64,000 nucleotides of DNA, from positions 107,696,001 through 107,760,000 of the forward strand of contig NC_086097.1 of assembly GCF_963921235.1 (NCBI RefSeq), given 5' to 3'. The position numbers and the translations under genes are program-made. This document shows positions 1 through 64,000 of the stretch, piece after piece. Source of the DNA: Mobula hypostoma. Its lineage: Eukaryota. The notes beneath the pieces were generated by a model, which did no database searches, had not been told where the DNA came from, and saw only the letters and a list, made by a program, of their open reading frames with translations. The number at the start of each line of letters is the position of its first letter. The stretch's first letter is position 1.

Positions 1-354
1 GCAATGGCAGGCCCACACAAGTGTCTGTAGTGCCTGGACAAACTCAGCACTCGATTCCCCGGGCTGTTGTTGCCTTGTCGCTAAGCGGTGCTAAGCATAG
101 ACGCTGTTTATTGGCCGCAGGTATTGTCTTTTGAGGGCACTCATCGCGCCATCGTAGTTCAGCTGGTCGCTGATCAGCGAATAGACTCGTGGACTGACCC
201 TGGAGAGTAGAACTCTGCGCTTCACTACGGGGTCGGTCGCTTTAATCTCCTCTAGGTACACTTCGAAGCAAGCCAGCCAGAGTTCGAAAGTGTTTCCAGC
301 TTCAGGTGTTTGTGGATCGAGGTCTAATTTGTCGGGTTTCAGTGCATGTTCCAT
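1..354 (-). pseudogene. gag: Gypsy/Ty3 gag N-terminus (interrupted by a stop; runs off the window start)
   Basis: ORF 91..354 (MEHALKPDKLDLDP...WLACF...ALKRQY) resembles a retrotransposon gag start and begins ~26 bp after a TG..CA LTR. Confidence 0.75.
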
Positions 355-380
355 GCTTTAAAATTTACAGCGAATAAAAT

Positions 381-609
381 TGAAGCACCTTCAATAACTC
401 CAAAAGACTGAAGTTGAGTAAAATACTGAAAGGCTTTTATTTGCTGTAGAATACCACCTCTATGGTGAGTGTCTGCCCCCGGACTGAGGGGGAAGGGCAA
501 GGCAAAATCACCTTTATACAGGAACCTGTGGGAGGAGCCACAGGAGCAGTCAGCAGAGGGGCGTGTCCAGACAGTTAACCCAGTTACAACATGTATATGG
601 CTTACCACA
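381..609 (-). mobile_element. 5' LTR (229 bp) of the Gypsy element
   Basis: Minus strand starts TGTGG and ends TTCA, contains TATAAA (513-518) and AATAAA (~436-441), and lies directly upstream of the gag ATG. Confidence 0.75.
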
Positions 610-783
610 AGAGGGAGAGGGAGAGAGAGAGGGGGAGAGGGAGAGAGAGAGAGGGAGAGAGAGTGAGAGGGAGAGAGAGAGAAGGAGAGAGAGAGGGAGA
701 GGGAGAGAGAGAGGGAGAGGAGAGAGGGAGAGAGAGAGGGAGAGAGAGAGGGAGAGAGAAGGAGAGAGAGAGGGAGAGGGAGA
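610..783 (+). repeat. (GA)/(GGGAGA)n polypurine microsatellite
   Basis: Seen directly in the sequence. Confidence 0.98.
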
Positions 784-789
784 AAGGAA

Positions 790-1205
790 AAATCCTATGA
801 GATTCATCAGACATGATTTTCCTTTCACAGATCCATGCTGACTTTGTCCGATGATTTCACCGCTTTCCAAATGTGCTGTTATCACATCTTTCATAACTGA
901 CTCTAGCATTTTGCCCACCACCGATGTTAGGCTAACTGGTCTATAATTCCCCGGTTTCTCTCTCCCTCCTTTTTTGAAAAGTGGGGTTACATTAGCCACC
1001 CTCCAATCCTCAGGAACTAGTCCAGAATCTAAAGAGTTTTGAAAAATTATCACTAATGCATCCACTATTTCTTGGGCTACTTCCTTAAGCACTCTGGGAT
1101 GCAGACCATCTGGCTCTGGGGATTTATCTCCCTTTAATCCCTTCAATTTACCTAACACCACTTCCCTACTAACATGTATATCCCTCAGTTCCTCCATCTC
1201 ACTGG
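790..1205 (-). mobile_element. CR1 LINE ORF2 fragment
   Basis: Translation contains KSPEPDGLHPRVLKE, WRVANVTPLFKKG, NYRPVSLTSVVGK and QHG..KGKSCL. Confidence 0.92.
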
Positions 1206-1210
1206 ACACT

Positions 1211-1934
1211 GGCCACCCGCCCCTTTGAGCGACTGAGTGTTGACTTTAAGGGCCCCCTTCCCTCCACCGACCGCAATGTGTACTTTCTTAACGTTATTGA
1301 CGAGTACTCGTGGGTCCCCTTCACCATCCCCTGCCCCAACACCACTACCACGTCAGTTATAAAAGCCCTGCGCAATCTCTTCACTCTGTTCGGATACCCA
1401 TGCTATATCCACAGTGACAGAGGGTCCTCGTTTATGAGTGACGAGCTGTGCCAATACCTACTGGCTAGGGGAATTGCAACCAGTAGGACCACGAGCTATA
1501 ATCCCCGGGGGAATGGACAGGTGGAGAAGGAGAATGGCATGGTGTGGAAAGCCCTCAGGTCAAAGGGACTGCCGGTCTCTCGCTGGCAGGAGGTCCTTCC
1601 CGAGGCACTCCACTCCATCCACTCCCTGTTATGCACAGCCACCAACACCACCCCTCATGAGAGGCTCTTTTCATTTCCCAGAAAGTCGACTACTGGGACC
1701 ACCCTACCAACTTGGCTGACGTCCCCGGGGCCAGTGCTGCTCTAGAAACATGTGAGGAGCAATAAATACTCCCCGATGGTCGAGAGGGTTCACTTACTTC
1801 ATGCGAACCCTCAGTATGCCTATGTGGTTTTACCTGATGGGCGAGAGGACAAGGTCTCCATCCACGACCTGGCGCCCGCAGGAGCACCAGGCCCCTACCC
1901 TGAACACTCCGTGGTGACTATTGACCCCATGTAA
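1211..1934 (+). pseudogene. pol: Gypsy integrase fragment (core plus C-terminus)
   Basis: PFERLSVDFKGPLP, VIDEYS, IHSDRGSSF, YNPRGNGQVEKEN and TTPHERLF motifs; in-frame stop near 1743. Confidence 0.9.
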
Positions 1935-2572
1935 GGGCGGTCCTCCCGGCAGATGGGGAGCTGATGGTAAGCGGATTTTAGGTCTATGGTTGAGTACACC
2001 TTGTACTGTGCTATCTGATTGACCATATCCGTGATGCAGGGTAGAGGGTACGCGTCGAGCTGCGTGAACCTATTGATGGTCTGGCTATAGTCCACGACCA
2101 TCCTATTTTTCTCCCTGTTCCGAACAACGACCACCTGCGCCCTCCAAGGACTTGTGCTTGCCTCAATGACCCCCTCCCTGAGCAGCCGCTGCACCTCCGA
2201 CTTAATGAAAGTTCTGTCCCCCGCGCTGTACCTCCTGCTTTTAGTTGCTAAAGGTTTACAGTCGGGGGTCAGGTTGGTGAACAGTGGTGGGGGAGGGATC
2301 CTGAGGGTGGAGAGGCCGCAAGTGGCGTTGGTAGTGCGGCAGTTGGCGTGGTGTTGGGTGAGATGTGTGGGTCGGTGTGTGTGCGTGGTCAGTAGCGGGG
2401 TATGTGATGTATCCCTACAAAACTGGGGACTTACGACAGTGATTGGTGGGAGGGGCCCATCATACTTCATTGTCATGCTTTTCAGGTGGCTCTGGAAGTC
2501 GAGCCCCAATAGCACAAGGGCACACAGTTGAGGCATAACCAGTAATGTTAAGTCACGATATTCTGTGCCCTG
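1930..2572 (-). pseudogene. pol: Gypsy protease end / RT N-terminal fragment
   Basis: LLGLDF, GVIEASTSPW, RMVVDY..INRFTQLDAYPLP and IDLKSAYHQ motifs. Confidence 0.9.
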
Positions 2573-2744
2573 CTCTCCCTCTCCCTCTCTCTCTCTCCTT
2601 CTCCCTCTCACTCTCTCTCCCTCTCTCCTTCTCCCCCTCCCCCTCCCTCTCCCTCTCTCTCTCCCTCTCCCTCTCCCTCTCTCCCCCTCTCCCTCTCCCT
2701 CCCTCTCTCCCTCTCCCTCTCTCTCTCCTTTCCCCTCCCTCTGC

Positions 2745-2817
<73 letters not shown>
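2573..2817 (+). repeat. (TC)/(TCCC)n polypyrimidine tract followed by (CA)n
   Basis: Seen directly; the CA run is at ~2747-2817. Confidence 0.98.
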
Positions 2818-2818
<1 letters not shown>

Positions 2819-2979
2819 AGTTAAAGTCATCCCTGAAAGCATGCTTCTATTTAATGGATATATTGTTGCAAAGACACAACATTGACCTCACACCCATAAC
2901 TTAGCAAAGGAGACTTGCAATCTCTGTAGCATGCAAGTGCTGTTTCTTCTTCCACACCTTTCTCTTGGTTCCCTTCAAA

Positions 2980-3240
2980 AAGGCCTTCTCCCTGTAACCT
3001 GTGATGCCCTTACTACTCAAGAATCTATCAACCTCCACTTTATATATAGCCAGTGACTTTGCCTCCACAGCTGCCCGTGGCAATGAATACCACAGATTTG
3101 CCACCCTCTGGCTAAAGAAATTCCTCCTCATCTGTGTTCTAAAGGGACATCATTCTATTTTGAGGCTGTACCCTCTAGTTCCCCACTATAGGAAACATCC
3201 TCTACATCTACTCTATCTAGGCATTTCAGTATTCAATAGG
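2980..3240 (-). mobile_element. CR1 LINE 3' fragment
   Basis: MRRNFFSQRVANLWYSLP..VEA, the typical CR1 ORF2 C-terminus. Confidence 0.85.
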
Positions 3241-3759
3241 CTTATTTTTGTCATTTCATACCTGGTACAATGATTTAAACCACTTTTCAATTTTGCACAC
3301 TCCAAAAATTCAATTCCAGTTTAACTGTCATTTAACCATACATGAATACTCATGAACTCAGTGCCAACATTCGTGCACAGTTAAAAATCATAATCATGTA
3401 ATAAGAGTCCTGACGCCCACCTCCCTCCACCCCATGACATCGCGGCTTGATACATACAACAGACACGTATAGAATATCAATAAAAATATGACGCTGAATA
3501 TTCATATAATATATAGTCCAGACACCGCAGCCCACTGATATTATCTATCAACTGGCCCCCGACGCCCATTAGACGACACCGTGGCTTTGAGGCCCAGTAT
3601 TGCCATATACAAGCAAGATAGATTAGTTAAAACACAACGAGAAAAATATATATGTATATACTCCAGACCCCTCATTCCATTTTAAATCTTCATTCGCCAC
3701 AATTGCACTACGCCTCCCCTGGTAGAACACAATGGCTCAGACGCCTGTCTCCCAGCAGC

Positions 3760-4050
3760 TGAAAAGCAAGTGACCCTGCAGCCCGAGGCTGAACTCCTTT
3801 CGGACCCAGGATGAACTACAGAGGATGGGGAGGAGGTCTGGCCCCTGCACACCAAGCACGCAGGGCCACTGGCGTTTGGACACGCCCTGGTGTTCGTGAA
3901 GCAAGTTATAGCCCCACTGCCTTGTGGGCAGCCTTGGGAGAGACGCAGGCTACAGGAGTGAACCCAGACAGCAAATGCGCAGTGGCGCCCCCTAAGCTGG
4001 TGCCATACATATTAGTTCATAAGCTTTCTTTTGGACGACACTGGTGAGGC
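3760..4050 (+). mobile_element. RTE-like 5' UTR or RTE-related short element
   Basis: Shares CCRCTGCCTTGTGG and GGAGTRAACCCAGA motifs with 22170-22845; the family assignment is inference. Confidence 0.4.
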
Positions 4051-4332
4051 TGGGTTAGAGATCTTGATTACTGGATCTCCATGATGATCATCATCACCCA
4101 TTGTCCTTCGAGGCAGACAGATGCAACCAACCAACCACTAAATGGTCCTTGAAAACATACGATGTCCATTCTGTATGATTGAATGTAAATGAAGACTGAG
4201 GAACTAAAAATCCTTGAACTTTATGAATGCTGTTGATGCTGAAAGGAAGCCTGACTCTGAATGTTATGGAAGGTGGCAATGCTGGTAAATCCACTCCAAC
4301 TTACTTTCTTCTTCAAGTGAAAGTAGCGGAAC

Positions 4333-4539
4333 TTGTTGTCTGTTTAATAATGCAATAATATTTGAGTAGTCTTGTATATGTATTGTTTGATTCAGCATTC
4401 TTGTTCATTTAAATAATTAATTACAGGCTATATGTAAAAATACATGAATTACGTACACTACCACATGAAGTCAGACCCTTATTCCTGGAGTCCCATGTTC
4501 ATTTGGATTAATTTAATGTTTTGAAGTTACAAAACATAA
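4333..4539. mobile_element. Possible solo LTR
   Basis: TGTTG...TAACA termini around ~200 bp of AT-rich sequence; no TSD confirmed. Confidence 0.4.
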
Positions 4540-5240
4540 CAGAATTCACTTCTCCAGGAATATAAGCAGAACCAACAGAGTGACTCATGACATAGCTGTG
4601 AGGTGTGATTCTAGATGCTAGGAAGTAAAGAATGGCATTCACCTCATCTGTTAAAGCTGAATACGCTGACATGGCTGGACTAAACCTACCAATACTCATT
4701 CTTAAACAGGTCCAGATTTGTGTGTGTGTCTCTGTGAGGACATAACTTTGGATAACAAGTCCTGTAGTGCCTACCCCCTTGGACAACTACCCATTCTAGT
4801 GAAGGATCTGATGATAGAAATAGGATCTATGGGCATTTGGAGAATCATGGTCTGATCAGGGACAGTCAGCATGGCTTTGTGAAGGGCAGATCGTGTCTAA
4901 CAAGCCTGATAGAGTTCTTTGAGGAGGTGACCAGGCATATAGATGAGGATAGTGCAGTGGATGTGATCTACATGGATTTTAGTAAGGCATTTGACAGGGT
5001 TCCACATGGTAGGCTTATTCAGAAAGTCAGAAGGCATGGGATCCAGGAAAGTTTGGCCAGGTGGATTCAGAATTGGCTTGCCTGCAGAAGGTGGAGGGAG
5101 TACATTCAGATTGGAGGGTTGTGACTAGTGCTGTCCCACAAGGATCTGTTCTGGGACCTCTACTTTTCGTGATTGTTATTAATGACCTGGATGTGGGGGT
5201 AGAAGGGTGGGTTGGCAAGTTTGCAGATGACACGAAGGAA

Positions 5241-6262
5241 TGTCATAAGGGCGGTGGCTGGGAACGGACCCAAGTGCAAGACACAGACACTGAAGTACTA
5301 GGGACAGGACTAGGATACAGGGTGAGAGCAAGGACATGGACATGAAAACCGGGTACCCGGAACAGGACTGGACAAGAGAGCTAGGAGCCCAGGCTCTTGC
5401 CTCTGGCTCGGACCCCAGAACTAGGCAAGGACGAGGCTTGGCTGGCAGGCAGGATGAGGCTGGAGTCTTCAGGCTTGAGGCTAGAGACTAGAGGCGTGGC
5501 TTGGCAGGAGGCAGGAGGCTGGAGACTTCAGGCTTGAGGCTAGAGACTAGAGGCGAGGCTTGGCAGGAGGCAGGAGGCTGGAGACTTCAGGCTTGAGGCT
5601 AGAGACTGGAGGCGAGGCTTGGCAGGAGGCTGGAGGCTAGAGACTTGAGGGGAGGCTTGGCAGGAGGCTGGAGGCTAGAGACTTAAGGCGAAGCTTGGCA
5701 GGAGGCTGGAGGCCACTCCTGGGCAGGGCACGGTTCTCCTGGGCAGGGCACGGTTCCCCTGGGCAGGGCGCGGTTCTCCTGGGCAGGGCACGGTACTCCT
5801 GGGCAGGGCGCGGTTCCCGTGGGCAGGGTGCGGTTCTTCTGGGCAGGGCGCAGTACTCCACCCAACGGAGGCAAGGGACAGGAAGGGACAGAACCAACCG
5901 CAGATAACAGCAAGATGGCCTGGCTTACCCGACGGAGGCAAGGGACAGGAAGGGACAGAACCAACTGTAGGTAACGGCAATACGGCCTGACTTACCCAAC
6001 GGAAGCTAGGGACAGGAAGGGATAGAACTAACTGCAGGGTAATGGCAAGACGGCCTGACTTACCCGGCGGAGGCAAGGGCCAGGAGGGGAGCTAGGTACG
6101 GGGTGGCTCCAGGACAAGACAGCAAGACAAAGCAAGGCTTCAGGCAATGCAAGGCAAGACAGAACTTCAGGTGAGGCGAGAGTTACCGACAAGACAGGGC
6201 AGGGCTTTAGGCCAGGAAACAGAAGGCAGGGGAAGGGATACAAGGAGTAAGGACAAGAACAA
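5241..6262 (-). mobile_element. Truncated LTR of the same family as the 10099-12043 element, with expanded tandem arrays
   Basis: Begins TGTCATA, the reverse complement of the LTR 3' end at 12043, and carries the same ~65-bp, 20-bp and CCAGCCT-rich repeats. Confidence 0.88.
5718..5857 (+). repeat. 20-bp minisatellite CCTGGGCAGGGCRCGGTWCY, 7 copies
   Basis: Copies counted directly. Confidence 0.95.
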
Positions 6263-7189
6263 GTACAGAGGAGATTTACCAGGATGCTGCCTGGTTTAGA
6301 AAGTATGCATTATGATCAGAGATTAAGGGAGCTAGGGCTTTACTCTTTGGAGAGAAGGAGGATGAGAGGAGACATGATAGAGGTATACAAGATATTAAGA
6401 GGAATAGATAGAGTGGATAGCCAGTGCCTCTTCCCCAGGGCGCCATTGCCCAATACAAGAGGACATGGCTTTAAGGTAAGGGGTGGGAAGTTCAAGGGGG
6501 ATATTAGAGGAAGGTTTTTTACTCAGAGGGTGGCTGGTGCGTGGAATGCACTGCCTGAGTCAGTGGTGGAAGCAAATACACTCGTGAAGTTTAAGAGACT
6601 ACTAGACAGGTATATGGAGGAATCTAAGGTGGGGGGTTATATAGGAGGCAGGGTTTAAGGGTTGGCACAACATTGTGGGCCAAAGGGCCTGTACTGTGCT
6701 GTACTATTCTATGTTCTATGTTCTATAGTGGTCTAATTCAAAATCTTTCATCAACATTTGACGACCACAATATTGCTACCTATTGTGAGGAGTTTCCAAC
6801 TATGTGAAGGTCATTTGAAGGCACAGTATAAGGCAGGTTTCAGTATAAGCTGGGCATTGTGAAACATCCTGCCGAGGCTGTCACTCAGACTGTTGATGGC
6901 CTTTATGCAACTGTAGTTCATACTGTGCTATGAGGGCAATGTTGTTTTGTATGGGATCCAGGAAGGATAGCTTTGTGAGAACATCACAGTAATTCTCTGT
7001 GGCACATGCAAGGACAGAGTCACAGGCATATTGACTCTGCTGGGTGCATCTGGTGGGAGAAATATAAAATCAACAAGGTTTAATTGACACAGTTGGTAGA
7101 CTCTGATTCATATACAACATGTTTCTAGTTTTTCTAGTTGCTCCTATTTTTGTTGCTGGTTTGAGTTATTTTACACTGGGGTGGCCTGC

Positions 7190-7445
7190 AGACAACGAAC
7201 ACTGAGCTGACCTGAATATGTGTTTTGATTTTGTGTTTTTATATTTTGTGTTTTCACTTGTTTCTGTTATTGTTGCCGTTTGTGTGATTTTTTTTGCATG
7301 AGGGGTGAAAGGAGGAGTCGATGTGTTCTTTTCTTTGAACAGGTTACATGGTTCTTCTTTGTTTTGTGGTTAACGTGGGGGAGACAAATCTCTGGGTTGT
7401 ATACTGCATACATACTTTGATAATAAATGTACTTTGAATCTTTGA
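7190..7445 (+). mobile_element. Short non-autonomous element with a Rex1-type 3' tail
   Basis: Tail TTGTATACTGCATACATACTTTGATAATAAATGTACTTTGAA; related sequence at ~26030-26195 (+) and ~23250-23500 (-). Confidence 0.5.
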
Positions 7446-7749
7446 ATCAGCTGAAGTATTAATCATTTGAGAAAGTATCCTTACAAATTTCTAGATCATA
7501 TGAACCAACATGAATATATTCTTCACTACACTTCATTTCCAGGGAAAATTAAAGTTTTTATGCACAAAATGCAAAAACAATGTTTGTGCTTGAATTTCTA
7601 AGTTCGAACTTTAACATCAGCATTATCTGTTTACCATCTCTTATTTAGATAGCCCCCTTCTAGAAACCCCATTTGATAAGGTATAACTATTTTGTATTCC
7701 CCATTCTCTTGCCCTCCCTGATAGTTGACAGTTATTACTAAATCATTTT

Positions 7750-7897
7750 GTATTGTTTTGCTCTTTTTTGCACTACTTATTTAACATAATTATATATAAA
7801 TATGTATTTCATATTGTAGTTTTATTATTGTGTATTGCATTGTAATGCTGTCACAAAAACAACATATGCCAGTGATATGAAATCTGATTCTGATTCT
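7750..7897 (+). mobile_element. Rex1/Babar-type LINE 3' UTR
   Basis: GCACTACTTATT...GTATTGCATTGTA...GCCAGTGAT..(CTGATT)n tail, recurring at ~13260-13405, 14420-14625 and 49520-49675. Confidence 0.65.
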
Positions 7898-9288
7898 CTG
7901 CAATAAACTTAAAGCTAATGATGAAGATTTAAGAATTTGCAAAGTCTCTTAAAGAACTGAATACAGGGATAATGAAAAATTGTCCCGCTATTAATCATTA
8001 TATATTCTTTTATAGGATGTAGCTTCAATTATATAATAATCTTCCAAAAGAAATGAGATATTTAAAACTTTTTTCTATCTTTAATTAAATGATATGAACA
8101 TATCTTGGCATTAAAACAAGTTAACTTATTTAATTCTATGCCAGACAGCATATGTTTAAGATATGCATAAAGCAACTTTATATAGACAATGTACCCTCAT
8201 GTTCTTTTACAACTCACTCTTATTCACTATAATGAATTCTGGATGAATCACATTACGTGACATGTGCAAAATGAGACATTTCTGAGAGGAACTGACCTCC
8301 CCAATATGGTAATAAAGTCCCTGCCAAAATATATTGGCCCAAATCATGTTTCATTCGAAATATGTGCATGGTGTGCAGCTCCTCTCGGTATCTGACATAG
8401 TCCAGTCTGCTTCCAGATAAGAAGCAAATGCAAATGTTTTGATAAGAACTCAATGCAAATATTTATGATATGAAATTCCCTGGGAATTATGTGTGGATAA
8501 AACAAAGTGTATTATTTTCCCATTTCCCTTTCAGGCTTGCCAAAATGTTCTTTTTACTTCATATTTGCATTTTTCAAAATTGGATTCAGCCTGCATATTA
8601 TGTTCAGCAATTTGTTTGTTTGGAATGGTAATTAGTTAATGTAATTACAAAGATGACAGTTACTAAATTGTTTTTAAAGCGTTAGAGTGTCTGTGTGCCA
8701 GAAGATTGCAGTAGTTTTGGTTTTGAACTAGATAGGAAAAATCCTCCTACTCTCAAGATGGGCCTTTGGATATTTCAACTATAAAACCCTTTTAACTAAA
8801 CAAAGAGCATAAAGGGACTTTTATCACTTCTTGTGAATAAACTAATTCTGGAACTTTTCTATCACAAGGTAATAAATCATAGGAAGTATGGGGCAAAATG
8901 TAAAAGTGACTGGAGGAAAGTATAGGGGAGAAGTCAGAGATAGTTCTTTACACAGAGAGTGGTGGGTGTGTGGTAGAGGCAGACACATTAGAAGCATTTA
9001 TGAAACTCATGGATGACAGCGAAATGGAGGGCTGTGTACAAGGGAAGGGTTAGATTATACTTACAGTAGGTTAAAAGGTTGGCTTGTACTGTGCTGTAAT
9101 GTTCTAAATTCCATGTTAGCACACTCTACAGGCAAGACAAGAATAAAAACAAAACTCATGTTTACTATTAGAGATGTTTACTATTACCATTTAACAATGA
9201 AAATATAAACAGTATTGAGATTTTGAATGGTATAATGAAGATTTTCTTGTTCTTTTTCTTTACATTCATTTGGGATGAATCAAAAGAT

Positions 9289-9368
9289 CTAATTTTTGAT
9301 GTCCGGTTCCACATATTTTGGATGATATAATTTTGGGAAAGGAGGCTTTGTAGATCTTCTGTAATCAC
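9289..9368 (-). CDS. Candidate terminal coding exon of an unidentified host gene ((G)DYRRSTKPPFPKLYHPKYVEPDIKN*)
   Basis: TTCAG acceptor with a weak pyrimidine tract; open phase-1 frame to TAG; non-repeat context. Confidence 0.25.
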
Positions 9369-9959
9369 CTGAAGTATACTCTTGGCATTATTAAGATTTA
9401 AATGAGGGAGCTAATACCTAATTTAGGTCTCCTAATTGTGATTCGCTGCCAGAGAGTGGAAGAGCTGCTGCATACTTGAATATCTTTTTTGATAGCCAAT
9501 AATATTTAAGATTATTGTCAATCCAAAAGTGCTGCTGTGGACCAGCAGTGGGAGTGCTACTTCTTTGATTCCACAGCATTCCCATCAGTACTTCCTAGTT
9601 CCTTCCTAGGATTTGCTATTGGACTGATCTTCATCTGCTGAGGGAGTGTGCAGTCTTTGGAAACGTGGCAGACCTTGACAGCTCCCCGAGATGAAGGTGG
9701 AGTCCAAACTTCTGCACTTCTTCAACGAATGGGGCTGGATGAGCCTTGTTGATGTCATCCACTCATCTTCATTTGTAGAAAGAGATATCTGATGTTTGAC
9801 CTGCAAAGTTCCTTTAGCAGTTTGTGTGCATTTGAAGAATAGTTTATTTTCAGTTGAAGATATCTCAAAATAGGCAAGAACAATACAGGAAACTTTGCAA
9901 TACATGTTTAATTTTCAATTATCTACAAAAATGAGCACTAACATTATTAGGTTCATTGC

Positions 9960-12380
9960 TATAGTGACCAGAATCCACTATATCTATATATCTGTATATT
10001 TGTAAATTAAACAAAATAAACAAAAGTGCATAAAGAGAGCAAAAATAGTGAGTTAGTGTACATCGGTTCATTGTCCATTCAGAAATCTGATGGCACAATG
10101 TCATGGTCCAGTCTGTGAAGTCTGCATTCTGGTTCATGGTCCGGTCCGTTGACCCTTGCTCCAGGTTTTCCTGTCTATCCTGCTTCTGTTCCTGTTGAGC
10201 ACTAATTGAGGCAGCTGATGCTCGTTGGAGCTGGCTGCATAAATACCTCCAGAGACCAGCGTGTGGCTGCTGGATTGTTCTTGTCCTTACTCTTTGTATC
10301 CCTTCCCCTGCCTTCTGTTTCCTCGCCTGAAGCCCTGCCTTGTCTTGCCGGTAACTCTCGCCTCGCCTCGCCTGTAGTCTTGGAGCCATCCTGTACCTAG
10401 CTCCCTTCCTGTCCTTGCCTCCGCGGGGTATGTCAGGTCATCTTGCCATTACCTGCGGTTGGTTCTGTCCCTTCCTGTCCCTTGCCTCCATCGGGTAAGC
10501 CAGGCCATCTTGCCGTTACCCTATGGTTGGTTCTGTCCCTTCCTGCCCCTTGCCTCTGTCGGGTAAGCCAGGCTGTATTGCCGTTACCCTGCAGTTGGTT
10601 CTGTCCCTTCCTGTCCCTTGCCTCCGTCAGGTGAAAGTCCGCGCCCTGCGTAGGAGGAGCTTCAAGACCCCAGCCCCCAGCCTCACCTCAGGTCTCAGCC
10701 TTGCCTCAAGACTCCAGCCTCGCCCTGCCTGCCAGCCAAGTCACGTCCTTGCCTAGTTCTGGGGTCCGAGCCAGAGGCAAGACCCAGGTATTGGGTCCTT
10801 GTCCAGTCTCTGGCTCGGAGTCCAAGCCCAGGCTCCTAGCTCTCTTGTCCAGTCCTGTTCCGGGTTCCCGGTTTTCGTGTCCATGTCCTAGTCCTCACCC
10901 TGTATCCTAGTTCTGTCCCTAGTACTTAATTGTCTGTGTCTTGCACTTGGGATCCGTCCCCAGCACCCATCCTATGAAAGAATGATACAGCCAACCATGG
11001 ACCCAGCGACACAGACACTGTCATTTTCCTCTTGCCACCTGGGGTTCCCGTCTGTTAAATACCCTCCCACCCGCTCAGGTCGTCCATAGTCTGGATAGCC
11101 TGTTTGTTCGCCAGGAGGCTCCCGGGGGGGTGGGGGGGTACTGACATGGTCCGGTCCGTGAAGTCCACATTCTAGTTCACAGTACGGTCCGTCGACCTTT
11201 GCTCCAGGTTTTCCTGTCTACCCTGTTTTCTTTTCCTGTTGAGCACTAATTAAGGCAGCTGATTCTTGTTGGGGCTGGCTGCATAAATACCTCCAGAGAC
11301 CAGGGCGTGGCTGCTGGATTGCTCTTGTCCTTACTCCTTGTATCCTATCCTCTGCCTTCTGTTTCCTTGCCTGAAACCCTGCCTTGTCTTGCCGGTAACT
11401 CTCGCCTCGCCTCGCCTGTAGTCTTGGAACCACCCTGTACCTAGCTCCCTTCCTGTCCCTTGCCTCCGCCGGGTAACAGGCTGTCTTGCCGTTACCCTGC
11501 ATTTGGTTCTGTCCCTTCCTGTCCCTTGCCTCCGTCGGGTAAGCCAGGCCGTATTGCTGTTACCCTGCGGTTGGTTCTGTCCCTTGCCTCCGTCTGGTGG
11601 AGATCCATGCCTTGCCCAGGAGTATCACGCCCTGCCCAGGAAGAGCTTCAGGACCAGCCTCCAGCCTTGCCTCAAGTCTCCAGCCTCCAGCCTCACCTCA
11701 GGTCTCCAGCCTCCAGCCTCACCTCAGGTCTCCAGTCTCCAGCCTCCAGCCTCCAGCCTTGCCTCAGGTCTCAGACTTGCCTCAAAACTCCAGCCTCGTC
11801 CTGCCTGCCAGCCAAGTCACGTCCTTGCCTAGTTCTGGGGTCCGAGCCAGAGGCAAGACCCAGGTACTGGATCCTTGTCCAGTCTCTGGCTTGGAGTCCA
11901 AGCCCGGGCTCCTAGCTCTCTTGTCCAGTCCTGTTCCGGGTTCCCGGTTTTCGGGTCCATGTCCTTGCTCTCACCCTGTATCCTAGTCCGGTCCCTGTCT
12001 GTGTCTTACACTTGGGTCCATCCCCAGTGCCCATCCTATGACACACAAGGGAAGAAGCTGTTCCTAAAATGTTCAGTGCGTGTCTTCAGGCTCCCATACC
12101 TCCTCCTTTATGGTAGTAATGAGAAGAGGGCATGTCCTGGGTGATGGGAATCCTTAGTGATCCTTAATATTGGATGCTGCTTTTTTGAGGCATCATCTTT
12201 TGAAGATGTCCTCGATGCTGGAGAGGCTGTTGCCCTTGATGGAGTGCAAGGTGGGTCAATGTATGTACCTTTTTGGAAGATTGTGTTTGTGCATGAGGGG
12301 GTCTCTTGAACTTCTGCAGATGCACTATATAAAGTATCCTGACAGGAAGCATGACAACATGTTGTGACAACTGCTCTGCT
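9960..12380 (-). mobile_element. Rex1/Babar-type LINE 3' part, split by the LTR element at 10099-12043
   Basis: ITKDSHHPGHALFSLLP motif; the LINE sequence resumes across the CACAA duplication. Confidence 0.75.
10099..12043 (+). mobile_element. Non-autonomous two-LTR retrotransposon (LTR1 10099-10979, internal 10980-11141, LTR2 11142-12043)
   Basis: Two homologous ~0.9 kb repeats with TGTCAT..ATGACA-type termini, a perfect 5-bp TSD CACAA (10094-10098 / 12044-12048), a G-rich PPT before LTR2 and an MDPA-type start at 10997. Confidence 0.93.
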
Positions 12381-12419
12381 CTGGGCTGCTGGAAGCTGCA
12401 GAGAGGAGTAACCACTCAC

Positions 12420-12980
12420 CGGTGAATCACAGGCACATCAGATCCTTCCAAACAGTAACTGGATACAACGTCTAGGTCCAGGAATTACAGGGATATGGGT
12501 ATGAGATAAGGCCAGAAGTTGGGGAACCTATTTGGGACTTGAATTGGAGATTGCTGATGTTGGCTGTTCACAGCCTGGTGTACAAATCAAATAGGGTGCT
12601 TTGTCCCACATTGTGTCAAGTTGGAATATAGTTATGCAGGTAAGAGGAGAGAATTCAATCACAGTTATGCTTTGTGTTTTGTACATATTGGAAAGGATTT
12701 GGGGTGTCATGAGCTAAGTAGTTCATCACATGAAAACCAGCTTCTAACCTGGTGTACTGGCAACTGCATTTATATGGCAATTCCAAAAGAGTTTTCCCTT
12801 TCAGATTTACCAGAGCTCCTTGAAGCCACACTTTGCCAAAGGCTGCCTTCATGTCAAGAGCAGTCACTAAATTCATCTTTATGGCTCATATTTGCACCAA
12901 GCTTGTGATGTGGTCTGGACTGAAGTGATCCTAGCAAAGCCCAAACTAGGTATCAGTGAGTATATCATTAACACCTTCAA
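12420..12980 (-). mobile_element. Old CR1/L2-group LINE RT fragment
   Basis: VTALDMKAAFGKVWLQGAL; a related plus-strand fragment lies at ~13790-14020. Confidence 0.6.
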
Positions 12981-14029
12981 AGACACTTTCTTCAAATTGG
13001 CTGGAGACTGGTGTCTGCAATGGTGAAGATTTCAAGATGAACCTGAGACCATCTGGTTAGTAATTCTGGCTAAGCATGGCTGTTAGCGCTTCACCTTATC
13101 TTTAGGACTTATGTGCTACAATTGTTGACCAGATATGACAGGATTGTCCTCTCAAATGAATGTAAACATAATTAACTATGAAAGGTATCTTTACTTCCTT
13201 CCTCAGTCCAAATGACTTGCTTCCAGTGCCTGAGATGCAGCTTCAGCTAGATCATTATTAGTATATATATATACACACACACTTACTTTTAATATGATAT
13301 ATACCTACTGTAATTCACAGTTTCTTTTCTATAATTATGTACTGCATTGTTCTGCTGTTGCAAAGACAACAAATTTCATAACATATGCCAGTGATTCTGA
13401 TTCTGTTGACTTGAACTCCTGTGGTCAAGGAAACAAAAATTGTATCTCAAATGACTACTAACAAAAACATGGTTCCACAAACTTTGTGAATTCTTCATCA
13501 TAAAATCACTTTCTTTGGGATATTGGTCAAATATCAAAGAAAATTGATAATTTTGTGATTTTGAAATAAGCCGAAATGAGTTGTTATAATAATAAAGGCA
13601 ATTACATCAATCTCATCAAGAGTATGATTATGCATTTTTATAAAATATGCCTTCAGTGGCAAACCTTAGAACTTACAGGGGTAACTGTGGATAGGTTTGC
13701 ACATAAAATAGAAACAGATTTCCCAAGTGACCACTATGGATAGTGCATTTGAGATTAAAGAAATTTAAAGTGAATGAGTTTAGGTAGCACAAAAGACGAT
13801 AGTCAGTCGGCCCATCCCCTGGACATCACTGCAGGAGTTCCTTAGGCGGTGTCCAAGGTCCACCCATCTTCAGCTCTGCTACGTCAATGACCTTCCTTCT
13901 GTCATGTCAGAAGTAGGCTTATCTGCTGCATGATTGCACAATATTCAATTTAATTTGCCCAAGTGTTGCATGCAGAATGACCTCAACAATATTCAGGCAC
14001 GGGCTGATTACTTGCAGGCAAGTGGTTGT

Positions 14030-15890
14030 TGTCTACATGTACTTTAGCAAGGGCTTTGACAAAAAATCATATGGAAGGTTGGTCTGGAAGGTTGGTCCAG
14101 AAGGTTAAGTCACTTGGCATTCAGGATGAAGTAGCCAACTGGATTTAACATTGGCTTCATGAGAGTAGTGGCAGGGTGATAATAGATGTTTGCTTCCCTG
14201 ACTGGAGGCCTGTGACTAGTGGTGTGCTGTATGGATCGGTGCTTGGTCCGATATTGTTTATTATCTATATTAATGAGTTACATGATGATGGAGTAAGCTG
14301 GATCACCAAATCTGAAAATGACACCAAGATGGGGGCATAGTGGAAAGCAAGGAAGACCATCAAAGCTTGTAGTATAATCTCGACCAGGTGGGAAAATGGC
14401 AGATGGAATTTAATGCAGACGCACATTGATTCAGGGACAGTTTCTTCCCTCTGCCATCTGAATTCTGAAGGAACGCTGAACCCATGAACACTACATCACT
14501 ACTTTTTTATTTCCATTTTTGCACTACTTATTTAATTTAACTATTATTTATATATATATATATATTTACTGTGATTCTCATTTTTTCTATTATTATGTAT
14601 TGCAATGTACAACAAATTTCATGACATGTCTGATAAGAGTAAGGTGTTGCAGCTTTGCATGAAAAATAAGAGGACGACTTGCACAGTAAATGGTAGGGTA
14701 CTGATTCGGGAATACGTAATCTGTAATTCCTTGAAAGTGGCATCACAGGTAGATAGAGTCATAAAGAGAGCTTTCAACATTGGCCTTCATGAATCAGGGA
14801 ATTGAATACAAGAGTTGTTATGTTGAAGTTCTATAAGACGTTGGTGAGGATGTATTTGGAGTATTGTGTGCAGTTCTGATCACCTACAGTACTCATATAA
14901 AACTAGGGTGCCCAAGACTTTTGCAGAGTACTGTAGTAATTTTATGTATTGCACTGTACTGCTACCACAAAAATAAAAATCAAATTTCATGACAGATGTG
15001 AGTGATGATAAACCTGATTCTGATATAGGTCTCTATTGTGGACTGAGAGTGGGAAGTGAGCAGGGAGAGGGAATCATGGTAGGGAAAAGGGAAATGGACA
15101 GGAGAGGGAGTGGGAAGCACCAGATAGACATTCTGTAATGATTAATAAACCAATTATTTGGAAACAAAAGACCTTGCCTAGTGTCTCAGGGCTGGGTGTG
15201 TCTGCACCTGCACCATCCCCTGCCCCTGGCACTCCACCTGTCCCAGCGCTCCACGCTTGCCATTCCCAGCATCCTTTGCTCTCTCCAGATTTACAAACTT
15301 GACTTGCTCTCTGCTCTGTGTTGACAAATACAGTACTGTACAAAAGTCTGATATATATGCCTAAGACTTTTGTACAGAGCTGTACCTACAGGGGTGATAT
15401 CAATAAGCTTGAAAGAGTGCAAAGAAAACCTAAGAGGATGTTGCCTCGACATGAGGGCCTGAGTCATAGGGAAAGATTGAGTAGGTTAGAACTTTATTCC
15501 CAGGAGTGTAGAGAATGAAGGGAAATCTTACAGAGGAATTCAAAATTATGAGGGGATTAGATAGAGTATATTAATGCAGGCTTTTTTCCCTCAGATTGGA
15601 TGAAGCTCGAACTAGAGCTCACAGATGTAAGGTGAAATATTTAAGGGTAATCTGAGGGGTTACCCTCAGAGGGTGGTGAGAATGTAGAATGAGCTGCCAG
15701 CGGAAGTGGGAGGTGTGGGTTCAACCATAACATTTAAGAAAAGTTTGGTTAGGTTCATGGATGAAAGGGGTATGGAGGGCTATGGTCAAGATGCAGGTAG
15801 ATGGGACCAGACAGACCAGGCCATCATGGTCTAGATGGGCCAAAGTGCCTGTTTCTATGCTGTACTGTTCTATGAGTCTATGACTCTAAA
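14030..15890 (+). mobile_element. Decayed CR1 LINE with nested insertions
   Basis: WRPVTSGV, SLKVASQVDRVIKRAF and LERVQRK motifs and a CR1 tail at ~15850-15890; insertions at ~14420-14625 and 14887-15382. Confidence 0.85.
14887..15382. mobile_element. Composite Tc1/mariner-type element: two ~50-bp mini-MITEs flanking ~400 bp of cargo
   Basis: Units 14887-14933 and 15331-15382 have CAGTACTGT(G/A)CAAAAGTC-type inverted ends, each bounded by TA; the host CR1 sequence rejoins across a TA duplication. Confidence 0.7.
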
Positions 15891-16511
15891 TAATAAATGG
15901 TAATTTTGAAGTTGCAAGGTAAAATTTTAATAATGTGTGCAGAAAACAATATATAACTTAATTTTAATAGAAAGAAACCAATTAAACAGGAATATCATAA
16001 TAGAGAGACCAGAAAAGAGACCATTCAACTATTAGCAGATATTCTCATGGCTGAAGAAAAACAGTTTAAGAAGTGATTAAAAATAGTGAGAAGAACCTTA
16101 CGGGAACTTTCCATCAATTTTATTTCCATTATGATCAGAGCCTTTTGACCTGAAATATTAACTCTATTTTTCTTTCCACAGATGCTGTCTGACCTGTTGA
16201 ATATTCACAACATTTTATTTTCATTTTAAGTTTGCAGCTTTTGGAGATTTTTCATTTTTAAACTCAAGTGTAGGTTTGATTGAGCAGTGCAGCACTCTAC
16301 CATTGCTGATGACTGGATAAAGTTTAGATCATGCTAACTATTCCTGCTACTATGCAATGTGAACTTATGCTTGGAAAACATTGGAACCAGTTTGTTCTAT
16401 TGCCTGCATTCACGGAAATACAATTCCTTTGATAGCAATAGCGTTACAGATAACCAGCCATTGCTCTGAGCAGGAAATTCTTACTTGACCTGAAAATTGC
16501 GTGGCACTTTA

Positions 16512-17228
16512 TACTGCATCCAGTGCTCCTGGTGCGGCCTTCTATATATCGGCAAGACATGATGCAGGCTGGGAGATCGTTTCGCAGAACACCTACGCTC
16601 TGTCTGCCAGAGAAAGCAAGATCTCCCAGTAGCCACACATTTTAATTCCACGTCCCATTCCCATTCTGATATGTCTATCCATGGCCTCCTCTACTGTCAA
16701 GATGAAGCCACACTCAGGTTGGAGGAGCAACACCTTATATGCTGTCTGGGTAACCTCCAACCTGATGGCATGAATATTGACTTCTCTAACTTCCGTTAAT
16801 GCCCGTCCTTCCCTTCACACCCCATCCCTTATTTATTTATTTTATATATTTTTTATTTTTCCCCCTTTTTTTCTCTCTCTTTTTTCTCCCTCTGTCCCTC
16901 TCACTATAACTCCTTGCCTGCTCTCCACCTTCCAGGCTCCCCTCCCCCCTTCTCTTTCTCCCCAGGCTTCCCGTCCCATGATCCTTTCCCTTCTCCAGCT
17001 CTTAGATCCACCTCTCCCCTCCTGTCTTCTCCTGTCATTTCGGATCTCCCCTCCCCCTCCCACTTTCAAATCTCTTACTATCTCTTCTTTCAGTTAATCC
17101 TGACGAAGGGTCTCGGCCCAAAACGTCGACTGTACCTCTTCCTATAGATGCTGCCTGACCTGCTGTGTTCACCAGCAGTTTTTGTGTGTGTTGCTTGAAT
17201 TTCCAGCATCTGCAGATTTCCTTGTGTC
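16512..17228 (+). mobile_element. Penelope-like element 3' part (GIY-YIG endonuclease plus terminal region with hammerhead motif)
   Basis: YCIQCSWCGLLYIGKT..RLGDRFAEHL..VATHFN..EEQHLI..QPDGMN; 10-bp TSD TGGCACTTTA (16502-16511 / 17229-17238). Confidence 0.92.
17091..17133 (+). ncRNA. Minimal type I hammerhead ribozyme motif (GAAA box mutated to AAAA)
   Basis: CTGACGA, GGG/CCC stem II, AAAA, then CGTC, with partial stem I pairing to GACTG; matches the minimal hammerheads known from Penelope elements. Confidence 0.65.
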
Positions 17229-19198
17229 TGGCACTTTAAATGTTTTTTTGTAATATGTATAGTATGAATATTTAGAATATTAATTGAAAAAAATCACATA
17301 CTTTTGATTTTATTTACTAATTGAAGAATTAATGAAATATAGTAGAACAAAGGAAATCTTACACATTTCAAAAACTTTTTCCCATCTGTCTTTATTATAA
17401 ATCCATTGTCCAGATTAATTTTGCCTCCAGATGAAAGATGTGTCTTAATCCTCATTAGATCATCCAAATGTTCCAATTCTAGTGTGTTCCTGGATTTACA
17501 TTTGATTGAGTTCATGAAACTGAATCCAAGTTCACAATAAGCACTAGAAATGTTCCAGCGATATTAACAAGAATTGACAGTTCCTCAAGTTCTTCATTTC
17601 TAAGCACATAGTTCAACGTATCAGTAAACATTTTATTTGAATCAGTCTTAACTTTTGCAGAAATGACAATTTTGAAATCATAGTATTGTTGCGATAATTT
17701 TGAAGCAATGCTTTCATCGTAGTTTATAATAGTAGATGAGTTTTTTTTGACAGTCGTACAAGATTCTCTTTTCCAAATTCAAAATTGGTTGCGTTTGCAA
17801 AAGCAACAGGGTCAAAAGCTTGCCATTCTCTTAACTCATCATCAGAGAAGCTATTATCCAAGTGATTACACTCCTGTTGAATGAATTGAATAATAGGCAC
17901 AGTATCAACTTCGGAACTTATAGATACAAGCAGATCTTTTACTTTGTCACTCTAATAAATGGTATCACCAAAATACTGTGGGCATAACTTGTTAATTTTT
18001 GCTTTTGCATACTGTAGAACTTCAATTGTATTCAAACAACTTTTCTGAAGGAATTTACAAAGAGATGCCAGATCATAAAACATCGTTAAGGACAGTTAAT
18101 GCTGCTCGATGTTGTGGATTGGTGAAAATCTTCAGGCAGAAGTTGCTGATTGGAGCGTTACATTCACGAACTTGCCCTTTGCATTACTGGACTAAAACTT
18201 CATAATTCCTCAGTAAAGCAGTAATGGGAAAATGTCTTGACAGCCATCTTACTTCATTTAGTGGTCTAAATGACAGAATATCACATTCTATGACATTAGC
18301 TAAATGAAACTTTCCTGGTTTAGCCAATGACCTGTTCATAGCTGTGTTTCTACATCCTGCATAACTTATATTTTTCCATGCGTCGTCTAGTCCTAGGTCT
18401 TCTCTGTGCAACACAATGTTACTCCAACAGATGTTTTATTTCTCGGCAAAGAATTGCCGTCACACCATTATTCTTTCCAAGTATAACATTTGCCCTGTCT
18501 GACGTAAACATCACCATCTTTTAAACATCAAGATTGTTGTTGATACATATTTTTTTGCTTCAACTATAGTGATACTGCCACATGCAGTTAGTTCCAAAAT
18601 ACCCACAAAGACAGTCTTATAGGAAGTTTCATTTTCCAGTCAATGCGTAAAATACAAAATTAATATTTTCTGTAAAAAAAATACCTGTACTTTCATGAGG
18701 AATTAGCGCATGGAAAGCAGGTTTCCACAATTCTTCCATTATCTCTTTCTGAAGCACACAGCTGATGCATTCAACAAATTTGAATGCAATGTTCTTGCTG
18801 CACCAACTCTCTGGTATATTTACATATTTGTCCAGGTGTGCATGAATTTCTTGCACAGAATGCATAGAAGCAGTAATTTTAACTCCTAACATAACGTTAT
18901 CAATTACCACTTTGACCATTATCAGAGTTAGACTTCTTTCAGCATTTTGTTTCACTCTTGCTTCACGTTCTTTTGGAGTTTAAGTTAACAAGCGCAAAAT
19001 TCCACAGTTCTTCTGGTTGTGTAATTTGGTAACTGAATATATATGAATTCCTCTGGTTAAGATGTCGTTTTAAGAATTCTGACTTCTATTCTTCCCATTT
19101 TTTCCACTACTGAACTCACCCCCAAATTTTGCTTCCTCAAAAATGGTGCATACAACATCGCCAGCATCCAGATATATAAAAATATTGCCAATTTTTAT

Positions 19199-19333
19199 CC
19201 TGAAGAAGGGTCTCAGCCCAAAACATTGACTGTTTACTCTTTTCCATAGATGCTGCCTGGCTTACCATGTTTCTCCAGCATTTTGTGTGCATTACTTCGA
19301 TTTCTTGCATCTGCAGATTTTCCTTGTCTGTGA
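19199..19333 (+). mobile_element. 135-bp Penelope-derived short element (hammerhead motif plus tail)
   Basis: Homologous to 17099-17228; perfect 12-bp TSD GCCAATTTTTAT (19187-19198 / 19334-19345). Confidence 0.88.
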
Positions 19334-19479
19334 GCCAATTTTTATTCTTTGTTTTTGATACAAAGTCGGTAGCTCAGTATCTATGAGTTGCAAAGCCATT
19401 CTACTTTAAATTATGTACAATCTTTGTTCTCCAAAGCATTTAACTCTTTTTCTGCTTTACTTTTTGAAATCCTTGGGAT

Positions 19480-21262
19480 CATCATCATCATCATCAGGTG
19501 CCGTGCCCAGTTTGAGCTTTGACTGCCATGGCCCACACACTCCTGTTTCGGGTCAAGTGGATCAATTCATTGGTATTCATTTCCAATTCTCTGGCTGCTG
19601 TCTCCATCATCATTTGTCTTTGTCTTCCTCTTGCTTTCTTCCCTTCAATCTTTTCCATAATTACCGTGCATTCTAACTCTTCTTTCCTAATCACATGTCC
19701 AATGAAGTTACGTTGCCTTTTCATGATCTCATACATTATTTCTCTTTTTGTGCTTGCTCTGTTCATGACATCCTTATTAGATATTCGTTTTGTCCATAAT
19801 ATTCTTTGCATCCTCCTCAAAAACCACATCCCTGCTGCTTCAATTCATTCCCTCACATTACTAGATGTTGTCCAACATTCTGAGCCATATAACATAACTG
19901 GATAAACGTAACATTTCAGTACTCTGAGGTGGGTTGTCATGCCTAGTTTAGTATTGGTCAGTATACTCTTCATGGTGTCTTTTGCCATTCCTATTCTTCT
20001 TTTGATGTCCATGTCGCAGCTGCCAGCTGATGTCACCCAGCTTCCTAAGTAGCAAAAGTTTTGTAATTGTTTTATGTATTCTCCGTTTATTCTCAGCCTG
20101 CAGATAGGATTCTCCTTCTTTCTGGATATCACCATACATTCTGTCTTTTTGCAATTGATAGATAGACCCATTTTTACACTTTCTTCAACAACTGTATCAA
20201 TTAAGTTTTGTAATTCTTCCTCCGTACTTGCAATTAACACAGTGTCATCCGCATATCTGAAATTATTGATGTTTTCGCCGCCAACTTTGATTCCCAAGAT
20301 GTCTCTTATTTTTTGTAATATTGTTTCACTGTATACATTAAATAAATCAGGGGAGAAAACACACCTTTGTCTAACACCTCTCTTGATTTTCGTAAACTGA
20401 CTCACTTCTCCATCTATTCTTACAGCGGCAGTTTGTTTCCAGTACAGATTTCTGATTAGGCGGAGGTCTTTCGAATCAAAATCTAGAGTTTTCTGTAATA
20501 TTTCGAATACCTTATTGTGCTTCACTTTATCAAATGCTTTTGTGTAGTCGATAAAACAAACAAATCTTTTTGCACTTGAAAAGCTCATTCTGATAGTATC
20601 CTTAACATCAATGTTGCGTTTCTAGTACCTATGTCTTTCACAAAACAACATTGTTCTTTACCTAGTTCAGCTTGTATCTTACTTTTAGCTCTTGTCATCA
20701 AAATTCTTTGAAGTATCTTGGTGATATGACTCATTAAACTTATGGTCCTATGTAATTCACATTCTATTGCTCCAAGTTTCTTTGAAAGAGTGATAAATAC
20801 TGATTTTTTTTCATCTCTTCTGGTATTATTCCAGTCTCATAAATGTCATTGATTAAATCAGTAAGTAAGTTTATTCAATTCCATAATCTTCAAGGGTGAT
20901 AATTTGTTCTGTTACTAATTCATCAGGACCTGCAGCCTTTCCTTTCTTCATCTTATTTATTGCATTATGAACTTCAGATTTTAAAATACTGTACTTGGAC
21001 CTTCAATGTTTTTATTAATTTCTGGTTTTTCGCCTCGATCGTCTTCAAACAATTCCTGAATATACTCATTTCATCTGTACATTATCTCATCTTTTTCCAT
21101 GATACATCCACCTGAAGAACAGAGGAGCTTTTTACCAGTGATATTCTTGATTTGTTGATGTAACCTTTTTGGATCAGTAATAGGGATTCTTTCTATTTGC
21201 TCACATTCCTGGTTTAACCATTCTTCTTTGGCTTTTTGACATAAGCTTTTAACTTTTTAAGT
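19480..21262 (-). mobile_element. RTE-clade LINE, 5'-truncated
   Basis: FIDYTKAFDKV, GVRQRC..SPDLFN, RYADDTVL, YGSECWT and EGKKARGRQR; (ATG)n tail; 11-bp TSD ATCCTTGGGAT (19469-19479 / 21263-21273). Confidence 0.95.
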
Positions 21263-22169
21263 ATCCTTGGGATACTAAAAATAATTAATATAATTTGAGA
21301 ACATGGAAAATAATAATAACTATTATTTGAAAAATAAGTCCAAAATGTATAATTTTAATAAAATATCCACAGTCATGCAAACAATTTTATTGAAATGGAT
21401 TTTTACATTAATTTAAAAAATCTTATTAGAGTTTTTTTTTATAGATTACTTACCAAAATGTCAGAATGTAGAATTTTTCACATCAAACAAACACAAATGA
21501 CAACTCACAACACAAGTAAATGATGTCAGGCATACAAAGCGACTGACAGGCGCAATGGAAAGAGTAAAATGTTTGACTAAACGGCAGTGGCATTCAGCAG
21601 GCTGGCAGTTTCTTAACAATGAGCTGCCGACTTACCTTCTCTGTTTATTGTTAGAATTTTTAGCAGCATTGTAACTTGAAACACTGACAATGTGAATATG
21701 TTAAAGCTCTAAAATGTTTCTAAGGGTACTATGTTTATTATTTAGAAAATTTATGGATTATATGCATTAACATAAAATAAATTATGGGGTATTTCACAAT
21801 TATATTAATATATATTTCAAAATTATATTAACATTATATAAAAGAAAATTCCAGCTGTGTGGTAACAAAGGCAATATTCACAGGAGCATTGCAGTTACTA
21901 TGTCACTGTGCACCCACGCAGCTTAGAGGGAACAGTGGTTAGAAAGGAAACCATCATTCCATGGTCCAAATGTGAACTGCTACATATGCTGGAAATAAAA
22001 CAGAATGCTGGAGATACCCAGAAGAACCAGCAGATCAATGGAGAAAAGGAACTGAGTTAATGCAACAGGTTAATGACTTGGTTTTTCTCTATAAAAGTTC
22101 TGTTATGTACCAAGTATTTCTAGCAGTGTCTCTTTTATTCTATAATTTATGTGATTATTGGCTTCTTAA

Positions 22170-22845
22170 GGTAGCTATAGCTGGGGTGGTAATGGGGCTA
22201 AGCTCCCACTACCTATTAAATGCTCGCAATGGCGTGTGCCTCAAATAGCCCTGACAACCAAGTCCAGCTCCTGGCCCTCACACTTGGTTTAGCTACTGAC
22301 AGGAGAAAGGGAAAAGGCAGGTCCTACTGAAGGGTTTCTGCCCAAAACATCGACAGTACTCTTTTCCATAGCTGCTGCCTAGCTTGCGAGTTCCTCCAGC
22401 ATTTTGTGTGTGTTGCTCCAATTTTCAGCATCTGCAGGTTCTCTCTTGATCAAAGACAGGTTACTGGCACCGTAACATCAGTCATTTTGGGTAGGTGGGG
22501 CTTTGTAGCTGTGGTTGGCGGCTCATCCAGGAGAAAGAAAATTCTGATCTCCAACCTCCGCTGCCTTGTGGTTATACCCACTCATGCAGATGGTTTTGGG
22601 AGTAAACCCAGAGGTAAAAATCCAGAGCAGGAATCCCTAAGGCTGTTCCACGTTGAGTTCAATTCTGACTGGCAACTCCTGCGACCCTGCCGGTGCTGAA
22701 CTGTATTGGTCTCTGCCATTCCTTTAGGTTCATTAGATGCGTGCTGAGGGGGAGCTTGCTCTCTGTGTTGTACTGCCCTGACTTGCGAATCTAGACAGTT
22801 AAGATATAACATCCACGGTCAACCCTGACCAACGGAGGCCTCAAA
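22170..22845 (+). mobile_element. RTE-related non-autonomous element, interrupted at 22323-22451
   Basis: Motifs shared with 3760-4050 and no coding remnant; the family assignment is inference. Confidence 0.45.
22323..22451 (+). mobile_element. 129-bp Penelope-derived short element (degenerate hammerhead plus tail)
   Basis: Homologous to 19199-19333; TSD AAAGGCAGGT / AAAGACAGGT (22313-22322 / 22452-22461). Confidence 0.82.
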
Positions 22846-24027
22846 AATATGATTATTAAGACAATTAATGACTGAGGCTTTCTTTAAATACTTTAAGCAA
22901 TATATATTCCTCACCAGATTACATGTTATTTTTATCATTCCAATACTGTCCACAATTTGTTGGCAGAGTCACTGAGTCCTAAAGGACATTAATGCAATTG
23001 TAATTGTCACAGCTGGGATGTCATAGCAATTACACTGTCAGCTCACTTGGACATTTTGATTTAATTTATTTATTTAGCGACACACTGTGGAGTAGGCCTT
23101 TCGGCCCTTCAGTCCAGACCACCCCATGCACAGTTTCTGCCAGGTTACATGCTGTTTAATTGTAAGTACATTTATTTTCACTTGGAACCAGATACACATT
23201 CAGATAATTTTTTTGGATTTCCTTAATAATATGCTAACTTTTAAAAAATATCAAAGTTCAAAGTACATTTATTAAAGAAGTATGTATACTACAATCAACC
23301 TTGAGATTAATCTCCTTACAGACAGCCACAAAAAAAAGAAACCAAATTAAACCATTAAAACAAGATTGTCAAACACCCAATGTGCAGAAAAAAGCAAAAA
23401 CAATTCTTGCAAACGATGAAAGTAAGCAAATAGCATTCAGACCTGAAGTTCATGAAAGTGAGTCCACAAACACAAAGCTGACAGCCGATTCAGTTGCAGG
23501 CCACAGTCTCAGTTCAGTGCAGAGACCAGGAAACCTCGCAGAGCAGCAAACTGAACTGGCCTGTCCAGTGTCCCAGGTCCCAACACCCTGACCTTTTCAA
23601 TCTGGTCTGGCCAGTGAAGAAGCAATTAAAGATGGTTAGGCCTGGACCAACACCTGTCACAATGGCTGAGGCTAAGAGCATATTATTGGGACAAATCTGC
23701 TTTGCTGTTCAAATCTGTATCATTATTCAGTGGTCATTTTTCACTCTCAGGCCCAGGCCCTGCCACTTTGATTTGGCCCATATCCAACCTTTCCAATTCA
23801 GCTCAGCGCATAAATCGATCAAACCTCGGACCTTTTCTCACTCTTGGGCCTGGACCTGGGCCCAGGCTCCACCACCTTGACTCTACCTCACCTCCACTCA
23901 CCTCACCTCAATTCTGTCGCATCGGATCGCATCCAAGTCTACTCCAGCAACGGCCAAACGTTGGTTTATTCTCCACTCTCGTGGCTAGGCCAAGCCACCT
24001 CAACTCAGCCCATACATGCCACGCAAT

Positions 24028-24338
24028 GCTTTTTCCCAGGGCAAAAATGGCCACCACAAGAGGACACAGGTTTAAGGTACTGGGGAGTAGGTACAGAGGA
24101 GATGTCAGGGGTAAGTTTTTTTACGCAGAGAGTGGTGAATGCGTGGAATGGGCTGCCAGCAACGGTGGTGGAGGCAGATATGATAGGGTTTTTTAAGAGA
24201 CTTTTGGTTAGGTACATGGAGCTTAGAAAAATAGAGGGCTATGGGTAAGCCTAGTAATTTCTAAGGTAGGGACATGTTCGGCACAACTTTGTGGGCAGAA
24301 GGGCCTGTATTGTGCTGTAGGTTTTCTATGTTTCTATG
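24028..24338 (+). mobile_element. CR1 LINE 3' end
   Basis: TRGHRFKV...FFTQRVVNAWNGLP and a (TTTCTATG)n tail. Confidence 0.9.
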
Positions 24339-24357
24339 TCCACTGTTCCTCTGAGAT

Positions 24358-24436
24358 CAGGGGTTCCCAACATGAGGTCTACGGACACCTTGCTTAATGG
24401 TATTGGTCCATGGCGTAAAAATGTAGGGAACCCCTG
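24358..24436. mobile_element. 79-bp hAT (Charlie-like) MITE
   Basis: Perfect 11-bp TIRs CAGGGGTTCCC / GGGAACCCCTG; the 8-bp flanks match only partly. Confidence 0.75.
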
Positions 24437-24439
24437 CTC

Positions 24440-25500
24440 CAGATGAATTGTAATGAGACGGATCTTTGACCACTGCAAGGATGCAATTGACAGATTTCCC
24501 CTGTGGTAGACGACATGGTAATGTGTCTTTTACCTGAGTCAGAGCTGCCTGCTTGATTTTTTTGTTTCTTTATCTCCTTGTCATTATTATCAAAACAGTC
24601 CTGCTTTTCCTATCGTGTAATATTTAAGGTATCTATGAAGTTCCCTTCCTTTACCTACTGATATTGTGGCTGAGCTCTTCACTATCAAGATTTAGAACTT
24701 CAATGAGAGTGCCACTTCTTCTGCAGGCCTTGTCGGTTTGGAGTTGTGCTATGACCTTCTCATCAGACTGAGGTGACAGCAACATTAGCTTGAGTAGGTG
24801 GTTATGAGATGGAGCCCTGAGCTTTCATATCAGTTATTGGTATTTTGAACCGTAGATGGTTCTGAAGATCTCACAGATGTCATGGCTGCCAGTGAATTAC
24901 TGAGTCTCGTGCACACTTTCCACCCATAGGATTTCTGGTGGAGCATTGTCTTCGGGGGTAATAGAGATTTTTCTTTTTCCTCGTGGAGGAACCCCACCTT
25001 TGAATTAAGGTGGGGTTTCCAATCTGGGAATACCTTACATTTGTTTCTTTATACCCTTGTCATTATTATCAAACCAGTCCTGCTTTTCCTCGGTAGAAAA
25101 GCAAGAGTTTTCACAACTGCAAATGAAAGCAGACTTCAGGTCAACCTATAAGTGTGAACACTCTGTTGGTCTGTGTGCGACTGCAAGCACAGACGGGAGT
25201 GGTTACCAGTCTCTTATCTGACATGGAATTATGCTTAAAGTGAAGTGTTGTCATGCTGTTTTAGTCCTTACACTCGGTCATCTATGTTGCCACTGTACCT
25301 AGGTTGCAGATGGTGCAAATGTGTGTGAACTTGGGCCAGAGAGCAACCTAAGCATTTGGGAACATGGGCTAGGTACATGGTTGGAGTCAGGGTCAGTTCA
25401 TAGGACCTGCTTAAGGCATCATCCTCTCCAATATTCTGTATACTGATAACAGGCTTTTTTGAGGATTGCCTTTGAAGCTAAGACTGGGAGGTGGGGCCGG
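24440..25500 (-). mobile_element. Highly decayed RTE-type LINE fragment with an internal duplication
   Basis: A KQD(W/C)FDNNDK(E/G)I motif, like the RTE KHQDWFDEND, occurs twice (~24560-24612 and ~25040-25092). Confidence 0.5.
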
Positions 25501-26699
25501 GGGGTGGTTGCTCAGCTCTCCAGGGAGTTGAAAGCTCATGGAAACAACTTGCTTTTTACAGAACAGTAAGCTGTTCTAACACTGGGTACAGTGGTTAAGC
25601 TAGCAGTCTAAGAGCAAGACTCCTATACTATTGATCCTGCAAATTTTAATCAAGAATTGCACCATAGCAGCTGGGTATTTTCAATTAAAAGTAATCAAAT
25701 AAATAAATCAATTTGGTATTGGGAGGGGAGAGCTAGCATTTGCCATGGTGACAAGAAAACTTAATAATTGCAGAAACTCCTCTGGCTCACTGATGTTGGT
25801 GTATTGCATCAAAGAGCTTTCCCTAAGTAATGGCCTGTTGTTTAGATGATTTAAACACCAGGCCAGGTTGAAAAGGCAGGACCTGAGGTGAGGGTCGAGC
25901 CAGTTCTGCTCACCACTTTGTAACGTTTGCTCAGCCCTGCACTGAACTGAGGCTGCGTCTGAGGCCTGCTCTGGCTTTGTGTCAGTGGACTCACTTTCAT
26001 TCTGAATGCTACTTGATTAATTTTATTGTTTGTGCTACTTGTTTGAATTTCTCTGCATACACAGTGTGTGTCATTCTTCTATTCTTATAGGTTCTTTTGC
26101 ATTTCTTTGTCTTGTGACTGCCTGTAAGGAGATTAATCTCAAGGTTGTATAATGTTTACATACCTTGATACAGTAATAACTTTGAACATTGAACTTTAAG
26201 GAGCTCAAGTACTCCCACCTGTTCTGTTTTGCAAAAAAAATATTTTTGGGATCTTTCTGCTCCTTTCCTGAACAACAGAGCCATTCTTGGACTTGTCTTG
26301 ACCACAATCCTCGAGGAAAGTTTCTTTATATCAGTAGTGATAAAGAATAGGTAATAAAAAGAACTAATAAACAACCTTGTAGTGCCAAGTCCCATGGGGA
26401 AGAGATTATGTAACATAGCAGAATTCTTCATTAATGTGGAGAATGAAAACTGATTCCAGGACCAGAGTCCTGAATCTAAAGTTAGGAAACTATGAAGGTA
26501 TGACGTGCAAGTTGGCTCTAACAGATTGGGGAACTTTACTGAAAGGGTTAATCATGGATAGACAATGGCAACAATGAATGGATTACAATTATTTATTCTT
26601 GTCCTGCACAAAAATAAATCAAAATATCAGAGTTCAAGGTAAATTTATTATCAAAGTATATACTTATCTTATGCTAGCCTGAGATTAAGATTCCTGCAG

Positions 26700-29600
26700 G
26701 TATTCAAGATTCAAGATACAAGATTGTTTAGTATCATTTCCAGTATATAAGTGTAAAGAAGAGCAAAATAATTGTTACTCCAGATTTGTTACAGCACAAA
26801 AAAAACACAATGAGGAACACAATAGTCATTTAAAAAAAACTACAATAAATGGAGTAAATACGTAAGATAGCATATATACATAGATTTATTGTATGTCCAT
26901 AAAGTGACGCTAGGCACAGGAGTCTTTGGACATAAGGTGATGACAGGAAATGATAAAGTCATGGAGGTTGGGGATGTGGAAGGGTGGGTTACTGGGATCA
27001 GCCTTACTGACTGTGGAAAGTAACTGTTGAGTCTGATGATTATGGTGTGGCTCCTTTGTAGCCTCCTCAATGACGGTAGTGGGACAAACAGTCCATGAGC
27101 AGGGTGGGTGGTATCCTTCATGATGTTACTGGCCCTTTTCTGTAACTATGTCCTTGGTGCCAGGTAAGCTGGTGCCAGTGCCGGTGACGTTGGAAGTTTT
27201 GACTACACATTATAGAAGCCTTCTGTCCACTTCAGTACAGTTTCAGTCCCATGCAGTGATGCAGCATGTTCAGGTGCTCTCTATTGCGCATCTGTAGAAT
27301 AATGTGAGTATATATGTGCATAGTGCAGCTCTCTTCGGCCTCCTTATAAAGTAGAGGTGTTGGTCAGCTTTCCTGATTGTGTATAATGTGTTCCGGGACC
27401 ATGAGAGGTTGTGCGAGATGTTTGAAACTGCTGTGCTGCCGATGTAGAGAGGGGTGCAAGTTCCCCTGAAGTCGTTAACCTTCTTTGGCTTGTTGACATT
27501 GAGGAAGAGGTTATTTGCCTGGCACCAGGCCTCGAGCTTTTCTACCTCCTCTCTGTAGGCCGTCTCATACTTGTTGGTGATGAGCCCCACAACTGTCGTG
27601 TCATCGGCGAACTTGACAATGTGATTACTCGGGTGTCTGGATGTGCAGTCATATAAGCAGAATATACAGCAAAGGGCTCAGCACACAGCCCCGGGGGAGC
27701 CCGTGTTGGGGATGATGGGGAGGGAGGAGCAGTTGTGCATCCTGACTATCTGAGGTCTGTTAGCTAGGAAGTCCAACACTGAGTTGCACAGTGGTGTATT
27801 TAGACCAAGGAGCAGGGGTTTGTTCACCCAGGTTAACAATGTGTTAAATATGTGTTCAGGTTAGTGAGTTGTGGGCATGCTCTGTTGATGCCAGAAGCGT
27901 GGCAACACTTGTAGGCTGCTCTGCACAAATCCTTGGAAGTCCAATACAGTGGTGTATTTAGACCGAGGGAGTAGGGGTTTGTTCACCAAGATCTGTGGGA
28001 CAATAGTACTAAATGCCAAACTTAAATCCAGCATTTAATCCAGAAACAGCATTCTGACATAACTGTCCTTGGTTTCTAGGTGTGTCAGGGCCAGGTACAT
28101 GACAGATGCTACAGCCTCTGTCGTAGAGTGGTTCTGTCGTCTTGCATATCGGTGAGTGTCCAATGTGGCAGGAATGGAGTTTTTGATACGTGCCTGAAAC
28201 CCCTTTTTACTGGGCATCTCTAAAAACATAGCTGGTTAGCACCTCACTAACAAGCCAACGGACTCAGCGATGAGAAAACCACCTTTCTCAAATTCTAAGG
28301 TTGATATAAGTTGGGTCCCACCAGACCGGGAGAGCTGGGATGTTTCAACTACCCCAGTCTGAGTGAATGCTGTGTAAATGCTGCCCACTAACAGCAAGAA
28401 ATAACAGATCGTACACTGCATACAATTATAAAGAAAGTATATTTACAAATTTCAGCTTTATTGAACAGTTAGTAGGAAAAGAAAAAGAAAAAAAAAAAGA
28501 GGGCCATGACAGTTAACCCAGTCCAAATATGCACATAAGCTGGAGCTCATCTTGAAGTTGCCTTTAACTCAAGCGCTGGACTAACGGTCTGCGTGAAAGT
28601 ACACACCACCTTCCGAATGTCACTCGAAATCCATCTCAAACAAACAGGCTCCTCCATGGGAGTACTGGTCCTTCCTCCTTGAAGCCATTCATCTGCACCA
28701 AGCACCTTGTGCAACAGGGATGGCATCCTCAACCATCTTCCCTCCTGTCTTCTCCCAGTTCCTGCTAAAAAAGACCTCAACCCACACCAGTGTTCCTCAC
28801 AAAACCTGTCCACCAGCATTCTCTAGAACCTTCTCGCAATTCCACCATCCTGATTGGATGACACTACATTCCTAAGCATGAACATCACAACCCCTTATCT
28901 TTAGCTGAAACCCAAAAATGCTGAAACAGACTGCTCTTACATAACTGCTGAAATGAAATACCTGCAGCATAGCAGTAAAAATCTTACCCAGGGTATTACA
29001 TCAGTTATTACCAGTCATTCAAAGATATTCATCAGTGCCACCAGGCAGTAGCCAATCAGTACTGATTGTGTAGAGTTCCTTGGTACAGGGATGGGGACAG
29101 CAGCCTGGATGAGTGATGTGTTCAAGATGTCCATGAAGACATCAGTGAGCTGGTACAATAGAATTGATGAAAAACTACACTCAAAGATGGACACATAACC
29201 AATGTGTAAAAGAAGACAAACTGTGGAAATATTTAAAAAAATAAATTTTAGTAATAATATTAATTAATTAATAATATTCAGAACATGATTTGTAGAATCC
29301 TCGAAATTGGGTCGATAGGTTGTAGGATCAGTTCTGTGTTCAGGTGAGTGAAGTTATCCAGGCTGGTTCAGAAGCCTGATGATTGAAGGGTAATAACTGT
29401 TCCTGAACCTTGCAGAGTGAGATCTAAGGTTTCTGTACCTCCTTCCCAAAGGCAACGGTGAGAAGAGAGCATGGCTTGGATGCTGGGGTCCTTGATGATA
29501 GATGCTGCTTTCTTGTGGCAGCACTCCTCCTAGATATGCTCAATGGTGGGAATGGCTTTTCCTCTGATGGACTGGGCTGTATCCACTACTCCTTGAAGAT
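26700..29600 (-). mobile_element. Rex1/Babar-type LINE fragments interrupted by a solo LTR
   Basis: SYVRMLFLD, KFADDTTVVGLIT, LNVNKPK, FYRCAIES and KDTTHPAHGLF motifs. Confidence 0.8.
28195..29000. mobile_element. Solo LTR (~806 bp)
   Basis: TGAAAC..TTACA termini cleanly interrupting a LINE; no matching TSD seen. Confidence 0.6.
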
Positions 29601-29719
29601 TTTTCCTTTCTAATATAGCTTACGAAAGAGATTTAAGTTATCACTAATCCCAATAAGGGAAAAAAATCTGTGGATTAGGAGCAATTCAGAATTCAGTAAT
29701 GAAAGGATTCATTAAGAAG

Positions 29720-31660
29720 GGTAAGATGCTTTATGGGGGTAAAAATCACAGCCGTGTGTTGGTGAAAACAAATGTAGACCACTTACAGTCAGGATTAGAG
29801 AGATGGATAACAGGAAACAAAGCATAGCAGACCAATCAGTGATATACTTTGATTCTGCCTTCACAATGTGGTGCACAAATAATCTTCCATAAATATGGAG
29901 GAACTTAAAGGGAAAAAAGAAAGAAATCAGCAATTGTGGAAAATAATTTTCTGGGACATATACCAGGAAGGAAAAGGTTGAACATCTTTCAGTGATGGGA
30001 AAAATTAATGGAAGGCAGCACATGACATTCATGAGTTATATCAAGGGATGGACAGGCAAAAGTTTTGAAGAGCTTATTAGAACTCAGATTAAAGACAGAT
30101 GGATGACCATGATCACCCACGTCATATGACATGACACATAAAGATGATACTGATGAATATTAGAGTAATTGGATGAATCATAGTAAATCCCCAGGGCCAG
30201 TTAGTCTGCAAGGAAGTGACCTAGAAATGGAGAATGTATTGGCTGTCATTTTCCATCATACCTCAGACTCTTTTCCAACAGAGATCACGTTGCGAGTGTA
30301 ATCACACTATCTAAAAAGGAGCATCGAGAGAAAATGAGGAATTATAGAGCAGTGAAACTGATGTTGGTAATGAAGGAAAGAGTTGAGTCCATTATACAAC
30401 ACGTAATAAGTTGACAGGTCTAGACAAAGTCAAAGTGGATTTATTAAAGGGAAATAATGCGACAAATCACTTGGGACTTTTGAGGATATTACTAGCAATA
30501 TAGATATGAAGAACAGAGAATGTAAGGACTTGGAAATGCAAAACATTTTCCATAAAGGACTTATGAAACAGGTCAGTGTGTAAAATTAAAGATATGGAAT
30601 TGGGAATGAAATCTGTAGAGAACCAGCTGTCCAATAGGAGATGAAGTATAGGAATAAATTGCAGATGCAATTTAATGTGGATAAATGTGAGGTTATCCAC
30701 TTTGGTGGCAAAAACAAGAAAACAGATCATTATCTGAATGGTGTCCGATTAGGAAAAGGGGAGGTGCAACGAGACCTGGGTGTCATTATACACCAGTCAT
30801 TGAAAGTGGGCATGCAGGTACAGCAGGCAGTGAAAAAGGCGAATGGTATGCTGGCATTTATAGCAAGAGGATTGAGTACAGGAGCAGGGAGGTACTACTG
30901 CAGTTGTACAAGGTCTTGGTGAGACCACACCTGGAGTATTGTGTGCAGTTTTGGTCCCCTAATCTGAGGAAAGACATCCTTGCCATAGAGGGAGTACAAA
31001 GAAGGTTCACCAGCTTGATTCCTGGGATGGCAGGACTTTCATATGAAGAAAGACTGGATGAACTGGGCTTGTACTCGTTGGAATTTAGAAGTTTGAGGGG
31101 GGATCTTATTGAAACATATAAAATCCTAAAGGGATTGGACAGGCTAGATGCAGGAAGATTGTTCCCAATGTTGGGGAAGTCCAGAACGAGGGGTCACAGT
31201 TTGAGGATAAAGGGGAAGCCTTTTAGGACCGAGATTAGGAAAAAACTTCTTGACACAGAGAGTGGTGAATCTGTGGAATTCTCTGCCACAGGAAACAGTT
31301 GAGGCCAGTTCATTAGCTATATTTAAGAGGGAGTTAGATATGATTAGTGGAGTACCACAGGGGTCAGTGATGGGAACCCAGTACTATATATTAATGAATT
31401 AGATAAGGTAACAAATCCAGATTTGCAGAAGACACAGCATTAAGTGAGAGTGTGAACTCTGAGGAGAATGCAAAGCAGCCTCAGTAAGGTTTAAATAGGT
31501 TGAGGGAAGAGGACAAATGCATTACAGAAGCAATATCATGTGGATAAATGTGAACTACTTTGATGGCAGTAACAGGAAGGCAGACTATAACCTGAATGAT
31601 GATAGATTAGGAAAGACCTGGTGACCTTGTGCACCATTTGCTAAAAGTACATGTGTACTT
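29720..31660 (+). mobile_element. Old CR1 LINE with a younger CR1 segment at ~30660-31340
   Basis: MQFNVDKCEVIHFG and [15 protein letters not shown]; the younger segment closely matches 61497-62054. Confidence 0.88.
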
Positions 31661-33059
31661 TTTACAGACCGGAGTGCTGGGTCCTAGGTCTAAGACTTTG
31701 GGCATTAGTTTGGATTTATGGGATTGAAAGCAGAACTATAGTCAATAACTAGGAGTTTGAAGCTATGCAGATGTTCCAGAGATGAGTGCAGAGCTGCAGA
31801 GGTGGTGTCCACTGTGGACCCACTTCAGTAGTGGATGTACTGAGTGAGTCGAGGTTAACTGGGAGTCTGCAGTTGGTGTGTGCCATGACCATCCTCTTGA
31901 TGTCAGGGAGGCAGGCACCAGAGATACATCGTAGTCAATGAAGCACATTACCTTAGTTCTCTATGTCACTGGGATGAAAGTAGCGACACTTTGACCAGCT
32001 ATATCTTCCCCACCCCACCTCTTTCTGCTTTCCTCAGGGGCATGTCCGTCTGTGACTACGTGGTTCACTCATCCCTCCTGACCCACCACCTTCCTTCCCC
32101 CTCCCCAGGCATTTCACCTGCAACCTGAGGCAGTGTAATACCAGACCCTACAGCTCTCTCCTCACCAACTTCTAGGTGAGGCAGGAATTTACACGCAACT
32201 CTTCCAACCTTGTCTACGTATTTGTTCTTTCTATAATGACTCTTTGATTCAAAGTTGGGTCACCGAGAAACCCCCATCCCCAGGGGCAATTTACAGTGGC
32301 TAACTACAGCCAGCACACAGAACATGCAACATTACAGCACAGTACAAGCCCTGTGGTCTACAATGTTGTGTTGACCTTTTAACCTATTCTATGATCAAAT
32401 CAAGCCTTACCTCCTTCATAAACCCACATTTTTCTATCACCCTTGTGTCTATCTAATAGTTTCTTAAATGTCCCTAATGTATCTGCCTATAACACCGGGA
32501 CTTTCTATGCACACACCATGCTCTATGTAAAAACCTACCTCTGACATCCCCCCCAATACTTTTGTCCCATCACCTTAGAATTATGCTCCCTTGTATTAGC
32601 CATCTTTGCGATGTGAGAGCAAACTCTAGTACCCATGGTAGTTAGGGATGACACTCATCTGATTCTCTACAGATAGAACACGTAGATTTCACACAGACAG
32701 CGATCTGTATTGGAGATCAGTATTGAATCCAAGGCATTGGAGCTGCAAGGCACTTTCTTAACTAGCTGCATGTCCATGCCACCCTTGATAAAAGGATTAG
32801 AAGGGAGAATATAATTCAATAAGGTTTGTGGTGCCTTGACTCACTGCCCAGCAGGATGCCGGAAGCAAAACCCCTCATCACATTTAATAAGTGCTTGCAG
32901 ACCCATGACTTTTGGTGGCCAGGTGGAAGTACATTGCTCAGATTTATTTCAGCCACCATAGTGCACCACTTCCTAGGTCAAAATGTACCCGATCTTGAGG
33001 AAAGCTTCTCTACTCAATGTGCAGATGGGTTTGGAAATGCATTGCTTGATAAAGTAGGC

Positions 33060-33445
33060 AAAGCAACACACACAAAATGCTGAAGGAAAGCAGCAGGTCA
33101 GGCAGTGTCTATGGAAAAGAGTAAACAGACAATGTTTCAAGACTGAGAGGAAGGGGGAAGATGTCTGCATAAAAAGGTCGGGGGAGAGAATAGAGGTTAG
33201 CTGGAAGGTGATGGGTGAAGCCAAGTGGGTGGGAAAGGTCAAGGGCTGGAGAAGAAAGAATCTGATAGGAGAGGAGAGTGGACAATATGAGACAGGGAAG
33301 GAGGAGAAGACCCAGGGGAGGTAATAGGCAAGTGAGGAGAAGTGAAAGGTCATAGTGGGGAATAGACAAAGAGAGAGAGGGAAAGGGCGGAAACTGATAT
33401 TCATGCCATCAGGTTGGTGGGTATCCACACCGAATATAAGGTGTT
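33060..33445 (-). mobile_element. Penelope-like 3' fragment
   Basis: HQPDGMNI plus the same terminal tail as 16512-17228; the hammerhead region is partly deleted. Confidence 0.8.
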
Positions 33446-33740
33446 AGAATATAAGAAATATAGATTAATTGTATTGCTCATGGAAAAAAACACAGTACAA
33501 ACACGATGGACTGAATTTTCTCCTGTACTGTTCTACAATTGTGAGTGACCAAACAACTCAGTTCAATACTAAATGCTTTCAGATCCAAAAATCCATTTAT
33601 ATTTTTTAACTACTTCCCAGTTAATCATCTGAACTTCTATAAATGCAGGCCACTTAAATAAACTGATACATAGTTATCACTCACTGCTTTTGGTTATTGT
33701 ACAACAAACCTGTGAATTGAAAACATTTTAAATCAATTAC

Positions 33741-33788
33741 CTTGTAACTTTAAGAGTGAAAAATATTTATTTTCTTTTATGTATTTAC
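33741..33788 (-). CDS. Candidate 48-bp exon (KYIKENKYFSLLKLQ)
   Basis: Acceptor CCTCTTTGTAG, donor AAG|GTAATT, open phase 1/1 frame. Confidence 0.25.
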
Positions 33789-34065
33789 CTACAAAGAGGA
33801 TATTATAAATAAGACCTGGGGATAGACTGTGTCCTTGCTCAATGTGTTCATTTTTCACTCACATAAAACAGACTCACTTAATTTTGGTTGGAATAAATTA
33901 GCTCTCATACTGAAAACAAGCAAAATTAATGCTACTTATCCTAATCTTTTGTGACCATCATAATCTTTTAAAACAATTTAGTTGCAAACATCAGCAATTA
34001 ATTGAAAACTACTGCAATTTAGATCTGGACAAGAGTTTCTATCAAAGCTAGTCACTGGCTAATAA

Positions 34066-34780
34066 CGCTGGACAACAAAGGTTTTGCTTCCTGAATACTT
34101 TTGGGTGTACCTTATGGATTTTGGGCTGCTGATCATGAAAATCACCATGAAATTTCCCTGTCACTATTTTTCTTAAGTGCCTATATCTGTTATTTCAATT
34201 CATAAATCAAGTCAGAATAGCCGATGCCAAGATTAAGGAAGGCATTTTTGTCGGTCCACAAATCAAACAGGTCATCAATGACAGGCAATTCAAAGAGCTT
34301 CTAGTGGGACTGGAGAAAATCACATGGAAGGCATTCATGATGCTGAAAATTTTCTTGGCAACTACAGATCACCAAATTACATGCAGCTGGTTGACAACCT
34401 GCTTCAAGCATACAAAACCACGTATGCAACATGTCACTGAAGATTCATTTTCTGCATTCCTATTTAGACTTCTTCCCTGCAAATCTTGGCACTGTCAGTG
34501 ATGAGCATGGTGAAAGGTTTCACCAGGACATTGAGGTCATGGAGAAGCGATATCAGGGCAACTGAAATCCATCTATACTGGTTGATGACTGCTGGAATCT
34601 TAAGTGACAAAGCCTCAGACACTGAGTACAAACAAAAATCATCAACAGAACACTTTTAGCTTAGTTGAACTATTACAAAGTGTCAGCACTGTTATTCTAT
34701 TAAATGCATTATATTCAATATGTTCATTTCTTGTTTCTGCAATTTCCTGCATGATACGTGGTCTGAATATTATCTACTTA
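34066..34780 (+). mobile_element. Internally deleted Chapaev3-like (CMC) DNA transposon
   Basis: KIKEGIFVGPQI, MSLKIHFLHS.LDFFPANLGTVSDEHGERFHQDIEVMEKRYQG; left end CGCTGGACAACA after TAA. The superfamily call is from recall. Confidence 0.7.
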
Positions 34781-35109
34781 GAGGAATCTGAGCACAATAA
34801 GAGTAGTTTTCAAACAAATTACTCTTATTTTACTACTATGATTCTGATTCAAGAAATTTCCTTAAAATGTGCTATTCAGATTGTTTGCAATATGATCATT
34901 AAACACAGTAAACCATCAGCATTAACTTGCACAGAATTCTATGGATAGAATTAATGGCAGAAAATCACATTGGTATTAATTGGACTAATTGAGAAAATGT
35001 TCTTTAATTGTTTTAATTTACAGTTATACAGGTTGTACCAAGTGTGTAAATTTGCAGCGACATGGGTGAACCAGTAGTGAGGATTTACATTAATTTGAGA
35101 AGTAGATTA

Positions 35110-35276
35110 CGCTGGACAACAGATGTTTTCAAAAGTGTTGCTACCTCAGGAATAATTTTTGTTTATGATAGACCGCTTGAAGTTGAACATAGATACGGTA
35201 TAATTTCAGTCAACTTGTATCATGAAGGAATTTGGAGAAACAAGAAATTAACTTTTATTGAATATAATGCATTTAG
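35110..35276 (-). mobile_element. Right end of a second Chapaev3-like copy, inverted
   Basis: Same terminal CGCTGGACAACA after TTA; its reverse complement matches 34700-34775. Confidence 0.65.
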
Positions 35277-35289
35277 GTTTGTGAGGGAG

Positions 35290-35770
35290 ATTCTGAGAAT
35301 GAAGGGGTTAACATATGAGGAGTGTTTGGCAGCTTTGGGCCTGTACTCACTGGAATTTAGAAGAATGTGTGGGGGGGGTGGGGGGGAATCTCATTGAAAC
35401 CTACCGAATGTTGAAAGGACTAGATGGGGTGGATGTGGAAAGAATGTTTCCTATGGTGGGATATCCAGAACTGGAGGTACAACCTCAAAATTGAGGGGCG
35501 ACCCTTTATAACAAAGGTAAGGAGGAACTTTTTTTTAGCCAGAGGGAAGTAAGTCTATGGAAGGCTCTGCCACAGACTGTGGAGGCCAAGTCTGTGTGTA
35601 TATTTAAGGTGGAAGTTGATCATTTCCTGATTGGTTAGGGCATCAAAGGATATGGCGAGAAGGCAGGTGTATAAGGTTCAGTGGGATCTGGGATCAGCCA
35701 TGAATGAATGGCTGAGCAGATTTGATGGACTGAAAGGCCTAATTCTGCTTCTATGCCTTATAGTCTTATG
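35290..35770 (+). mobile_element. CR1 LINE 3' part
   Basis: [23 protein letters not shown] and a CR1 3' UTR. Confidence 0.85.
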
Positions 35771-35914
35771 ATAGGAAAGGGTTCGAGCCCTAGGTCAACA
35801 TGGGAAGAACTAGTATGGGAATTGTGCATGAACAGAACATGATGTGGAATGGAAGTATAACTTTGCATGAATATGTGGTATTTTATTATTTTTTTAGTTA
35901 GAGTCATCATGGAC

Positions 35915-37365
35915 TCACCTTCACTACTGAGCAGGTGAGAAGGGCTCTGGGGAAACTCAGACTGGATGGTGTGAACCCCTAGGTCCTGAAGGAGTGTGCT
36001 GAGCGGCTGTGTGGAGTTCTCCAGTGTATTTTCAATCTGAGTCCCAGCCCGGAAAGGGTCCTGACTGTGTGTAAAACATCATGTGTGGTCCCAGCACCCA
36101 AAAAGGACCAACTGAATGTCTTGAATGACTACCGTCTAGTGACCCTGACCTCACACATCATGAGAGGCTGGTCCTGGCTCACCTAGAACCCCTGGTCACA
36201 TCAGTCCTCGATCCCCTGCAGTTTGTTACCAGAAGCACATTGTAGTCGACGCTGCTGTCATCTACCTGCTGAACAGAGCTGACTCCCATTTCGATAAGCA
36301 GGGCAGCACTGTGAGGATCATGTTTTCTGATTTCTCAAGTGCCTTCAATACCATACAGCCCTCATTGCTGGGGGGAAAGCTCTGTTTAATTCAGGTTGGC
36401 CCTTCCATTGTATCCTGGATAATGGACTACCTGACTGACAGACCACAGTTTGTGCGGCTTCAGAGCTGTGTGTCAGACATGACTATAAGCAGCACTGGAG
36501 ACCCACAGGGGACTGTATTGGCTCCCTTCCTGTTTACCCTGTGTACCTCGGACTTCAGATACAAAACTGAGTCATGTCATCAACAGAAATTCTCTGATAA
36601 CTTAGCAATAGTGGAGTGTATAAAGGGAGGATGGGAGGATGAGTACAGGGCCCTGGTGGAGGACATTGTCAAATGGTGCAAGCTGAATCATCTGCAGCTC
36701 AACATCGGTTAGACAAAGGAGATGGTGATGGGCTTAAGGAAGACGAAGCCTGAACTGCTCCCTGTTACTATTGATGGTGAGGACCTACAAGCACCTGGGG
36801 GCTGCACTTGGGTGACACACTTGAGTGAAGCACCAACACAGAGGTGTGTACAAGAAGGGCCAGAGTCACCTCTACTTCCTGGAGAGACTGAGGTCCTTTG
36901 GAGTATGCAGGACTCTCCTTCACATGTTCTACCATGTTCTACATGTTGTCGCCAGTACAATCCTCTATGTGGTGGTGTGCTGGGGCAATGACCTCCACAC
37001 AGGTGATGCCAACAGGTTCAATAAACTCATTAGAAAGGCTGGCTCTGTTATAGGAGTCAAAATGGACACACTGGAGGCTGTCATAGAACAAAGGACCCTA
37101 CGGAAAATCCTGGCAATTCTCGACAAGGTTTCTCATCCTCTGCATGCCAGCTTGACTGAACAGAGGAGCACTTTTAGTAATAGACTAAGACAATTGTGCT
37201 ACTCCAAAGAGCTCTCTCTATATGAGGTCATTCTTACCATTGGCTATTAGGCTCAATAATGAGTCAACCTATAGCTGGGAGTGATGACCCCCTCCTGTTA
37301 GACTGTTACTTCTCTTCTAATATTTGTATATCTGTGCACTTGTAATGCTACTGTGACACTAATTT
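35915..37365 (+). mobile_element. Rex1/Babar LINE RT and 3' end
   Basis: LNDYRLVTLTS, RIMFSDFSSAFNTIQP, GDPQGTVLAPFLF and KKGQSHLYFLERLRSF motifs. Confidence 0.9.
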
Positions 37366-38445
37366 CCATAAGACAAAGGAGAAGTCGGTCATTCGGCCCA
37401 TTGAGTCTGCTCCGCCATTTTATCATGAGCTGATCCATTCTCCCATTTAGTCCCACTCCCCTGCCTTCCCACCGTAACCTTTGATGCCCTGGTTACTCAG
37501 ATACCTATCAATTTTTGCCTTAAGTACACCCAATGACTTGGCCTCCACTGCCGCCCGTGGCAACAAATTCCATAGATTCACCACGCTCTGGCTAAAAAAA
37601 ATTTCTTCGCATCTCTGTTCTGAATGGGCGCCCTTCAATCCTTAAGTCATGCCCTCCTAGACACCCCCTTCATAGGAAACAACTTTGCCACATCCACCCT
37701 GTCCATGCCTTTCAACATTCGAAATGTTTCTATAATGCCCCCCCCATTCTTCTAAACCCCAAAGAGTTCAGTCCAGGAGTGGTCAAACGTTCCCTCATAT
37801 GTTAACCCTCTCATTTCCAGAATCATTCTAGTGAATCTTCTCTGAACCCTCTCCAAGGTCAGCACATCCTTTCTTAAATAAGGAGCCCAAAACTGCACAC
37901 AGTACTCCAAGTGCCTTATAGAGCCTCAACATCACATCCCTGCTCCTATATGCTATTCCTCTAGAAATGAATGCCAACATTGCATTCACCTTCTTCACCA
38001 CCGACTCAACCTGGAGGCTAACCTTAGGGGTATCCTGCACGACGACTCCCAAGTCCCGTTGCATCTCAGAACTTTGAATTCTCTCCCCATTTAAATAATA
38101 GTCTGCCCGTTTATTTTTTCTACCAAAGTGCATAACCATACTCTTTCCAACATTGTACTTCATTTGCCACTTCTTTGCCCATTCTTCCAATCTATCCAAG
38201 TCTCTCTGCAGACTCTCTGTTTCATCAGCACTACCGGCCCCTCCACCTACCATCGTATCGTCAGCAAACTTAGCCACAACGCCATCTACTCCATAATCTG
38301 AATTGCTGACGTGCAGCGTGAAAAGAAGAAGCCCCAACACGGACCCCTGTGGAACACCACTGGTAACCGGCAGCCAACCAGAATAGGATCCCTTTATTCC
38401 CACTCTCTGTTTCCTGCCAATCAGCCAACGCTTTATCCACACTCT
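37366..38445 (-). mobile_element. CR1 LINE RT and 3' end
   Basis: [15 protein letters not shown] and LQRDLDRLEEWAKKWQM motifs. Confidence 0.93.
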
Positions 38446-38499
38446 ATCCAACACTCTATCTCTATTAAGCTACTAACCAATACGTACAAGCTTCTTACA

Positions 38500-38565
38500 G
38501 GAATTGAACCCAGATCGCTGGCACTGTAATGCTGTTGTGCTAACCTCTACACTACCATGCTGCCT
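38500..38565 (-). mobile_element. tRNA-derived SINE head
   Basis: A-box-like TAGTGTAGAGG and B-box GGTTCAATTCC on the minus strand. Confidence 0.65.
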
Positions 38566-41500
38566 CATTTGTGGTAATATTCAGTATGAAGTGAGTTTGA
38601 ATTTTAGTGGGTCTTTGCATCATATGAAGTGATTTTGCTGTTGGAATTTTTCGTCAGTATTGAGAGAAACAATAGCAGAATAGATGAAGGAACTGTTTTA
38701 CACCTTCAAAATAAACATTAATATTCAAATAAACATCAATATTTTTGTTTAATTTGTTGTCTAGATGTAAGCAGAGTTGATAAGGCTGCACGGACTAATT
38801 GTTTTTAAGTTACTTGGGAGCACATATTGTGTCAACCACTAAAATTCATTAGCTTTACGTAACTATGTTTCTCTAGATGGCACCAATAAGTGGCGAATCT
38901 TTGCGTGCAGCTCCAATGGGAATCAAATATTCCCGTTTAGGACTACTACAACTAAAATCCACTGTCCCGGCCATTGGTACTTAAGTAAGTAGCATCGTTT
39001 TAAGACATTTATCGATACTCAAAATTGATGGATCCCAGTCTGCAGACTCAGGTCCCGAGTGCAGATCCCCCTTAAGAAAATGGAGGCAGGAAAGGCACGC
39101 TGGGCTACAGGTACAATTGAAACATAGAGGTCTTAGACCTCAACTCCCAACTATGCTGCTGGTGAATGTAAGTAGAAAACTGAAGACCTCAGAGCAAGAT
39201 TGCAGAAATAGAGGTGCATCAGGGTATGCTGTGTAGTTTGCTTCATGGAAACATTGCTCACCGCCACTATCTCAGACCCAGCACTCCAGCACGTTGCTTC
39301 ACAAAGTCTGGACAACTGAGTATTTTAAATGTAAAGGAGGTGGAGTATGCTTTATGATTAACACATCATGGTGAACAGATGTGGCACTTGTGGCTTAATC
39401 CTGCTCATGTGACTTGGAACATCTAGTGGTCAAATGTTGTACATTTTATCTGCTGAGGGAGTCTTCTGCCATCATTCTGGTCGCGGGGTACATTCCATCT
39501 CAGACCAGTGTCAGGCAGCCACTGGAGAAGCTAAGCTTCATAATCAACAGGCATGAAACAGCGCACTCTGTTTCCTACCCCATCATTGAAATCCTCCACA
39601 ACCAGGCCAACTTGAAGAGGTCTCTGAAAAACTACCACCAACCTATCACCTGTGGAACCAGAAGAACCAACACTGTTATATAACCATATAACAATTACAG
39701 CACGGAAACAGGCCATCTCGGCCCTTCTAGTCCATGCCAAACTTTTACTCTCACCTAGTCCCACCGAACTGCACTCAGCCCATAACCCTCCATTCCTTTC
39801 CTGTCCATATATCTATCCAATTTAACTTTAAATGACAACATCGAACCTACCTCAACCACTTCTGCTGTCAAAAATGCTGACCATGCCAACCCGCACCCAC
39901 ACTTTGGAAAGTCCAATCACCTGGCTGTACTTTTACTCCTGGCATTCAGGCAGAGACTAAAGACCGCAACACCAGTGGTGAGGACCAAGAATGCATCATC
40001 AAGGGTAGAAGAGGGGCACTTACAGTACTGATTTGAACCGGTGGACTGGACAATATTCAGGCATACATCTTCGAATCTGAATGTCACAGACTTCATGAAG
40101 GTCTGTGTGGCTGAGTGTATGCTTGCAGGAACATACCAGGCATCCCCAATCAAATGCCATGGATGAACCAGAAGATTTGTAGTCTGCTGAGGGATAGATC
40201 TGTGGCATTCAACACTGTTGATCCAGAACTACACATGAAGTCCAGATCCAAGTTTATTTTTCTGATTGAAGTTAGAGATGGAATCGGATGCACATCAGCT
40301 CTGGCAGTGTTTGCAGGCTATTAGTTCCTTAATAACAAAACCTAATGTCAAGAAGATCAGGGTGAGCTGCCTCAATGACCATCACCCAGTTACTCACATC
40401 TACTGTGATGAAGTGCTTTGAGAGGTTGGTCATGGCCAGATCAACGCCTGCCTGAGCAGAGACCTGGACCTGCTGCAATTTGCCTGTTGCCGCAATAAGC
40501 AATTAGTAGATGCAAACTCATTGGCTCTCCACTCAGTCTTGTATTATCTGACAATAACAACACTTACATTAGGCTTTTTTTATTGATTAGAGCTCAGCAT
40601 TCAAAACAACAATAACCCCTGTTCTAATTAACAAGCTCCAAAACCTAGGCCTCTGTATCTCTCCCTGCAATGAGATCCTTGGCTTCCTCATCGGGAGAAA
40701 AAGTCTACACTGTTACGTAAATGGCAACAATGAATATCAATCGAGACAGGTTATATAAAAACAACCAAATATTTATTAAACACATATAAACGATAAGGGA
40801 AAAAACCAAAAGAAAACTTTAACTGGAAGTTAACAGATATGCAGCTGTTCACCGACTCGTCACTTGGCTCTGGTTCTTAAAGCGTTAAAGGCGAAAACAG
40901 TTCTTAAAGCAATACAGTCAGATATAGTTCTTAAAGCAATAACTTCGAAAGTCCAACAGTTTTACACATTCAATTGGGGGAGACTTCTCTGGAGAAGGAT
41001 TTCTTCACAGACGCACCTTTACTGCTGGTTCTGTCCACAGGATTCACGATGCCGAAAATAAACAGTTTACATCAACTGACCTTAAAATCCTTCAGAGAGA
41101 GAGAGAGCACCTTTTTGCATGAACTCCTTGCTCTTTCTGGCAAGAGTTATCTCGATGCAGGTACTCCTCCAACGAAGACTCAATAAGGTCGATTCTTTAT
41201 TAAACTGCCAAACGATGCCGACTTCTCTCGATCGTTCGATAAATTCTTCACTCTCCTTTCAACTGTTGGAATTGAGTAAATTGGCACATCCAGCCACAAA
41301 TTTCCAGTCCAAATAATATGAAATCTTTAAACAGAACGCACAACTGTTTTAAAAATGAAACTGCGTCACAAAAACAAACACGCAACAGAAAGGGAGATAC
41401 AGCACATTCTACCTGGAAATCTACAAACTTAAAAACCCTACTGCATCACCTGAGTCGACCCTTATAGAGTCACGGGGCACATGTCATCACGTGACCTCAC

Positions 41501-41781
41501 ATCGGCGGGAAAATCATATCAGGTGACCTCCAAAAGACCATTACATCATTGTCACAGAAAAACGGATCTCCTTGAGCATGTAACACCTCCCTCCAAAAAA
41601 ATTTTGTTCTCTGAAGAACAAAATTTTAACAATTTATACAAAAAAAATAGAAAGGTATAAAATTTACAAAATACACAATATATACAATCTTATCTTTCAG
41701 CCCTTTACAAACTAATGTACAGTAGGAATGTTACAAATGTTAAACTATCACTCCAAAAAAAAACAAATTTTCATTGTACAT

Positions 41782-42981
41782 TTAACATCTAGACAAACAA
41801 TCAGCGATCACATTGTCTTCACCCTTAATATGAGTGATCAAAATATTGTATTCCTGTAACATTAAACTCCAATTTAATAATCTTCTATTTTTGTTTTTCA
41901 TCTTGCTTAAAAACACTAATGGATTGTGATCGGTATAAACTGTGAGTGGTTTATGCGTAGAACCAATATACACTTCAAAATGTTGCAAAGCTAAAACAAG
42001 AGATAACAATTCTTTTTCCATTGTTAAATAATTTCTTTGACAGGCATTACATTTCTTAGAAAAATAAGCGACCGGACGATCAACTTCATCACCATCATCT
42101 CTTTGAAGCAACACTGCTCCTGCAGCTTCATCACTAGCATCTACAGCTAACAAAAATAGTTTTTCAAAGTCAGGAGATTTAAGTACAGGTTGACTACATA
42201 ATATAGCTTTCAATTTATCAAATGCCTCCTGACAAGACTCTGTCCAAACAAACTTCTAATTTTTCTTCAAGAGATTAGTTAATGGAAGAGCAATATCCTA
42301 CCATACCCAAGAATCTTCTGAGAGTTTTCTACCAGTGGGAGTGGGTACTTCTAAAATTGCCTGAACTTTTGCTTGAACAGGTGCTAAATTTCCCTGACCC
42401 ACAACATAACCAAGGTAAGTCGCTGTGACATGCCCAAATTCACTTTTAGCTAAGTTAATAGTTAAGTTAGCTTTTGAAAGTCTCTCAAATAATTTCTCCA
42501 CCGCCGCATTATGTGCTTTCCACGTATGATTTCCTGTAACCCGATCATCAATATAGGCATCTGTATCTTTTAATCCCTGAATCACACTATTAATCATCCT
42601 CAGAAAAGTACTTGGTGCATTCTTCATCCCAAATGGAAGAACATTATATTCATATAACCCAGATGGGGTTACAAATGCTGAAATCTCTCTACCCGTATCT
42701 GTCAATGGAACACACCAATAACCTTTTAACAAATCAATTTTTGTAAGGAATTTGGCCTGTCCAACTTTATCCACACAATCATCTACTCTAGGGATTGGAT
42801 ATGCATCAGTTTTTGTCACAGCATTCACCTTTCTGTAATCTGTACAAAACCTAATACTATTGTCTGGTTTAGGCACCATAACACACGGTGAACTCCAATT
42901 CAAATTAGAATGTCTAATAATATCATTCTCTAACATGTACTTAATTTCCTGTTCAGCAAGTTCACATTTTTCCCTGTTCAT
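41782..42981 (-). pseudogene. pol: RT and RNase H (frameshifted)
   Basis: RFCTDYRKVN, IDLLKGYW, PFGMKNAP, YIDD; VDASD, EKELL and TDHNPL. Confidence 0.95.
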
Positions 42982-43103
42982 TCGATATGGGTGTTGTTTT
43001 ATGGGTTTTGCATCTCCAACATCTACATCATGTGTAGCTACAGTGGTTCTTCTAGGGACGTCTGGAAATAAATCTCTATATTTAAAAACTGTTTAAAACT
43101 GTT

Positions 43104-44778
43104 TCATCTGCTCTGTCTGTCTGGCTGTAAATGAGCTAATTTTTCATCAATATTTTCCAGAATTTTTGAATTTGGTAACCTGGCTGAAATAATGTTGGGT
43201 TTAAAATGAGTTTTGGATGAATCCTCCAGTAAGTTTTCATCAAGATCAGACTCATTATTGATCACAACAGTCATAGTAGCAACTTCTCTCTCATAATACG
43301 GTTTTATCATATGTATATATGACACAGCTGTGTTGTCTTCCTCTGATCAGGGGTTTTTACTACATAATCCACCTCATTTATCTTAGATTTAATCTCATAA
43401 GGACCATGGAATTTGGCTTGTAATGGGTTTGTTTGCACTGGGAAGAGAACCAACACCTTATCTCCAGGCTTAAATGACCTCATCCTAGCTTCCTTATCAT
43501 GCCACGTCTTCATCTTCACTTGAGCTAACTTAAATTTTCCTTGGCCAAACTACAAGCTTTGTACAAACTGTCTTTAAATTTCAAAACATAATCTAGCAAA
43601 TTAGTGTGTACTTCTTTATTAATCCACTGTTCCTTCAGCAAGGCCAAAGGTCCTTGAACTCTATGTCCAAACACAAGTTCAAAAGGACTAAAACCTAATG
43701 AATCCTGTACTGCTTCCTGTACTGCAAAAAGTAGTACATGTATACCTTCATCCCAGTCCTTTTCATTTTCTACACAATATGTCCTAATCATAGTTTTAGC
43801 GTAGAATGAAATCTCTTGTGATTCTGGATGATAGGCTGAGGAAATAATCTGTTTTGCTCCCAGTTTATGAACTATTTGCTGAAACAACCCAGACATAAAA
43901 TTACTACCTTCATCTGATTGTATTTCCTTAGGCAACCCAAAATAAGTGAAGAATTTTATAAGAGCTTTTGTCACAGTTTTGGCTGTTATATTCCTAAGAG
44001 GTACTGCCTCTGGAAACCTAGACGCTGTGCACATAATAGTTAATAAATATTGATGTCCAGTTTTAGTTTTTGGCAATGGACCTACAATGATTTTGGAGAA
44101 CGGCTCACCGAATACTGGAATTGGTTGCATTGGGGCCACTAGAGTAACCTGATTAGGTTTACCAACAATTTGACACGAATGACACGTTCTACAAAATGTC
44201 ACCACATCTTGTCTTAAACTAGGCCAATAAAAATGTTTAGAAACTTTGTTCATAGTTTTCTTTACCCCTAAATGACCACCCAAAGTAACACTATGAGCCA
44301 TAGTCAAAATCTCATTTTGGTAAATTTTAGGAACAACAACCTGATGATTAACTTCCCATTCCTCACTAGCAGGAATTGTAGGCGATCTCCACTTTCTCAT
44401 TAATACCCCCTTTTCAAAATAATATCCAACTGGTACTTTTTCAATTTCACTGTCTGGAAGAGCTTGTTCTTTTAATTTAACTATCTCAGGATCTCTACCC
44501 TGCTCTGCTATCATCTCCTTCTGAGATAAAGACAAATCTTGCTGATCAGACGTACCACCAGAATCCTGATCAAATAAGGTAGGTAAGAAAGTTTCTGATA
44601 AATCCTCAAAATTCGAATCTTGATTTGAACTGTCATGGGTAACAACCTCATCCTTTACATCAGTCTTTTCAGCCATAGCTCTTGTTAGATCACAGGAAGA
44701 ATCTGTGTTAGTATCTCTCTGTGGTTCCTCAGAATTTGAATTGATTGTCAAATGCACTTGCAGGAAAAACTTGTCCAC
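43104..44778 (-). pseudogene. pol: Integrase (HHCC zinc finger, damaged core, GPY/F module) upstream of RT
   Basis: AHSVTLGGHLG..CRTCHSC, IQSDEGSNF, YHPESQ and FHGPYEI; stops and small deletions. Confidence 0.93.
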
Positions 44779-46286
44779 CTGCTAGATCATTCCCTAACAA
44801 AAGAGAAACATCATTCACAGGTAAATTGGATTGTAATCCTACTTTAACAACCCCTGTAACTAAACCTAACCTTAAATTTACTCTGTGTAAATGTACTGGC
44901 ATAAGGGCAGTCCCTACTCCGCTTATATGATTTACCTCACCAATGTCAGACTCATCACTAGACCTTAGCACACTGTCTAATATTAGTGATTGTGAAGCTC
45001 CAGTATCTCTAAGTATTCTCATTGGTACTGCATTGGATCCTTCATCCAAGGATACAAATCCTTCTGTTATAAAAGCTTCATATCCCTTCTTAAATTGGTC
45101 AGACTCTGACACATCTTCATTAATATTTTCTAAACCCTGTGGTTTTACAGGTTTTCCAATATGCTGCACACAAGCATCTGGGGCCACTTCTTTCTCTTTC
45201 CGTTTCAATCGGAAGCAATTAGCCACTACATGTCCAGGTTTCTTACAATAATTACAAATAATACCAAAATGTCTTTCCTTCACAGGTCTCCCTTCATCCT
45301 TACTTTTCTCACTAACTTCAGATTTAATGTCTGATTTACCTTGACTCTCTGTGCTAGTTTTCCTTTTAAAAATTTTACCTGGAGAAAATTTATTCTTGTG
45401 AATTAAAACATACTCATCAGCCAATTTAGCAATCTCCTGCAAAGTAGCAGTGTCCCGTTCATTTAAGTATGTTCTCACTTCAACAGGAATGCTTCTTTTA
45501 AATTCCTCCTGCAAAATCAGCTCTTTTAATTTATTATACTCCTCATTCACATTTTTAGGAAACCCATCTCTCAAAACACACAGATTTCTCATAGGCAAAC
45601 TCCACGTAAGTTTTTTCCACCGATTTCTTCAAACTTCTAAATCTTTCTTTATACGCTTCCGGAACCATCTCATATGCCTTTAATATTTGCTGTTTAACAA
45701 TATCATAATCCAGTGCTTGCTCAGCGTTTAAAACTGTATAAACTTGTTGTGCCTTGCCTTTAATTACACTTTGTAACATCACCGGCCATTGGTCTTTCGG
45801 CCACTTGAAACTCAGAGCAACTGTTTCGAAATGTTGGAAATATGTATCCACATCAGTTTCATTAAATGGAGGAGCCAAAACAACCTCACGACTAGCAATA
45901 AATTGTTTCGTAGAACCAGAAGACTGATTCCCAGACCTTACTTTCTCCATCTCTAGCTCAAACTTCCTCTGGTTTTCAGCTTCTCTTTCTTTCATTTCGA
46001 CTTTAAATCTTTCAAACTTTAACTGTTCAAGATGCAACTGCATTTCCAGATTACTCATTGGAAACTTCTCTAACACCTCCTCATCAAAATATTCCAAATT
46101 AATATAATGTTCAGCAATTTCCCTTTGTATGAAATCCTTGGTGGAATTTCTCGTAATTCCTTTAATAACCAACTTCCTAGCAATCTCCAATACCACAGGT
46201 TTTCTCGCATTCTCTAAAAATCCCGAGTCAGGTGTCTTCAAGAACCCATCAATATCCATTGTTGCCGAATACAGCACACACACCAA
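44729..46286 (-). pseudogene. gag: Gag (SCAN-like capsid region, CCHC knuckle) plus protease, frameshifted near 45560-45600
   Basis: YFQHFE..W, LKELILQEEF..LADEY, CNYCKKPGHVVANC, LRDTGASQS and LLGNDL. Confidence 0.93.
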
Positions 46287-46366
46287 TCAAACCAAAAAAA
46301 ATTGCGTATTTCCCTTTTCCAAATCAAAATGGCAATTACCAGCACTTAAACTCAAAATGGGAACAT

Positions 46367-46384
46367 ATCCTGGATGAGCCCCCA
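46367..46384 (-). promoter_or_regulatory. Primer-binding site, tRNA-Pro type
   Basis: TGGGGGCTCATCCAGGAT versus canonical TGGGGGCTCGTCCGGGAT, 7 bp from the 5' LTR. Confidence 0.9.
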
Positions 46385-47429
46385 CAAATTATGTTACATA
46401 AATGGCAACAATGAATATCAATCGAGACAGGTTATATAAAAACAATCAAACATTTATTAAACACGTATAAACGATAAGGGAAAAAAAGAAGGAAAACTTT
46501 AACCGAAAGTTAATAGGTACGCAGCCGTTCACCAACTCGCCACTCGGCTCTGGTTCTTAAAGCGTTAAAGGCGAAAACAGTTCTTAAAGCGATACCGTCA
46601 GATATAGTTCTTAAAGCAATAACTTCAAAAGTCCAACAGTTTTACACATTCAATTGGAAGAGACTTCTCTGGAGAAGGATTTCTTCACAGACGCACCTTT
46701 ACTGCTGGTTCTGTCCACAGGATTCACGATGCGGAAAATAAGCAGTTTAAATCAACTGACCTTAAATTCCTTTGGAGAGAGAGAGAGCACCTTTTTGCAT
46801 GAACTCTTTGCTCTTTCTGGCAAGAGTTATCTCGATGCAGGTACTCCTCCAACGAAGACTCAATAAGGTTGATTCTTTATTAAACTGCCAAATGACGCCG
46901 ACTTCTCTCAATCCTTCGATAAATTCTTCACTCTCCCTTCAACTGTTGGAATTGAGTAAATTGGCACATCCAGCCACAAATTTCTAGTCCAAATAATATG
47001 GAATCTTTCAACAGAACGCACAACTGTTTTAAAAATGAAACTGCGTCACAAAACCAAACGCAACAGAAATGGAGACACAGCACGTTCTACCTGGAAAACT
47101 ACAAACTTAAAAACCCTACTGCATCACCTGAGTCGACCCTTATAGAGTCACGGGGCACATGTCATCACGTGACCTCACATCAGCGGCAAAATAACATCAG
47201 GTGACCTCCAAAAGACCATTACAGCGTTATCACTAAAAAAAAAACAGATCTCCTTGAGCATGTAACAATACAGATCAGAAAAAACATCTCCACCTTGCTG
47301 ACCATCAACCCTGGCACACCGCAGTGTTGTGTGCTTGGCCCACTAGTCTATTCTCTTTACACCCATGATTATGTGTCTAGGAGGAGCTCAAATGCCATCT
47401 ATAAATTTGCCAATGACACAACTAACACA

Positions 47430-48855
47430 ACTATGTTGTTCCGTTGTTTAAAAAAGGATCGAAAAGTAATCCAGGAAATTATAGGCCAGTAAATTTAATA
47501 TTGGTAGTAGGTAAGTTATTGGAGGGAGTACTAAGAGACAGAATCTACAAGCATTTGGATAGACAGGGACTTATTAGGGACAGTCAACATAGCTTTGTGC
47601 GTGGTAGGTCATGTTTGACCAATCTATTGGAGTTTTTCGAGGAGGTTACCAGGAAAGTGGATGAAGGGAAGGCAGTGGATATTGTCTACATGGACTTCAG
47701 TAAGGCCTTTGACAGGGTCCCACATGGGAGGTTAGTTAGGAAAATTCAGTCGCTAAGTATACATGGAGAGGTGGTAAATTGGATTAGACATTGGCTCAAT
47801 GGAAGAAGCCAAAGAGTGGTAGTAGAGAATTGCTTCTCTGAGTGGAGGCCTGTGACTAGTGGTGTGCCACAGGGATCAGTGCTGGGTCTATTGTTATTTG
47901 TCATCTATATCAATGCTCTGGATGATAATGTGGTAAATTGGATCAGCAAATTTGCTGATGATACAAAGATTGGAGGTGTAGTAGACAGTGAGGAAGGTTT
48001 TCAGAACCTGCAGAGGGACTTGGGCCAGCTGGAAAAATGGGCTGAAAAATAGCAGATGGAGTTTAATACAGACAAGTGTGAGGTATTGCATGTTGGAAGG
48101 ACAAACCAAGGTAGAACATACAGGGTTAATGGTAAGGCACTGAGGAGTGCAATGGAACAGAGGGATCTGGGAATACAGATACAAAATTCCCTAAAAGTGG
48201 CATCACAGGTAGATAGGGTCGTAAAGAGAGCTTTTGGTACATTGGCCTTTATTAATCAAAGTATTGAGTATAAGAGCTGGAATGTTATGATGAGGTTGTA
48301 TAAGGCTGAATCTGGAGTATTGTGTTCAGTTTTGGTCACCAAATTACAGGAAGGATATAAATAAGGTTGAAGGAGTGCAGAGAAGGTTTACAAGGATGTT
48401 GCCGGGACTTGAGAAACTCAGTTACAGAGAAAGGTTGAATAGGTTAGGACTTTATTCCCTGGAGCGTAGAAGAATGAGGGGAGATTTGATAGAGGTATAT
48501 AAAATTATGATGGGTATAGATAGAGTGAATGCAAGCAGGCTTTTTCCACTGAGGCAAGGGGAGAAACAAACCAGAGGACATGGGTTAAGGGTGAGGGGGG
48601 AAAAGTTTAAAGGGAACATTAGGGGGGGCTTCTTCACACAGAGTGTGGTGGGAGTATGGAATGAGCTGCCAGACGAGGTGGTAAATGCGGGTTCTTTTTT
48701 AACATTTAAGAATAAGTTGGACAGATACATGGATGGGAGGTGTATGGAGGGATATGGTCCGCGTGCAGGTCAGTGGGACAAGGTAGAAAATGGTTCGGCA
48801 CAGCCAAGAAGGGCCAAAAGGCCTGTTTCTGTGCTGTAGTTTCTATGGTTTCTAT
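47430..48855 (+). mobile_element. CR1 LINE RT and 3' end
   Basis: ORFs 47444..48839 carry canonical CR1 motifs and a TTTCTA tail. Confidence 0.95.
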
Positions 48856-49813
48856 TGTTGGCAGAATTCCAGATGGTGATGAGGAGATACCAGATGTACA
48901 GGAGTGAGATAGATCAGCTGGTTGAGTGGTGTCGCAACATCCTTGCACTCAATGTCAGTAAGGCCAAGGAATGGATTGTAGACTTCAGGATGTGGAAGTC
49001 GAGGGAACACACACCAGTCCTCATCGTGGAATCAGCAGCAGAAAGGGTGAGCAGTTGCAAATTCTTGAGTGTCAACATTTCTGAAGATCTATCCTGGGCC
49101 CAACATATTGATATAAATACAGTTGCTATATTTCATCAAGCATGTGAGGATAATTGGTATGTCACCAAAGACTCTGGAAAATTTCTGCAAATGTACCACG
49201 GAGAGCATTCTAACTGGTTGCATCATTGTCTGATATGGAGGGGATAGTTCAAAGGATTGGAAAAGCTACATAAATTTGTAAACTCAGCTAGCTGCATCAT
49301 GGGCATTAGCCTCCCAGCATTGAGGAGACCTTCAAAAGGTGATTCCTCAAAAAGGCGGCATCCATCATTAAGGGCCCCCATCACCCAGGACCCCCATCAC
49401 CCAGGACATGCCCTCTTCTCATTGAAGCCATCAGAGAGGAGGTACAGGAGCCTAAGGTCACACACTCAACATTTCAAGAACAGCTTCTTCCCCTTTACCA
49501 TCCAATTTCTAAATGGACAATGATACCTCATCATTTTTTTAAATCTCTTTTTGCAATTCTTATTTAGTTTTTCATATATACTTCATATTTTTGTTATGTA
49601 TTGCAATGTACTGCTACTGCAAAACAACAAATTTTATTACTTATGCCAGTGATATTAAACCTGATTCTGATTCTAGATTGAACAGATCACTTCCTTGATG
49701 GACAATAATGAAGAAGTTGCTTTTTTGTGACAACCCAGAAGTTATCACAGTGCTTTATGTTTTTGATATTTACCAATGATTTAGAAAATTTACTGAGTTT
49801 GATTTCACCATTT

Positions 49814-49850
49814 CTATTGGCAGTATTTTGTTGCAAGATATCCTGGGTCC
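49814..49850 (-). CDS. Candidate exon start (phase-2 reading (Q)DPGYLATKYCQ*)
   Basis: Acceptor GCATTCTTTAG; phase-compatible with 52161-52287. The other two frames stay open to a GT near 49775. Confidence 0.3.
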
Positions 49851-49934
49851 CTAAAGAATGCAGTAACCACGGTAATAGCACATCATATTTCTAGAACCAC
49901 TTACACTAAACATTTGCATAATCCTCAATCACTT

Positions 49935-51530
49935 TAGCTACCTCTTTCAGAACCCTAGAGCATGGTCTATCTAGTCCAGGTGTCTTACCTGCCTTCCATC
50001 TTTTCAGCTTCCCAAACACCTTCTCCTTAGTTATAGCAATGACACCCACTTCTGTCCTCTGACACTCACATTTCTAGCTTTCAAGAATCACTAGATTCCA
50101 GAATGGTTCTTAAATACTGGAAAATTGCAAATACTGGAAAATTGCAAATGTCTTTAAGAAGGGAGTGAAGGCAGAAGAAAGGAATTTACAGGCCAGTTAG
50201 CCTGACTTCTGTGGTTGGAGAGGTGTTGGAGTCTATTATTAAGAATAAAATTTTCGGGTATTTGGAGGCACATGATAAAGTAGGCCAAAATCAGTATGAT
50301 TTTCTAAAGGGGAAATATTGTCTAAGAAATCTTGGAATTTTTAGAGGAAATAACAGGCAGGATAGGCAAAGGAAAGTCAGTGGATGTTGACTGCTTGGAT
50401 TTTCTGAAGGCCTCTGACAATGTGCTGCAGATGAAACTGCAAAATAAAAGAGCATGTATTATGCAGAAGGTACTAGAATGGATAGAAGATTGGCTGACTG
50501 GCAGGAGACAGAGAGTGGGAGTAATTGGGATCTTTACTGTTTGGCTGCCAGTGACTTGTGGTGTGCCACAATGGTTGGTGTTGGGATCACTGCTTTTCAT
50601 GTTGTATGTCAATGATTTGAATGAAGGCATTGAGAGCTTTGTGGCCATTTTTACAGGCAATATGAAGACAGGTGGACAGGCAGGAAGTGTTGAGGAACAG
50701 GGTGGCTGCAGAGGGACTTAGATTGGGGGAAAGGGCAAGAAAGTGGCATGGAATACCGTGTAGGGAACTGCATGGTCATGCACTTTGGGAGAAAGAATAA
50801 AGGCATGGACTATTTTATAAAAGTGAGAGCATCCAAAAATCAGAGGTGTAGAGGGAATTGGAAGTCCTTGTGCAGGGTGCTCTAAAGGTTAACTTTCAGG
50901 TTGAGTTGGTGGTAAGGTAGGCAAATGCAATATTAGCATTCATTTCGAGAGGATTAGAATACAAAAGCATGGGTGCATTGCTGAGGCTTTATAAGGCATC
51001 AGGCAGACTGTAGTTGGATTGTTGGGAGTGTTTTAGGCCCTTTATCTAAGAAAGGATGTGCTGGTATTTGAGAGAGTCCAGAGGATGTTCCCAAGAATGA
51101 AAGGGTTAACATACAAGGAACGCTTGATGGCTCTGGGCCTGTACTCGCTGGAGTTTAGAGGTATTAGCGGAGATCTCATTGAAACCTGTTGAATATTGAA
51201 AGGCCTAGATAGAATGGATGTGGAGAGAATGATTCCTATAGTGGGAGAGTCTGGGACCAGATAGCACAACTTCATAATTGAGGAATGTTCATTCAGACCA
51301 GAGATGAGGAAAATTTTCTTTAACCAGAGAGTGGTGAATCTGCAGACCGAGGACTGGGTATATTTAAGGTAGAGGTTGATAGGTTCTTGATTAATCAGAG
51401 TATCAAAGGTTACGGGGAGAAAGCAGGAGAATGAGGTTGAGAGGGATAATAAATTAGACATGATAGAATGGCAATATAGACTTAGTGGGCCATATGGCCT
51501 AATTCAGCTCCTAGGTCTTATGGTCTATTA
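49935..51530 (+). mobile_element. CR1 LINE with an inverted 5' segment (49935-50077 on the minus strand)
   Basis: The minus piece encodes ITKEKVFGKL..KTPGLD..RVL, which normally precedes the plus-strand FQESLDS..WKIAN. Confidence 0.8.
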
Positions 51531-52160
51531 TCCACCCATTACCAGCTCCCAATTCCCTCCCCTCTGTGGCACAACCTACCTGTCATCTTTCACCCCTCCT
51601 CAATTCACCATCACCTCAGGTTCAAACAAAAGAAAATCTGCCGATGCTGGAAATCCTCTTCGATCCGTACGCCCTGACTCCGTCTCGTAAATGCCTTGAC
51701 CTCGCTCACCTTTGCCTTTGCTCGACTTTGCCTTGCACCCATACACTTCGACCCTCGACTCAGCCTCACCCTCTCTCACCTCTTCCTTGTTTGCGGTGAT
51801 CATTTACCATAATTTTTTACAGGAAAAGTGTTATTAATAAAGAACTTAGTTGTATTCTGAATCCATTTTCGACAGTGACTTAGTGTTTTTAGAACAATGA
51901 CAGTATTCATAATTTTCAGTAATGGAGCAGTTCAGAGAAGGACACCTAATTCATTCAATGATCTAATAAAAACATCAGTGTTTTTGGATAATGGTTGATT
52001 CTTTATAAGAAAGGGTGTTTGCTGTTCACAGAGCTGCTGAATTGGCTTAATCATGCTTAAGGTAAGCTGGGTAACCAACAGGAGAATTGCACAGCTACAT
52101 ACAGGAAAATTAATAAGTCTGCAACTCCCATACAGGAAGCTTTCTCGGAGCTGCACTTAC

Positions 52161-52287
52161 TGACGTAGAGTATAGGGAAGCTCCAGCAGGACAGGTAAAG
52201 AACCAGGATGACTCAACTTCACACAATGGAAATCATCCAAAGAGAAAGTTTCAAAAGGGTCAACCGAGGAAAAGATGGACGCAGCAT
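52161..52287 (-). CDS. Probable internal coding exon of an unidentified host gene (AASIFSSVDPFETFSLDDFHCVKLSHPGSLPVLLELPYTLR)
   Basis: Acceptor TCTCACTTCACAATTCCACTTAG and consensus donor GTAAGT; 127 nt with a single open frame (phase 1 in, phase 2 out); unique sequence. Confidence 0.55.
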
Positions 52288-53289
52288 CTAAGTGGAATTG
52301 TGAAGTGAGATAGTATTCTGTATGGGGAGTATTAGAAGAACTAAAGTTAGAAGGGTTTTTTTTAGTAATACACAACCCAGCTATCAGGAATTCCAATGAC
52401 TCACCGGATGATGTTTGCTGCTCTTCATTTCATGCTCCCTTCCAACTCTTTGGTTCACACTCTGGCCCTGGTACACACTTTTGCTTTAAACTTATTGGAT
52501 TCAATGGAAAATGTATTATATTACTATGTAACATCTTTAAAAAACATGGATTTTGTCGGGAAGTTAAAAATTATGTTAGAAATATCATCCAATGGTCTGT
52601 ACTGATTTGTGAGACTTGAGAATATTTTGATATTGATTGATAAATGTGATTCCTGCCACAAATAATTGGTTATATTGGTTTAAGTTTAGTTTGGAAGTTA
52701 CAACTAATGTTTTCATAGTTACGTGTAGTCAAAGTAACACTCTAATACAGAATCTGAGGTTTGACAGAGGTGGAGCCTGTTGGAGAAGTCATCCATGGGA
52801 TTTATCAGCATTCAGGATATATACTTCATATGTTGATTAGTATTATGGTTGAGAAGAATAAAGAAATGGGTAATATTTACCAATAATTAGCAAATAAATA
52901 GTTACTCGTATGCTGATTGGCATGATAGCTAAACTTACATGAATAGTCATTTTTTGTTCTGGGTTTGTTGCATTCTTAAAGGGAAAGCAGTGTAGTATAT
53001 AGAGAGCATACATAATTTTAAGAAAAATGAGTATCACCAGGTAAGATTTTAGATATATTATTGCTTTAGTCGTAACTAGATAAAAATAGAAAATGCTAGA
53101 GATATTAAATGCTGCTAAGTATTAAATGTTTCTCATCTTCAACATAGGATACTTAGAAGTTTTATTCCTGTTAATTGTCTTACTGAATAGTGATGTAGAA
53201 GAACAGATGCTGCATACCACATTAATCTTAGCAAGGAAGATGCTGCCAAAGTGTCAGGAAAAGACGATGTCGGGCTAAAAGTTGAAATC

Positions 53290-56200
53290 TCCAAGAAGGC
53301 CATATCTTGTAGTGGTTTAGAGGCTTGTGTGCCTCAATGACCAGGAAGGCTATGCTGCCTGGAGTCAGGGCTTTATGTTTTGGCTCTTGGTAAGTCACCC
53401 ATGCCAAGCAGGTCAAAGGGTAGATGCTAGATTAGAATGGTCCACTGATTCTCCAGATTCGAAAGTTCAGCTCAGAGCTAATAACCCTGACTGGTCAAAC
53501 AAAACTTTTATGGAAATATCAATGAAGAATCTTTCTGTATCTGTGTGCAGCAGTATTCTTGAGTCTCTAACTGGGACATGATGGCTGACAGCAGTGAAAA
53601 CCAAGAGGAAGCTACTGGCATGATGAAGGAAGCACCGAACACCAACAAGACCAAGACAAAAGTTGGCTTCTGGAATGTACAAATCATGAACAACACTGTC
53701 AAAACTAGCATAAATAACAGGAGAAATGCATAGTTACAGCCTACATATACTGGGTGTCAGTGAAAGCAGATGGCAGACGAAAGGCAGAAACTGGTGAAAC
53801 AGTTCTATACCTAGGAAGGGAAAATGGTTAGCATCATGATGGTGTAGCTGTCGTTTTGAAGAAAGGCATTGAGAAGTGCTTGCAGAAACCAATCAACAGT
53901 AGGCTGATGAGAATCAGACTGAAAGGGAAGCAAATGAACATGACTGTGATCCATACTGTGTTCCAACTAATGATAGTGACATTGATGAAAAGGAATTTTT
54001 CTAGGAACAGCTGCAATTGGAGGTAGAGTTAACACCACACCATGACATAATTATCGTCATGGGAGATTGAAATGCCAAAGTGGGAAATAACAACTCACTC
54101 TTCACTAAAGTCATGGACACACGTGGATGTGGAACGATGAATAACAATGGTGAAAGGCTGGTGGAATTCTGCACCAAGAACAATCCGGTCATAGGAGTGA
54201 CCCTCTTTCCACACTGTGAAAACCACAAACTGACTAGGTGTTCAACCAATGGATGCAATAAGAACCAAATTGACCACTTAATGATCAATGCTTTGTGGAG
54301 ACGATCCTTGCAGGATGTAAAGGTGAAGAGAGGAGCAGATACAGGAAGTGATCACCACCTTGTTGTAGCAGTGATGAAACTCAAGTTGAGAAGCACTGAG
54401 ACCAGAACACATGCACCAACACATTTTGATGTTGAGAAAGTCAAGGACATCAGTGTTAGATCTGCCTTCTCCATAGAATTGATTTCAGGCCTTGCAAGAC
54501 TTTGAAGAGGATGCATCAGTAGACAAGATTGACACAATATGGAAACAGATTGCCTCAGTCTTCAAGGAGAGCGGTAAAGAATGTCTAGGATGCAGAGCTG
54601 GAAAGAAGAATAAAGAATAGATAAAACAGGAAACATGGATAGTTTAGAAAAAAGATAGAAAATTAAGAAGAAAGTATGAGATGCAAAGTTAATATAACTT
54701 AAGGTGAAATTTCAACTAGCATTCACTGAAGCTAACAAGAAAGTGAAGAGACTTGTAAAAGTCTGCATGGAAGACCTTACAGTGCAGGCCAAAGAAGCAA
54801 CCAGTCAAGGTGACTAGGGAAATATATGTAAGATTTCAAAATTGGTATGCGGAAAGTTCTAGGCCAGATCCAGTGGTCCAGTGAGAGAAAACAACGGTCT
54901 ACTTTTAACAAGAGAGAAAGAGCAAGAAGTACGATGGACAGAGTATTTCAGAGAATTACTGAATAGACCACCAGATGAAAAAACTGACATACAAGGGGCA
55001 GCAGAATACCTCAACATCAGCACAGATCCACCCAGAAAAGAAAAGATTGTCACTATGATTAAATTACTAAGAAGCAGCAAGGCTCCAGCACATGACAATT
55101 TGAATGCCCAACTGTTCAAAGATGAACCAAAGTTGCAACGGAGACAACAGTGTGTGAATTTTGTGGACTTTGTGGCTTTTGACACCATCCACAGAGAGAA
55201 CCTCTGGTAAATTCTCAGATCATACAGGATCCCTTCCAAATTGTCCAGCTCATCCAGCTTACCACCTGCACAGTTAGGAGTGCAATTGGAGCTTTGAAGT
55301 CACAACAGGAGGCAGGCAAAGCTGTGTGATGTTGGCGATATTTTTTAACCTGGTGATTGGCTAGGTTATGATGTAAACAATGAAAAATTAGCAGAGCGGC
55401 GTTAGATGCAGCTTAATGTGAAAAAGACTAAGGAGCTGGTAGTAGACCTGAGGAGAGCTAAGGTACCGGTGACCCCTGTTTCCATCCAGGGGGTCAGTGT
55501 GGACATGGTGGAGGATTACAAATACCTGGGGATACGAATTGACAATAAACTGGACTGGTCAAAGAACACTGAGGCTGTCTACAAGAAGGGTCAGAGCTGT
55601 CTCTATTTCCCGAGGAGACTGAGGTCCTTTAACATCTGCTGGACGATGCTGAGGATGTTCTACGAGTCTGTGGTGGCCAGTGCTATCACGTTTGCTGTTG
55701 TGTGCTGGGACAGCAGGCTGAGGGTAGCAGACACCAACAGAATCAACAAACTCATCCGTAAGGCCAGTGATGTTGTGGGGATGGAACTGGACTCTCTCAC
55801 GGTGGTGTCTGAAAAGAGGATGTTGTCTAAGTTGCATGCCATCTTGGTCAACATCTCCCATCCACTACATAATGTACTGGGTGGGCACAGGAGTACATTC
55901 AGCCAGAGACTCATTCCACCGAGATGCAGCACAGAGCGTCATAGGAAGTCATTCCTGCCTGTGGCCATCAAACTTTACAACTCCTCCCTTGGAGGGTCAG
56001 ACACCCTGAGCCGATAGGCTGGTCCTGGACTTATTTCATAATTTACTGGCATAATTTACATATTACTATTTAACTATTTATGGTTCTATTACTATTTATT
56101 ATTTATGGTGCAACTGTAACGAAAACCAATTTCGCCCTGGGATCAATAAAGCATGACTATGACTATGACTAGGACTAGGTGGACTCTATTCTCTACTTTA

Positions 56201-56960
56201 GAAGATCTTGACTTTGCAGATGACCTTGCATTACTAACACATACACACCAGCACGTGCAAGAGAAAACACTGTGCCTGTGAACCTTTGGTGGACGGTTTG
56301 GACTCAGAGTCAGCCGGAGAAAGACTGAGTCCATGACCCTCAATGTAGGATCTCCTCCTCCCAACAAGGCATATGGTGTTGACTTACCCAGCACCGGCAG
56401 TTTCACCTACCTAGGTAGTATCATTCAGCAGGAAGGTGGGACCAAGGACAACATCCAGTGCAGACGCAGCAAAGTTAGATATGTCTTCACAGCGATGAGC
56501 AACATATGGGGATCAATCAAGTACAATGTCCACACCAAGGTGAAGCTGTACCCGAGCTGTGTTCTGTCCACACTCTTGTACGGTTCAGAATGCTGGTGGA
56601 TAACAAAGAATGACCTTGCCAATCTGTCATTATTTCATACCATGAGCCTCTGGAAGATCCACTGCATCTTTTGGCCAAGAAGTATCTTCGACCATGCCCT
56701 ACTCCTTCAGTGTTGGAGATGGATTGGGCACGTGATGAGAAGGGAGGTCAACTCCATCATCAAGACAGCACTTCACTGGACACCTGAAGGGTGGGGGAAA
56801 TGCGGGAGACCAAGGACAACTTGGTGCCATGTCATATCATAGAGGTAGAAATGAGGACCCTAAAACACATCTGGGGAACACGATAGCCAAGGACAGACAG
56901 AGGTGGGGGACCTGCATTGCTGCCCTAAACTCCAGTGATAATGGGCAGTACGTAAGTAAG
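53290..56960 (+). mobile_element. Near full-length decayed RTE LINE
   Basis: 5' UTR, endonuclease (VGFWNV, GVSESRW, MGD.NAKVG, NQIDH, SDHHLV), RT (LDFADDL, LLYGSECW, WIGHV) and (GTAA)n tail. Confidence 0.92.
55405..56172 (+). mobile_element. Young Rex1/Babar LINE 3' part nested in the RTE
   Basis: Open 203-aa ORF (QLNVKKTKELVVD, YKYLG, HPLH, TERHRKSFLP); AATAAA plus (ATGACT)n; splits the RTE sequence GVR|WTLFS. Confidence 0.93.
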
Positions 56961-57099
56961 AAGTTGAAAAGTGGAGGTGTCAGGAAGGCTAACGATATTT
57001 AAATTACCTTGACTATCTGGATTGCTGTGGGAAGGAATGGTGCATAGAGGCATCTATAGAATCAGGAATGGTGTCTGAGGACTGGACAATGTTAAATAA

Positions 57100-57605
57100 A
57101 GTCAGAGAGTCGTAGTTCACTACAGCACAGAGACAGGGCCTTCAGCATGTAGTCCAGGCCAAACCTGTCCCACTGACCGTAGCCCAGCATACCCCTCCCA
57201 TCCATAGATTCCCCTTCAGGCAGAAACCTTGCCTTTCTTTAGCATTTGCCTGTTATTTTTTCATGAGGCCGAGTTGCGAGCTTGATGTTCAACCTAACGC
57301 AGATGGAAAGTGTGTAAGCAGCTGGCTGGATTTGAACCTGGGACCACTCGCCTCACGTCTGGTGCAGATGCCACCACACCACCAGCCATCCATGTACTTA
57401 TCCAAATAGTTCTTAAATGTTGAAATCGAATCTGCATCCATCTCCTCTGCGGGCAGCTGGTTCCACACGCACACCACCCTCTGATTGAAGAAGAGTCCCC
57501 TCAGGTTCCCCTTAAATATTTCACATTTTACCCTTAACCTATGACCTCTACTCCTAATAGCAACCATTTTCAGTGGAAAAAACCTGCCTGCATTTACCCT
57601 ATCAT
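57100..57605 (-). mobile_element. CR1 3' end interrupted by a SINE
   Basis: RGHRLRVK..FFNQRVVCVWNQLP. Confidence 0.85.
57206..57387 (-). mobile_element. tRNA-derived SINE
   Basis: A box TGGTGTGGTGG, B box GGTTCAAATCC, flanking (CC)ATCCAT duplication. Confidence 0.75.
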
Positions 57606-57914
57606 ATTTTTGCATACTAATGTTACACCTTTGTTCAAACATTTTGTATAAACGTTACACCTTTGTTCAAATAAGGTCCTGAAGATAAATTTGGCAACTA
57701 AATTCAGGCAGTTTAATCTCAGTGAAACAAAGAAAATTTAAAAATAATAATTAGGATCAAAATTAACAATCATTTAGGCATGCATAGAGAAAGACAATCT
57801 GGTTTTGCTAAAGGCAAATCGTGTTCAACAATATGAAGTTTTTAGATGAGAAAGGGAAAGGGTCAGTGAGGGAAATTGTTGAAATGGTGTGTAAGGAATG
57901 TTAAAAGGTATTCA

Positions 57915-58670
57915 GAATCAGAATTATTATCACTGGCATACTGTATGGCTTGAAATTTGTTCTTTACAGCAGCAGTACAATGCATTACATGATAATAGAG
58001 AAAAAATCTGTGAATTACAGTAAGTATATATAAATTAAATAGTGCAAAAATAAAAATAAAAAAATTAGTGAGGTAGTGTTCGTGGGCTCAATGTCCATTC
58101 AGAAATTGGATGGCAGAGGGGAAGAAGGTGTTCCTGAATCATTGAGTGGGTGCCTTCAGGCTCCTGTACCTTCTTTCTGATGGGAGTCCTTAATGATGGA
58201 TGCTGTATTTTTGAGGAATCACTCCTCGAATATGTCCTGGACACTACGGAGGCTAGCGCCCATGATGGAGCTGACTATGTTTACAACTCTCTGCAGCTTA
58301 TTTCGATGCTGTGCAGTCATGCCCCCACACCTTAATAGACAGGGATGCAGCCAGTTAGAATGCTCTTCAATGTACAGCTGTAGAAATTTTAGAGTAACTT
58401 TGGTGACATACTAAATCTCCTCGAACTCCTAATGAAGTATAACCACCATCATGCCTTCTTTGTAGCTGCATTGATATGTTGGGCCCAGGATAGATCCTCA
58501 GAGGTATTGACACCCAGAAACTTGAAATTGCTCATCCTTTTCACTTCTGATTCCTCTATCATAGGAGGACTGGTGTGTGCTCCCTCATCTTACCCTTTCT
58601 GAAGTCCACAGTCAGTTCTTTGGTCCTATTGATGTTGAGTGCAAGGTTGTTCCTGCAACCCCACTCAACC
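57915..58670 (-). mobile_element. Rex1/Babar-type LINE 3' part
   Basis: (ATTCAG)n tail and similarity to 9960-12380; another copy lies at ~60655-60950. Confidence 0.75.
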
Positions 58671-59554
58671 AGCTGATTACTTCCTACAATGAGAAACGTA
58701 ACATCATGAATGACAGTGATACTTCCCTCCCAGATGAGCTCAACATTTTTTATGCTTGCTTTGAAACTATAAATTACAAAGTGTATCCATTCAGATATTT
58801 GTGCCAGTGTTGATTGTCAGCAAGGAAGAGTGGAGGAGATGCTTGATAGAGTGCTACTTTATAATGTTATCAAGATTGAAATCCACAGGATAAAATCGGC
58901 TGTAGCAGGATAGATAGAAAATTGGCTGAATAGTAACAAATAAAAAGTAGTACTGAAAGTTTGCATTTCAATCTAGAGAGAAATGTACAACAGAATACCC
59001 GTAGGTTCTATGTGAGTAATGTTGCGTTTCTTAATGTATGCTAATGATCTGTACTTGGTACACTGAGCCAATGTTTCCAAATTTTTAGATGACAGAAAAC
59101 ATATGAAAGCAATTATGGGGAGCACAGTTACAGATTTCAAGAGGAGACCAACAAGCTGGTAGAAATGGTGAATATGGAAAAAGCAAAGTCTTTCATTTTG
59201 CGGGAAAGGATGAGGAGAGACCATGTAAGTTACAGGTCACAATTTAAAAAGGAGTACAAGAACAGAGAGATCAGGGAGCAATATGCTTGAATTTTAGAGT
59301 GACAAGCCAAGTTGAGAAAATGGTTTAAAAAAGCATACCAGATCTTGCAGCTTACAGAGAGAGCTGGTAGAGACCATTGTAAATACGTACCAAAACCAGA
59401 GACCCCCACGGTCGAGTTGCAGAGAATCGTTCTTACCAAACTCACATATCTCTACCCAAAAATTTGAGACATGGAATAAAATTCATTCTTAAGGAATTTA
59501 TTTGTGTGGAGAAATAAATAAATGAACAAAACTAAAAAGAAACAACAAATTTTA

Positions 59555-60235
59555 CCCCCTCCCTCACCTCCAATCAGTCCCTCTACTAGGTGAGGCGACA
59601 CTTCACCTGCGAATCTGCTGGGGTCTTCAATTGTGTCTGGTGCTCCTGATGCAGCCTCCTCTACACTGGTGAGATCCGTAGGAAGTTGGGAGATTGCTTC
59701 GTCAAGCACCCCCACTCCATCTGATAATAGCAGAACTTCCCGATGTCTGAACATTTTGATTCTGATTCCCATTCCATGACCTCCTCTTGTGCCAAGTGAG
59801 GCCACCCTCACTGTGGAAGAACAGCACCTTATATCCCATCTGGGTAGCCTCCAACCTGAAGGCATGAATATCATCTTCTTCTTCTGGTAAAAAAAATTCT
59901 CCACCCTCTTCTTTATTCCTCACCCTGACCTTTTACCTCTTCTCGCCTGCCTATCACTTACCCCTGGTGCCCCTATTCCTTCTCTTTCTCCTATGGTCCA
60001 CTCTCCTCTCCTATCAGATTCCTTCTTCTCCTTCTCTTGACTTTTCCCATCCACCTGGCTTCAACACCTATCACCTTCCAGCTAGCCTCCTTCCCCTCCC
60101 CCAACCTTTTCATTCTGGTATCTTCTCCCTTCCTTCTCAGTCTCTGAGGAAGGGTCTCAGCCCCAAACATCGACTGTTTATTCATTTCTATTGATGCTAC
60201 CTGACTTGCTGACTTCCAGCATTTTGTGTGTGTTG
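59555..60235 (+). mobile_element. Penelope-like element 3' part (GIY-YIG remnant plus hammerhead-bearing end)
   Basis: RHFTCESAG..CV.C, LYTGE and EEQHLISHLGSLQPEGMN; 12-bp TSD CAACAAATTTTA (59543-59554 / 60236-60247). Confidence 0.9.
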
Positions 60236-61209
60236 CAACAAATTTTATCTAATTTTATTTCTTTTAGCTCTCATCGATTGACACATGCACAGATAATTGT
60301 GTGTGTTTTAGTGTGCAAAATGCACTTTTCTGTCTAGCAGTTTTAACATTGTTATTGTTATTTGCTACATTATATTGGTATTGGCTTATTATTTTCACGT
60401 ATCAAGAGAATGCAAAGCTTCTCTTAACTACTGTTCATGTAGATCAAAATCATTCCATATTGCATTGAGGTAGAACAAGATAAAGTCATAACAATAAAGA
60501 TCAGAGTAGGAAAGGAAGTTGAAATGGTGTATAAGCACTTGCAAGAGTTATGTTCTTATTCACCATTTTAATAATGAAGAATAAAGTGTAAAAACTACAG
60601 AGAAAGAGCAGTGCAGGTGAACAATGAAGTGCAAGATCATAACAAGGTAGATTGTCAGAATTAAAATCAGGTTTAATGTCACCGGTATACGTCATGAAAT
60701 TTGTTGACTTTGCAGGCTTTGCAGCTGCAGTACAATGAAATGAATATATAATATACTAAATAGTTAAATTAAATAAGTAGTGCAAAGATAGAAATAAAAA
60801 AGTAGTGAGGCAGAGTTCATGGGTTCAATATCCATTCATAAATTGGATGGCAGAGGGGAAGAAGCCGTTCCCGAATCATTGAGTGTGTGCCTTCAGGCTC
60901 CTGTACCTCTTTTCTGATTGTATCAAGGTGTGTCCCAGCTGATGGGGGTCCTTGTGCGGTCAAGAGTCCATCTTATCTTACTTAGTCATCTATCCCACTG
61001 TTATCAAACGTCTGATAACAGTGGGATAGAAATTGTCCTCGAGTCTGGTGGCATGTCCTACTCTCTTATCTGTGCTTACAAGTATATGTCTTCAGTCAAA
61101 TGGAAGGCTGGAAGGTGCTAAGCAGAGACACAAAATGGTGCTGCCTCTCCATCTTGCTATTCCCTCATATGGTTCCATCTCCCCTTTTTTTCTTCATTCA
61201 TTATCTGTC

Positions 61210-62138
61210 TCCTCCAAGAGGATCACAATCTTGTCATGGCTTGGAGGCTTGCCTGCCTCAGTGACCTGGAGAGCTATGTTGGCAACAGTCAGGGCTTTTT
61301 ATTTGGCTCTTAATAGGGTCACCCATGCCAAACAGGTCAAAGGGTAGAGGCCACACTGAGTGGTCCATCAGGTTCAGGGGTTCAGCTCAGGGCTAACAAC
61401 CCTGACTGGTAAAATAAAATTGTTACGGAAACAGCAATGAAGAATCCTTCTACATCTGAGTGCGATGGTATTCCTGAATCTCCAAACTGCATGAGTGTAG
61501 CAGTTTTGGTCCCCTAATCTGAGGAAAGACATCCTTGCCTTAGAGGGAGTACAAAGAAGGTTCACCAGATTGATTCCTGGGATGGCAGGACTTTCATATG
61601 AAGAAAGACTGGATGAACTGGGCTTGTACTCGTTGGAATTTAGAAGATTGAGGGGGGGATCTGATTGAAACGTATAAGATCCTAAAGGGATTGGACAAGC
61701 TAGATGCAGGAAGATTGTTCCCAATGTTGGGGAAGTCCAGAACGAGGGGTCACAGTTTGAGGATAGAGGGGAAGCCTTTTAGGACCGAGATTAGGAAAAA
61801 CTTCTTCACACAGAGAGTGGTGAATCTGTGGAATTCTCTGCCACAGGAAACAGTTGAAGCCAGTTCATTGGCTATGTTTAAGAGGGAGTTAGATATGGCC
61901 CTTGTGGCTACAGGGGTCAGGGGGTATGGAGGGAAGGCTGGGGGGGGGGGTTCTGAGTTGGATGATCAGCCATGATCATAATAAATGGCGGTGCAGGCTC
62001 GAAGGGCCGAATGGCCTACTCCTGCACCTATTTTCTGTGTTTCTATGTTTCTATGATGAAGGAAGTCCTGAACACCACCAGAGACAGAGAACCTTCAATG
62101 CTGCCCTAAATGCCAGCGGCATAATAGGCAGTAAGTAA
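61210..62138 (+). mobile_element. Bipartite non-autonomous RTE derivative (5' UTR plus last ~50 nt), interrupted by a CR1 at ~61497-62054
   Basis: Aligns by eye to 53290-53655 and then to 56895-56960. Confidence 0.85.
61497..62054 (+). mobile_element. Young CR1 3' end
   Basis: Nearly identical to ~30945-31340; (TTTCTATG)n tail. Confidence 0.93.
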
Positions 62139-62622
62139 TTATCTGTCTTACCTTACAGCCTCCAATTTGTTGTCTCCAGTCACTTGTGTTTTGAATACAG
62201 CTACTGCCCACTTAAGTGTTCCCTGGCCTCCAGCTACAAATTAGAAGCTGCAGAGCTTTCATTACTATTGAGAGAAAAGCATCTTGTAGAAACGTATCTC
62301 CACCTATATCATGGGGTTCAATGGGAAATCAGTTTCGCAATGTAGAAAAATCATAATACAGAGAGTTTTCTCGGAATGCACCCCCTCTGTAACATTGGGT
62401 GCAACCTGTATCAAAGTCAACTATCAGTTAGCAAGACTGTAATCTTATCTCATAAAACTTCTAAGATCATATAGTATGGACTATGTAACTTATCAGATAC
62501 TGTATCCTGTCAAATACAACAACAAATATATTAAAAAACTGATAGAAACAAACTGCTAATCCTTTGTCTACTTGTTCAATATTAAGTGGGTTAACAGTAA
62601 AATAACAAACAAAAGAACATCA

Positions 62623-62721
62623 CCTGAATGAAGGGGCTCAGCCTGAAACATTGACCATCTATTAATTTCCTTGGATACTGCCTGATCTGCTGAGTTCCTC
62701 CAGCAATTTCTGGGTGTTGCT
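62623..62721 (+). mobile_element. Penelope-derived short element (hammerhead motif plus tail)
   Basis: CCTGAATGAAGGGGCTCAGCCTGAAACATTGAC followed by GATACTGCCTGATCTGCTGAG; retains the GAAA box. Confidence 0.75.
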
Positions 62722-62991
62722 TTATCATTAAAATGTGTTAATTTTTTTTCATCATTTAAAATTATCAATGCAATCCTCCAGACAAATAAAAAAACCATGG
62801 TTAGTCAAGGCACCAATTGATGAATAGAGCAAATTAACTGGTTATCTTGATACCTTAGATGCAAGTGACAGAATACTTGCATGAGAGTCACTTCTCCTTA
62901 GGGTAAGGATAATAGTAAGATTTTTTTAATATAGGCAGTGAATATTAAAACTGCACAACAGTTAACCATCTGCCCTATCAATTGTACTTAC

Positions 62992-63083
62992 TTGTAAGAA
63001 TCAATGGATTAAACAGCAAGGAAGAAGACAACAGCTTATGGTTGCCTTCCAGATGCTGAATTTCAGCCTTTGCATACCAAGCC
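62992..63083 (-). CDS. Candidate exon (AWYAKAEIQHLEGNHKLLSSSLLFNPLILT)
   Basis: Consensus donor GTAAGT; its phase-1 end fits the 52287 acceptor; the acceptor is A-rich and weak. Confidence 0.3.
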
Positions 63084-64000
63084 CTGTTTATTATTGTCAA
63101 TCTGTTCAGTCCTCATTATTCTGCAGTGTGTTCACTGGTTAAGAATAAACCAGATGTCTCTGTAGAACTTAAAAATCATCGGGTATGCTGTTTTTAACAA
63201 TCAGGATATAAACTTATAGGTCCTTAATATAAATTTGTATTTAAGCCTGCAGCACAAATACTTCCACAGATACAAATTCTGTCTTCCTCATTGAAAGAAA
63301 TACTTAGATCATAAAGTAAGGCCATCAGTAGAATCAGATGCTTTAGATGTATGTACATATTGCAGAAATAATTAAAAATTGAAAAATACAATTAAAATAA
63401 AATCACTTTCCTGACACACCCTCTCAGCTGTCTATGCAATCTTTCTGAGACATGCTCTTCTGCCATTTACTATTTACATAGATGCAAAGCAAACAGAACA
63501 GAAAATGACATAATGTATTTCATTAAAGTGGAACATATTTTAGTGAAGAAAGATCTAGGATAATGGCATTTCTCAGCTTAAGTAATTTCCACATTAAGTG
63601 TTGGGAAGCATGCTCAATTTTAAAAAGGAAAACAGCTTCATAGAGATAACCAATCCTAATTCTGACTGTGAAATGAACCCATCATCCATAGAATTACCAG
63701 CAAATGGTAACCCATATAAAAACTGAATATGAACTTACTCTAGTGCTAGTTCAAGAATTATGTTTGAACACACATAAAATGCTGGCACAGCTCAGCAGGT
63801 CAGGCAGCATCTATGGAGGGCAATAAACATTCAGCGCTGTGTCCTCTAGTCTTAGACTCCTTCACCATAGGAAACATCGTCTTTGCATCCACTCTATTGA
63901 GGCTTTCAACATTCCATAAGTTTCAGTGAGGAAGTGCGTGAGATGTAGGTGTTCTGGTCTCCAACTGGAGACATGGTTTCCAATCCCACTCCTGGCATCT

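What the first reader, a model, noticed from the sequence alone, without database searches (positions are those of the whole stretch)
10099..12043. Two-LTR mini-retrotransposon with a 162-bp interior and an apparent tRNA-independent self-priming site
Seen: a perfect CACAA TSD and ~0.9-kb LTRs. The interior holds only a PBS-position sequence, an MDPA gag-like start and a G-rich PPT. The PBS position (10980-10991, GAAUGAUACAGC) lacks the TGG of tRNA primers. It can pair at 11 of 12 positions (two G-U) with GCUGGAUUGUUC (10269-10280), which lies ~25 nt after the TATA-like CATAAATA, at the expected transcript start. Established: Tf1/sushi-group Gypsy elements self-prime this way. Inference: this is a TRIM-like parasite of a sushi/chromovirus-type element with unusually long LTRs.
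Basis: partly seen in the sequence, partly recalled or inferred. Interest (0 to 1): 0.7.

Follow-up and report, generated by a model that had tools for sequence, protein, structure and literature searches.

The report
Gene-less self-priming retrotransposon family
This is an old copy of a multi-copy, protein-less jumping element whose tiny interior keeps little more than the RNA signals for copying, including a primer site that pairs with the element's own front end instead of a tRNA, a trick already known from its full-length fish and yeast relatives.

Summary
In detail: CACAA target-site duplication, LTRs of 881 and 902 bp (89% identical, so an old insertion), 162-bp interior, and a primer site pairing 11/12 with 10269-10280. 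Both refuting tests fail. Contigs of three organisms cover the whole interior, most listed spanning pieces differing 8-17% from this copy, so the short interior is a family trait; most copies pair at this copy's one mismatch, and the site is no tRNA-CCA complement. Twelve of 16 testable fish-type chromoviral Gypsy elements show the same layout with different, self-matching primer sites. The 'MDPA' start is RNA structure: it pairs with U5. Best reading: a non-autonomous Tf1/sushi-type element, mobilised in trans and self-primed. Not shown: transcript start, primer cleavage, autonomous partner, other copies' TSDs, origin of about 85 interior bases. At 1,945 bp it is not a TRIM by the <1-kb definition. 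Self-priming is published for this group, and this scan already noted self-priming mini-elements in fungi; a vertebrate gene-less case was not found in my literature searches. New variant of a known kind; modest interest.

The parts
10094..10098 (+). 5' target-site duplication CACAA
10099..10979 (+). 5' LTR, 881 bp; short U3 (~170 nt) and long R-U5 (~710 nt) if the start is at the primer; no AATAAA/ATTAAA
10238..10245 (+). TATA-like CATAAATA, 32 nt before the 11-nt primer, the same spacing (30-32) as in 7 of 12 fish elements
10269..10280 (+). Predicted self-primer (5' end of the RNA), preceded by TG as in 11 of 12 fish elements
   Evidence: start site inferred, not mapped
10402..10632 (+). 68-bp tandem array (3.4 copies) that lengthens R-U5
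10928..10958 (+). U5 arm that pairs with the leader (second duplex of the 'pretzel'); 10 bp perfect here, 13 bp in the solo LTR
10980..10991 (+). Primer-binding site, complementary to 10269-10280, not to a tRNA CCA end
10997..11020 (+). gag-start relic (MDPA..), read here as the RNA arm pairing with U5; the frame stops after 30 codons, no Pfam match
11021..11105 (+). Interior middle of unshown origin; 11060-11076 can pair with the PPT in this copy
11106..11141 (+). pol-end-like stretch plus G-rich polypurine tract, like the end of the interior of fish element L016
   Evidence: local score 30, above all 60 shuffles, at the homologous place
11142..12043 (+). 3' LTR, 902 bp, TG..CA; TATA-like 11282-11289, primer copy 11313-11324, arrays 11446-11585 and 11654-11746
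12044..12048 (+). 3' target-site duplication CACAA
5241..6262 (-). Third copy of the same LTR, 5'-truncated, no interior, lying inside a LINE fragment

Best explanation
A decayed copy of a multi-copy non-autonomous LTR retrotransposon derived from a Tf1/sushi-type (chromoviral) Gypsy element. Steps: (1) the 5' LTR is transcribed from about 10270, ~30 nt after the TATA-like box (inferred); (2) the RNA is packaged by Gag-Pol of an autonomous relative (inferred; partner not found); (3) the first ~11 nt pair with the PBS, helped by a second duplex between U5 and the old gag start (pairing shown in sequence and conserved in relatives; formation not shown); (4) RNase H cuts off the 11-mer, which primes minus-strand DNA (established for Tf1, inferred here); (5) the G-rich PPT primes the plus strand and integrase makes a 5-bp TSD (PPT and TSD shown). 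The interior has shrunk to roughly these cis signals; the LTR grew through tandem arrays in R-U5.
For: Perfect 5-bp TSD at both LTR ends; all 29 bins covered in three DNA runs of organisms A, B, C; 32-68 contigs per run carry a shared other letter at each of five mid-interior sites; 10 of the 32 listed pieces span most of the interior, 9 of them with 10-47 other letters (8-17%), one (X5 record 18) running from the PBS across the interior 120 nt into the 3' LTR. At this copy's mismatch (10987) and one wobble (10983) a Watson-Crick-pairing letter holds 3887 of 4096 and 3496 of 3901 of X1 depth, and LTR2's extra mismatch (11322) is likewise private (271436 of 272631). Fish-type elements: 12 of 16 with enough upstream DNA have a complement of their own PBS (cognate mean 9.8 vs 7.1 non-cognate; best-anywhere non-cognate 8.4, >=10 in 6 of 156 vs 6 of 13 cognate), with two-sided changes at 7 of 11 positions, TG before the primer in 12 of 13 (background 9.5%) and TATA-like boxes at -30 to -32 in 7 of 12. 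U5-leader duplex: -28.5 to -39.2 kcal/mol for the three LTR copies, 0 of 500 shuffles as good; at most 4 of 200 shuffles as good in 18 of 21 fish elements. One comparator (L057) encodes PR-RT-RNase H-IN-SH3-chromodomain. Mechanism in print: PMC7175516, PMC4600332, PMC6317226, 10.1101/2022.12.06.519325 (passages).
Against: No start site, cleavage product or cDNA was observed. Folding 10268-11030 does not give the primer-PBS helix (pair probability 0), though this is also so for 8 of 12 fish elements. The third pretzel duplex (U5 end) was not supported: 13 of 25 shuffles as good. Four of 16 testable fish elements (L052, L056, L059, L081) had no clear site, and the 12 sites were chosen by pairing, so the paired-cell count (131 of 143) is partly circular. 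No AATAAA/ATTAAA in either LTR. Partner not found. TSDs of other copies not seen; contig depth is no copy number. Pol origin of the interior middle not shown (71 of 1000 shuffles as good).
Confidence: 0.8

Rival explanations
1. Same family and ancestry, but the complementary site is an inherited relic: the mini-element is primed by another RNA (the co-packaged partner's 5' end or an internal tRNA fragment), the 710-nt loop being too long for priming in cis.
For: Primer-to-PBS distance 710 nt versus 67-438 in 12 fish elements; the helix is not in the predicted fold. No vertebrate tRNA set was available to exclude an internal tRNA match.
Against: The family keeps both sides of the pairing at 95-99% of depth at the tested sites; each fish family matches its own LTR with two-sided changes; TATA spacing is kept.
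Confidence: 0.11
2. One ancient internal deletion was multiplied at the DNA level (segmental duplication, or as cargo inside other repeats), so the short form never retrotransposed itself.
For: TSDs of other copies could not be seen with contigs; no genome is held.
Against: This copy has a TSD flush with both LTR ends; spanning contigs differ by 8-17% in three organisms; the kept sequence is precisely the priming signals; still shorter interiors occur as single contigs (table 5).
Confidence: 0.07
3. A full-length element inserted here and lost its interior afterwards, at this locus only.
Against: Diverged contigs in three organisms run colinearly through the short interior.
Confidence: 0.02

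Closest known systems
Tf1/sushi group of self-priming chromoviral Ty3/gypsy elements (Tf1, Tf2, Tj1, Tosmo1-3, Tcry1, sushi-ichi; GyDB V-clade)
   Same: PBS directly after the 5' LTR complementary to an 11-12-nt site at the predicted RNA start; a PBS-adjacent duplex with the LTR; G-rich PPT; TG..CA ends. Layout matched directly against fish-type elements fetched here.
   Different: No gag or pol; interior 162 bp instead of ~4.2 kb (L016); primer-PBS loop 710 nt versus 67-438; no AATAAA in the LTR; longer perfect U5-leader run (10-13 bp versus 6-9).
TRIMs / long-TRIMs / non-autonomous LTR retrotransposons (plants, ants, cestodes, bivalves; Helenus incl. fish)
   Same: Two LTRs, short non-coding interior with PBS and PPT, TSD, multi-copy, solo LTRs, presumed trans-mobilisation.
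   Different: 1,945 bp with ~0.9-kb LTRs, outside the <1 kb and 100-250 bp definitions (PMC6934838, PMC10886601) and the 1.5-kb extension; in the undefined 1.5-4 kb range of PMC13570524. Described TRIMs use a tRNA PBS or have none identified; vertebrate Helenus uses tRNA primers.
Pol-less vertebrate LTR elements 1a11, xretpos(L), lambda-olt 2-1 of Xenopus
   Same: Multi-copy vertebrate LTR elements without pol (PMC4585706 passages).
   Different: 1a11 and xretpos(L) keep an ORF; their priming was not addressed in the passages read; no sequence comparison was made.

Membership tests
Tf1/sushi group | PBS complementary to the RNA 5' end, not tRNA | tested here: met
   11/12 pairs here, private mismatch absent in most copies; the RNA start itself is inferred
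Tf1/sushi group | Self-primer lies at the transcription start | tested here: inconclusive
   TATA spacing fits; only contigs were available, which cannot show a start
Tf1/sushi group | Three-duplex 'pretzel' | tested here: inconclusive
   Duplex downstream of the PBS with U5 supported; duplex upstream of the PBS not above shuffles
Tf1/sushi group | RNase H cleavage releases an 11-nt primer | not testable with these tools
   needs bench work
Tf1/sushi group | RT-IN phylogeny and chromodomain integrase | not testable with these tools
   the element encodes none; comparators with the same leader do; last ~35 nt resemble their pol end; interior middle not significant
TRIM | Two terminal repeats, TSD, non-coding interior with PBS position and PPT | tested here: met
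TRIM | Multi-copy with conserved short interior | tested here: met
   three organisms; distinct TSDs of other copies not seen
TRIM | Total length under 1 kb (1.5 kb extended), repeats 100-250 bp | tested here: not met
   1,945 bp; LTRs 881 and 902 bp
TRIM | PBS complementary to a tRNA 3' end | tested here: not met
   site begins GAA directly after the LTR, in this copy and with no listed variant at those three places (104 variant rows were not shown)
TRIM | Autonomous partner sharing LTR/PBS | tested here: inconclusive
   none in the window; peptide searches found none; no genome held
Retrozyme / Cassandra / Helenus | Hammerhead, 5S or tRNA-like sequence in the LTR | tested here: not met
   Rfam: 4 sub-threshold chance hits only; no tRNA gene in the window

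The most novel reading that the evidence does not exclude
An abundant, long-lived cartilaginous-fish family in which evolution has pared the interior to the minimal cis RNA set of vertebrate self-priming (PBS, an extended U5-leader duplex, a PPT-masking hairpin, PPT) and which self-primes in cis across a 710-nt repeat-filled loop without a canonical poly(A) signal: a first described self-priming, gene-less LTR parasite of vertebrates and a natural deletion map with hundreds of copies and PBS-variant subfamilies for a covariation test.
Probability: 0.35. Interest if true: 0.55.

Novelty: new variant of a known kind. Interest (0 to 1): 0.35.

Why it matters
In the passages read, self-priming is demonstrated for Tf1 and only implicated for vertebrate elements. 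A gene-less family that kept the primer, PBS and U5-leader duplex while losing everything else is natural evidence that these are the required signals, and it explains the conserved MDPA start of fish Gypsy Gag as RNA structure. It also adds a vertebrate case to the size continuum of non-autonomous LTR elements that annotation pipelines miss. It does not reveal a new mechanism.

Tried and rejected
No whole genome is held, so copy flanks, TSDs and partner could not be searched. Run search: 24 rows, no RNA holder on record; 4 were laid. The guessed-RNA run X16 covers the LTR parts but has no depth at 11045-11094: not used as evidence. Viral-contig motif scan: 4 hits, none LTR-like. Metagenome scan: 86 loci, 65 dropped by eye as non-Gypsy matches, 21 kept; 5 of these had too little upstream DNA. 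Interior peptide (stops read as X): one hit that is a summed-repeat artefact, none in the word search, no Pfam match for its first 30 aa. Profiles of 88 of 120 natural chromodomain-integrase ends versus the interior: 71 and 678 of 1000 shuffles as good, so 'interior middle = pol tail' is not claimed. PPT-masking hairpin: z -3.5 in this copy, but 2 of 3 varied paired sites lose the pair with the letters of other copies; left open. Rfam: nothing near threshold; ribozyme priming rejected. The Gypsy element at ~40711-47266 has an unrelated LTR and no chromovirus layout: not the partner. Sequence look-ups in earlier findings: nothing. Literature searches for a vertebrate or self-priming TRIM of this kind listed none; Repbase/Dfam and Butler et al. 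2001 could not be seen and may already hold this family; no supplements were read.

Full report
OBSERVATION. The element runs 10099-12043 between two CACAA copies (10094-10098, 12044-12048). LTR1 is 881 bp, LTR2 902 bp, the interior 162 bp. The LTRs match at 755 of 848 aligned bases, 58 of 93 substitutions are transitions, K2P 0.12, and their tandem arrays differ (68-bp unit 3.4 versus 2.1 copies): an old, decayed insertion. A third, 5'-truncated LTR without interior lies at 5241-6262 on the minus strand. The PBS position pairs with 10269-10280 at 11 of 12 (9 Watson-Crick), the best site in LTR1 by pair count; 20 of 500 shuffled LTRs hold a site as good somewhere.

IS THE SHORT INTERIOR A FAMILY? 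No genome is held. Of 24 listed runs I laid 4 on 10720-11440 at 80% likeness. All 29 bins are covered in the three DNA runs (organisms A, B, C). At five mid-interior sites (11040, 11050, 11075, 11077, 11107) 32-68 contigs per run share a letter other than this copy's. Of 32 listed pieces (25,763 more not shown), 10 span most of the interior; 9 differ from this copy by 10-47 letters (8-17%), so they are other copies, and X5 record 18 runs from the PBS across the whole interior into the 3' LTR. Single contigs show still shorter interiors. Summed depth over mid-interior is 5,900-6,800 in X1 against 15-60 for the single listed contigs, which hints at hundreds of copies, but the tool states that depth is no copy number. 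Depth over the leader is 2-3 times higher (12,400-21,200), which suggests that other interiors share the leader. Flanks and TSDs of other copies cannot be seen in these data.

IS THE PAIRING REAL? Within the family, this copy's single mismatch (10987) and one wobble (10983) are private: a Watson-Crick-pairing letter holds 3887 of 4096 and 3496 of 3901 of X1 depth, with similar shares in X5 and X9; LTR2's extra mismatch (11322) is private too (104 variant rows not shown). For a test across families I scanned metagenome contigs with a leader motif: 86 loci, 65 dropped by eye, 21 fish-type Gypsy elements kept; one (L057) encodes protease, RT, RNase H, integrase, Tf2-like SH3 and chromodomain. Five had too little upstream DNA; of 16 left, 12 have an 11-nt complement of their own PBS and 4 have no clear site. 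Cognate score 9.8 versus 7.1 non-cognate, or 8.4 when the foreign PBS may pick any site. Seven of 11 positions show two-sided changes; the site is preceded by TG in 12 of 13 (window included; background 9.5%) and by a TATA-like box at -30 to -32 in 7 of 12, as in the window. The sites were picked by pairing, so the pair counts are partly circular; the TG and TATA features are independent of that choice; some comparators are related (L053/L057).

WHY MDPA IS KEPT. The bases after the ATG pair with U5 about 30-50 nt before the PBS: -28.5, -30.9 and -39.2 kcal/mol against LTR1, LTR2 and the solo LTR, 0 of 500 shuffles as good, and this helix appears in the folds. In 18 of 21 fish elements at most 4 of 200 shuffles do as well, with matched changes in L008/L057 (the leader was partly fixed by the search motif). 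This fits one flanking duplex of the 'pretzel' described for Tf1/sushi RNAs (10.1101/2022.12.06.519325, passages). The other flanking duplex was not supported (13 of 25 shuffles), and equilibrium folding does not form the primer-PBS helix in the window or in 8 of 12 comparators. The last ~35 interior bases resemble the pol end and PPT of L016. The middle 85 bases remain unexplained; they can mask the PPT in a hairpin in this copy (z -3.5), which other copies' letters only partly keep. Neither LTR has AATAAA or ATTAAA, while 12 of 21 fish elements have one 54-86 nt before the PBS.

MECHANISM. Shown: LTRs, TSD, PPT, complementarity, multi-copy short interior, likeness of the cis layout to chromoviral fish elements. 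Established elsewhere: in Tf1 the first 11 bases pair with the PBS and RNase H cuts between bases 11 and 12 (PMC7175516, passage); the mechanism is implicated from fungi to vertebrates (PMC4600332, PMC6317226, passages). Inferred: start at about 10270, packaging by an autonomous relative, cleavage and self-priming across a 710-nt loop (67-438 nt in the comparators), integration by the partner's integrase. Confidence 0.8; rivals are priming by another RNA (0.11), DNA-level duplication (0.07), single-locus deletion (0.02).

COMPARISON. It works like a Tf1/sushi element and like a TRIM. It cannot be placed in the Tf1/sushi group by RT-IN phylogeny because it has no genes; it fails TRIM size and tRNA-PBS criteria (PMC6934838, PMC10886601, passages) and falls in the 1.5-4 kb gap of PMC13570524 (passages). 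Vertebrate non-autonomous LTR elements are known: fish Helenus, caecilian TRIM-annotated contigs (PMC8498967, passages), pol-less Xenopus elements (PMC4585706, passages). LTR terminal motifs of the Sushi clade are given in PMC3601003 (passages). Butler et al. 2001 and Lin and Levin 1997 were seen only as citations. Searches listed no self-priming gene-less LTR family of a vertebrate; Repbase and Dfam were not available. This scan has already noted self-priming mini-elements in fungi and other genomes and self-priming Gypsy elements and gene-capturing sushi-type families in this genome, all unchecked.

VERDICT. Interest 0.35.

Noticed in passing
window 40711-47266 (-): Near full-length Gypsy element with ~875-bp LTRs (91-92% alike) and integrase placed before RT and RNase H (Gmr1-like order, label recalled); its PBS looks like a tRNA type (recalled); several frame breaks; no matching TSD seen by eye.
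   Followed up: partly
window 1173-2887: Integrase-like frame on + (1173-1745) and RT-like frame on - (1895-2887), tail to tail, interrupted by a GA/CA microsatellite; a matching GA microsatellite sits inside a LINE RT frame at ~610-790.
   Followed up: no
window 5241-6262 (-): The solo LTR carries different arrays (67-, 20-, 38/59-bp units) from LTR1 and LTR2: the R-U5 region of this family turns over tandem repeats quickly.
   Followed up: partly
run X9, loose ends at 10988 and 11020: Organism C has a subfamily with a variant PBS and one with a diverged sequence after the leader; a ready covariation test.
   Followed up: no
window 10099-10979 and 11142-12043: No AATAAA or ATTAAA in either LTR; polyadenylation site unknown.
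   Followed up: partly
window 11060-11140: C-rich stretch pairs with the PPT in a 16-bp stem in this copy (z -3.5); only partly kept in other copies.
   Followed up: partly
L002/L003/L026/L041, near locus position 8001: An environmental contig held by both collections has, by the same scan, a 10-of-11 complement 920 nt upstream of the motif and a frame open for at least 300 codons; not examined, may be chance.
   Followed up: no
window, e.g. 30691-31342, 47426-48839, 61500-61975: Many CR1-type and RTE-type LINE fragments (labels recalled) and few long host-like frames; the window is repeat-dominated.
   Followed up: no

Follow-up and report, generated by a model that had tools for sequence, protein, structure and literature searches.

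Short hammerhead-bearing inserts of a Penelope-like element in Mobula hypostoma share a 5' boundary at the front edge of the hammerhead

Introduction

Solo minimal hammerheads of metazoan Penelope-like elements (PLEs) occur mostly as single, dispersed motifs, described as 'probably related to truncated PLEs' (Cervera and De la Pena 2014, PMC4209133), and solo pLTRs are also on record (PMC3846280). The hammerheads of the ray element analyzed here resemble those PLE motifs in being minimal, of type I and located in the pLTR, with a bulged base before stem II and palindromic helix III letters. In contrast, the descriptor used in that study needs helix I, which is missing in the short ray units. 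The available text of that paper mentions no target-site duplications (TSDs), 5' boundary or cartilaginous fish.

In the Poseidon element of Anolis carolinensis (Frangieh 2024, PMC11167929), reverse transcription in vitro is primed internally, within an ORF that opens at stem II and 111-118 nt from its start. According to the sections available, uncleaved RNA is used, AT-rich targets are preferred, no RNA reads end at the cut site, and cleavage is not needed for insertion. The ray element is similar in having two 3' ends 30-40 nt apart, AT-rich targets and a start of reverse transcription ~110-130 nt downstream of the hammerhead. Unlike Poseidon, it belongs to a different clade, its close homologs carrying a CX2-5CxxC linker. 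Genomic 5' ends are not discussed in the accessible text of the Poseidon paper.

Non-LTR retrozymes (PMC7229834; Li, Clavereau, Pollet, bioRxiv 2026) are likewise short, non-coding, pLTR-derived hammerhead units that occur as dispersed monomers, and pLTR-derived retrozyme monomers have been reported in one chondrichthyan (bioRxiv 10.64898/2026.07.22.740005, as far as accessible). However, retrozymes are tandem repeats with complete hammerheads, whereas the ray units are solo and their minimal hammerhead is incomplete. Retrozymes are also defined by tandems, which are rare in the ray element (9 and 3 contigs among the joints listed).

The Penelope pLTR of Drosophila virilis contains a promoter and an intron (Schostak 2008, PMC2377424, in the part available). 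The 3' end of this intron abuts helix I, at its 5' end (PMC4209133); at the comparable place, the ray element has a pyrimidine tract followed by AG. In contrast to D. virilis, the ray pLTR shows no splice joint among the 15 of 339 joints listed, and no strong donor.

Dispersed minimal hammerheads of truncated PLEs, solo pLTRs, the optional tail and retrozyme monomers are therefore already known. What appears to be new is that the 5' boundary is fixed, at the hammerhead's leading edge; we found no published account of this (Repbase, Dfam and subscription papers lay outside the scope of the search).

Results

Short inserts are the decayed 3' end of a GIY-YIG Penelope-like element

The window is a 64,000-nt stretch of M. 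hypostoma contig NC_086097.1. It contains three short inserts on the forward strand, units A (19199-19333), B (22323-22451) and C (62623-62721), which are the decayed last 100-135 bp of a PLE with a GIY-YIG endonuclease (EN) and consist of a minimal type I hammerhead and the PLE tail. Unit A retains one helix I base, the CUGA box and stem II, followed by a G12-to-A change, a decayed cleavage triplet, the helix I 3' strand and a long tail. Unit B also has a long tail, with a degenerate CUGA box and G12 changed to A; unit C has a short tail, keeps G12 and carries a 1-nt insertion in the CUGA box. All three begin with CCT in register with position 17099 of a long copy (22323 within ~6 nt), as the original prediction had stated. 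Pairwise identity among the named copies, short units and GIY-YIG copies together, is 69-83%, and stem II, the (G/A/C)AAAC box and the tail are common to all.

The 12-bp TSD predicted for unit A was confirmed: the AT-rich left copy (19187-19198) and the right copy (19334-19345) are identical, and the best alignment reaches 15 bp with one mismatch. A TSD score of at least 12, the chance level relevant to unit A, occurred at 0.3% of 3000 random positions. The 10-bp TSD with one mismatch predicted for unit B is likewise present, the left (22313-22322) and right (22452-22461) copies agreeing at 9 of 10 positions; its score was equalled at 1.9% of 3000 random positions. The final two bases of the left copy also match the element upstream of CC, and because the five bases following CC agree with the downstream flank as well, the 5' end of unit B is uncertain by ~6 nt. 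Microhomology of 1-2 nt is present at both TSD junctions (units A and B). The TSDs of units A and B are real, but for unit C no TSD was found, either adjacent or distant within 3 kb. Note that TSDs do not distinguish the short units, because the long copy at 59557 is also flanked by one (59543-59556 and 60236-60249; 14 bp with one mismatch).

The source element and its other copies in the window

A profile built from the five named copies gave 14 matches in the window, of which 11 with E ≤ 0.0035 were kept and 3 with E > 0.6 were dropped. The 11 comprise three long copies (at 17099, 60144 and, on the reverse strand, 33139), units A, B and C starting at the CUGA box, two old copies of another subfamily with roughly a CUGA-box start, one copy starting near the cut site and two tail fragments. 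Six of the copies found in the window had not been predicted: 33061-33445(-), 63767-63838(-), 16132-16249, 21976-22062(-), 9783-9832 and 51623-51656(-). Together with one RT fragment, PLE copies make up 4.4% of the window, which is repeat-rich, with LINE-like, LTR-like and simple-repeat ORFs.

The first long copy (forward strand) is 5'-truncated. It starts with an endonuclease remnant (16494-16799) containing one in-frame stop, continues through a pyrimidine-rich pLTR part of ~300 bases (16800-17097), whose terminal AG abuts the short-unit start, and after the hammerhead ends with the PLE 3' end (17133-17228), including an optional ~32-nt tail extension. C+T content is 82% over 16780-17098 and 75-82% over the pLTR part overall; the 40 nt 5' of the boundary are 75-80% C+T in all three long copies. 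The second long copy, also 5'-truncated (59557-60237, forward), contains EN, a pLTR of a second subfamily, the hammerhead and a short tail. In the third, a second-subfamily copy on the reverse strand (33061-33445), the CUGA box and stem II are deleted, cleanly and apparently between short similar motifs. An old decayed PLE fragment (31919-32232, forward), covering the RT thumb and linker region, lies ~830 bp from this copy.

The remaining copies are shorter. The copy at 63767-63838 (reverse) has no TSD and starts within a few bases of the predicted cut; it adjoins a LINE-like fragment and could derive from cleaved RNA. Two old, diverged short copies belong to one older subfamily: 16132-16249 (forward) starts approximately at the CUGA box and 21976-22062 (reverse) roughly in the hammerhead, the boundary being uncertain in both. 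A tail-only fragment (9783-9832, forward) has a possible 11-bp TSD with one mismatch, and a fragment containing only the tail extension (51623-51656, reverse) was identified as a profile match.

The original prediction that the short inserts have the same tail as the GIY-YIG copies holds in that the tail is shared, but the tail comes in two lengths. The copies at 17099, 19199 and 22323 end at the position of 17228, and those at 60144 and 62623 end ~32 nt earlier. Short copies exist with both tail lengths, and an older subfamily has short copies too; the 3' ends of the short units fall ~97 and ~129 nt past the CUGA box.

The endonuclease remnant matched Pfam GIY-YIG weakly (E 0.0064, under the curated cut-off). 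Its closest proteins are from the rays Hypanus sabinus and M. hypostoma (7 matches, 77-92% identity). Longer ray homologs have RT motifs upstream of EN, and distant full-length homologs consist of RVT_1 and GIY-YIG. In five ray homologs (P0002-P0005, P0008) the order is RT motifs, CX2-5CxxC linker, endonuclease; the 16494 and 59557 copies begin downstream of the linker. This linker marks the Neptune and Nematis clades, while Penelope and Poseidon lack it (PMC8557442, in the part available). Judged from its homologs, the source element is an EN+ PLE with a predicted linker of the Neptune/Nematis type, Neptune being likelier than Nematis in a vertebrate host. The PLE traits named in the same part of that source, a pLTR hammerhead, an optional 30-40-bp tail, 5' truncation and tandem or inverted joins, were all found here.

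Other features of the repeats were recorded. Two ray protein models (P0004 and P0007), named as a kinase-domain protein and an ATP-synthase subunit isoform, contain PLE endonuclease sequence, either as an annotation artefact or by exonisation. Fragmented gag, protease, integrase and RT frames at 41782-46286 (reverse) resemble an LTR retroelement. Related GC-rich tandem-repeat blocks (7-, 20- and 67/68-bp units) lie in opposite orientations at 5432-6090 (forward) and 10402-11772, and may be the ends of one repeat family.

The short units lack one strand of helix I

The minimal type I hammerhead of the first long copy spans 17091-17132 (forward strand), its positions being numbered by the established hammerhead consensus. 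Helix I is formed by a 5' strand (17091-17095) and a 3' strand (17128-17132), and palindromic letters replace helix III. The core consists of the CUGA box (17100-17106), stem II and the G12 position (17120, A in this copy), with the predicted cut at 17127/17128. Helix I and stem II form as expected in the fold, which is weak (-11 kcal/mol, z -0.79). Stem II pairs at 73%, versus 21-55% when slid, with covariation not above that of shuffles. For the short units, folding showed no advantage over shuffles (z -0.13 and +1.46).

The helix I 5' strand (17091-17095) is missing in all three short units, with one base kept, so that a short unit cannot form the ribozyme from its own sequence. The earlier term 'ribozyme-headed' therefore holds only with this qualification. 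The copies do start at the CTGA-N-GA box, but among the three the box is intact only in 19199; 22323 has two changes and 62623 the 1-nt insertion. A change of GAAA to AAAA had been proposed for most copies; G12 is A in three of the five named copies, but C in 60144 and G in 62623. A whole hammerhead core was found in none of the window copies, in agreement with their predicted inactivity. Judged by their letters, solo short units are predicted to be inactive on insertion ("dead on arrival"), and the window copies show no sign of function. When two 47-nt hammerhead copies were cofolded, an intermolecular duplex formed and no active dimer was recognisable. Rfam at E ≤ 1 returned no hammerhead and one unrelated match.

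Copies begin preferentially at the front edge of the CUGA box

In the window, the 5' ends of copies fall preferentially at 17094-17099. This boundary coincides with the front edge of the CUGA box and precedes the cut site by 30 nt. In units A and B, whose 5' ends are defined by TSDs, these ends are no more than a few bases away from 17098-17099. Of the other window copies, one begins near the cut site and two begin further downstream. For three of eight ends to fall within any 12-nt interval, p is ~0.015 under uniform truncation, in line with the predicted non-random 5' start of a PLE-derived hammerhead-plus-tail module.

To follow the boundary beyond the window, contigs of 4 of 23 listed runs (two DNA-type and two presumed RNA, from two organisms) were aligned to 16430-17270 at 80% likeness. 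The runs gave 137429, 119334, 8366 and 7597 aligned contigs, one of these numbers being a lower bound ('at least'); one DNA run may share the window's own source. Note that all four runs, including the two presumed RNA runs, are assembled contigs, which carry nothing on expression and cannot show RNA ends. The results comprise the best 24 of 2824 loose-end rows and the best 15 of 339 joints.

Loose ends before 17098 were found in at least 876, 648, 87 and 85 contigs (the first two being the DNA runs). The loose parts at this position are long (median 72-154) and their agreement is low (0.37-0.43). In a mixture simulation, agreement was 0.55-0.66 if all contigs were long second-subfamily copies and 0.37-0.39 at ~25-40% long copies, suggesting that ~60-75% of the 17098 ends in the DNA runs enter unrelated flank (a rough figure based on two templates). 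The 17098 peak is inflated, as the reference differs from 97% of the depth at 17097 and long second-subfamily copies diverge there. A larger loose-end row at 17180 appears to be an artefact of alignment, its loose parts being short and similar to the element. The rows at 16653 and 16678 resemble the element as well.

Joints reuse the same position. Among the 15 of 339 listed, 9 and 3 contigs of the two DNA runs carry tandem joints from the tail to 17098, 3 and 4 carry inverted joints at 17098, and no joint is a splice joint into 17098. No row at the ribozyme cut (17128) appears among the 24 of 2824 loose-end rows listed. We conclude that the boundary is real, that the copies are abundant and that the shared 5' start holds outside the window.

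The contigs also bear on the state of the core across the family. In each of the four runs G12 is the majority letter, with 81, 76, 92 and 89% of contig depth. Its CpG partner at 17119 is T in 39, 29, 58 and 49%. CpG decay at 17119-17120 is thus lopsided, C-to-T change that leaves a tolerated wobble being commoner than loss of G12, more strongly so in the two presumed RNA runs. This excess of tolerated over lethal CpG change hints that the source elements may have kept their core, a weak hint because depth sums are not copy numbers.

Searches with tail and hammerhead patterns found no locus in either viral contigs or prokaryote genomes. Two metagenome matches were rejected as chance, only 22 bases being shared with the window.

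Discussion

The short inserts as run-off products

The view that the short inserts are target-primed retrocopies is based on their 3' sequence, which is that of the GIY-YIG copies, on TSDs of 10-14 bp, on the two 3' ends and on the preferred boundary. To account for this boundary, we favor a reading with about even chances of being correct, in which cDNA primed in the tail extends to the 5' terminus of an RNA, located at the hammerhead's front edge, and runs off there. The PLE protein would nick the target and prime reverse transcription internally at one of the two tail sites. If each end of the PLE transcript carried a hammerhead-plus-tail module, long copies, variably truncated, would result from priming at the downstream one, and a fixed run-off product of 100-130 nt from priming at the upstream one, in the 5' tail copy. 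The RNA 5' end would then lie at the front edge of the hammerhead, either as a transcription start or as an end processed at the AG. A jump from the RNA 5' end onto the tail of another RNA would produce head-to-tail units.

The cut is 30 nt downstream of the boundary, so the 5' end is not set by ribozyme cleavage. Cleavage-made ends were accordingly rejected as the main class: they fit only one window copy, and none is seen at 17128 in the 24 of 2824 rows listed (weak evidence).

PLE transcription is described as starting within the upstream pLTR (PMC2377424; PMC6765202, in the parts available). The start in D. virilis counts against the run-off reading, as it is ~120 nt upstream of the intron end (46 + 75) and not at the hammerhead (PMC2377424).

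In the ray element itself, no strong splice donor was found in the pLTRs of the three long copies, which contain just two weak GT sites. Immediately before the boundary the letters look like both an initiator and a splice acceptor. As the same letters form the helix I strand, however, they do not point independently to a promoter or a splice site. No N-terminus matching the tail was found among 28 homologs (matches near hammerhead copies had E 0.9 or worse), nor an elasmobranch N-terminus showing the tail as the opening of the ORF. Also counting against the run-off reading are the window copies that begin near the cut site (one) or further downstream (two), and the factors that inflate the 17098 peak.

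Alternative explanations

The run-off reading competes most directly with a truncation hotspot, in which reverse transcription from the 3' tail of a long RNA drops off on entering the ~300-nt pyrimidine tract upstream of the hammerhead. Hybrids of pyrimidine RNA with purine DNA are weak, and proteins bind to such tracts; either the weakness of the hybrid or a protein on the tract and AG would block the enzyme. The boundary lies at the 3' edge of the tract, where a block would act, and the sequence upstream is C+T-rich in all three long copies (75-80% in the 40 nt, 75-82% in the pLTR part). Contig depth drops stepwise from 17097 to 17010, a pattern confounded by subfamily, and ordinary 5' joining would account for the 1-2 nt of microhomology seen at both TSD junctions. 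In contrast, the reuse of one position by tandem and inverted joints speaks against a hotspot. Moreover, the EN region retains about half of the depth matched at the hammerhead, indicating that many copies extend through the tract (depth being a weak guide). We regard a hotspot, in its two variants together, as possible but improbable.

Still less probable, and in our judgement unlikely, is a separate retrozyme- or SINE-like lineage: one or more non-autonomous masters with a 5' end at the CUGA box that would depend on the PLE for mobilisation in trans, including the version in which tandem dimers restore helix I from the end of the previous unit and cut out monomers. TSD-flanked units of near-fixed length, the tandem joints and the described pLTR-derived retrozyme monomers (bioRxiv 10.64898/2026.07.22.740005) are compatible with such masters. 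However, the short copies have no diagnostic changes in common, both tail lengths occur among them, and identities within the group (A-B 83%, A-C 69%, B-C 74%) are not set apart from those of A and B to long copies (77-81%). The original prediction had proposed examining whether the short copies form their own clade. In an analysis of 6 rows and 100 columns, 3% of 200 bootstrap trees placed A, B and C together, although the AU test did not reject such a clade (p 0.20). Matches to pol III A and B boxes, scanned against a presumed consensus at one mismatch, were 0 in all four units, and the 29 repeat rows listed contain no tandem array in the window and none with complete hammerheads. A monomer cut by the ribozyme would start at 17128. 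A single master is unlikely.

The original prediction had also suggested a strong RT stop at the ribozyme fold, which the position of the boundary next to the fold might seem to favor. As reverse transcriptase copies RNA from 3' to 5', a stall should end downstream of the fold and not at 17098; by geometry the starts would be left near 17133 or 17120. The boundary lies on the far side of the fold for such an enzyme, the fold is weak (-11 kcal/mol, z -0.79), and no 'before' row at 17120 or 17133 is among the 24 of 2824 loose-end rows listed, making this explanation very improbable. Equally remote is the absence of any real boundary, with ordinary length-biased 5' truncation and alignment clipping creating its appearance: the window sample is small, the reference mismatch at 17097 pools nearby ends and the two-template simulation is crude, but under uniform truncation a 12-nt interval holding three of the eight ends is expected with p ~0.015, TSD-defined ends are independent of clipping, and joints reuse 17098.

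Implications

Under the run-off reading, the short unit may be the PLE counterpart of retroviral strong-stop DNA: a product of fixed length, primed in the 5' tail, that runs off the RNA 5' end and is inserted in very large numbers. We put this forward tentatively, as somewhat short of probable. If true, the 5' end of the short unit would map the start of the PLE RNA in the genome, and the jump would explain pLTRs, partial tandems and retrozyme monomers without ribozyme cleavage.

A start 30 nt upstream of the cut implies that uncleaved RNA is the main template, in agreement with the in vitro result for the anole element. What makes the short units interesting is the clue that their boundary gives to how PLEs replicate, rather than any ribozyme activity of the window copies. 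An abundant insert with both ends fixed records in the genome where reverse transcription begins and where it ends, and the short units offer a route from PLEs to retrozyme monomers. The boundary thereby bears on two questions, how the pLTR of PLEs is constructed and what role the hammerhead plays in it.
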